Origin: Malacoraja senta
Taxonomy: Eukaryota
Reading direction: 5' to 3'
Assembly: GCA_038087875.1 (NCBI GenBank)
Contig: CM075990.1
Span: 5,954,001 to 6,018,000 of the forward strand
Length of the DNA: 64,000 bases
In this document: in pieces, positions 1 through 64,000 of the stretch
Position numbering within the stretch: the first letter of the stretch is position 1
How the letters are laid out: each line of letters starts with the position of its first letter
Made by a program: the position numbers and the translations under genes
Notes under the pieces: model-generated
Database searches by the model: none
What the model saw: only the letters and a program-made list of their open reading frames with translations
What the model was told of the DNA's origin: nothing

Positions 1-833
1 TCATATATCCCAGACAGGACAACAGAATTCTTACTTACCGCAGCACAACAGAATATGGAAACATAGTACATAATGGGGGGGGGGGGGGGGGGAGGTTTAA
101 TGTGTGTATATACACATGCACACATAATAATTAAACAAATATAGTGTAATAATAATGATAGTCTGTTGTAGTTCAGAGCTTATCTGTTGTCGTGTTTAAT
201 AGCCTGATGGCTGTAGGGAAGAAGCTGTTGCAATAAGTGATAGCCCTTGATCTGAATTACAGAATGGTTGATGAAAAGATGGTAACTTGGAGTGCTGTGA
301 GTAAACTAGATAAAAGATAAAACGACAGAGTAAAAATGGAAGATATATTGAATAGGTCAGTGGGGAAATATGAAGGTCAATCAGCATTTAGGGAAATGAA
401 AATCTAGTTTTTCAGGTGCATTCACTGGGATACAGGTCCACAATGTATTAATCTATCTACTATTGTCCTCATTCCTGTTGGCTGATATATATATATTTTA
501 CATTTTATTTATGTCATATTTTAAATAATTTGGGGTTTGAGTTTTCAAAGCTGAATTATGGAAAGTAATCTTAAAAACAAAAACTGATATATGGCATCAT
601 CCTTTGTTCCAAAGGCTTAAAAAATATTTTTTTACAAAAAATATCTCAATCCTGGCTTCATAATTAATAATTAAAAGTGTAACAGCCATCTTACAGTACA
701 CTTATTTTGTAACATAATTTCTAAAAGATCTAGCTGCAACTTGTAGTCCTCAACAATAGAAATAGCTTTTCTTTTTCTACTGTTAAGAGTTAAGATTGGG
801 TCATCCATTGACCTGCTAGATTCTAAAGAATAT

Positions 834-2130
834 AATTTTGGTTTCCTAATTTGAGGAAGGACATTATTGCTATTGAGGGAGTACAGTGTAGGTTCACCAG
901 GTTATTTCCCGGGATGGCTGGACTTACATACCACATTCCTCAACTCCAAGAAGACGAAGGAAATTATTGTTGACTTCAGGAAGAACAGAGGGGGCAGACA
1001 TACCCCCATCCATATAAACGGGACTGAGGTGGAGCGCGTCTCCAACTACAAATTCCTCGGGGTACACATCTCGGAGGATCTGTCCTGGTCCCTCAATACC
1101 TCCAAACTGATCAAAAAGGCGCAGCAGCGCCTTTACTTCCTGAGGAGGCTCAAGAAAGCTCACCTGTCCCACCAGATCCTGACCAACTTTCACCGCTGTA
1201 CCATCGAAAGCATCCTGACCACCTGCATCACGGTATGGTACAGCAGTTGCACGGTAGCTGACAGGAAGGCACTACAACGGGTGGTGAAAAACGCTCAGTA
1301 CATCATCGGTGCCCCGCTCCCTGCAATGGATGCCCTCCACCGAAAACGGTGTCTGAGACGGGCCGGGAAGATCATCAAGGACCCCTCCCACCCTAACCAT
1401 GGACTGTTTGCCCTCCTCCAATCAGGGAGGCGGTACAGAAGCCTCAGGTCTCGTACAAGTAGGATGAGGAACAGCTTCTTCAACAACACTATCACATTGC
1501 TGAACTCGGAGTCCCGCCGATAGATTTCTCCAGTCTCTCCGTCCACATTGTTTGCTTATTCTGTATTTTTATTCTGTATATTATCCTTATTCTGTATTTT
1601 TATTTCTATATTGCACTATTACTACGAACAGACACTAAACTGCATTTCGTTGTACCCATACTTGTATCTGTGCAATGACAATAAAGTTGAATTGAATTGA
1701 ATGGGTCGCCTGGGCTTGTACTCACTGGAATTTAGAAGGATGAGAGGGATTCTTATGGAAACATATAAAATTCTTAAAGGATTGGACAGGCTAGATGCAG
1801 GAAAAATGTTCCCGATTGGGGAGTCCAGAACCAGAGGTCACAGTTTAAGAATAAGGGGTAGGCCATTTAGGACTGAGATGAGGAAAAATGTCTTCACCCA
1901 GAGAGTTGTGAATCTGTGGAATTCTCTGTCACAGAAGGCAGTGGAGGCGAATTCACTGGATGTTTTCAAGAGTGTTAGATTTAGCTCTTTGAGCTAAAGG
2001 AATCAAGGGATATGGGGAAAAAGCAGGAACGGGGTACTGATTTTAGATGATCAGCCATGATCATATTGGATGGCGGTGCTGGCTCGAAGGGCCGAATGGC
2101 CTATTCCTGCACCTATTTTTCTATGTTTCT
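834..2130 (+). mobile_element. CR1 LINE 3' fragment (834-930 and 1701-2130) interrupted by a Rex1 insertion
   Basis: RKDIIAIEGVQ.. and LGLYSLEFRRMRG..FTQRVVNLWNSL ORF2 tail, followed by the 3'UTR stem and (tttctatg) end. Confidence 0.85.
931..1700 (+). mobile_element. Rex1/Babar non-LTR retrotransposon, 5'-truncated (post-RT C-terminus plus 3'UTR, (TTGAA)n tail)
   Basis: KTKEIIVDFRK..KFLGVHISEDLSWS..KAQQRLYFLRRL..SGRRYRS, then caatgacaataaa and ttgaattgaattga. Confidence 0.88.
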
Positions 2131-2588
2131 AATCCTTGTTTACGCAATCACTTTCACATTTATCACAGAATCTTGTAAATCCATACTACACACTCTCCAA
2201 GGCTAATATGTTTCGCTCAAAACATGTTACCTAGATTTAAAAAAAAGAATCTCTAGGATAGAGTGTCACTATCAAGGCCGATATTTATTGGCAATCTCTA
2301 AATGGTGAAGAACCGCATCCTTTTACTGCTGAAATCTCTCTGATGAAGGGTCTCCCTCAGTGTTTTTGAGTAGGGAGCTCCAGGACTGAGAATCTATAAA
2401 GGAGAATTAATATATTTCCAAATAAAGAAATGTGCGACTTGCATAAAAGACTTTCAGCTAAGTATCATTTTTATGTGCCTACAGAGTTTGTTCTTCTGGT
2501 TGGTAGAGGTCATGGGTTTGGTAAAAGGGGTCAAAGTAACCTCATTGATTGCAGTTGGACAAAAAAGCTGGAGAAACTCAGTGGGTGA

Positions 2589-2893
2589 TAGCCCTGTCCC
2601 ACGGTACGAGTTCATTCCAAGAGCTCTCCCGAGTTTAAAAAAAATCAAAAACTCGTGGTAAGCACGGAGAATGAACGTAGCGGGTACGTCGGAGCTCGGG
2701 GACGTCTCTTAGCGGCTCGTAACATTAACGGCAGGTAAGCATGGGAAGACTCGTGAAGATTTCTCAACATGTTGAAAAATGTCCACGAGAGCCCCGAGTA
2801 CCGACGAGTGGCCATGACCGTAAATCTCCGAGTTCGTATCAGGGCAAACTCGGGAGAGCTCTTGGAATGAACTCGTACCGTGGGACAGGGCTT
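2589..2893. mobile_element. Harbinger/PIF-type MITE
   Basis: 47-bp perfect terminal inverted repeats (agccctgtcccacggtacgag...), 3-bp TSD TGA, no ORF. Inserted in a Penelope-derived repeat. Confidence 0.85.
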
Positions 2894-3389
2894 TGAGGCA
2901 GCATCTATGGAGCGAAGGAATAGGCAACGTCTCGGGTCAAGACCATTCTTCAGACTTCTCGATCCGAAACATCACCTATTCCTTCATTCCATAGATGCTG
3001 CTTCACCCACTGAGTTTCTCCAGCTTTTTTGTCTACCTTTGATTTTTCCAGCATCTGCAGTTCTTTCTTAATCATCGATTGGAGTAATGTGTTCTGTTGT
3101 GTTTTAAGAAAATATTCATCTTTGGGATTTTAATATTGCTAGCAGGGTCAGCATTTATTGCCCATCCCTTAGAGTATTACCCTTGAGAAGGAGGCGAAGT
3201 ATGGCATTGTTGAACTGCAGCAGCCCGACTGGAAAAGGTACTACCATAGTGCAGTTAGGCCAAGAAACAATTGGATTTGGACCAAGTAAAAATGATGAGT
3301 CAGTGATATATTTCCATGGTAGGATTCAGTGCAACTGGAATGGTATCCTGCTGGTGATGCACTTGCTACCCTTCTCTTTCCAGGTGGGA

Positions 3390-3990
3390 GAGTTTAGTTT
3401 ATTGTCACGTGTACCAAGGTACAGTGAAAAGCTTTTGTTGCGTACTATCCAGTCAAAAGACAGACAATACATGATTACAATTGAGCCATTACAATGTACA
3501 GATACATGATAAAGGGATAACGTTTAGTACCAGGTTACGCCAGCAAAGACCAATCAAGGATAGTCTGAGGGTCACCAATGAGGTAGATAGTAGTTCAGCA
3601 TGCACTCTGGTTGTGGTAGGATGATTCAGTTACCAGATAACAGCTGGGAAGAAACAGTCACTGAAACTGGAGGTGTGCGCTTTCACACTTCTATACCTTT
3701 TGCCTGATGGGAGAAGGGTGCAACTCATTCTTGATTATGCTGCTGGCCTTGCTGAGGCAGCATGAGGTATAAATGGAGTCAATAGATGCAAGGTTGGTTT
3801 GTGTTTTGGTCTGGGCTGTGTCCACAATTCTCTGCAATTTCTTGCGGTCTTGAATGGAGCTGTCTCAAACCAAGTTGTGATGCATCCTGATAAAATGCGT
3901 TCAATGGTGCATCTGTCGAGGTTGGTGAGTTGTAGGGGACATGCTGAACTTCCTCAGCCTTCTAAGGAAGTAGACACGTGGGTATGTTTG
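3390..3990 (-). mobile_element. Degenerate Rex1/Babar 3' fragment
   Basis: Minus-strand remnants RVYFLRRLRKFSMSP and a 3'UTR ending aataaactaaact. Related tails at about 22915-23190, 13360-13920 (+), 33300-33930 and 35570-36210 (+). Confidence 0.65.
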
Positions 3991-6886
3991 AGTTTGAGAA
4001 TTTAGGAGGTACTGTTGGAATAGTCGGAGCAAGTATTGGCAATGCATTTTATACATCATATGCATTGCAGCCACTCTGTAGGTCATGAATGTTAAGAGTA
4101 CTGATGGATGACAATCAGATGGACCGCTTTGGCCTGGAGCGTTGCTGGCACTGCACACATTTATGCAAGTGGAGAGTGTTCCATTGTACTCATGTGATGT
4201 GCCTTGTAAATGGTAGAAAGGGGTGTCAGGAGTTACAGTATACCCAGCAAATTCTGATACAAACTTAAAATCAAGTTAGCTGAAAGTATTGAATATATGT
4301 GGCTTGCTTTATCTGAATTTTATTAGTAATAAATATACTTTGTAATGTTAATGTTTGTCACCTATCTTTCCCTGCTGAACTGCCCGATTTGCTGGACATT
4401 CCCTCCAACTCTGATCTGCATTTCACAGCTTTTATGTCACTTGGTTTGTTCTCTCTTTCCCAATGTCTTCATTAAACAATCAAAGAGATGTCTTTGTGTG
4501 TGTGCTTAGTAGACCATTGGCAACCCTGGTCTCAATTTATCAGAGATACTCCTTTCGACCTATTCATTCCTCCCCCACTTTCTCGGCTATTTAAAACTAA
4601 CGATTTCTCTCTTTTCCTATTCCATATAAGTACCTTTGTCCTGAAATCCAAAATACATGCCCGAGATGTGCAGGTGAACAGGATGTGCAGGAGGAATCTG
4701 GCAGTAATGGTGTTCCTTTGTAACTGCTGTTACTGCTTTTGTTTTAACAATTTAATATATTGTATTGAAATGGAAAGAAATCCTATCCTATGACATTGAG
4801 TCATAATTCAACAATACTTTTGAATTCAGATTTGTTATAATGTCTTTCAAGGGATACTTTCAAGGGAGAGCTAGATAGGGCTCTTAAAGATAGCGGTCAG
4901 GGGATATGGGGAGAAGGCAGGAGCAGGGTACTGATTGGGGATGATCAGCCACGATCACATTGAATGGTGGTGCTGGCTCGAAGGGCCGAATGGCCTACTC
5001 CTGCACCTATTGTCTATTGTCTATTATCTGTTGTATCATATAATTGATCAGCCAAGTCTCCAGCTTTGCCTATTAAAAGGGTAACGTTTTCTCTACAAAA
5101 TATTAAATAAACCAGGCTTTCGTTCCATCCCAATGCAAGCACATAATTAAAAGCCATAGCAAAAATTGAATTGAAAATCATCCCAGAACTTCAAAAGTGT
5201 GAGAAAAAAACCCACCAAACAAGGTTCCGACATAATACTCCCACATGTAAAACGAAGATATCCACAGCATTAACTTTCCAAGTTGCAGATATGAAATAAC
5301 AGCCCAGAAATCCATCTGTGAAGTTCAACCTACATCAAAGGGTTGTTGTGCCCCACAGAGAAATTGAGCAGTGCCCACAGCCCGAGATATTCTGTGGTAC
5401 TGAATCACTAAAACAATTCCCGTTTGATTCCTCTTAGCGAAGTGCATGACCTCAATTTCCATACATTTAGGGCGTCACGGTTGTGCAGAGGTAGTTGCTG
5501 CCTTACATCGCAAGAGACCTGGGTTCAATCCCGACTACGGGTGCTGTCTGTATGGACATTGCATGGACTCTCCCCGTGTCCACTGGAGGGATGTTCTCTG
5601 TGTAGCAGACCCTCCAGGGAGCTCCCGCTATTGTTTACAAGAAAGGTCTCTGTAATAAGTCCAGTCTATGACTACCTGCACTTTGTGAATATCTGCAACA
5701 ATAGCAAATCCCCATTTAGCCTTCGCCTGCGGACTGAAAAAAAAATAGATTACATCTTGTGCCCATGAATTTAGAGGTTGGATGCCTTCCTAATGTAGCA
5801 GTGAACAGAAAAATCGTGAGATGTAACAAAGATCTATGACAGTGGTTTGGAAGCTGTGACTGACATTGACCTTGACTTTAACTGAGAGCAGTTAAGTTAA
5901 ATGCATAAGGCTGCATGAGAGATTGCAAGAGGTTCTTAAGTGATAGGAGCAGAATTAGGCCATTCGGCCCATCAAGTCTACTCTGCCATTCAATCATGGC
6001 TGATCTATCTTTCCCTCTTAACCCCATTCACCTGCCTTCTCTCCATAACCCTTGATACCCATAGTTACACATCTCAATGAGTGCCATTTTGGTGAAGCAT
6101 AACAGCAGAGATTTTTAGCTATGAACATAAGTTCATCTAAACTCTAAGTTAACAGGGACTTGTTCGATGAGCACTTCTATGCACCTTCCACTTGGTCCTC
6201 CAGCTGACTCATTACCTCCAATGCATATAACCTATCGTCAAGCACTCCAGCAAAAGATGTGTAAATAAAATCTAAACAAAAGTTTCAGCAAAATTTAATT
6301 ACTCTTATATTCAGCCTTCTTGCAGAATGATGTTATTAAATATTATTAAATGTATGGACATGCTGTTTAAGTTTATGTTGTGATTCTAATATTGCAGTTA
6401 AGGAGCGTGCCTGGTTTGTTACAATGTAAGAAGAAATATTCTGCACGGTGATTTGAAAAATCAAAGCTACAAGTTCAGCCTGGTATATAAATCTTCCTTT
6501 TGAAATATAAACTGAGTATTAACTCATTCATGCATAAGGAAAATACAGAAATTCTAATCTTCACTTTCCTCCTTCCTTGCTTGCTGTGCCTCTATGCTAA
6601 GATTCTGAACCCAGAAGTCACAATTTTTGGTCAGAGATGTTGAAAATGTAATCTCCATTTGCAAAGTGCATCAGTTTGTGGTCATCTGTGCAGTGTTCCC
6701 TTGCCAAGAACGAAATGGTATGATTTATTTAAAAAGTGGGTTAACACCAAATCTTAATAGCCTTGGGCTCGCCACACTGCCCTTGGATTCTTGCCAATGG
6801 TTTTGCCTTTGAGGCGAAACTGCGGTTAGAGATTTATGTCATAATTGAGAAGTGTTTGTGCTCCTTTCCATCTGAGCTAATGTAAA

Positions 6887-7510
6887 AGGATTTGAGTATA
6901 GGAGCAGGGAGGTTCTACTGCAGTTGTACAGGGCCTTGGTGAGACCACACCTGGAGTATTGCGTACAGTTTTGGTCTCCTAATGTGAGGAAAGACATTCT
7001 TGCCATAGAGGGAGTACAGAGAAGGTTCACCAGACTGATTCCTGGGATGGCAGGACTTTCATATGAAGAAAGACTGGATAGACTCAGCTTGTACACGCTA
7101 GAATTTAGAAGATTGAGGGGGGATCTTATAGAAACTTACAAAATTCTTAAGGGGTTGGACAGGCTAGATGCAGGAAGATTATTCCCGATGTTGGGGAAGT
7201 CCAGAACTAGGGGGGTCACAGTTTAAGGATAAGAGGGAAGTCTTTTAGGACTATGAGAAAATCATTTTTTACACAGAGATTGGTGAATCTGTGGAATTCT
7301 CTGCCACAGAAGGTAGTCGAGGCCAGTTCATTGGCTATATTTAAGAGGGAGTTAGATGTGGCCCTTGTGGCTAAAGGGATCAGGGGGTATGGAGAGAAGG
7401 CAGGGATTGGATACTAAGTTGGATGATCAGCCATGATCATATCGAATGGCGGTGCAGGCTCGAAGGGCCGAATGGCCTACTCCTGCACCTATTTTCTATG
7501 TTTCTATGTT
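6887..7510 (+). mobile_element. CR1 LINE 3' fragment
   Basis: YRALVRPHLEYCVQFWSP..RRFTRLIPGM, then 3'UTR with (tttctatg)n tail. Confidence 0.92.
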
Positions 7511-9713
7511 CTGTCTTTCAAGTAGCCTGGATATATATGCAGTTAAATCCTGAATCTGTACCCCAATCTCAATTTAATCTCACTGCCTTCTACTCCACTA
7601 TTTACTTCCATCCCCAGCCAACTGTCAAGTAAATATTGATTCACCGACTGACATATTTGCCCCTCCGTGACACACTGGTCAACCTGAGGAGCACCTTCAG
7701 CAACAGACTGGTCCAACCAAGGTGCAGCACAGAATGTTGCATAAGATCCTTTTTCCCTGTGCCTATCAAACTGTACAACTGCTCCCCTTCTGTCGTGGGG
7801 TAGACTGACTCCCCCCTCCCCATCTTTGCACATCGCTCATCCTGGAGTTTTCCACTCGATTATTTAATTTCATTATTATTAGAATGCACATGGCATTTTT
7901 AATGCCTTGTATCTGTATCTTTTGACTGGCGGCAGACCAATTTCCCTCTGGGATAAATAAAGGTGTATCATATCGTATTGTATCATATTTGTTCAAGCTG
8001 ACTCTTGTCTACCCTGCTCCCTTACCCCCTCCAAAACCTTGCCATAGTTGTTGCTCTACATTGCCTTTGGAACAGATTGGCCACTGTGTTTAAAGTCTTC
8101 ATTTTTGTTCTCAAATTCCCCAATAGATTATACTTCTTATTTTCTCCAATGTTTTTAATTTCTCCTGCATTGACCCTACATGGGACCATCTCTGCCTCTT
8201 ACACACCCACTTTCCACATCAGCCCAACCATTGCCAGCTGTGTCATAAGTTGGTTCATCCTTACAATCTGGAATTTCCTTCCTAAATCTCTTGTACGTCA
8301 CTTCCCACAAACCACTTCTTTAACCAAACAATAATGTTGATGTCGAGCACATTGGGATATTTTGCAACTTAGAAATGCAATAAAAATATAGGCTGTTGTG
8401 GGTGACATCTTGGTATAAAAAGAATATTTCCAGCTTGCAAAGTACTTGTGAAAATAAATTGCAAGCAAAATTAGTATGAAGGAGCTGCAGATGCTGGTTT
8501 AAACTGAAGATAGACAACAACAAAAAGCTGGAGTAACTCAGCGGATCAGACAGCATCTCTGGAGAAAAGGAATTGGTGACGTTTCAGCTCTTAACCTGAA
8601 GAAGGGTCTCGACCTAAAACATCACCTACTTTTCTCCAGAAATGCTGTCTGACCAACAACATTATGAAAATGGGCCTCTTCTGCTTTGAGCTTTCTTCTG
8701 GGAAGCACAAATAAGAAGACATCGCATTTTCAGCAGCACTCCAGTTAAAATCGCTAACTGTGCCAGGTATGTATAAGTTTGCACGTGTATAAAGGTTTTA
8801 GGGATGTTTCACCTTCACCTTCAATCTGTTATCATTTTTACTGAGAAGGGAATAGGATATTTAAGATATTTTGAATTAATTTATTAAGTTGGTCACACAA
8901 TTCCATGAATCATGATAATTTAACCAGGAGTTCAAATTAAGGCAAATAAATTATTTGTGGTTAATGGGACATAGAAGGATGTGTTAGAATTTACTTTATC
9001 TTTCATCTCCTTGGGAAATGGAATTCCATTATCTCTTCTTTGGCTGAAGCCCATGGATTTTTTTTGTGCTAATATCTAATACTGGGAGAGATTTCAAGAC
9101 AGTAAATGTTCAAGGATATTAGAAGGCATGAAATACAAAAGTATATATTTTTTAAGTTTCCTTCCTCAATTGTAGTCTTGAAGTTAATATCGGGCACATA
9201 ATAATTATTTAATTTAGGTTGTGGCAATGAGTGGCAGCTTGATTACTGAATATTAGTTAATTTGCATTTAATTTCAACAACTTCTAAGCATATGACCTTA
9301 TCTGAAACGATTGCCAAGAGATATTTTCCCATTGTACACTGCAGAAATGTTTATAGTTAAGTGATGGCAGTGTATGTTTGCTTCCTCTGTTCACTTCCTC
9401 TGTCACTAAATAAAATATAAAAAAATAATAACTGGATTTTACCTTAATTTCGCCATTAAGCACTACCTCTCAATTTCAGTTAATTAGTACATGTTTTTTT
9501 GTCTATTACAATAAATGGCAGATCATTTTGACCTGTTGGTGACTCCACAAGGGATTCATCATAAGTACACAAGGATATTGTGAGGATCATAAAGCAGATG
9601 AAAGATACATTTTGTTTAAAGGTTCATCAGAACAAGGAGAGGTTTACCAAAAAAAAGTTATTAAAAAATCGCTCTCATATACTACTTTTCACAACCAAAG
9701 GACAAATTTATTA

Positions 9714-11350
9714 TAGACAATAGACAATAGACAATAGGTGCAGGAGTAGGCCATTCGGCCCTTCGAGCCAGCACCGCCGTTCAATGTGATCATGGCTGAT
9801 CATCACCAATCAGTACCCCGTTCCTGCCTTCTCCCCATATCCCCTGACTCCGCTATCTTTAAGAGCCCTATCTAGCTCTCTCTTGAAAGTATCCAGAGAA
9901 CCGGCCTCTGAGGCAGAGAATTCCACAGACTGACAACTCTCTGTGAGAAAAAGTGTTTCCTCGTCTCCGTTCTAAATGGCTTACCCCTTATTCTTAAACC
10001 GTGGCCCCCTGGTACTGGACTCCCCCAACATGTTTCCTGCCTCTAGCGTGTCCAAACCCTTAACAATCTTACATGTTTCAATAAGATTCCCTCTCATCCT
10101 TCTAAACTCCAGAGTGTACAAGCCCAGCCGCTCCATTCACTCAGCATATGACAGTCCCGCCATTCCGGGAATTAACCTTGTAAACCTACGCTGCACTCCC
10201 TCAATAGCAAGAATGTCCTTCCTCAAATTAGGGGACCAAAACTGCACACAATACTCCAGGTGTGGTCTCACTAGGGCCCTGTACAACTGCAGAAGGACCT
10301 CTTTGCTCCTATACTCGACTCCTCTGCCATTCGCTTTCTTCACTGCCTGCTGTACCTGCATGCTTACTTTCATAGACTGATGAACAAGGACCCCCAGATC
10401 CCGTTGTACTTCCTCTTTTCCCAACTTGACACCATTTAGATAGTAATCTGCCTTCCTGTTTTTAATACCAAAGTGGATAACCTCACATTTATCCACGTTA
10501 AACTGCATCTGCCATGCATTTGCCCACTCACCCAACCTGCCCAAGTCACCCGGCATTCTCATAGCATCCTCCTCACAGTTCACCCAGCTTTGTGCCATCT
10601 GCAAATTTGCTAATGTTACTTTGAATCCCTTCATCCAAATCATTGATGTATATTGTAAATAGCTGTGGTCCCAGCACCGAGCCTTGCGGTACCCCACTAG
10701 TCACTGCCTGCCATTCTGAAAGGGACCTGTTAATCCCTACTCTTTGTTTCCTGTCTGCCAACCAATTTTCTATCCATGTCAGCACTCTATCCCCAATACC
10801 ATGTGCCCTAATTTTGCCCACTAATCTCCTATGTGGGACTTTATCAAATGCTTTCTGAAAGTCCAGGTACACTACATTCACTGGCTCTCCCTTGCCCATT
10901 TTCCATTTTATATCCTCAAAAAAATTCCAGAAAACTAGTCAAGCATGATTTCCCCTTCGTAAATCCATGCTTACTCGGAGCGATCCTGTTACTGCTATCC
11001 AAATGTGCCGCTATTTCATCTTTTATAATTGACTCCAGCAACTTCCCCACCACCGATGTCAGGCTAACTGATCTATAATTCCCTGTTTTCTCTCTCCCAC
11101 CTTTCTTAAAAAGTTGGCTTACATTAGCTACCCCTTCCATCCACAGGAACTGATCCTGAATCTATAGAACATTGGAAAATTATCACCAATGCATCCACGA
11201 TTTCTAGAGCCAATTCCTTAAGTACCCTGGGATGCAGATCATCAGGCCCTGGGGATTTATCAGCTTTCAGTCCCATCAGTCTACCCAACACCATTTCCTG
11301 CCTAATGTGTATTTGCTTCAGTTCCTCCGTCATCCCAGATCCTCTGGCCA
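9714..11350 (-). mobile_element. CR1 LINE, 5'-truncated, frameshifted RT
   Basis: [44 protein letters not shown], and an (attgtct)n tail. Confidence 0.93.
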
Positions 11351-12354
11351 CACAGCGGGCAATTGAGCACATAAATGAACCACCACAAAGAACATGAAAT
11401 AATGAGAAGAATTGGAACAGCTTTACCAATGCTTGGAGTTTACAAGGTTGCTTGACGTTATAAACGTTTCCTCTTTAGCAAGAGCTGACACTTTGCTTAC
11501 TTCAGAATTGCCATTTAAATCATTTGCCAACAGACAAAAGCATATGCGGGACTACAACATTGCAATATTACAGTAAAACATGACATCAAGTATGAGCAGG
11601 GACCATGCAGACACGGACAAGCTCCTGGAAGTTCTAGAGGAGTAGGGGAAAAGGACTCTCTTAGGAGGTAGTGTCTATCCAGTGGATTCAGAAACCCTTT
11701 CTCCCATTTGAACTCCATGATGGAACATCATGGGATATATCCATGTTTCAATTACTATTAAAACACAAAGTACTTGTGCTATAACACCAGGAATAAACTC
11801 TCAACCAAGAAAACCAGGCCCAAAGATAAAGTAGTATCTAAACTGCTTATACACACTTATGCCAAGGACATATGAAATAATAAGCTATATCTACATGTGA
11901 ACAGGCACATAAAAAACGATTGTGTAAATCCAAGTATGTAATTGGGGTTATCAAGTCCCTTCACTGGTGTTTCATTGAGTTTGGCCCATGTCACCTCGGA
12001 AAGGCTCAACAGTTAGTGCAGGTGTCCCAGAACCATCCCCTTCAACACCCGCTCTTCACAACTTCTTTATAACATCACCCAATGTTCACATTCTTTTCTA
12101 TCAATGTGAATTGCCTGCACTACAGCAGGAAATAAAACTGATGCTCTCCCTCCCATTCCCTGACAGTATTCTGAGAAGCGCAGCAAGCCCACGGTGCTCA
12201 AGTTACAACCATCTGAAGGTATAGCTGAGGTATCAATCCTATGGTCTTTTGTCTTGATCACACCAACTGTGACACCTCCATTATCCTCAACTCCTTTATG
12301 ATTCGCTCTTCCCTTAAGTACAACAATCCTCTTTGATTCTGACTTTCCTCAATC

Positions 12355-12895
12355 CAAGTAAATTGCTCATCCCCAATTTTAATTATTCTACCGCCCCAAT
12401 TTTAATTAATCTACTGTCCTCGTTTTAATTAATCTACTGTCCTAATTGCATTTACTCTAGCACAGGCCGCTATCAAACTCTCAAATCCTAAACTCTCTCC
12501 TTCTTCCTCTTTTAAGATTGGCCTTTAAATGTATCTTTTTGAACAAGCTCTCATCACCCTGTTTAAATACATGTATGTGTCATTCCATATTAGTTGATTA
12601 CATTTGTATGAAGCACCATTGGATGTTTTAACATTGATCTACTGTCCTAGTTTTAATTAATCTACTGTTCTAACTTTAATTAATCTACTGTCCTAATTTT
12701 AATTACTCTAGCACAGGCTACTATCAAACTGTTCCAACCCTAAACTCTCTACCTCTTTAAGGTACGTACCTTTTAAGAAACGTCTTTAAATTATCGTTTT
12801 GAGCAAGTTCTTGGCACCCTTTATTAATACATGTTTGTGTAATTCCATATTAATTGATTATATTCGTATGAAGCACCATGGGATGTTTTAACACA
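12355..12895. repeat. Local tandem duplication (about 260-bp period) with about 22-bp aattttaattaatctactgtcct subrepeats
   Basis: ttactctagcacaggc..atcaaact..gtatgaagcacca.ggatgttttaaca occurs twice. Confidence 0.8.
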
Positions 12896-13032
12896 GATAT
12901 AAGCTGTTAGTATATTGGTATATGATCCAGCATATGAAGACATCTCATATAACACAGGAACACACGATGAACATATTTTGAAACTTTACTGAGCCAGATA
13001 GTGATCCAGATCTGCTCACCAAATATACTCAC

Positions 13033-13180
13033 AAGTGTACAGTTCTTGCAGGGTATCTTCTCCTGAACGCCAGTCATAGATAAGAGTGTGAAGATCCCTA
13101 GATTATGCAGTGTTTCCTGAAGACTTTCCCCGTAGAATGCTTTGGGTTGTAATTCCGAAGTCATATAGTGAAGCTGCTGC
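13033..13180 (-). CDS. MTTPL: MTTP-like exon 7 ((R)QQLHYMTSELQPKAFYGESLQETLHNLGIFTLLSMTGVQEKIPCKNCTL)
   Basis: Acceptor ctctcacaccag|, donor CTT|gtgagt, 148 bp, phase 2 to 0. Matches MTTP KQKLELK...HCKGCPS including the CxxC pair. Confidence 0.82.
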
Positions 13181-13934
13181 CTGGTGTGAGAGATAGTTGC
13201 TTCACTCAGTTGAATCAAATAACTGCATACTCTACCATTTCAGACATGAAATACTACAACAAACTTGAAAAAATCCAGCACCAAAAAATAAACACGATAC
13301 CATCAGATTTAAACAGAAAAATTGATTAAATATAGTAAATGCAAAATTAGTGATGCAGTCTTGATAAAAATGACTCTTAGCAATTTCTGCAAATGCACTG
13401 TAGAAAGCATCTCATCAGAGTACATCTCAATTTGGTTTGGCAACACTGCCCAAGAAGCAAGAAACTGCAGAGTTGTGAACGTAGCCCAGTTCATCACACA
13501 GGTCAGTTTCCCACGACGCCCCACATAATTCCATCTAAAATACATGCTACTTCCGCAAAGCAGTCAACATAAACAAGGACCACTCATACCCTAGTAATTT
13601 TCTCTTCTCCTCTCTGCCATCGGGCAGTAGATATAAAAGCTGGAAAGCATGTACCACCATATTCAAGAACATCTTCCTCCCCACTGTTAGCAGAGTCTTG
13701 AATCTTACGGATGTATTTCCCAATCTTCCAATCAACCATGTTGCAGCCCTATCACTTTTTTTAATCTGCACGGTCCATGTTGCTGTAACACTATATTCTA
13801 CACTGTTTATTTTCTTTTTTGCACTTCCTGAAGCACTCATATGTGATATGATTTGGCTGAATAACATGTAAAACAAAGTTTTCCACTACATCTTGATGCA
13901 TGTGGCAATATTAATAAACCAAACCAATACCGCC

Positions 13935-14590
13935 ATAATTTCTGTCATCTCTAAAAGGGATTCCACAATGTGACATATACTCTCCTTTCTTCCTTTTTTA
14001 GCACCTTTAGTTACCTGTTCCCTTCATAACCCTTTGCATCTTGTTCTTACATTTTCCATTAACCAAATCCCTTCTCATGACACCTCATCATGTAACCACA
14101 GGAGATGCAACTCCTGCTCATAAGTTTGTAAGTGTTAGGAGTAGAATTAGGCCATTCGGCCCATTAAGTCTACTCCACCATTCAATCATGGCTGATCTAT
14201 CTCTCCCTCCTAACCCCATTCTCCTGCCTTCTCCCCATAACCTCTGACACCCGTACTAATCAAGATCTTTTGATCTTTTACCTCAACCCACCAGTCAGTA
14301 ACATGAACATTGTCAATTCACATACACGCCTTCCAATGAAGTGCATTGCATTCAGCTTTCACAGTGTGGTCTCTTCTACATTAGAGAAGCCAAGTGCAGA
14401 CTGGGTGACATATTTACAGAACACTTATGTTCAATCTGCAGGGACAGTCCTGAGCTTCCAGTTGCCCGCCACATTAATTCTCTGCCCCATTCCCACTCTA
14501 TGTTTGGCCTCCGCCATTGCTCCTATGATGCCCAACGTAAAAGTTCAGGAAACACACTTCATTTTCCCACCCTTGTAATTCTTCCCTGGT
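13935..14590 (+). mobile_element. Degenerate Penelope-like element, GIY-YIG endonuclease region (interrupted by a CR1 tail at about 14120-14265)
   Basis: HCIQLSQCGLFYIREAKCRLGDIFTEHL..ELPVARHINS corresponds to the PLE consensus IYCIxCxxCGLLYIGETKRRLGDRFAEHL..LPVAxHFNS. Confidence 0.8.
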
Positions 14591-14789
14591 GAAACATAGA
14601 AAATAGGTGCAGGAGTAGGCCATTCGGCCCTTTGAGCCAGCACCACCATTCAATGTGATAATGACTGATCATCCAGGAGATGCAACAGTGCTCCGTTCCC
14701 GCTTTCTCCCCATATCCCTTGATTCCGTTAACCCGAAGAGCTATATCTAACTCTGTTGAATACATCAAAGTTTTGAAAGACAGTGTTTC

Positions 14790-14989
14790 NNNNNNNNNNN
14801 NNNNNNNNNNNNNNNNNNNNNNNNNNNNNNNNNNNNNNNNNNNNNNNNNNNNNNNNNNNNNNNNNNNNNNNNNNNNNNNNNNNNNNNNNNNNNNNNNNNN
14901 NNNNNNNNNNNNNNNNNNNNNNNNNNNNNNNNNNNNNNNNNNNNNNNNNNNNNNNNNNNNNNNNNNNNNNNNNNNNNNNNNNNNNNNNN
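14790..14989. other. Assembly gap (200 N)
   Basis: Run of N in the sequence. Confidence 0.99.
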
Positions 14990-15796
14990 CTAGTCATGCC
15001 TACCCGCGTTTGGTCCATATTCCTCCAAACCTGTCCTATCCATGTTGGAGTAACTCAGCGGGACAGGCAGCATCTCCAGAGAGAAGGAATGGGTGACATT
15101 CCGGGTTGAGACCCTTCTTCAGACCAGAAATGTCACCCATTCCAGAGATGCTGCCTGTCCTGCTGAGTTACTCCAGCATTCTGTGTCTATCTTCATTGTA
15201 AACCAGCATCTGCAGTTCCTTCCTACACATGCTTGTCATGGTAAATGCTTGAATCATTGGATTTTTGAATAGAAATTTGGCAGATTGCAAGTAGCAGCAG
15301 AACCGGCAGTGTGGTGTTGTGAGCACTGAACAGTGGGATTAGTTTTGCATTCATCTGCCTAACATAGTCATAGTGGACTAAATGGCATATTACATAGTAA
15401 ACCTTACTGACTTTGGGGCATAAACTAGAAAATTGAATCTTTATTTCGACACCTTGATGCAGCCACCGTTTGAAAAGTGCTGCAGCCCCCTTTCATATAT
15501 TTTCATGTCCATAGGAAAAGTATCTAAGGATGCCGAACAAACCTGTGCCAGTTGAGTCATAGAGAATATCTAATCAAGCTCACTGTAACACCCACATACT
15601 CCCTAAGTTCATCAGACCATCGATTCATTTATTCGCTCTCCAATGGCCTTCAGTATTTGCTCCAAACACCTGCTGTGTAATTGGACTACGTGGTTTAACA
15701 TATCAGAGAGCATTAGCGTAACCACAGTTGGAATAAGAAGATTGTTGCCTCACAAAGAGTGACTTCAGTGCCAGGCAGGAAACCTCTCAGCAGATG

Positions 15797-16097
15797 TTTA
15801 GTTTAGTTTAGTTTAGAGATACAGTGCGGAAACAGGCCCTTCGGCCCACTAGTGATCCCCGCACATTAGCCCTATCCTACACACACTGGGGACAATTTTA
15901 CACATACACCAAGCCAAATAACCTACAGACCAGTATGTCTTTGGAGTGTGGGAGGAAACCGAAGATCTCTGAGAAAGCCCACGCGGTCATGGGGAGAACA
16001 TACATACTCCATACAGACAGCACCCGTAGTCAGGATCGAACCCGGGCCTCTGGCGCTGCAAGTGCTGTAAGGCAGCAACTCTACCGCTGCGCCACCG
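15797..16097 (-). mobile_element. tRNA-derived SINE (HE1/V-SINE-like)
   Basis: Box A (ggtggcgcagcggtag), box B (gggttcgatcc), V-domain-like core, CR1-like 3' tail and (ctaaa)n. Confidence 0.85.
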
Positions 16098-17060
16098 GAA
16101 AGATGAGATTAAACTTACATCCTTGTTCTTGATTTTTCTACTCTGGGTAAAAGACATCCTATCCATCCCCCTTGTGATCTTATAGTGGTACAATGGTGTA
16201 TAAGATCATGAGGATAGATAGGTTGAGTCTTTTACCCAGAGTAGAAAAATCAAGAACAAGAGGATGTACAGTAAGTTTAATGAGAGATAGGAAAGATTTA
16301 ATAGGAACCTGAGGGACAACTTTTTCAAACAGAGCGTGGTGGATATATGGAATGATCTGCCAGGGAAGGTAGTTGAGGCAGGTACTATAACAGCATTCAA
16401 AAGACATGTGGCCAGGAACATGGATATGAAGGGCTTGAAAGGATATGGGCCAAACATGGGCAGGTGACCAACTGTGGATGGGGCATCTTGGTCAGCAAAG
16501 GCAAGTTGGGCTGAATGGCCTGTTTCGCACTGTATAAGACTATGACAATGTGGGAAGCTTGGAAAAAATTGCAGTAGCCCTGGCAGAGATATTTGGATTC
16601 TGTTTTAGCGGTACCGGAAGACTAAGGGTAGCTGATGTTGTGTGTTTGTTTAAGAAGGGTTGCAAGGACAAGCCAGTGAACTACAGGACTGTGAGCCTAA
16701 CGTTATTAGTAGGACTGTTAATGGAGAGGATTATGAGGGACAGGATCTAACTGCATTTTGAAGGACAAGAACTAATTAGGGATAGCCAGCATAGCTTTGT
16801 GCATGGGCAATAATACCTCATGAATGTGATCAATTATTTGAAGGGGCAATGAAGCGGATTGATACGTCTCAGTTATCCTTTGTTGTTCCGTGTTTATCCC
16901 TTATCAATATATCCAAAATATGTCAGACATTTCTAAATCTTAGTCACTGTTGCTGTATGGCAGCTGCCATTTTGTACACGGTATGATCCCATTATTAAAG
17001 GGCATTAGAAGAAACCTATGGAAAGAAAGTGAAATTCTTTAACTGAAATGAGTAGATTAC

Positions 17061-17168
17061 CTCCGTGATTGTCCCAGAACTCGGCTGTAATTGGAAAAGA
17101 CTAACCAGACCTCTTTTTAGGTTCAGAGGTAATCCCCTTTCTTCAGCAGAACCATACAGAGCCTCTAT
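17061..17168 (-). CDS. MTTPL: MTTP-like exon 4 (IEALYGSAEERGLPLNLKRGLVSLFQLQPSSGTITE)
   Basis: Acceptor tttctttcag|, donor GAG|gtaatc, 108 bp. Contains the large-lipid-transfer-protein motif NLKRGLVSLFQ (MTTP NIKRGLASLFQ). Too short to appear in the ORF track. Confidence 0.93.
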
Positions 17169-17443
17169 CTGAAAGAAATATAAAATAAATTACTCCTGAA
17201 AGCATTCAAGCTTTACTTGGGCAGTTTTTGTTTTTGTTGGCAAATACAAAATTACAATAAAAATGATTCACAAATTGACAGTGCTGGCTCAAAGGGCCGA
17301 ATGGCCTACTCCTGCACCTATTATCTATTGTATCTTTAACCTCCACCAAATATGACTACTTAAAAAAGATAGACGATGAACCAACCTTCTAGTTTAAATT
17401 TAAATAACACCACAATTTCAACCTGACAAAAACAATTATCATT

Positions 17444-17972
17444 CAGTAAACCCTTGTTATAACGGACCACAGGGAGAAGATTGGTGTCTGTTGTTGCCGA
17501 TTGTCCGCTATAACCGAGTACGGTATTATCATTGTATAAGTAGTAGAAACAAAAACTGCAGTTGCTGGTTAATACACAAAAGGACGCGAAGTGCTGGAGT
17601 AACTCAGCTGGTCAGGCAGCATCTCTGGAGAACGTGGATAGGTGATGTTTCGGGTCGAGACCCTTCCTCAGACTCTCGGTCCGGAACAGGGCCTGGAATC
17701 CAGGCGAGTTGACGGCCCCGGCCTGCTGGCGGCTGGGGCAGTGGTGAGGATCGGTGGAGTCAATGGTCACGGCCCGCGGGCGGTTGGAGTGCAGGTAAAG
17801 TTCAGCGGTGGTGGCGGGAGGAGCGGCCTGCCAAGAACAGGGGAGGCGGTGCGAGCTGGGGTGGTGTGGGCAGCCTGGGCCGTAAGCAGCAGGGGAAGCA
17901 GTGCAAAATGGGCAGTGGTGTGGGCCATCCACTATAACCAAAATCCGTTATAAAGAAATCCGTTAAGGGTTT
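17444..17972. mobile_element. Probable non-autonomous pogo/Tigger-type DNA transposon with a nested Penelope-end repeat
   Basis: Left end cagtaaacccttgttataacgg, degenerate right end ccgttataa..ccgttaagggttta, repeated subterminal ccgYtataac motifs, GC-rich interior. Confidence 0.55.
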
Positions 17973-18505
17973 AAGCTATATTAATCTTTTATGAACAAAA
18001 TTACATTTAGATTTCATAAAGATTCAAGATTCAAGAGAGTTTATTGTCATGTGTCCCTGATAAGACAATGAAATTCTTGCTTTGCTTCAGCACAACAGAA
18101 TATAGTAGGCATGACTACAGAACAGATCAGTGTGTCTATATACCCTTATATAAAGAAAGGGCCATTGTGTAAAGCATGCAATAGCAAACTGACAACCCAC
18201 TCACTCAAATTTCCTTCAGTGAATATTCAACCAGGCAGAGAGAAAAAGCATTATTTTTTCACCTAAGCTGCAATCGTCACCCAAGACAATTTCACATCAA
18301 TTTTGATTTGCTGATACTGGCTGGTGCATACATTTTGGACAAACTGCTTCCTTGTTGTCACTTCTTAAATATTACACTGTTGGACTGTCCAACATGTGGG
18401 TTTAATAACTGGAAAAGTGCTTGATCCTACGTTCTTCTGAAACAGGGACGCATGCAATCACTGAGATTTTCCGACACCAGTCAAGAATGTTGCTGAAGGA
18501 ATTAC

Positions 18506-18649
18506 CTTTCCTGAATTCCAGTGAAAGATTACGGGTTTCTTTAAAGCTGCCATTATTGTCGGCCCCAGCAAACTCTCAGAATGAGTGTCTTTGAAGCTGT
18601 TTCGATTCTCATTTTGTTCAGAAACGTTCAGCAGTTTTACTTCTTCTAC
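18506..18649 (-). CDS. MTTPL: MTTP-like exon 3 (VEEVKLLNVSEQNENRNSFKDTHSESLLGPTIMAALKKPVIFHWNSGK)
   Basis: Acceptor tctcctatacag|, donor AAG|gtaatt, 144 bp, phase 0-0. Same size as human MTTP exon 3 as recalled, with similarity to ..[22 protein letters not shown]. Confidence 0.9.
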
Positions 18650-18920
18650 CTGTATAGGAGAAGAAGACACAGTTCAGTATGAATATAGCTTTAACAACAT
18701 TATAAACATCCATTCTCAGTGTCATTGATGGATGTGCTGACGATTCTTAAAATTACTCACCGCATTACATCTGAGAAAGGCGCTAATCATCATTTCCACT
18801 TACAAAGTTTAGGTTTAAGACACCAGACACCAGAACACCAGCTGGCAGAGGAGGTAGTTGAGGCAGGGATTGTCCCAACGTTTAAGAAACAGTTAGAAAG
18901 GTACATGGATAGGACAGGTT

Positions 18921-20650
18921 CGGACACCAGAAGCATGTGGCAGAGTGTCAGGGACATCACCGACTATAAGAGCAGCCCCGCCTGCCCCCACGGTGATATC
19001 ACACTGGCCAACGAACTAAACACCTTCTTTGCCCGGTTCGAAACTGGCAACACCACCAGGGGTGGAATAACCCCGGCCATGGCGGAGGGACAGGCCTTAA
19101 CACTGAGCACCCAGGAGGTACAGTGCGCTCTGCGTAGGATAAATCCACGGAAGGCTGCAGGCCCGGATGGAGTCCAGGGAAGGGTACTAAAGGACTGTGC
19201 TGTACAGCTGGCAGAGGTATTCACGAGAATCTTCAATATGTCTCTATCTCTGGCAACGGCCCCCAAGTGCCTGAAAACAGCCACCATAGTGCCGGTGCCG
19301 AAAAAGTCCAAAGTCACCAACCTGAACGACTACCGCCCGGTTGCCCTAACTCCAATCCCAATGAAGTGCTTCGAAAGGCTGGTCCTCTCCCATATCAAAT
19401 CCAGCATCCCTGCCTCACTGGACTCCCATCAATTTGCATACAGGGCAAATAGATCAACAGAGGATGCCATCTCTCTGGCTCTTCACACTGTCCTGACTCA
19501 CCTGGACAGACAGGGCACGTATGTGAGGATGCTCTTCATTGACTATAGCTCTGCATTCAATACGGTCATCCCCACCAAGCTCACCACCAAACTCCACCAG
19601 CTAGGCCTCAGCTCGCTGATATGCGATTGGATCCTGAACTTTCTGACGGAGCGACCGCAGGCAGTGAGACTGGGCCCGCACCTGTCCTCCACTATCACCC
19701 TGAGCACCGGCACACCACAGGGCTGTGTACTAAGCCCCATGCTCTACTCCCTCTTCACTCACGACTGTGTCCCTGCATTCGACACCAACACCATCGTGAA
19801 GTTTGCAGACGACACAACAGTGATTGGGCTGATCACCAACGGTGATGAAACAAAATACAGAGTGGAGGTGCAGAACCTGGCGAACTGGTGCGCTCATAAC
19901 AACTTGTCACTAAACACCTCCAAGACCAAGGAGCTGATTAGTGACTTCAGGAGGTCCCATAATGGAGAATACGCCCCAATCTCCATTTACGGGGAAAGTG
20001 TGGAGAGAGTGTCCAGCTTTAAGTTTCTGGGCACTCACATTTCAGAGGACCTCACATGGTCCACCAACACCGCTGCGCTGGTCAAGAAGGCACAGCAATG
20101 ACTGTTCTTCCTGAGGACATTAAAAAAGACTGGTCTGCCCCAACAGCTGCTGACAACGTTCTACCGCTGCACCACAGAGAGCATATTAACGTATGGCATC
20201 TCTGTGTGGTATCTCAGCTGCACGGAGGCGGAGAGGAGAGCTCTTCAGCGCGTCGTCCACAGAGCGCAGAGGATCATTGGGACGGAGCTACCAGCCTTGG
20301 AGGGCATCTACCACACACGGTGCCTCAGGAAGGCCGTCAGCATCCATAAGGACTCATCACACCCTTGTAACGGACTGCTTGAACTACTTCCCTCCGGCAG
20401 ACGTTACAAGGCCTTCTACGCCCGAATCTCCAGACTCAGAAACAGCTTTATTCCAAGAGCTATAGCGGCTCTGAACCGGCCCTGCTGAGTGCCCCCCCAC
20501 CCATGCCCCCTGGACAGTCTCCCTCGGATGGTCACGTCACTCAGCTTGCTTATTTATTTATCTTACTTTTCTTGTACATCGGTGGAGCTGCATACTAAAT
20601 CTCGTTGCACTGACGTGCAATGACAATAAAAGATATTATTATTATTATTA
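18921..20650 (+). mobile_element. Rex1/Babar non-LTR retrotransposon, 5'-truncated, RT domain with a single nonsense mutation
   Basis: KAAGPDG, NDYRPVALT, LFIDYSSAFNT, GTPQGCVLSP and VKFADD. The frame is open to 20488 except for TGA at 20099 (AQQ*LFFLR, CGA>TGA). (ATT)n tail. Confidence 0.95.
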
Positions 20651-21024
20651 TTAAGGTGAAGGAAAAGATTTAATAGCAATGTGAGGGGTAATGTTTTCAC
20701 ACGAAGGGTGATGGGTGTATGGAACAAGCTGGCAGAGGAGGTAGTTGAGGCAGGGATTGTCCCAACATTTAAGAAACAGTTAGAAAGGTACATGGATAGG
20801 ACAGGTTTGGAGGGATATGGAGAAAACGTGGGCAGGTGGGACTGGTGTGGCTGAGACGTTGGCCAGTGTGGGCAAGGTGAGCCAAACAGCCTGTTTCCAT
20901 GCTGTATCACTCTATGACTATAATGGTTTTAAGATTGTTGAACAAGAATATAAATAGACCTACAAGACTTTCAAACTTGCAATGACATTGATATAATTAT
21001 TTAATGTCACTTAATATTTCTGCT

Positions 21025-21340
21025 TTAGTTTCATTTTAGTTTAGAGATGCAGTGCGGAAACAGGCCCTTCAGCCCACACCGAGTCCACACCGACCAGCGA
21101 TCCCCGCACATTAACATTATCCTACACATACTAGGGACAATTTACATTTACACCAAACCAATCAGCCTACAAACCTGTACGTCTTTGGAGTGTGCGAGGA
21201 AACCGAAGATCTCGGAGAAAACCCACGCAGGTCACGGGGGGAACGGTACAAACTCCGTGCAGACAGCACCTGTAGTCAGGATCGAACCCTGGTCTCTGAC
21301 ACTGTAAGCCAGCAAATCTACTGCTGTGCCACCACTGTGC
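21025..21340 (-). mobile_element. tRNA-derived SINE (HE1/V-SINE-like)
   Basis: Same structure as the copy at 15797-16097. Confidence 0.85.
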
Positions 21341-21374
21341 AAACTAACAGCACAGAATAAAGTCATTTACTTAC

Positions 21375-21559
21375 TTGCAATTGAATTAGCTTCTCGTGCT
21401 GGCTGCTGCTGTTTTCCCAAACCACATTAAGTTGAGTTACAGCTTCAATCCTGAATCCTGACGTCGGCAATGTGTCTGGACTGAACAAAGTCTCCAGTAC
21501 CAAATCCACAGTGTATTTGTACTTGACCAATGCATTGGATGCAAGACCCACAGTTTCTC
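21375..21559 (-). CDS. MTTPL: MTTP-like exon 2 (ETVGLASNALVKYKYTVDLVLE...GFRIEAVTQLNVVWENSSSQHEKLIQLQ)
   Basis: Acceptor ctgctattag|, donor CAA|gtaagt, 185 bp, phase 1 to 0. Aligns by eye with the MTTP N-terminal beta-barrel (YKLTYSTEVLL..GYRISSNVDVALLWRN..QLIQI). Confidence 0.88.
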
Positions 21560-24157
21560 CTAATAGCAGAATAAATTATAAAAGCTTGCAATCATCTTTT
21601 ACATATCAAATTTAATTGACATTTTGAAAACAAATTATCCCCCCCCCCCCCCCTTTACAGCCAAGTGTGCTACCTGTTTAAAAATATGAGGGGACGTGCA
21701 TCTAAATCACTATTAATTCACTCGGTTAGCTTTGAATTTTATGGAAAACTTTTTCTCTCAAATCCTAAAGTAGATTCCTTTAATGTATATGACTATATCA
21801 AACTAAATAATTCTATAGACTTTCTTACCATCATCAGTGAAAGGCTCCACACTGAATGAAATCAATAACATTTTAACTATAGCATTTTGATTTTTTTTAA
21901 ATTACTTGTTTCTTGGGATCTGAACATCATTGGTAAGTATCATTTATTTGAGAAGATGCTTTTGAGTCATTTTCTTGATTCATTGCACTCCTTATGATGA
22001 TGGTAGAGCCACAATGTGGTTGGATAGGGAGTTCTAGAAATTAGACCCAGCAGTAATGGAAGATCAGATTCTTGAGTCAGCATGGTGTGCCTCTTGAAGA
22101 GGAATATGCAGCCGGTGATCCCATACACCTGCTTTAATTGTCCTTTCTGGTGGCAGAGGTCATGGAGTTAGGAGGTGATGTTGCAATAGCCTAGGAAAGT
22201 AACTGCAGTGGATATTGTAGATGGTACACATTACAGCCACAGTGTGCAGGCGGTGGAAGGAATGAACATTTAGCATGGTGGACATGTTGGCAGTCATCAA
22301 ACAGGTGGATGTGTTTTGGATGTTTCATTGGTGTAGTTGGAACTGCACCAATCCCGTAAAGTGGAGAATATATAACATCGCATTCCTGGCAGGTGATGAA
22401 AAGGGCTTGGATTTTCAGGAGTAACTTTCCACAAGTTACCCACCCTCTGATCTGGCTTCATAGCCACTGTATTTATGTGGCTGGCCCAATTGAGTCTCTG
22501 GTCAGTGATGGCCCCCGTGATGCTGACGGTAATGCCCCTTGCCAATGGTAAATACTTGAGAGGGGAAAGTAGACTTTATAAGAGACAAAGCAATTCATTA
22601 TGCATCTTTTATAGTGCGTTAAGTCTTCCTGAACGTTGATGGGTTGAACTATGCTATGGTACAGACTGTTTATGCTTTGATGCAAGAATGGAATGTTTCC
22701 ATCATTGTATAACAGCACAATATTGCAAAGTCTGAAGTTTTCTTAATTTGACCCATTGATTCATTGCTCAATCATTTGTTTGTGCATAACTTACCTATTT
22801 TATTCCTCTGCATTGATGCTTAGTTTTGTACATATGTATTGCAAACTTAAATGGTCTTAAATATGGTCTTAAATTCAAGTGAATCCAAACAGGGGCACTA
22901 GATGGTGCAATTAGTTAGTTAGCTTAGTTTACTGTCAAGTGTACCAAGGTACAGTGAAGAGCTTTTGTTGCGTGCTTACCGGTCGACGGAAAGACAGTAT
23001 GTGATTACAATCGAGCCATCCACAGTGTGCAGATACATGATAAAGGGAATAATGGGAATAATATAAGATAAAGCCAGTGAAGTCCAATCCAAGACAGTCT
23101 GAGGGTCTCCAATGAAGATGATAGGAGTTCAGGACTGCTCTCTATTTGTGGTGGGATGGTTCAGTAGCATGATAACAATTGGGAATAAATATTAATGTCC
23201 TGGCAAACACTTTGGTAATTGGCTACAAGTGTCAATCTGACCAATGTCTCATCGCCCTGTGGTTTTTCAAATCCTTTCCTTCAGGTTTGAAAGTCTAGAA
23301 ATTGGATTGGAGAAACTCAATGTGTGCTCAACTTGTAAACATGTAAAGACTGTGATAAGAGGTTCTGTCTGAGCATGTTCTCCAGTGATTGCATACGTTT
23401 CCTGGTCAAGTCGTGCTTTTTCGGAAACTGACAACTCTCTCCCTCGCCCACCATATTAATAACCATTCTCTGCGACGCTTCTGTCGGCTTCACTGCACGT
23501 CTGTACATGTGATAATAAAGAACCATTGAAACTTTTACCGGGTTCACTTAAGAACCGATCATGGCTTCAGTGAGCTGACCCGGGAGTTGCCATTGATTGT
23601 GGACGTTCAGGACCACTCAAGGAAAACGGACATAATGCTCATAAGTTTGCAGGGGTTGGGATAAAGGGCTACTTCGAGAAAACTCGCGCATTGTTAACTC
23701 CTGGGTTTTCCTTCCAATCCCACTTTTTTTCTGATTCCCCTGTTTATTTTTCCGAGTCTCTGTTCCACATCTTGTGATATCCCCCTTCTCTCGTTACCAC
23801 GCTGCTATGTTTCGCATGCAGATACCATTTGCAAGCAGTCATCTGTGCATTGCATTGTGCAAGTCAGTAAAGACCTGCAATCAATCTTAAAGAAGTTGCC
23901 CATGTAGTTTGAAGAAGGGTCTCGACCCGAAACATCACTTAAACCTTTTCTCCAAAGATGTTGCCTGACTCCCTGAGTAACTCCAGTTTTTTGTGTCTAT
24001 CTTCAGTCCATGTTGTTGCTTCCTTGATACAAGGAAGTCTCAATTTTGCTTTTTTTTCTGTTACCTTCTGACCTGACATAAAGATAAATCACATCAGATA
24101 AAAATGGGTAGAATTCAGTTTCTTGGTTTGCAACTGAACACGTTTCCGAGGTTCACA

Positions 24158-24320
24158 ATAATAATAATAATAATGAATTTTATTTATGGGCGCCTTATAC
24201 CGAGGTCTCAAGGACACCTTACAGAGATTTATAGGAAACATATAATCAGAATTTAAAAAAATAAGTTATAAAGACCAATACACAAATCAGGGACAGAATT
24301 CCTTCCAAAAACACAAAAAA
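24158..24320 (-). mobile_element. L2-type 3' tail with (TTA)n end
   Basis: Minus strand reads tgtaaggtgtccttgag..aaggcgcccataaataaaattcattattattatt. Confidence 0.55.
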
Positions 24321-24383
24321 TGCTGGAAACGTCAATGAAATGTTATTATTTTTGCGCCGTTCGTTTATCCAGGAGAAACTCAC

Positions 24384-24453
24384 CTTCAGCGTATAGCAGC
24401 GTGAAGATCAGTAACACCAGCACACGCTTCCTTGAGATTTCTGGAGTCCCCAT
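24384..24453 (-). CDS. MTTPL: MTTP-like (microsomal triglyceride transfer protein large subunit paralogue), coding exon 1, signal peptide MGTPEISRKRVLVLLIFTLLYAE(G)
   Basis: ATG at 24453, basic then hydrophobic signal-peptide pattern, donor GAAG|gtgagt. It is 70 bp and ends in phase 1, joining exon 2 in frame, like MTTP exon 1. Confidence 0.8.
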
Positions 24454-24744
24454 AATCCACCCTCAAGTCACACGTTCATCAAAGAAACCAACCACTTGCC
24501 AGTCGACTCTTTCACCGGCTGGTGAAGGGACAGAGAGGAAAACGCCAGCTTGGAAAAGCAGAATAGGGTAAGAGAACGCTGGCGGTCGACCCGGCCAAAG
24601 AAATTAATGCAGAAAAGCTTGCGAAATTTGCCGGAACTTGCAAAATGTGCTGAAGTTTTGTACTTGAGCGAGAGGTGGCCCGATGCGGGCAATGACTCCA
24701 TTAAGGGGTGCGCGTCAGTGGTTGTGAACTGCTCTGTCTGTGTA

Positions 24745-24746
24745 AT

Positions 24747-24777
<31 letters not shown>
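24745..24777. repeat. (GT)n microsatellite upstream of the MTTP-like start
   Basis: Direct reading of the sequence. Confidence 0.9.
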
Positions 24778-27700
24778 TTTAGTTCCAGGATTTGTCTTCT
24801 TCTCTTGACTGTACCTACAATAATGAATCAGTGTTTTCTATCTGTGCTAAGGTTTTAGCCGTCTGCGATTAGCTTTGTGTTTGAAAAAGCTTATTAATAC
24901 CATCCAGTTCCCTCCCCTCTGTAATTGATCTTGTAACTATGTGTCTGTGTGCACATCTGCAGTATTCTCGATCAGAAAAAAGCCGGTACATCCGCGTTTT
25001 GCTAAGGCAGCAAAAAAACACACACAACTGGTGTAACACTTTGAAAGTCCCAAGGAAACAAGACAACTTTCAGAACTGCAGACTGAGAATTAGTTTTGGA
25101 AATGAAGAAACAAACCCAGTGACAAAAGGGATAAAGAAACACATGTGTCGTCTTCATTTAAAATATATACTGAATGTGTATAAGAAGTTGTATAAGAAAC
25201 AATAGTTCAATAGTGCTTTCAACGCAATTTATTTTCAATATTGTGATCAAAACTAATGTTTTAATTCAATTTTATTAACACCACAGTTATTAATCCGGTA
25301 TGCTTGGGACTTTGGCGGGACTGGACGAGCAAACTTTCTGAACTATATATTATTATGTTAATATTCCAACGCAGTTTAATTTGACGAGTTGTATAGTAGA
25401 ATCATACATTTTCTAGTGACCGGTAAGTTTCTGGGGAGCATGGGGAACAGTACCTAGTGAGTTAGTTCTAAGCAAAGATACGGTTCTAAGAGACTGCGAG
25501 ATCTGGAGCCTCGTTGAATGAAAGCGAACCTTTGATGAACTATTTATCACTGTCAAACTGAATATGAGATTCTGTCATTGTTTTATTTCTATCAATACAA
25601 GTTATGGGTTAAGATTTCATTTCTGCAGAGTTAATCTTGCATGGTGAAAACAACCGGTCAAATCTTCCTGTTGCTCACAGCATTGAATTAATGATTCCCT
25701 ACAACTGAGTAGTGGTTTGTATCTTATGGAATAGGAAGGAAATTATAAAGATCAAGGCATAAGATCTAACATATACTGTAGCTAGGTGGAATTCATCAAG
25801 AAAATATTTTCTATCAATAAGGTATTACACATGCAGCACTATTGATGTTCTTTTATAGTCTGGAGCTGAAAGATTAAAATTTCAATGTGATTGATTTTCA
25901 TGGGTTAATTATAAACAACGTTGATGGTCTCTAGGCATGGATTGAAATCTCCTTTTCTGCTTATCATGCAATTCTGAAGAATGTAACAATTACACACAAT
26001 ACCTGCATTCGAAAACAAAGATGTGCCAAACTACCATCTGCCAAGAGTATTCTGACCCAGTGCTCAAAAGCCAAATAAAGCATGTGAACAATCCTACAGT
26101 ACATTCAACTTTACTCTGACTATTTTTCTAAAGCATTGAAGGATTAGGCAGGGTATTTATTTGCGAACTGCAGTGGCTAACTAGTTAGTGGTTTATACAC
26201 TCTGATATGCTCATTTGTAATCGAAATTACTGGTTATTTCAAAATTTACAATTGGGTAATTCAAAATGCCATCATTACATTAATCAAAAATAACTACAGT
26301 TCCAAAAGTGATTGTTGTCACATCTACAAATAAATTACTTTAAAATGTAACAATATAGCCTATGTTCTTACAGAGGAGTAGTGAAGATGTAGTGTATTAA
26401 TAGTATGTGAATAAAGTTCAGCAACTTAATAAATTAACTTGCAATGAAATCTGATAGTTAGATAATTGCCCAAGCTATTTTGCAATTTGAGATTACTGAT
26501 CATATTCACTCATTTAATACTGTTGGGGACACCTGGAACTTGACTACATCATTATATTTATGCAAGTATAAAAGATGTAAAATACTTAACATCTCACAGA
26601 AATTGTTAGCTCCTTATGTCTTTGGAGGAGCAGAGACTGCTCAAATCCCTGTGCACCTTCCATCCATGTACTTTCACCTTGTCCTGCAAGTGTGCACCTG
26701 GATCTCTCTGTACATCAGCATTCTAAGGTCTCACTGCATTTAATATTATGCTTTCCAATCTTCCTCCCAAATAGATAACCTCACAATTCCCCAATTATAC
26801 CACATGTGGCAAGTTTTTGCCCACTTGCTTATTTCCTTTGTAGGTTCTTCATATTCCCCTCATGACACGCTTTTCTATGTATCTTTGCATTTTCAGAATA
26901 TCTGACCAATACAGTCAGTCTTTTCGCACATCCTTAATATAGGTAGTAATTAGTTTAAGTCCAGCACTAATTTATGCAACACCTCATGTTGCATCTTACC
27001 TATATGAAGATAACCATTTGATCCCAATTCTGTTTTCATTCAATTATCTAACTCTCTATCCATGCTATTTATGCAAGTGTATGCTTACCAGTAGAAAGGT
27101 TACTAAACACCAAGGGCAATTTGTTGTCTGATTGCTTCCTTGGTGATAATTCTAAATAGTCTCCTGTTATTGATTCTTCAACAATATCCGGCATTATTCT
27201 TAAGCGAATTATGATGATGGTCTAAAAATTCATGTGCACCACCTATTAAATTCCTTTCAAGTATGCGGTTAGTCAATACAAATAATCAGTTAGACCCTGT
27301 TTGGGCTGGCTATTTCTGATCAAACTGCATTTATAAATGTTCCTTTATTTTAGCCTGAAGTGTGAAAATTAAGCATTAATATATATCTTACAAAATAACT
27401 GGTCAGTAATAGCCCATTTCCTCAGTCTTGAATAAACTTTATTAAACCATAAGTTCATAATTTTTTGGGGGTTATGGGGGGAAGGCAGGAGAATGGGGTT
27501 AGGAGGGAGAGATAGATCAGCCATGATTGAATGGCTGAGTAGACTTGATGGGACGAATGGCCTAATTCTGCTCCTATCACCTATGAACTTATGAACTACC
27601 AGTGCCTCCTCTCGAGGCAAGGTTGAACTACAGGGAAAAGCCCAAGATTAGCACACCTCTTCCTTCGAAGACCAGGACTGAGCTGCCGGGGGAAGCCCAA

Positions 27701-30054
27701 CATCGCCAGAGCCTCAGCACATGTGCCCTGTACTCCAGGAACAGCGCCCCCATGAGGTCTTAGACTTTCTTATCACTATAAATAAAATATATGTGAGTAC
27801 ACCCTACTGTGAGTGCTGGTGAGGTCACTTTTAACCTAACTATTGGGAGAGAAGCACAAGGGATCATTTGGAAGTAGGGTTGTCAACATTAAGGGACATG
27901 TTGTTGTGAATGAGATCACAATAAGCTTGGTCTAACTGAGGTTTTGGAGCGGCAGAGAATCTGTTGGGCAACACTGTCTCCTAAAATTGTGGAAACTATA
28001 TGACCTAAGTGAAAGAGGGAAGTAAAAAATGAAAATAAAATTTGTCAGTTACCAATTTCTGAAATCTGACTATTTTTTGGAAGAATTTCAGTTTATTACT
28101 ATTACATTCAAATGGTATCTAAATGCAACGTTTCAGCCATTCAATAAAAATATCAACATTTTTTTTTGAGTATTAGCTCTTCAATCCTTTTTCTCAGAAG
28201 ACAAACATTTCCTGTTCCCCTAATGTGTGGGAAGGAACCGCAGAATGCTGGTTTACACCAAAGATAGACACAAAATGCTGGAGTAACTCAGTGGGACAGG
28301 CAGCATCTCTGGAGAGAAGGAATGGGTGATGTTTCGGGGCGAAAGAATCTGAAACATCACCCATTCTTTTTCTCCAGAGATGACTTAAGTCCGGTGATCA
28401 GACACATTTCCTGCCTTAGATAAAACAATGTTGTATTCTGAGTGTCAAAGGCAATGGAGCAAGTATGAGGATCCATGCCTGACACAGGCTTGATGTTAAG
28501 GACCCAATCCTGATATTGGACCCAAGGATTCAGGCCTGACATCAGCTGGACCCTGAGGCCTAATCAGCAAAGGACGTTGGCTCTAGCTGGGATGAATATT
28601 GTCTGAACCCCAAGCACCTCAACCCTAGACTAATGGCAAATGGTTCAACCTATGGAGATACACACCGGAATTAAAGTAATCCAAACTGCGACGGTTGAAA
28701 TGATGATGGCTCCATTTACACATGCCCAGAGGCTAAACTCCAGGACAGTATCAACTGAAGCATGCAAGAGGATGAGCTTATGTTCAATGCAAACAAGACC
28801 AAAGTCCTTTATTGACCTGCCCCACTGCACCTCAAACGATAAAGATTCTCAATGAGAAAATGTAAACTGCGTCCCTTATCTCACGAGCCCACTCTCAGTA
28901 ATGTCAGATATTGATGATAACATTTACCATACCTTTAATGCACAAACGCAACCCTGGGTCAATTGAGGAGAATGTTTTTTTTAAGGTCAAGAACCCATAC
29001 CTGGCACACAACTTGTGGTCAAATGGGCAGCAGTGATCTCTGTGATCTCTGTCTTCATTTATCCCTCTGATTTCTGGACTACCTACTGCAAGTATCTCAA
29101 TGCACTAGAAAAAATACTATCAATGCTCTCTTGGTGGTGGGGTGGTGGAATTGTCCAGGTTGAAATCCTGCATCAGGACAAAGCGTAGAGAGAGAGAGAA
29201 GGCATATAGTGTAAAGAGAAAAGTAGTGAGATAATGGGTTCGGAAATCTGCCAACTTTGTGACAATTTTGTTAACCTTTTGTTAACCTTTCATAAGCTTA
29301 ACTTTTCATGCTATCAGACAAATGAAATCTTTCTCGCTCTGCTCTTGATCTTATTAGGAATTGGAATGAATGTTTCTCATTTCATGTGCTAACACCAAAT
29401 TCAACCTCCAACATGATGTCTGCAATCCCATAGAATATTTCAGAAACATTTCAGAAGTCATAAATTCAAAATATTTTTTTTTTTAAGTACACACAATGCA
29501 ATCATACAACGTTTTACAAATATTTGTTAACATCTAGGTACATATTGATCACAGAATTACAAAAGTGACATTTACCAGCTATTAGGAATAGAAAAATTGA
29601 ATTTTAATACAGTGTATAGAAAAAACACAAAGGAAAAACATACATTTGTAGTTGCTTTTCTGTGAACATTAATATATATCCTAAATTTCATTGTCGGGAA
29701 AAGTGGTATCCAATTTGTGAACATTAATGTTAATTTCCTAATGTCAAATTGTTTAATAAAAAAATAATTCTTTATGTCTCTTGTATTACACAAAATTTAT
29801 TGAGATTAGGAATGAATAAATCTTTTTTTATTTTGGGGATAATGACGATTATTATCAATTCAATGAAACTGATGGACATCAATTTTCTGGGCACCTGTAC
29901 AAATCAAATACAATCTATGACATTAATCTGAAATAGAATGCCCAATAAGCAAATGTATACTTTGCAATAAATGCAGATTGATTTACAATATTAATCATTG
30001 AAACGTTGGAAATATTTCCTTATTTCTGCTGTAATATTTATAACCTGAATGTCT

Positions 30055-30350
30055 TTTATTTTAGTTTAGAGATACACCAGGGAAACAGGCCCTTCGGCCC
30101 ACCAAGTTCAAGCCGACCAATGATCCCAGCACACTAACACTATCCTACACACACCAGGGACAATTTACAATTATATCAAGCCAATTAACCTACAAACCTA
30201 CAATATGTCTTTGGAGTGTGGGATGAAATCGGAGCACCCGGAGGAAACCCACGCAGGTCACGGGGAGAAAGTACAAAGTCCGTACAGACAGCATCCGTGA
30301 TCAGGATCGAACCCGGGTCTCTGGCGCCATAAGGCAGCAACTCTACTGCT
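30055..30350 (-). mobile_element. tRNA-derived SINE (HE1/V-SINE-like), in the probable TBATA 3'UTR
   Basis: Box B gggttcgatcc, V core and ctaaa tail. Confidence 0.8.
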
Positions 30351-30512
30351 TATGTAATGAGATCTGCTAAATTTATCTGAAAACTGACAACTGCATCTTT
30401 ACAAATATTAGTAATATAATCAAAACATCGTTTTATCATGTTACATTTTCAAGATGTTTCTATTCAGACCAATCATTAATATAAATCAATTCTTCACTTT
30501 TCTTGAATAGCT

Positions 30513-30625
30513 TCATTTTGATTCAGGATTCTTGCATTGTTCTGAGACTTCCTGTCTTCCATTACCTGGTGTCTCAGGACTCTTGCTTCTTTGAATCAGA
30601 AGAACTTCTGCACTTCCTATGTGAT
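30513..30625 (-). CDS. TBATA: TBATA last coding exon ((D)HIGSAEVLLIQRSKSPETP...NPESK*)
   Basis: Acceptor ttctctccag|, stop TGA. Matches human PEYIGEAQVLQMH. An AT-rich putative 3'UTR follows. Confidence 0.88.
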
Positions 30626-31089
30626 CTGGAGAGAAGAAATATAAGTATATTAAGAGCAAAAGGATAAGCAGGGAGAGATTAGGTCTCTTTAAGGATTCAA
30701 TGTGGTCATCTATGTGTGGAGCCACGGGAAATTGGCAAGAACTTGTCTCATCTGTCTTTACCATGGAGAAGGTTTTAAAAGCCAAGGAAGCCAATTCCAC
30801 TTCGATGCAGAGAATGAACAAAAGATTGCTCAGGAGGGGTGAGGGAATATGTTGATAAATTACACAATCATCAGATGGAAAATAATTTATTATTCACGAG
30901 CAAATGAGAGTTTTGTTACGTTAATAAAATGAAATGCTGCAGGAACAATATTTGTTGGCTTTGGGAGCATCGTTTCACACATTTTTGGGCGCCATTTTAA
31001 CTCTGGATCCAGCTGACAAAGTTCATCGAGTAAACTATTAACAACAAAGCATTTCTGAAGAATGACCATGATATCAGAATTAAGAATCA

Positions 31090-31380
31090 GATTTAAGAAT
31101 AAGGGGTAGGCCATTTAGGACTGAGATGAGGAAAAATGGCTTCACCCAAAGAGTTGTGAATCTGTGGAATTATCTGCCACAGAAGGCAGTGGAGGCCAAT
31201 TCACTGGATGTTTTCAAGAGAGATTTAGATTTAGCTCTTAGGACTAAAGGAATCAAGGGATATGGGGAAAAAGCAGGAATGGGGTACTGATTTTAGATCA
31301 GCCATTATCATATTGAATGGCGGTGCTGGCTCAAAGGGCCGAATGGCCTACTCCTGCACCTATTTTCTATGTTTCTATCA
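31090..31380 (+). mobile_element. CR1 3' end (further copies at about 4860-5030, 38115-38530, 53162-53375 (-), 16190-16545 and 20655-20920)
   Basis: aagaataaggggtaggccattt..gggccgaatggcctactcctgcacct and a tttctatg tail. Confidence 0.85.
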
Positions 31381-32784
31381 GGGTCAGCGTGAACATGTGC
31401 AGTTTTCACCGATGACACCGAATGTCATTCTTATTTATCAGCATTAACATGAGCAAACAATGTCTATTTACTTAAAGGCTCATGAGAAACAAGAGCTGAT
31501 ATGATTAACTGACCAAGACTGGAATGGGCAGTTGGCCCAGATGAGATGGATCATTAGGTAAGTTTGACACAACTTGCCAGCCAGACTTGGCGTAGGTCAT
31601 TTCTGTCTCTAGATGATATAAAGTGCCCTAGGCCCAACCACTTCATTAATGACATTCACTATATTTTAACAAAATAAGTGCAATATAATTGCACAATATT
31701 CACTTTTATTCACACACGTGGTTAGAAGGAAGGAACTGCAGATGCTAGTTTAAGCCAAAGGTAGACACAAAGTGCTGGAGTAACTCAGCGGGACAGGCAG
31801 CATCTCTGGAGAGAAGGAATGGGTGACCTTTCGGGTCGAGCCCCTTCTTCAGTGCTGTATTCCATGTTCTATGTAACATACTTCATGCAATAGAGCAATG
31901 TATCAGCAGAAGGTTGTGATTTTGTAATGAAAATGTTGCCCTACTGCAGGTTATCTGTGATCAACGTATTTGACATGTGAATCACTCTGAGGCACTCAGA
32001 TTGCTAGATCACTTTGCTGACATCTGCGATTTCAGAAGGAATAAGATGCTGGAATAGATGCTGGAATAGATGATTTGGAAACAGGACCTTCGGCCCATCG
32101 AGTCCAGGCCGACTAGTGATCGATCACCCAGTACACTAGCACCATTCTACACACTAGGAATTATCTAGAATTTTACATAAGCCAATTAACCTGGACAGGT
32201 TTGGAGGGATATGGGCCAAATGCAGGAAGGTGGGACTAGTGTAGCTGGGACATGTTGGCCAGTTTGGGCAGGTTGGGCCGAAGGGCCTGTTTCCACACTG
32301 TATGACTATGAATTACCTCCCCATATATTACAACATGGTAAAATGGCAAGTAAATTGAACAGATTGTTTTAATCTCGTATTGCACTTGAAAAATGTTATG
32401 TTTTCTCCCCCTCATCCAGTTCGGTCTTGTAAATAAATCTACCCATTTTATCATATCTTTCACGGTGTTCAGTGCCTCTCTTGTCATGATTTGGTGATAT
32501 GAATGCATGGATCAGTACAAAGGAGAATGCCCAGAAATGTGCTCTGGGCTCAGCCTTTATAGTGGAAGAGAATACGAATCAGATTTCAAAGATCTACCAG
32601 GACGAAACAGAAAAAGATGTGAAAGCTGAAATAATAGCAAATATAAAGACCTCATATTATGCAGGGCACAGTTTGACCTGCAGTAAGTCCATATACCACA
32701 CTACTATGAGATCAGAAAGTTGACAATTTGATCCTGCATAAAGAAATTCTGCAATTTTACTTATTAAATTGTTGAAAGCTCATT

Positions 32785-33090
32785 TTAGTTTAGTTTAGTT
32801 TAGAGATACAGCACGGAAACAGGCCCTGCAGCCCACTGAGACCGCACCGACCAGCGATCCCCACACATTAACACCATCCTACACATACTAGGGACAGTTT
32901 ACACTTATACCAAGCCAATCAATCTACAAACCTGTGCATCTTTGGAGTGTGGGAGGAAACCAAAAGATCTCGGAGAAAATCCACATAGGTCGCGGGGAGA
33001 ACGTACAAACTCGTACAGACAGCACCTGTAGTCAGGATCGAACCCGGGTCTCCGGCTCTGTACGGCAGCAACTCTACCGCTGAGCCACGT
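32785..33090 (-). mobile_element. tRNA-derived SINE (HE1/V-SINE-like)
   Basis: A/B boxes, core and (ctaaa)n tail. Further partial copies at about 5470-5580, 38888-39085 and 53620-53930 (+). Confidence 0.85.
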
Positions 33091-33113
33091 TAAGTCTGAG
33101 AAGCTTCACTTAC

Positions 33114-33160
33114 CTGGTTGGTCTTCTTCAATATTTTCAGGCTTCTTTTTGAGATAATAC
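33114..33160 (-). CDS. TBATA: TBATA coding exon 7 ((R)YYLKKKPENIEEDQP)
   Basis: Acceptor cttttgcag|, donor CAG|gtaagt, 47 bp, phase 2 to 1. Bridges exons 6 and 8 in frame. Confidence 0.85.
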
Positions 33161-34315
33161 CTGCAAAAGCGTTACACAATTTAAAAAAATCACATTAGAA
33201 GAAGCAATAAAGACTACATTTTGATAGCATTATTGTCCAGCATTTGTTGCAGGAGAAATTCAATCCTCTTAGAATATTATCACTCATTAACTTTGTTTAC
33301 ATTGTCAAGAGCTTTTAATTGTCATACGTACAATTAAATTCTTATTTGCAGCAGCTTAACAGGTCCATCAACATGATAATACACAAATAAATATATAATA
33401 ATTCAATAATAAAATTAATTAAAATAGTAATGCAAGGTAACCATAATAGCGCAACCAAAACACAGTTCATGGAAAATCATAATTGCTGAGGCGGTGGTTA
33501 GTATTGATCAGTATCAAGAGTCTGCTGGTTGCTAGGAAGAAGCTGTTTTTAAACCTGGTGGTCATGGTTATTTGTCTCCTGTACACCCTTCCTGTTGGTC
33601 ATAGTGAAACGAGAGCCTGGTGTGGGTCTGATGATATTGGCTGTCCTTTTGAAGCAGCGCCTCCTTTAGATCCCTTTGATGGTGAGGAGATCAGTACCTG
33701 TGATGCACTGGGCAATTCTTTCACTCCTGTAGCCTCATTCATTCCCGGGTGTTCGCATTACCGAACCAGGTCATGATGCAACCAACCGATGAGGAATTTG
33801 ATGATCCAATTACATTGGAATAAGCAGAGACCCTGTTGTCTAAGTTTGATAGGTTTGGATGGGACGATGGTGTTGAATGCCGCACTATAGTCGATGAACA
33901 ACAGCTTGGTGTATGTGTTCTACTGCCCAAGTGACAACACTGACAACAGGGTGAGCTCATAAAATGAATCTTAAACACAGTAAATCTTGGGCAGAGCACT
34001 CGTCGGGAATTCGCAAGTGTGGGAATTTGGTATTGAGAATGCTTATTGCCTTCAATACTTTCCTCCCTATACTTGTTCCAGGGAACTCTGAGTCAGGAAA
34101 TACAAAGTTACGGGGTGGGTTCAGAAATTACTACAAGCAGATTTGAAGTAAATCCCGAGTTAAAATTTGTACGTATGATTTTTATGGCATGAAAATATCA
34201 TTCAGTTGTCAGGTTTATATTGCATGCAATCAATGCAGTCTATTCAGTGTGTCTATACACACACCGCTTATTTTTTCTCATTTTTATATTGTTTACAGTG
34301 TACTATGTTTACATC

Positions 34316-34446
34316 AGTCTGAAGAAGGGTCCCGACCCGAAACGTCGCCCATTCTTTCTCTCCAGAGATGCTGCCTCACCTGCTAAATTACTCCAGCATT
34401 TTGTGTCCACCTTCGATTTAAACCAGCATCTGCAGTTCTTTCTTAC
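34316..34446 (+). ncRNA. Penelope-type 3'-end repeat with an intact minimal hammerhead ribozyme core (34319-34346)
   Basis: CTGAAGA-A-GGGT(CCCG)ACCC-GAAAC-GTC gives the CUGANGA box, helix II, GAAA box, palindromic ACGU helix III and GUC cleavage triplet. Helix I is weak by eye. Confidence 0.65.
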
Positions 34447-35309
34447 AATTGTTTACATATTCTGTTGTGCTGCTGCAAGTAAGAATTTCATTGTTCTATC
34501 TGGGACATCTGACAATAAAACACTCTTGACGACTATTCCTTCCATTGCATTAAGTCTAATGTGCATCCATGAAAATTAATTCAACAATTCAGAAATTTAA
34601 TTGTTGAAACAATGCAGATTTTCTCCAGTCCTTAAGTAAGTAATTCACTCAAGAATGCATTAACTCACAGCTACTAGATGCATAACACGCAAGGATAAAT
34701 TTATATATTTTTCTAAAATATTAAAATAAAAGCATAAGAGAAAACAAGCATAATTGACCAGAAATTCATTCCCAGTCAGTAGGGCTAATTTTGGTACATG
34801 GTATGGGTTGTACTATGCATTAGCACTAGCCACATTAGATAAGGTTATTTGCTGTCATGGATTATCTTATTACCCAAGAGAACAATTTTAAGTTGTTTCA
34901 ATTAAAGTAATTCACACTGCTCTACACATTTTAAATCCAACTACACATAATGCAACATCAATAAGATATAATACGTGAACAAAGCATAAAGCAGGATGAG
35001 TATCAGTACATGTAAGGACACAAAGTGCTGAGTAACACAGCGGGTCAGGCAGCATCTCTGGAGGACATGAATAGGTGACGTTTTCGGTGAGGACCTGAAA
35101 CATCACCTATCCTTGTTCTCCACAAATGCTGCCTGACTCACTGAGTTACTCCAGCGCTCTGCATCCTTTTGTGTAAACCAGCATCTGTAATTCCTTGTTT
35201 CTATATCAGTACATGTAATTCTGCTACATAATGAAAAGAAAATTGATTACAAAATGTGATTGAACAGTTTTTTAATTAGTTACAGATCTTAGATGAATGC
35301 TCATTTTAC

Positions 35310-35475
35310 CTCTTATGTCTTTTCCTAGTCGAAGTTGACCTTCTTGGGATGGGGGCTGTAGAAATGTTATCTGTTTGGGGTATCAGTTGTTCTTCTGTAA
35401 TTTCAGCGCTTTGCTGATAATCAGGGTAACTGCTTCCAAGAACCGACTGAACCATTCCCAGTACAAACTCTTTCT
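35310..35475 (-). CDS. TBATA: TBATA coding exon 6 ((E)KEFVLGMVQSVLGSS...RRSTSTRKRHK)
   Basis: Acceptor tatttacag|, donor AG|gtaaaa, 166 bp, phase 1 to 2. Matches EKDLALGLLQ. Confidence 0.88.
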
Positions 35476-37044
35476 CTGTAAATAAATACTGCTGATAGAA
35501 TCTTAGATTTCATACACAAGCAAATACTAGTGAAAATTAGCTTTATTTTGGAACAGTGCCAAAGACAATTAATTGCAGAGTATCCATCACACAGACCAGG
35601 CTCCCCACCATTGACCCAATCTACATTTCATGCTGCCTCATAAAAGGAGCCAACTTAATCAAACATCCACACAAAATGCTGGAGTTTCGGCTTGAGACCC
35701 TTCTTCAGGATCTCGATCCGAAACGTCATCTATTCCTTCTCTCCAGAGATGCTGCCTGTCCCGCTGAGTTACTCCAGCATTTTGTGTCTATCTTCGATGT
35801 AAATCAGCATCTGCAGTTCTTTCTTAAGTATAATCGAATACTTGTCCCACCCTGGTCAATCCTTCTTCTCCCTGCTCCCGTCAGGCAAATGATACAGAAA
35901 CTTAAAAGCATGCTCAACTAGACAGTCTTCTTTCCCTCTGTTATTGGACTCTGAACGACACTTCCATAAGCTAGGGTACTGTCCAACTAAACCCTACCCC
36001 ACTGCGGATATTGGACTTTGTCTATGGAACATGCACTGCAATCCTGAGAACTTTACTCTGCAAATTATATCTTTTCCTTTGCTCTACGTATTGTACTTGA
36101 GTTTGATTTGATTGCATTTATGTTTAGTATTATCTGATCTGTTTGGATAGCATGCAAACTAAGTATTTCAATGTACCTTGGTACACCTGACAAGAATAAA
36201 CCTCAACTAAATGATTGTTCTCTCAAATGTCCCAAAATTCATTGTGCTGTAAAGATAATTGAGATCAGTGGGGACGTGTAAGTAAGGCAAGATCGCTGTG
36301 GGAGTCCAACTTCTTAAGTGATTTGCCTTTTTAGCTAAAGCTTTTTATAATGCAGTGTTGGACCACATGGCAGATATTCCACTTGCCCCTTTAGATGTTT
36401 TGCAAGCTCCTGAACCTCCCTGTGAGTATTTTGATAGACTCATTCAAACCTTAAATGGCTGAGTTCGATCTTAAACCCCTGAATTTAATAGGGTAAGTTA
36501 CCTCCCCAAGGTGATCGATCCCGGATTATTTTATTCTCTGTTTATTAGTTGTTGCGACATGATTTACATCCCTGTGCCATAGTTTGGGCAATTAATTGAA
36601 TAATAAAAGTAAACTGAACAATGGGGCCTGAAAATGACCATGAATTTAATAACAGGTTTAATGTCATTAAGGGAAGGCAATCTTTTATCTCATACATGCC
36701 TTTACCTGATCTGTCTTATTTGTTTCTCTAGCAGTATGTTGAGTATTTGTGTATCAATGCCCTCTGAACACAACGATATTGGTAATGTATTACTTCTTTG
36801 TTAGTATTATTCACCATTAGAGCAAGTTATATAAAAAAGTATTCTAAACCACCAATAAATAGCATCAATCACATGATATTAAGGTAATACTTCTAACAAA
36901 ATTGTATGAGATTAAAGGATTTAGCTACAAAATGAAAGCAGTATAAAGGTTAACGCAGTTAGGGTTAATTGAAACTCCTGCTCCAGTGACAAGTTGAATG
37001 TTGTGTCCCCAGTTAATGATTCACAAAGGCCAAGATTTCCTCAC

Positions 37045-37126
37045 CTTTTTGCCCTGCACAAAGCAGCCACTGCTGGATGGCACAGAACGAGTCAGTTTGT
37101 AGAAGTTGGCAAAGCAATTCCAGAAC
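37045..37126 (-). CDS. TBATA: TBATA coding exon 5 (VLELLCQLLQTDSFCAIQQWLLCAGQK)
   Basis: 82 bp, donor G|gtgagg, acceptor ttccttctgag|. Matches VLELLCRILETDLLSAIQFWLL. Confidence 0.92.
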
Positions 37127-38644
37127 CTCAGAAGGAAAATAAAAATGGGGGTCAGGATGACAGTGATATCACCATGAGAGATAAGGATGATACTGGGAAT
37201 CGATTCTTGGCATGGTCTGCAACACAATTGGGAATTGCACCCAACCTCGTTGTATTGTGCCTCAAGAATGGTCGACCATCATTTGAGAAGTATGGGAAAG
37301 ACTGGAAGCCTTGTTTGTTACCGAAGTCAACCTGTGAAGGCATGCTGATAGAAGAGGGATAGCACGTACATGTGCACATGCCCATATAACAGCACGTGGC
37401 TGACGAGGGGCAAAAATGGACTAGAGATTACACTTACAAGATTTGGAATAAAGTATTTTTTAGCAATAGAGGTAATGAGGGAACAGGTACAGGACTATTG
37501 TGCAATAAGATAAACACAAAATGCTGGAGTAACTCAGCGGGACAGGCAGCATCTCTGGAGATAAGGAATGGGAGACATTTCAGGTCGAGACCCTTCTTTC
37601 CGAAACTTCACCCATTCCTTCTCTCTAGAGATGCTGCCTGTCCTGCTGAGTTACGGCAGCATTTTGTGTTTATCTTCAGTGTAAACCAGCATCTGCAGTT
37701 CCTTCCTGCACTAATGTGCAAAAGTCCCACTAGAGGTGACTGCAATTACAGTGATAAATTGACCATAATAATTTTAGATCTGGTTATTCATAATGGGAAA
37801 GATTGTTATTAAAGCAAAGAGTGAAAGTACTCAGCAGATTTGGCAGCATTTGTAAAAAGAGAATGAGAGTTAACATTTCAGGTTCATGAACTTTCATAAG
37901 AACTAGGAAAAGTTAGAAGTAATAAAAGTCATGTACATGAAACATTAACACCAAAACCACAGACAATGCCTAGCAATTTCCTACATTTTCTATTTGTATT
38001 TCATATATACTGCATGTGCATTAATTTATTTTATCCTTCTTCATTATTTAAATTATAAATTATGAAAAAAATGAATTATTTTTTTAACCTTTCTGTCTGA
38101 AAGGAATATAAAAGAATGGATCGACTCGGCTTTAATTCACTTGAATTTAGGATGAGAGGGCATCTTATTGAAACATATAACATTCTTAAGGGATTGGACA
38201 GGCTAGATGCATGAAAAATGTTGGGGAAAGTCCAGAACCAGAGGTCACAGTTTAAGAATAAGGGGTCGGCCATTTAGTACTGAGATGAGGAAAAAAAGAG
38301 TAGTGAATCTGTGGAATTCTCTGGCACAGAAGGCAGTGGAGGCCAATTCACTGGATGTTTTCTATAAAGAGATATAGCTCTTAGGGCGAATGGAATCAAG
38401 GGATATGGGGAGAAAACAGGAACAGGATTCTGATTTTGGATGATCAGGCTTGATCATATTGAATGGCAGTGCTGGCTCGAAGGGCTGAATGGCCTACTAC
38501 TGCTCCTATTTTCTATTTTTCTATGTTTCACCAGGGAAGAATTACGGGGGTGGGAAAATGAAGTGCATTTCCAGAGCTCACATTGGGTTTCTATGTTTCT
38601 ATAATATAAGTCAGATTTTGTTCCTTAAAAAAGTTTGGATTCAC

Positions 38645-38791
38645 CAGTAACTCCTTGTCCTGGAAGGGCCCATTGGGTTTATTTCTGTCCTGGGCACCAC
38701 TTCTGGAGGATCGGTGACTTAGAGCAGGAGTGCAGCTTGGCATTATGCGGCCAGTCTGTGCAGAATATTGAGTCGTTCGTCTTTCCTCCGT
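38645..38791 (-). CDS. TBATA: TBATA coding exon 4 (TEERRTTQYSAQTGRIMPS...PFQDKELL)
   Basis: Acceptor ttttgtcag|, donor CTG|gtgaat, 147 bp, phase 0-0. Matches KYSAETGRLIP..LQDQELL. Confidence 0.92.
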
Positions 38792-39411
38792 CTGACAAAA
38801 TAAAAGGAAACATTGCAGTGATTGTTCTTTCAGTGAGCTACACCTACCTCTGTATCTTCCAAAAACTAAAGTTTTTGGTTCAGGTACATGTTTGTACGTT
38901 CTCCCCGTGACTTGCGTGGGTTTTCTCAGAGAACTTCGGTTTCCTCTCACACACTCCAAAGACGACAGGTTTGTAGGTTAATTGTCTTGGTAGAAAAACA
39001 ATGTCAAAATTGTCCCTAATGTAGGATAGTGTTAAAGTTCGGGGATCATAGGTTGGTGGAGACGCAGTGGGCCGAATGGCCTATAATTAGCGAGGAGGTA
39101 CAGAATTATGACATAAATGGAATTCTCTCCTTCAGTCTCGACCCGAAAACGTCACCCATTCCTTCTCTCCAGAGATGCTGCCTGTCCCGCTGAGTTACTC
39201 CAGCTTTTCGTGTCTATCCTCTCTACTTAACAGCAAGGAAGGCAGCAAAAAGGAAATCTAGGAGCTCTGGTGAAATTACCACATCAGTCCCCACCTAGGA
39301 ACAGTTCTTCCGCTATTTAAGCATACGAAACTAAAGTGACTTCCACAAAAACAGAGCAATAAAATGCAGGCATTTTGCAAAACCGCTATCACTAATGAGA
39401 GGTGTGCTGAC

Positions 39412-39500
39412 CTTCTTTTGTTCAGGCTGTTCAAGTGCAAGGAAACAGGCTTTAGAGGTAAATTCTCTCAGTTCTTCTCGCCACGCTTCCGACAATGGTG
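39412..39500 (-). CDS. TBATA: TBATA coding exon 3 ((A)PLSEAWREELREFTSKACFLALEQPEQKK)
   Basis: Acceptor tttatttcag|, donor AAG|gtcagc, 89 bp. Matches SEAWKKELKELASRV. Confidence 0.9.
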
Positions 39501-40629
39501 CTGAAATAAAAAATGTTTTTCTTCTCAGATTGATAAACAACATGAAATAATACCTAATACCTTTATGCCAAATAATGTCTTATTATAGTGAAGTACCATT
39601 CATCCATTCATTCATAATGCCTAAATAAATAATGTCCGGCATGCTTCAATATTAAAGTTTTTTGCAAAAATTTGAAAAATATCGATAGAAGTTGATAATT
39701 TGAAGGAATACTTTGATCGTCAAGGTATGTTTAAAAGTGGGGACACAGGAATCTGAAGATGTTGGAATCTTTCTTTTAGAGTCTGAAGAAGGGTCGTAAC
39801 TGAGACGTCATCTGTCCATTCCCTCCATAGATGTTGCCTGATCCACCAAGTTCCTCCAGCATGTTGCTTTTTGTTATGTTTTAAAGGTACATTTCTAAAT
39901 ATCTAATTAACAGACATTGGGGGATAATCTTGAGCTGATACAAATATTCTCCATTCTCTGAAAATGCTCTAGCAGAACACCAGTATTAAATAGCTGGAGA
40001 AAAGCAAATTGAAAGCTAGCTTCCCTGGAGATATATGGGCATATAGTGACAGCTTGAATTTATAGCATCATTCACATGTCAAATTATTTTGCAAGGATGT
40101 CTCCAAACAGAATCTGATACTGCACCTCAGCATTTTATTGAGTGACCAAATGAAATGTCTATGGGGCTAGGGACTGTTTGAAAGAATGGGGGGTGGGGGA
40201 TGCTTATCATAGAATGGTTGCAGCACAAGAGGAAATCATTCGGCCCATCATGTCCATCAAACTAACTCTTCAATTCCTCATACTGGCCTTTATGGTCTTC
40301 CAATTTTTTTCTTCTCCAGTGATATATCCAATTCTCTTTTGAACGTTATCTGTCTCTACCACATCTCCAGGCAGTGTGATTCAATTTCCTACAGCATGAT
40401 ACACCACTCTTAATTCTCTCCATTTTATGTTAAACGTATAACCTCTTGTCTTCGACTTCTCTGCCAAAGAAATCAGTCAACCTCCATCCACTCTGTCCGG
40501 ACCCTTATCATTTTATACACTTCTATCAAATTTCTGGCTGCCTTTTCTTCAAAGAAAACCGTCCTTGCTTCTCTGTTCTATGTTTCTAACATGTTCCTGT
40601 GCTGTATTTTTCTATGTTCTAAATCCATC

Positions 40630-41070
40630 AACATTTAACATCAGGAGCTCGCAGTCTCGGGTAAGAGACCGATGTCGGGAGCTCCAAAAGCCGCACGACG
40701 TTCGACAAGCCGCGACCCGGGGTAGATCGCCCGGCGCGGGGAGCTGACATCCCCCCGATGCAGGAGATTGATCGCCCCAATGAGGAGGCCCGCCGCCGGC
40801 TGCAGGAGTAAGATCGTCCCTTTAACGGAAGGTTAGAGGCCCCTGACCGCTGGAGGACAAACAAAGGAAGAGATTAAACTTTTTATTCCCTTCCATCACA
40901 GTGAGGAATGTGGAGGAGTCACTGTGGTGGATGTTCATGTTAAAATATATTTGGTGTGTTCTGTTGTGTTCTGTTTTTATTTGTATGACTGTATGGCAAA
41001 TCAAATTCCTCGTATATTGCAAAACATACTTGGCTAATAAAGTATGATTATTATGATTATGATTATGATT
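40630..41070 (+). mobile_element. Non-LTR 3'UTR fragment (GC-rich body, aataaa plus (ATGATT)n tail), probably Rex1-associated
   Basis: CpG-rich body and a tail of the style caaatcaaattcctcgtat..ggctaataaagtatgattattatgatt. Confidence 0.5.
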
Positions 41071-41764
41071 AACTCTCGTAGATCTCCTTGCACCTGTGAC
41101 AAGATCCAATCCACAAAAGGCATATAAAAAGTCTTTTTTTTTCCAAATTTTATTTCAGTCCTTTCAGGCTCTCATTAAGTTCTTTGTTCATAAGTTCATA
41201 AGTCATCGGAGCAGAATTAGGCTATTCGGCCCATTGATCCTGCTCCGCCATTCAATCATGGTTGATTGATCTCTCCCTCTCAACCCCATTCTTGTGCCTT
41301 CTCCCTGCAACCATTGACATCCTTCCTAATCAATAACCTGCCATTCTCTACTTTCACAATATCGTTATCCCGTCACCGTTGCTGGGTCAAAGTCCTGCAA
41401 CCCCCTCCCTGTCAGAACCGTGGGTCTTTCCGCGCCTCAAGGACCGTGGTGGTCCAAGAAGGCAGCTCCCCGCAACAACCACCCTGAGGACAAATGGGGA
41501 GGGGTGGTTAAACTGATGATAGACACAAAAAGCTGGTGTAACTCAGCGGGACGGGCATCATCTCTGGAGAGAAGGAATGGGTGACGTTTCTTAATGCTGG
41601 CACAGCCTGAGAATTCCACATCCCTTCGATGGATTAAAAAACAGGAAGGAAACTTTAGATTTAGAAGATTAAGGAAATTAAATTTACACAGCATGGAACC
41701 AGGCCATGCCTTGTTGTCATTGTTGTCGCCCAGTATGCATTAAAATAACACTAATGAAACATAC

Positions 41765-41944
41765 CTAGAGTGGGCTTTGGGATATTTCCATCACCAAAGG
41801 CATTACATTGGAAAATACTGATGGGCAGTCCAAGTCTTCCCATGATTGTAGTTGGAAATTGGCTCTTTATCAATGGATGTGGAGAAAGAGGAGTGTTGCC
41901 ATGCCAGTCGTCATTTACTGTGCAAACAGGCATCCCATTGAGTC
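41765..41944 (-). CDS. TBATA: TBATA coding exon 2 ((G)LNGMPVCTVNDDWHG...IPKPTL)
   Basis: Acceptor cttttcacag|, donor G|gtatgt, 180 bp, phase 1-1. Continues the motif (human DLTGKPVCVV). Confidence 0.9.
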
Positions 41945-42827
41945 CTGTGAAAAGAAAAGATTTGAAAAGGGCACATCCAATTTTTTAATTGTATTTACTG
42001 CTGCTGGGTTTGGAGATATGGGATGCAATTCTTTGGCCCAACGATGAGCAATAATGTCTCACATGTAAACATTGACATCAACATTTTTAACTCAAACTTT
42101 TAAATTCAAAATTAAATTGGACAAAGAAACTGACTGGGAAATTGGCATAATTCTATTTCAGTAGAAATAATTAGTAGAGGATCTCTCCATCAAAGGCTTC
42201 TGAATGACAATTTCAGGTGGTCATAAAAGTGGGATTTGGTCAAATTTGATATTTTTTCACTCACTCCCATAGAGATACTGGGCAAGATCATGTTGATGGC
42301 AAATCAGCAGTTCTGTAGAGAATAGATGGCTTCTCACTAAATCTATGACATTTTGTAGAACAAGGAACTGCAGGTGCTGGTTTACAAAAAAAACACAGTG
42401 CTGGAGTAATTCAGCAGGTCAGGCAGCATCTCTGGAGAACATGAATAGGTGATGTTTTTGGTCCGGACTTTCTTTCAGACTGATTGTGTGTGGGGAACAA
42501 AGCTAGAAGAGAGGAGGGACAGGACAAAGCCAATTAGCTAATAGGTGGATCTCAATAGGTAGATGGTAGACAAAGGCCAGAGATGAAAAGACAAAAGGTG
42601 GCAGACAAAAGGTTTGAAGAGTTGCAATTTGTGAAATTAGAGGAAACATAGAAAGATAGAAAATAGGTGCAGGAGGAGGTCATTCGGCCCTTCGAGCCAG
42701 CACCGCCATTCATTGTGATCATGGCTGATCGTCCCCAATCAATAACCCGTGCCTGCCTTCTCCCCATATCCCTTGATTACACCAGCCCTTAGAGCTCTAT
42801 CTAACTCTCTCTTAAATCCATCCAGTG

Positions 42828-43378
42828 CCGTGGATCAGGGGGCCATTCAAGAGGGGGGAGTTAGAAGAAATGCCGTGGTGATAGGGGATAGTATTATTCG
42901 GGGGGTAGATAAGGTTCTCTGCGGCCAGCAGAACATGTCCCGAAGGCTGTGTTGCCTACCCGGTGCTAGGGTTAAGGATATCTCTGCGATGCTGGAGAGA
43001 AATTTGCAGAGTGAGGGGGAGGATCCAGTGGTCGTGGTCCATGTGGGGACCAATGACATAGGAAGGACGAGGAAGGAGGATCTGCTGAACGAGTTTGAGC
43101 AGTTAGGGAATAAATTAAAAAGCAGAACCTCGAGGGTACTGATCTCCGGATTGCTACCTGAGCCACGGGCCAAATCGGCGAGGGTACGAAAAATTAAAAA
43201 GCTGAATGCGTGGCTCAAAGACTGGTGTGGGAAAAATGGGTTTGGTTTCTTGGGCCACTGGCACCAGTACTGGGACAGGGGTGATCTGTTCTGTAAGGAC
43301 GGACTTCACCTGAACGGTGCTGGGACTGGGGTCCTGGCAAATCATATAACTAGGGCAGTAGAGAGGTCTTTAAACTAA
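42828..43378 (+). CDS. CR1 ORF1 C-terminal SGNH/GDSL esterase domain (5'-truncated)
   Basis: Blocks VIGDS, LPGA, HVGTND and DGLHLN are all present. Confidence 0.9.
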
Positions 43379-43467
43379 GTAGCGGGGGGGAGGTATCAAG
43401 GGGGGTAATAACGGCAGGGGTAGAGGAAATAGAGCAGGGTATCAGTGGGGAAACGGAAAATCAAAAT

Positions 43468-46352
43468 GTGACAGGAGGATCCAGAATGTGTGAAGATAAA
43501 GCTCTAGATGTAAAAGGGGCAAAAACAGAAAGGAAGGGTAGTAAAAATCATCTGAAAGTGCTGTATCTAAATGCACGGAGTATTCGAAATAAGATAAATG
43601 AATTAACGGTGCAATTAAGTACATATAGTTATGATATCGTGGCCATTACGGAGACATGGCTGCAAGGGGATCAGGATTGGGAGTTAAATATAGAGGGGTA
43701 CTCGACAATTAGAAAAGATAGACAGGAAAGAAAGGGAGGAGGGGTGGCCCTTTTAATAAGGGAGGGAATAACGGCAATAGAGAGGAAGGATATTGCGTTG
43801 AAGGATCAGGATAGTGAAACAGCTTGGGTACAGATAGAGAATAACAAGGGGAAAAAAACACTAGTGGGTGTAATTTATAGACCTCCAAATAGCTGTGACG
43901 CTGTTAGTCAGAACATAAATCTGCAAATAGTTGACGCATGTAAAAAGGGAACTGCTGTAATCATGGGGGACTTCAATTTTCATATTAATTGGGCAAACCA
44001 AACTGGGCAGGGTAGACTAGAGGAAGAGTTTATAGAATGTATTAGAGACGGGTTCCTAGAACAGTATGTCACAGAACCGACAAGGAGGGAGGCAATCTTG
44101 GATCTGGTCCTGTGTAATGAAGCAGGATTAATTAAAAATGTCATAGTTAGGGACTCGTTGGGAACAAGTGACCACAATATGGTCGAATTCCATATTCAAA
44201 TAGAAGGGGAGCAGGTTGAAACTCAGGCTAGGGTACTTAGTCTAAATAAGGGGGATTATGAAGGTATGAGGACTGAGCTGATCAAAGTTGACTGGGATAG
44301 CAGACTCAAGAATAAGACGGTACATGAGCAGTGGTGTACGTTTAAGGATCTACTGTATAACCTTCAAGAAAAATTTATTCCTATGAAGAAAAAAAGGGGT
44401 AAGGGAAAGAACAGTCAGCCATGGCTCAGTAAAACTAGAAAGGATAGTATTCGGCTGAAGGCAAGGGCATATAAGGTAGCTAGAGATAGTGGGAGGGTAG
44501 AGGATTGGGAAGCATTTAAAGGTCAGCAAAAAATAACTAAGAGATTAATTAAGACGGGGAAAATAGACTATGAAAGGAATTTAGCGAACAACATAAAAAC
44601 TAATAGTAAGAGTTTTTATAGCTATATAAAAAGAAAAAGGGTGGCTAAGGTGAACGTTGGTCCATTGGAGGGTGAGACTGGAGAGTTGTTGGTGGGGAAC
44701 ATGGAAATGGCAAAGGCATTAAACGAGTATTTTGTATCAGTCTTCACCATAGAAGACACAAAAAATATTCCAACGCTGGATAAACAGGGGGCGGTAGGAA
44801 TGGAGGAGCTAAATACTATTAAGATCACCAAGGAGGTGGTATTAGGGAAATTAATGAGACTGAAGGAGGATAAATCCCCTGGGCTTGATGGATTACATCC
44901 AAGGGTCTTGAGGGAGATAGCGGTGGGGATTGTGGATGCATTGGTGATAATTTTCCAAAACTCCCTGGAGGCAGGAACGGTCCCAGTGGATTGGAAAATG
45001 GCCAATGTAACACCTATATTTAAAAAAGGAAGTAAACAGAAGGCGGGTAACTATATCTAACATCGGTGGTGGGTAAAATGTTAGAGACAATTATTAAAGA
45101 AACACTAACGGGGCACTTGGATAAACATGACTTCATCGGACAGAACCAGCATGGTTTTGTGAAGGGGAAGTCCTGTTTAACGAATCTGCTCGAATTCTTT
45201 GAGGAAGTAACAACCCGGGTGGATAAAGGGGAACCGGTGGATGTGGTATACTTGGACTTCCAAAAGGCTTTTGACAAGGTGCCACATAAGAGACTATTGC
45301 TAAAAATAAAAAATTATGGGATTGGGGGTAATATATTAGCATGGGTAGAGGATTGGCTAACAAATAGGAAGCAGAGAGTGGGGATAAATGGTTCATACTC
45401 GGGATGGCAACCGGTAACTAGCGGGGTTCCGCAAGGGTCGGTGCTGGGACCCCAGTTGTTCACAATTTATATAAATGATTTGGAGGAGGGAACCAAGTGT
45501 AATATATCAAAATTTGCGGACGATACAAAAATGGGAGGAAAAGTAGGGGATGAGGAGGATAGGAAGAGTCTGCAAAAGGATATAGATAAGCTAGGTGAGT
45601 GGGCAACAACTTGGCAGATGAAATTTAATACTAATAAATGTGAAGTCATTCACTTTGGGAAAAAAAATGATAGGGCAAGTTATTTTCTAAATGAGGTGGA
45701 GCTGCGTTGTAATGCAACGCAAAGGGATCTAGGGGTAGTAGTACATGAATCACTAAAAGTTAGTATGCAGGTGCAGCAAGCAATCAGGGAGGCCAATGGA
45801 ATTTTGGCCTTTATTGCTAGGGGGATTGAGTATAAAAACACGGAGGTCTTGCTGCAGCTGTACACAGTATTAGTGAGACCACATTTGGAATACTGTGTAC
45901 AGTTCTGGGGTCCATACTTAAGAAAGGATGTACTGGCCCTGGAGGCAGTGCAGCGAAGGTTTACAAGATTAATTCCTGCAATGAGGGGATTGACATATGA
46001 GGAAAGGTTAAGTAGGCTGGAACTCTACTCTTTGGAGTTTAGAAGAATGAGAGGCGATCTCATTGAAACATATAAGATCGTGAGGGGCCTTGATCGGGTG
46101 GATGCACCGAGGATGTTCCCAATGATCGGGGAAACTAGAACTAGGGGACATAGTTGTAGAATAAGAGGGGGCTCTTTTAAAACTGAGATGAGGAAGAACT
46201 TCTTCACCCAGAGGGTGGTTAATTTATGGAATTCACTGCCCCAGGGAGCAGTGGAAGCAGAAACATTAAATATATTTAAGTCTAAAATAGATGGTTTTTT
46301 AGCTGCCAAGGGGATAAGGGGCTACGGGGAGAGGGCAGGGATATGGACCTAG
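43468..46352 (+). pseudogene. CR1 ORF2 (APE endonuclease plus reverse transcriptase), one frameshift near 45055
   Basis: YLNARS, ITETWL, MGDFN and SDHN (APE); [16 protein letters not shown] and FADD (RT). GNY[RPVS]LTS carries a deletion of about 10 nt. Confidence 0.93.
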
Positions 46353-48000
46353 GTATGGTTAGTATAGTAAGACCTGAGTGATCTCCTGGACAAGTGTCGA
46401 TCGCCTGGATTGGGGTCGGAGAGGAATTTCCCGGATTTTTTTCCCGAATTGGACCTGGGTTTTTATCCGTTTTTTTGCCTCCCCCAGGAGATCACGCGGT
46501 TCTTGGGGTGGAGAGGGGTGATAGCGATATAAAGGGGAGGGTAGTGTCTTGTGTTCTGTGTCTTGTGTCTACTGTTTGTGGGTAAGGGTGTCTGTTTAGT
46601 GTTCAGCCATGAGCGAATGGCGGTGCGGGCTCGATGGGCCTGGTGGTCTACTCTCGCACCTACTTTCTATGTTTCTATGTTTCTATTTGGCCTCCGCTGC
46701 CCTCTGGGGCAGGAAATTCCACACATTCACAACTCTCTGGGTGAAAAAGTTTCTTCTCACCTCAGTCTTAAATGGCCTCCCCTTTATTCTAAGACTGTGG
46801 CCCCTGGTTCTGGACTCGCCCAACATTGGGAACATTTTTCCTGCATCTAGCCTCTCCAGTTCTTTTATAATTTTATATGTTTCTATAAGATAACCCCTCA
46901 TCCTTCTAAACTCCAGTGAATACAAGCCTAGTCTTTTTAATCTTTCCTCATATGACAGTCCGGCCATCCCAGGGATCAATCTCGTGAACCTACGCTGCAC
47001 TGCCTCAATCACAAGAATATCCTTCCTCAAATTAGGAGACCAAAACTGTACACAATACTCCAGATGTGGTCTTACCAGAGCCATATACAACTGCAGAAGA
47101 ACCTCTCTACTCCTGTACTGAAATGTTCTTGTTATGAAGGCCAACATTCCATTAGCTTTCTTCACTGCCTGCTGTACCTGCATGCCAACTTTCAGTGACC
47201 GGTGTACAAGGACACACAGGTCTCGCTGTACCTCCCCCTTACCTAACCTAACCCCATTGAGATAATAATCTGCCCCCCTGTTTTTGCCTCAAAATTTGGA
47301 TAACCTCACATTTATCTATATTATACTGCATCTGCCACGCATCTGCCCACTCACTCAACCTGTCCAAGTCACCCTGCAACCTCCTAACATCCTCTTCACA
47401 GTTCACACTGCTACCCAGCTTTGTGTCATCCACAAACTTGCTAGTGTTGCTCCTAATTCCCTCTTCCAAATCATTAATATATATGGTAAACAGTTGTGGC
47501 CCCAACACCGAGCCTTGCGGCACTCCACTCGCCACTGCCTGCCATTCTGAAAAGGACCCGTTCACTCCTACTCTTTGCTTCCTATCTACCAACCGATTTT
47601 GTCTGTCTGCCTGTTTTCCTGTCTGCCAACCAAACAAAAAACAGAGGAAGTAATGTAGGTGGAAGGAGATATTTCGGGTTGAGACCTTTCATCAGACTGA
47701 GAGTCAGGGAGGGGAACACTAGAGGTATGGGAAGGTACAGAACCAGGTTTTGTACATGCATGTTCTCCAGAGATGCTGCCTGTCCCACTGAGTTACTCCA
47801 GAAACTTGTGTCTTTTTGAGGGCATTCTGTAATGTGCTGAATGTCCTTAAATTCTAATTACCATTATTTTTTAAAATTAATGTGAGTGTGATTTTAAAAT
47901 AATTATTTGTTTTAACTTTTGTGAACTTTTATTTAGATATATTTTGGCTTTCTAAATGTTTCTGGTCTGTTGGAAGGTCACCAGGGCAGTCCATGGGTCG

Positions 48001-48364
48001 ACACAAATGGCTGGAATAACTCAGCATCTCTGAAGAGATTTTGTTTTGGTGACGTTTCGGGTCGAGACCCTTATTCAGACTGAGAGTCAGGGGAGAGGCA
48101 GACACGGAGATGGTAAGGTGTGAAAATGAGACATCAAAAGAGATGTGGATCAAGGAAAATGCCGAATAAATCATTGTTAGCTCGGAGAAGGTGACAACAA
48201 AGCAAACAGAGATAAAATGTAATCAGGGACAGTCAGACTGGTCGGAGAACTGGGCAGGGGAAGGGATGGAGAGAGAGGGAAAGCAAGGATTACTTGAAGT
48301 TAGAGAAGTCAAAATTCATACTGCTGGGATGTAAGCTGCCCAAGCGAAATATGAGGTGCTGTTC
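48001..48364 (-). mobile_element. 5'-truncated Penelope-like element: GIY-YIG ORF C-terminus, 3'UTR and hammerhead-bearing end
   Basis: Minus strand encodes EQHLIFRLGSLHPSSMNFDFSNFK*, followed by gtCTGAATAagggtctcgacccGAAACGTC. Confidence 0.85.
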
Positions 48365-50365
48365 ATAAGTTCAGAAAGTCATAAGGGATACGAGTAGGAT
48401 TAGGCCATTTGGCCCATCAAGGGTCCTCCGCCATTCAATCATGGCTGATCTATCTCTCCCATCTAACGCCATTCTCCTGCCTTCTCCCCATAATCTCTGA
48501 CACTTGTACTAATCAAGAATCTATATATCTCTACCTTAAAAAATATCCACTGACTTGGCCTCCACAGCCTACTGTGGCAAATTGCATTGGGGCAAATTCC
48601 TCCAATTTGCCCTGGGCTGTGGGTGTCCGTGGGTGTGACTTTAGCTTCTGCTTTCTGTGGTTAAGTCACTGGTTGAGGACTGCTCTATCTTGGGGAATGA
48701 TTGCAGCTGTAAACTCAGCAGATATTGGAGGCCGTGCAGCTGCAAAACCTCATGCGACGGTGAACAACCATGATTGGTGGGAGATGTACGTAAAGCATGA
48801 GTGCGAGTGAGACTGCGCACACAGAAATAATCCCGATACCTTGAGGTCCATCTGACTTAGTATTTCAGAAGCATTCCAAGGAAGATGTAATATTCAATTT
48901 GTATATAATATTGCAGAGAAATTTGCAGGTTTATGTTTATGCATGAAATAAATTGGAGAGATATCAGATAATGTTTTTAAAGGGATTTCACTAAATCATA
49001 TTAAATCTCTGCTGGTAACTTATGAATAATTTTAGAATCATTTCCATTCCATGCACACCCTTAGGCTCTTAGATAGTCCCTGCTAATAGACAAGTGAATT
49101 GGCAATTAAGCCCGTAACATTTTGGAAATAATATTTCCATCATTCACCGTATATCACTCATACGATAAAATCTTATCACTGGACGACAGACTTAGCTCAA
49201 ATATTCTGCTGTTCATTTTTTTTGCTATTTCATAGAACATATAACAGTACAGCACGAGATCAGGCCCTTCGGCCCATAATATCTGTGCTGAATATGATGT
49301 CAAGACCAACTTTTATTTGCTTTCCCTGCATATCCATAGCCTAGAGACGTGAAAAGACACAAAGTGCTGGATTAACTCAGCAGGACAGGCAGCATCTCTG
49401 GAGAATGTGGATAGGAGACATTTTTTAGTTCAGACCCATCTTTAGACTGATTTTGGGTTGGAGGGGGGGAAAGAGAAAAATCTGGAAGAGAGACACAAGT
49501 AGCTGGAGTAACTCAGCAGGACAGGCAGCATCTCTGGAGAGAAGAAATGGGTGACGTTTCAGAAGGGTCTCGACCCGAAACGTCACACATTCCTCTCTCC
49601 AGAGATGCTGCCTGCCTTGCTGAGTTACTCCAGCTTTTTGCGTCTATCTTCGGTTTAAACCAGCATCTGCAGTTCCGTCCCACGGAATCTGGAAGAGCGA
49701 ATCGGCAGGATATGACAAATTGAATGTCTGCTTTCTAAATGTTTCTGATCTTTTAGAAGGCCATCAGGGTAGTACATGGGTGGGAGCCCAGCTTCGGGAT
49801 TCTGTAGTTGTCACCTCTTGAAGACTGCTCTATCTTGGGAATCGATTGCAACAGTAAACACAGCAGATATTGTGACTACAAAGCCCGTAACATTTTGGAA
49901 ATACTTAGATCTCCATCGTTCATCGTATATTACTTTAACGGTAAAATCTTAGCACTGAACTACAGACTCAGCTCAAATATTCAACTATTCATTCTTTTTG
50001 CCATTTCATTGAACCTGTAAAAGTAAAGCACGAGAACAGGCCTTTCGGCCCATTATATCTGTGCTGAATATGATACCAAGAACAACTGTTATCTGCCTAC
50101 AAATAATCCATATTCCTCTATTCACTGCGTATCCATTGCCTATTCAAGAGATGTGTAGGAAGGAACTGCAGATGCTGGTTTAAACCAAAGATAGACACAA
50201 AAAGCCAGAGTAACTCAGCAGGTCAGACATCTCTGGAGAAAGAGACTCTTACCTGACGCTATCGTACCTGCCTCCACCTCCATCCACAGCAGCGCGTGAC
50301 ACGGACTCACCACCATCGGTGTATAAACTTGCCCCGCACATCTCCTTTAAACTTAGCCCCTAACT

Positions 50366-50548
50366 GGCCCCACAGCAGAAGCGTCCACTTCGCGGGGCTG
50401 GAAACTGGAGCTAATTCTGCTGCCACCATCATCCATTGCGACAAGCGATGGCTTCCACTGATTGTCGCCGGAAGCTTGCGTCCTTTTCAGGACGGGCGAT
50501 GACAGCGAGGCCAACATTTGTAGCAAGATGGACTCGAAAAGAAGAAGA
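50366..50548 (+). mobile_element. Short retroposed insert with a (GAA)n tail and an 11-bp TSD, family unknown
   Basis: agcccctaact at 50355-50365 and 50549-50559. CpG-rich body inside an old CR1 fragment. Confidence 0.7.
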
Positions 50549-51482
50549 AGCCCCTAACTTCTTAAAGTTATGCCCTCCAGTATTTGGATCTTCCGTCCCA
50601 GGAAAAAGGTTCTGACTGTCTACCCTGCACTTCATTTACAGTTAAACAAGGTGTCAGAGAGTAATTGTGGGATTGCATGTCCAAAAACAACTCCTCACTG
50701 GTGTAGGACCTCCCTCAATCTAGGAAGGGGACTCACTTTGAAGAAAGCGCAATATAATTGCAGACATTGAACTGGGGAGGTGCGAGGAAATTACAGAAGC
50801 AGAAGGCAGGATGCTCGGAGTTGGTCAATCTATGTTTACACGCTCCCAATCCGCGTAGGAATCTGTTATGTGTTTCACACTTTTTATGACATCTTTTACG
50901 TTTGAATATGTATTCATGTTCAGAATGATCTAAATGAACCCAAGTATAAACCAGCTTGATGAACCAAGATGAAACGCAATCCATCCGCACCAACCAATAT
51001 CCAACATTTCAAAACAATAACTAATTAGAGCAATCTTAACAAACTCCTTGGCCACATCTCATTCATTTCTCATGTCTCTCGTGGCTCAATGGACACAATA
51101 AGCTTTTGTCTGTTTATATTCTCTGATTTTTGATAGGTACAAGTTATAACACCAACAAAGATGTTGAAGCATTTGTGTATACCAGATTAAAAAACATTTG
51201 AAAAGATCTGTAATAGTGTAATGATTGAAAATGGAATGGGATAAGAGATATTCCTACAAATTGGGAGCCAAATCTAATAGGTTTTCCTCTGTGCAATAAG
51301 AAATAAAATTTGATGTGGTAGTGAAGAGGAATATTCTGAAATCATATGAAATTATTCTGAATATGATGATTTATGGCGACATAACTATTTCTGGATCAGT
51401 GCAGTAAAGAAGGGAAAGTGCTTTGTTCAACCATATCTGCATGGTGAAAGAAGGCAAATAATTGATTACTAGAAGGTCTTAC

Positions 51483-51753
51483 CATTGATATGTGTTACTC
51501 GTTGAGGGTGAGGATTATGCCTTGAGAAAAAGGAGTGGTGGCTCAGCATTCCAAAGCGCATGCTGCTGTTTGATTGTGGCCTCTCAGCACCAAGACTGAA
51601 GCGTAGCAGTGAATTAAGAGGCATCGAGCCTGATTTCCTTGTCACCATAGGCTCTTGCTTGCTTTTGAATGGATCAAGGACTGGTTGACCTAATTTCTCC
51701 ATGGTTTCCTTCACTGATGTCTTCCCAATGCTTTCAGAAGGATATAGAGCCAT
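51483..51753 (-). CDS. TBATA: TBATA (SPATIAL) first coding exon (MALYPSES...RFGMLSHHSFFSRHNPHPQRVTHIN)
   Basis: Contains the SPATIAL-family motif FGxLSHHSFFSRHxPHPQxVTHI. In-frame TAA 5 codons upstream of the ATG, acceptor-like tcttcttcag at 51776, donor G|gtaaga. Confidence 0.92.

Positions 51754-64000: not shown

Follow-up and report, generated by a model that had tools for sequence, protein, structure and literature searches.

A repeat of about 132 nt occurs at 31 loci in the stretch of skate DNA analysed here (64,000 nucleotides, hereafter the window), where it makes up 6% of the bases, and at 12 of these loci two copies lie head to head as a MITE-like hairpin. The unit is supported as the hammerhead-bearing end (pseudo-LTR) of a Penelope-like element (PLE) by the type of its ribozyme, its place behind an ORF end and the anatomy of its insertions. 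We lean towards reading the hairpins as whole PLE insertion products, formed at each insertion by twin target-primed reverse transcription on an uncut RNA.

Fold-backs and single arms in the window

A BLAST search with four window copies returned 30 merged intervals covering 3,828 of the 64,000 bases, which we resolved by hand into the 31 loci, comprising 12 fold-backs and 19 single arms, at a density of about one locus per 2 kb. Unit positions are numbered along the copy at 55532-55663 on the minus strand, with position 1 at 55663. Counts come from this window, together with contigs of four related organisms on 49300-59200. The setting is vertebrate DNA with many LINE fragments. Fragments with long frames lie at 42746-47690, 18695-20488, 59628-62081 and 855-1523, and we take them to include a CR1-like element with an inverted second copy at 45726-47222 and an L1-like frame of 817 aa. 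Ahead of the L1-like frame, at 59239-59522, long T and A runs face each other.

The focal fold-back at 35.0 kb is a hairpin of 188 nt flanked by an exact 15-bp target-site duplication (35001-35015, identical to 35204-35218). Its tailless arm (35016-35088, minus strand, subfamily B) covers unit positions ~92 to ~16-20 when aligned to the unit axis, and its tailed arm (35092-35203, plus strand) covers positions 19 to ~131, with the tail at ~35167-35203. The head-to-head junction between them (35089-35091; split alignment, register ± ~4 nt) falls within hammerhead stem II, upstream of the cut site. The tailed arm starts with the decayed 3′ half of the hammerhead, of which only a GAAAC-NUC remnant is left. 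Complementarity between the two arms is 81% over 59 nt, and none of 200 shuffles is as stable as the DNA fold, whose z score is -7.26. Arm alignment and fold thus confirm the focal hairpin, and the fold-backs described in the initial annotation are real.

Among the other fold-backs, the arms run from 98 to 7 and from 22 to ~131 at 37494-37721, from 93 to 24 and from 8 to 131 at 49479-49697 (a copy that directly adjoins an older one), and from 93 to 2-5 and from 19-22 to 129 at 54394-54600, with 3 nt of microhomology at the junction. The copy at 63611-63827 (subfamily C) has the most alike arms (97% complementary) and a perfect palindromic centre. At 52941-53091 the tailed arm is the tail alone (93-131), accompanied by an inverted arm from 98 to 15, and the arms barely overlap. 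Three fold-backs have one arm cut short: at 8474-8654 the tailed arm is on the left and the other is cut at position 65; at 15046-15227 the tailed arm is on the right and the other is cut at ~84; and at 28226-28382 the tailed arm is on the left, the other is cut at 55 and the junction depends on the alignment. A 200-base assembly gap (14790-14989) lies just left of the fold-back at 15.0 kb. The tailless arm at 35667-35827 has an internal deletion, and the old fold-back at 58313-58500 is joined at the hammerhead start; neither has a significant duplication.

The hairpins listed in the initial annotation proved to be fold-backs, with two corrections. The copy listed at 2557-3072 (2542-3085 with its duplication; tailless arm 92 to 1, tailed arm 15 to 130) is split by a separate inverted-repeat element, and measures ~210 nt once this unrelated ~303-bp insert with 47-nt perfect terminal inverted repeats is set aside. 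Those listed from 8477, 15045 and 58315 lack a clear duplication, none being found for the first two, in which one arm is also cut short. The inverted-repeat element belongs to a different family, present at 2590-2892, at 54800-55153 and from ~62288; its terminal inverted repeats reach 47 nt, and its duplications are 3 bp long (TGA, TTA). This family is probably a true MITE, which we assume to be Harbinger-like, and two of its three copies lie within Penelope stubs.

Target-site duplications and an empty site

All six direct repeats cited in the initial annotation are exact: 35001/35204 (15 bp), 49479/49686 (12 bp), 52941/53079 (13 bp), 53934/54064 (tgtttctgtgc, 11 bp), 54394/54587 (14 bp) and 63611/63812 (16 bp). 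Three further exact duplications were found at 55518/55900 (13 bp), 57654/57701 (13 bp) and 34306/34450 (9 bp), and two old ones at 37494/37710 (12 bp, 1 mismatch) and 2542/3072 (14 bp, 2 mismatches). The lengths seen are therefore 9, 11, 12, 13, 14, 15 and 16 bp. In an anchored search over 27 element loci, with 400 random intervals as control, a score of at least 8 was reached at 11 of 27 loci versus 2 of 400 intervals, and a score of at least 11 at 8 of 27 versus 0 of 400; this search gave no convincing duplication at 16 of the 27 loci.

A single duplication surrounds both arms in 7 of the 12 fold-backs, and none was seen at a centre. Single arms carry duplications too, among them the tailed arm at 53934-54074 (minus strand, positions 12-132) and the shortest stub at 57654-57713 (minus strand, positions ~68-96). 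For the 34.3-kb copy, an empty site is provided by a paralogue of the host repeat at 52756-52881, which is 87% alike over 126 nt, has the 9-bp target once and lacks the insert; it was the only such case within the window among 12 sites tried. Duplications of 9-16 bp and varying centres uphold the earlier proposal of target-primed insertion rather than cut-and-paste.

Arm ends, junctions and subfamilies

Orientation was head to head in 12 of 12 fold-backs. Outer ends fall into two classes, at ~91-99 (up to 106 in single arms) and at ~126-133, and the ~39 nt between them are the tail. In all eight fold-backs whose two ends are intact, a tailed arm faces a tailless one, and none has two tailed or two tailless arms (p = 0.004 if sites are chosen independently), and the old 58.3-kb copy is probably of the same make. 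Single arms use both classes, with about 7 tailed and 9 tailless. This fixed pairing was overlooked in the initial annotation, as was the published Penelope signature.

Of 24 fold-back arms, 23 have their inner end at unit positions 0-24; the remaining one is the tailed arm of the 52.9-kb copy, whose cDNA ends exactly at the inner start site. Seven single arms begin at positions 0-4 with unrelated flank, as does, probably, an eighth at 58.0 kb. None of 43 arms starts at 31-33, the cut site, the nearest being an uncertain start at 35-44, and the cut site is present, together with upstream core bases, in 23 of 24 fold-back arms. The centres, previously placed at or near the hammerhead, do lie inside it and within ~30 nt of the cut, but upstream of the cut site rather than at it. 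Arm lengths and centres vary as had been described, with at least nine kinds of junction in the 12 fold-backs, formed with 0-3 nt of microhomology (most with 0-1 nt) or a few filler bases. One junction, with 2-3 nt of microhomology, is common to the 15.1- and 54.4-kb copies.

The tailless arm reaches further 5′ in seven clear cases and the tailed arm in one (49.5 kb), while three copies, including those at 35.0 and 58.3 kb, are near-symmetric and one is alignment-dependent. The asymmetry is not significant (7 versus 1, p = 0.07; counted as 8 versus 2, p = 0.11) and is suggestive only, hairpin tips being prone to later deletion.

The fold-backs fall into three or four subfamilies. In each of 10 aligned arm pairs, shared variants point to one subfamily per copy, a signal that is clear for the 8.5-kb pair and for all four pairs from the rarer subfamilies B and C. 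Divergence between the arms of a copy is about that between contemporaneous copies of the same subfamily, and the partner arm is the mutual nearest neighbour in only 2 of 10 pairs, so that one and two template RNAs are indistinguishable on this measure. A two-base arm mismatch in the 2.9-kb copy, considered as a sign of two templates, is explained by CpG decay.

The unit and its link to Penelope

Unit positions 4-31 form a minimal hammerhead, with the core box, one extra base, a stem II of 4-5 bp and GAAAC-GUC, and a predicted cut after position 31. Most copies are decayed, and only one in the window passes the full minimal-hammerhead descriptor: the single full unit at 34306-34458 (plus strand, positions 0-133, core from 34319), in which the CUGANGA and GAAA core, the extra base after position 9, G10.1-C11.1 and the palindromic stem III are all present. 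Across 31 arms, the hammerhead stems pair in 82% of cells versus 20-53% when slid, and covariation in these arms did not exceed that in shuffles. Rfam listed no hammerhead family, the fold-backs giving only sub-threshold matches of microRNA type, and the monomer RNA folds no better than shuffles (z -0.4 to -1.2). Elsewhere, the Rfam CPEB3 model matched an HDV-like ribozyme at 50355-50421 (plus strand; 35.6 bits, gathering score 35). The bin that holds it is deeply covered in the relatives, and this ribozyme probably marks another retroelement's 5′ end.

At 48.0-48.4 and 55.5-55.9 kb the end of an ORF is followed by a UTR and then by the hammerhead. Five single arms extend upstream into pyrimidine-rich sequence, in which only two pairs align significantly, and two of these arms reach a stop codon preceded by related peptides (P0001; 55854-55886). 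The ORF remnants thus come from two copies. The longer truncated copy at 48000-48370 (minus strand) holds the last 26 codons (P0001, 48293-48370), the stop codon, the pyrimidine-rich 3′ UTR and a unit with a tailless end, and the 5′-truncated copy at 55518-55912 (minus strand) holds the last ~11 codons, the 3′ UTR and a full tailed unit within its exact 13-bp duplication. From its E...N spacing and its ending, the 26-codon ORF end is a candidate C-terminus for a GIY-YIG endonuclease of PLE type. PMC8557442 names conserved E and N residues for that endonuclease. The 26-aa peptide had no match in Pfam or the PDB, and five short peptide terms were absent from a supplement of PMC8557442. Reading the 31 window frames of at least 120 aa by eye, we recognised no autonomous PLE ORF, and motif scans of metagenome, viral and prokaryote contigs gave 0 loci. 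The Penelope-end identity given in the initial annotation is nevertheless supported by a hammerhead behind the 3′ UTR of an ORF, the inverted arm, the one-sided tail and the variable duplication.

Several copies keep one frame open across unit positions 1-132, and in the copy at 47.67 kb an in-frame ATG lies within the hammerhead core. We rejected the 44-codon open frame of the unit as an ORF start: nearly all of its 27 matches were short conceptual translations of this repeat in other assemblies, no match contained a reverse-transcriptase or endonuclease domain, and a search with part of one match returned nothing. A tRNA-derived SINE was likewise rejected; ARAGORN, which misses decayed heads, found 0 genes in the window, and the unit has no A-tail. 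Just before the hammerhead (55664-55680 and 48082-48100, both minus strand), the UTR resembles a branch point with a CAG acceptor after it, in the place of the intron end in Drosophila virilis Penelope.

Contigs of related organisms

Four runs supplied 689,000-753,000 contigs each over the 9.9-kb stretch 49300-59200, other repeats included, and these contigs differ from the window by about 3-5%. Summed depth was hundreds of thousands to millions in unit bins versus 20-116 in unique bins, figures that do not represent a copy number. Eighteen of the 24 loose ends listed map to unit positions 0-2 or to the tail end, and their flanks show low agreement, which indicates that both boundaries are general. 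The best supported of those listed at these places have 1,071-2,203 records each and heterogeneous flanks, and the peak at position 0 includes copies with another UTR variant. No loose end at the cut site was among the 24 listed, with 17,656 further ones recorded.

Among the joints listed, some are fold-back junctions where the hammerhead begins, others connect units head to tail, and others again link a tail end with an inverted tailless end. Each run has 25-41 contigs with joints between positions ~1-3 and ~8, and 22-42 with head-to-tail unit joints. Of the joints at 50151-50152, 54406 and 55662-55664, two kinds are present in all four runs: whole units in head-to-tail order (tail end to 0-2), and a tail end directly joined to an inverted tailless end. 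Such recurrent joints are possibly template jumps or insertions of the element into its own ends. None of the 15 joints listed (25,480 further) represents an empty site. Contigs bridge the 57.66-kb stub in two runs and the 58.0-kb junction in two runs. The other insertions are suggested to be present in the relatives as well, by contigs that reach only 17-29 nt into the element, under the 31-nt rule.

Twin priming on an uncut RNA

In the mechanism that we favour, a PLE endonuclease, whose action the observed duplications would reflect, nicks both target strands 9-16 bp apart. The template RNA would have its 5′ end at the first hammerhead base, where arm ends pile up and where transcription may start; we assume that the boundary TCAGTCT fits the initiator consensus. 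One nick would prime from the outer of two start sites (~126-133) and the second nick from the inner of them (~91-99), the tail being the stretch between. Both cDNAs would then run toward the RNA 5′ end, through the uncut ribozyme site, and be end-joined with 0-3 nt of microhomology into a head-to-head fold-back, and cDNA from one nick only would give a single arm. In the simplest version there is one RNA, on which the inner-primed cDNA would lead and the outer-primed cDNA would displace it and usually stop earlier.

We infer every enzymatic step of this model. It predicts that the arms stand head to head, that a fold-back has one tail and one duplication, that centres vary and lie upstream of the cut, and that single arms of both classes occur. 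All of this is seen, and a single RNA with a leading inner cDNA would yield the observed asymmetry and the 52.9-kb copy. The earlier suggestion that the hairpin forms at each insertion by a second, inverted priming is to this extent supported. A lizard PLE studied in vitro cuts and extends both target strands, starts reverse transcription at two internal sites that delimit the tail, and inserts normally with hammerhead mutants, so that cutting is not required (PMC11167929). The one-tailed, one-tailless rule is seen here, and the two start sites have been shown in vitro only for that other PLE. Counting against twin priming are the sample of 12 fold-backs from one window, the three near-symmetric copies, which snap-back would predict, the 49.5-kb copy with its opposite asymmetry, the junction shared by the 15.1- and 54.4-kb copies, and the junction type that recurs in contigs of the relatives.

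The fixed 5′ boundary could be a transcription start or could relate to a splice acceptor, which in Drosophila virilis maps at hammerhead helix I (PMC4209133, PMC2377424). Among eight window copies there was no shared upstream exon of the kind expected of a spliced template. An extra G before position 1, as from cap copying, is present in several window copies, and the loose-end consensus agrees with it in one of the three runs listed there.

More tentatively, the stubs may be the default PLE product. With reverse transcription starting ~95 and ~132 nt behind the RNA 5′ end, any transcript that begins at the hammerhead would give a SINE-sized insert without a non-autonomous master, and leader-follower twin priming on one uncut RNA would supply the inverted end. 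If so, the inverted pseudo-LTR, the one-sided tail and the long duplication would be explained in one step.

Other routes to the same structure

A possible route, to which we give distinctly less weight than to twin priming, is snap-back or self-priming, in which a cDNA (or an antisense RNA, PMC3846280) folds at the hammerhead stems and copies itself, and an endonuclease resolves the product and leaves the tail on one side (PMC8557442). Published proposals of this kind (PMC3846280, PMC8557442) account for same-subfamily arms and head-to-head order, and the perfect palindromic centre at 63.6 kb, the near-symmetric 35.0- and 58.3-kb copies and the 2-3 nt of microhomology at the 15.1- and 54.4-kb junctions agree with them. 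Snap-back from a tailed cDNA, however, needs the tailed arm to reach furthest 5′, the opposite of what is found in seven clear copies; it could produce the 52.9-kb copy only via later deletion, and most junctions have only 0-1 nt of microhomology. The antisense-RNA version is compatible with the arm asymmetry and needs no later deletions. It is unlikely that ready-made fold-backs at master loci are copied whole, as a non-autonomous retroelement using PLE proteins. Such masters would fit the very high copy number, the junction shared by 2 of 12 copies and the recurrence in the four relatives of joints between positions ~1-3 and ~8, in 25-41 contigs of each run, and of tail ends joined to inverted tailless ends. 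Yet at least nine junctions and three or four subfamilies occur among the 12 copies, single arms are as common as fold-backs, the shared junction lies on microhomology and could recur, and a fold-back RNA has only one end in the sense needed for priming.

We regard as very improbable the remainder of the earlier proposal, in which the second, inverted priming takes place on a hammerhead-cut RNA. The minimal hammerhead and the centres within ~30 nt of its cut site speak for it, but arms copied from a cut template should start at position 32. Not one of the 43 starts at 31-33, nearly all pass an intact cut site and, in fold-backs, 23 of 24 contain it with upstream core; no cut-site peak appears among the 24 loose ends listed for the relatives (17,656 further), and cutting is dispensable in the in vitro PLE system (PMC11167929). 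The cut-RNA version is largely refuted in this window. Just as improbable are two successive insertions, the second copy landing inverted at the end of the first. PLEs do tend to insert into or beside earlier copies (PMC6765202), the relatives have tandem and tail-to-tail joints, and the 49.5-kb fold-back adjoins an older copy; against this, one duplication encloses both arms with none at the centre, the arms are of one subfamily, and orientation and tail pairing are invariant. Least credible of all is a true MITE moved by a cut-and-paste transposase, for all the small size, hairpin shape and high copy number of the stubs. The ends differ by the tail and so lack matching terminal repeats, the internal structure is not uniform, single arms carry duplications as well, and some copies run into the 3′ UTR and ORF end. 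The initial annotation had named fixed-length duplications and identical centres as marks of a true MITE; neither is seen. A classical one is excluded by duplications that vary from 9 to 16 bp and by the nine or more centres observed.

Implications

PMC8557442 describes the formation of inverted and tandem PLE ends as unresolved, and PMC11167929 does not settle it. Whole insertion products of less than 250 bp at about one locus per 2 kb constitute a very large natural sample of junctions, and genome-wide junction counts could separate twin priming from snap-back without new experiments. Skates and rays are reported to carry a 2-3% excess of 'Tc1/mariner' (PMC12361510); if RepeatMasker-style pipelines file these hairpins as DNA transposons, part of that excess might be stubs. 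For annotators, MITE-shaped hairpins in such genomes can be retroelement debris.

Comparison with known systems

In LINE-1 twin priming, the second nick in the target gives rise to an inverted cDNA, which becomes joined to the first through microhomology, with a single target duplication around both. The skate stubs likewise hold an inverted second cDNA in one duplication, and the 52.9-kb copy comes near to the non-overlapping LINE-1 form. Unlike LINE-1 products, they have no poly(A) tail, their second priming site is fixed, and their arms usually cover the same 70-90 nt twice.

An inverted pseudo-LTR, a one-sided tail and a variable duplication are textbook PLE features (PMC8557442, PMC3846280, PMC8969392), the tail being 30-40 nt in endonuclease-positive PLE insertions (PMC3846280, PMC8557442). 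Pen2a, Pen2 and Pen3a of Adineta vaga (PMC3846280; also PMC8557442, and Drosophila virilis in PMC2377424) share with the skate stubs a head-to-head inverted, 5′-truncated copy, a 30-40-nt tail on one end, palindromes at the junction and a hammerhead in the pseudo-LTR. Their duplications measure 8-10 bp, and those of the skate stubs are longer, at 9-16 bp. The skate stubs differ further in that only the terminal ~95-132 nt are inserted, which gives them their MITE-like look, and in their abundance of 31 loci in 64 kb. The inverted stub structure is therefore already known, and the family may already be catalogued. The literature searched, with subscription papers, Repbase and Dfam outside the search, yielded neither a description of this stub family from cartilaginous fish nor a paper that applies twin priming to PLEs.

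Poseidon of Anolis carolinensis (PAc) resembles the present case in vitro in its two internal start sites delimiting the tail, which lie ~100-130 nt behind the hammerhead, in the cutting and extension of both strands, and in its uncut RNA substrate (PMC11167929). The available portion of that account describes neither inverted products nor their joining. The PAc ORF starts in the hammerhead (PMC11167929), whereas most skate copies have no start codon there. With minimal type I PLE hammerheads (PMC4209133), the skate unit shares the CUGANGA core, the extra base between 9 and 10.1, G10.1-C11.1, the palindromic 15.2-16.2 and the lack of a loop III; it differs in a helix II of 4-5 bp and a helix I of only 2 bp, most copies are decayed, and its activity is predicted from sequence. 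Opposite-strand hammerhead pairs 100-700 bp apart were noted in 2014 (PMC4209133).

Very short de novo PLE insertions, with a median of 128 bp, are known from Chlamydomonas (PMC9977147). Animal non-LTR retrozymes (bioRxiv 10.64898/2026.07.22.740005; PMC7229834) are, like the skate units, non-coding and hammerhead-bearing, derive from PLE pseudo-LTRs and include many monomers. Retrozymes are head-to-tail tandems with a ribozyme per unit; no head-to-tail tandem with intact hammerheads was found among the 31 window loci, which are instead monomers and head-to-head fold-backs whose ends lie off the ribozyme cuts.
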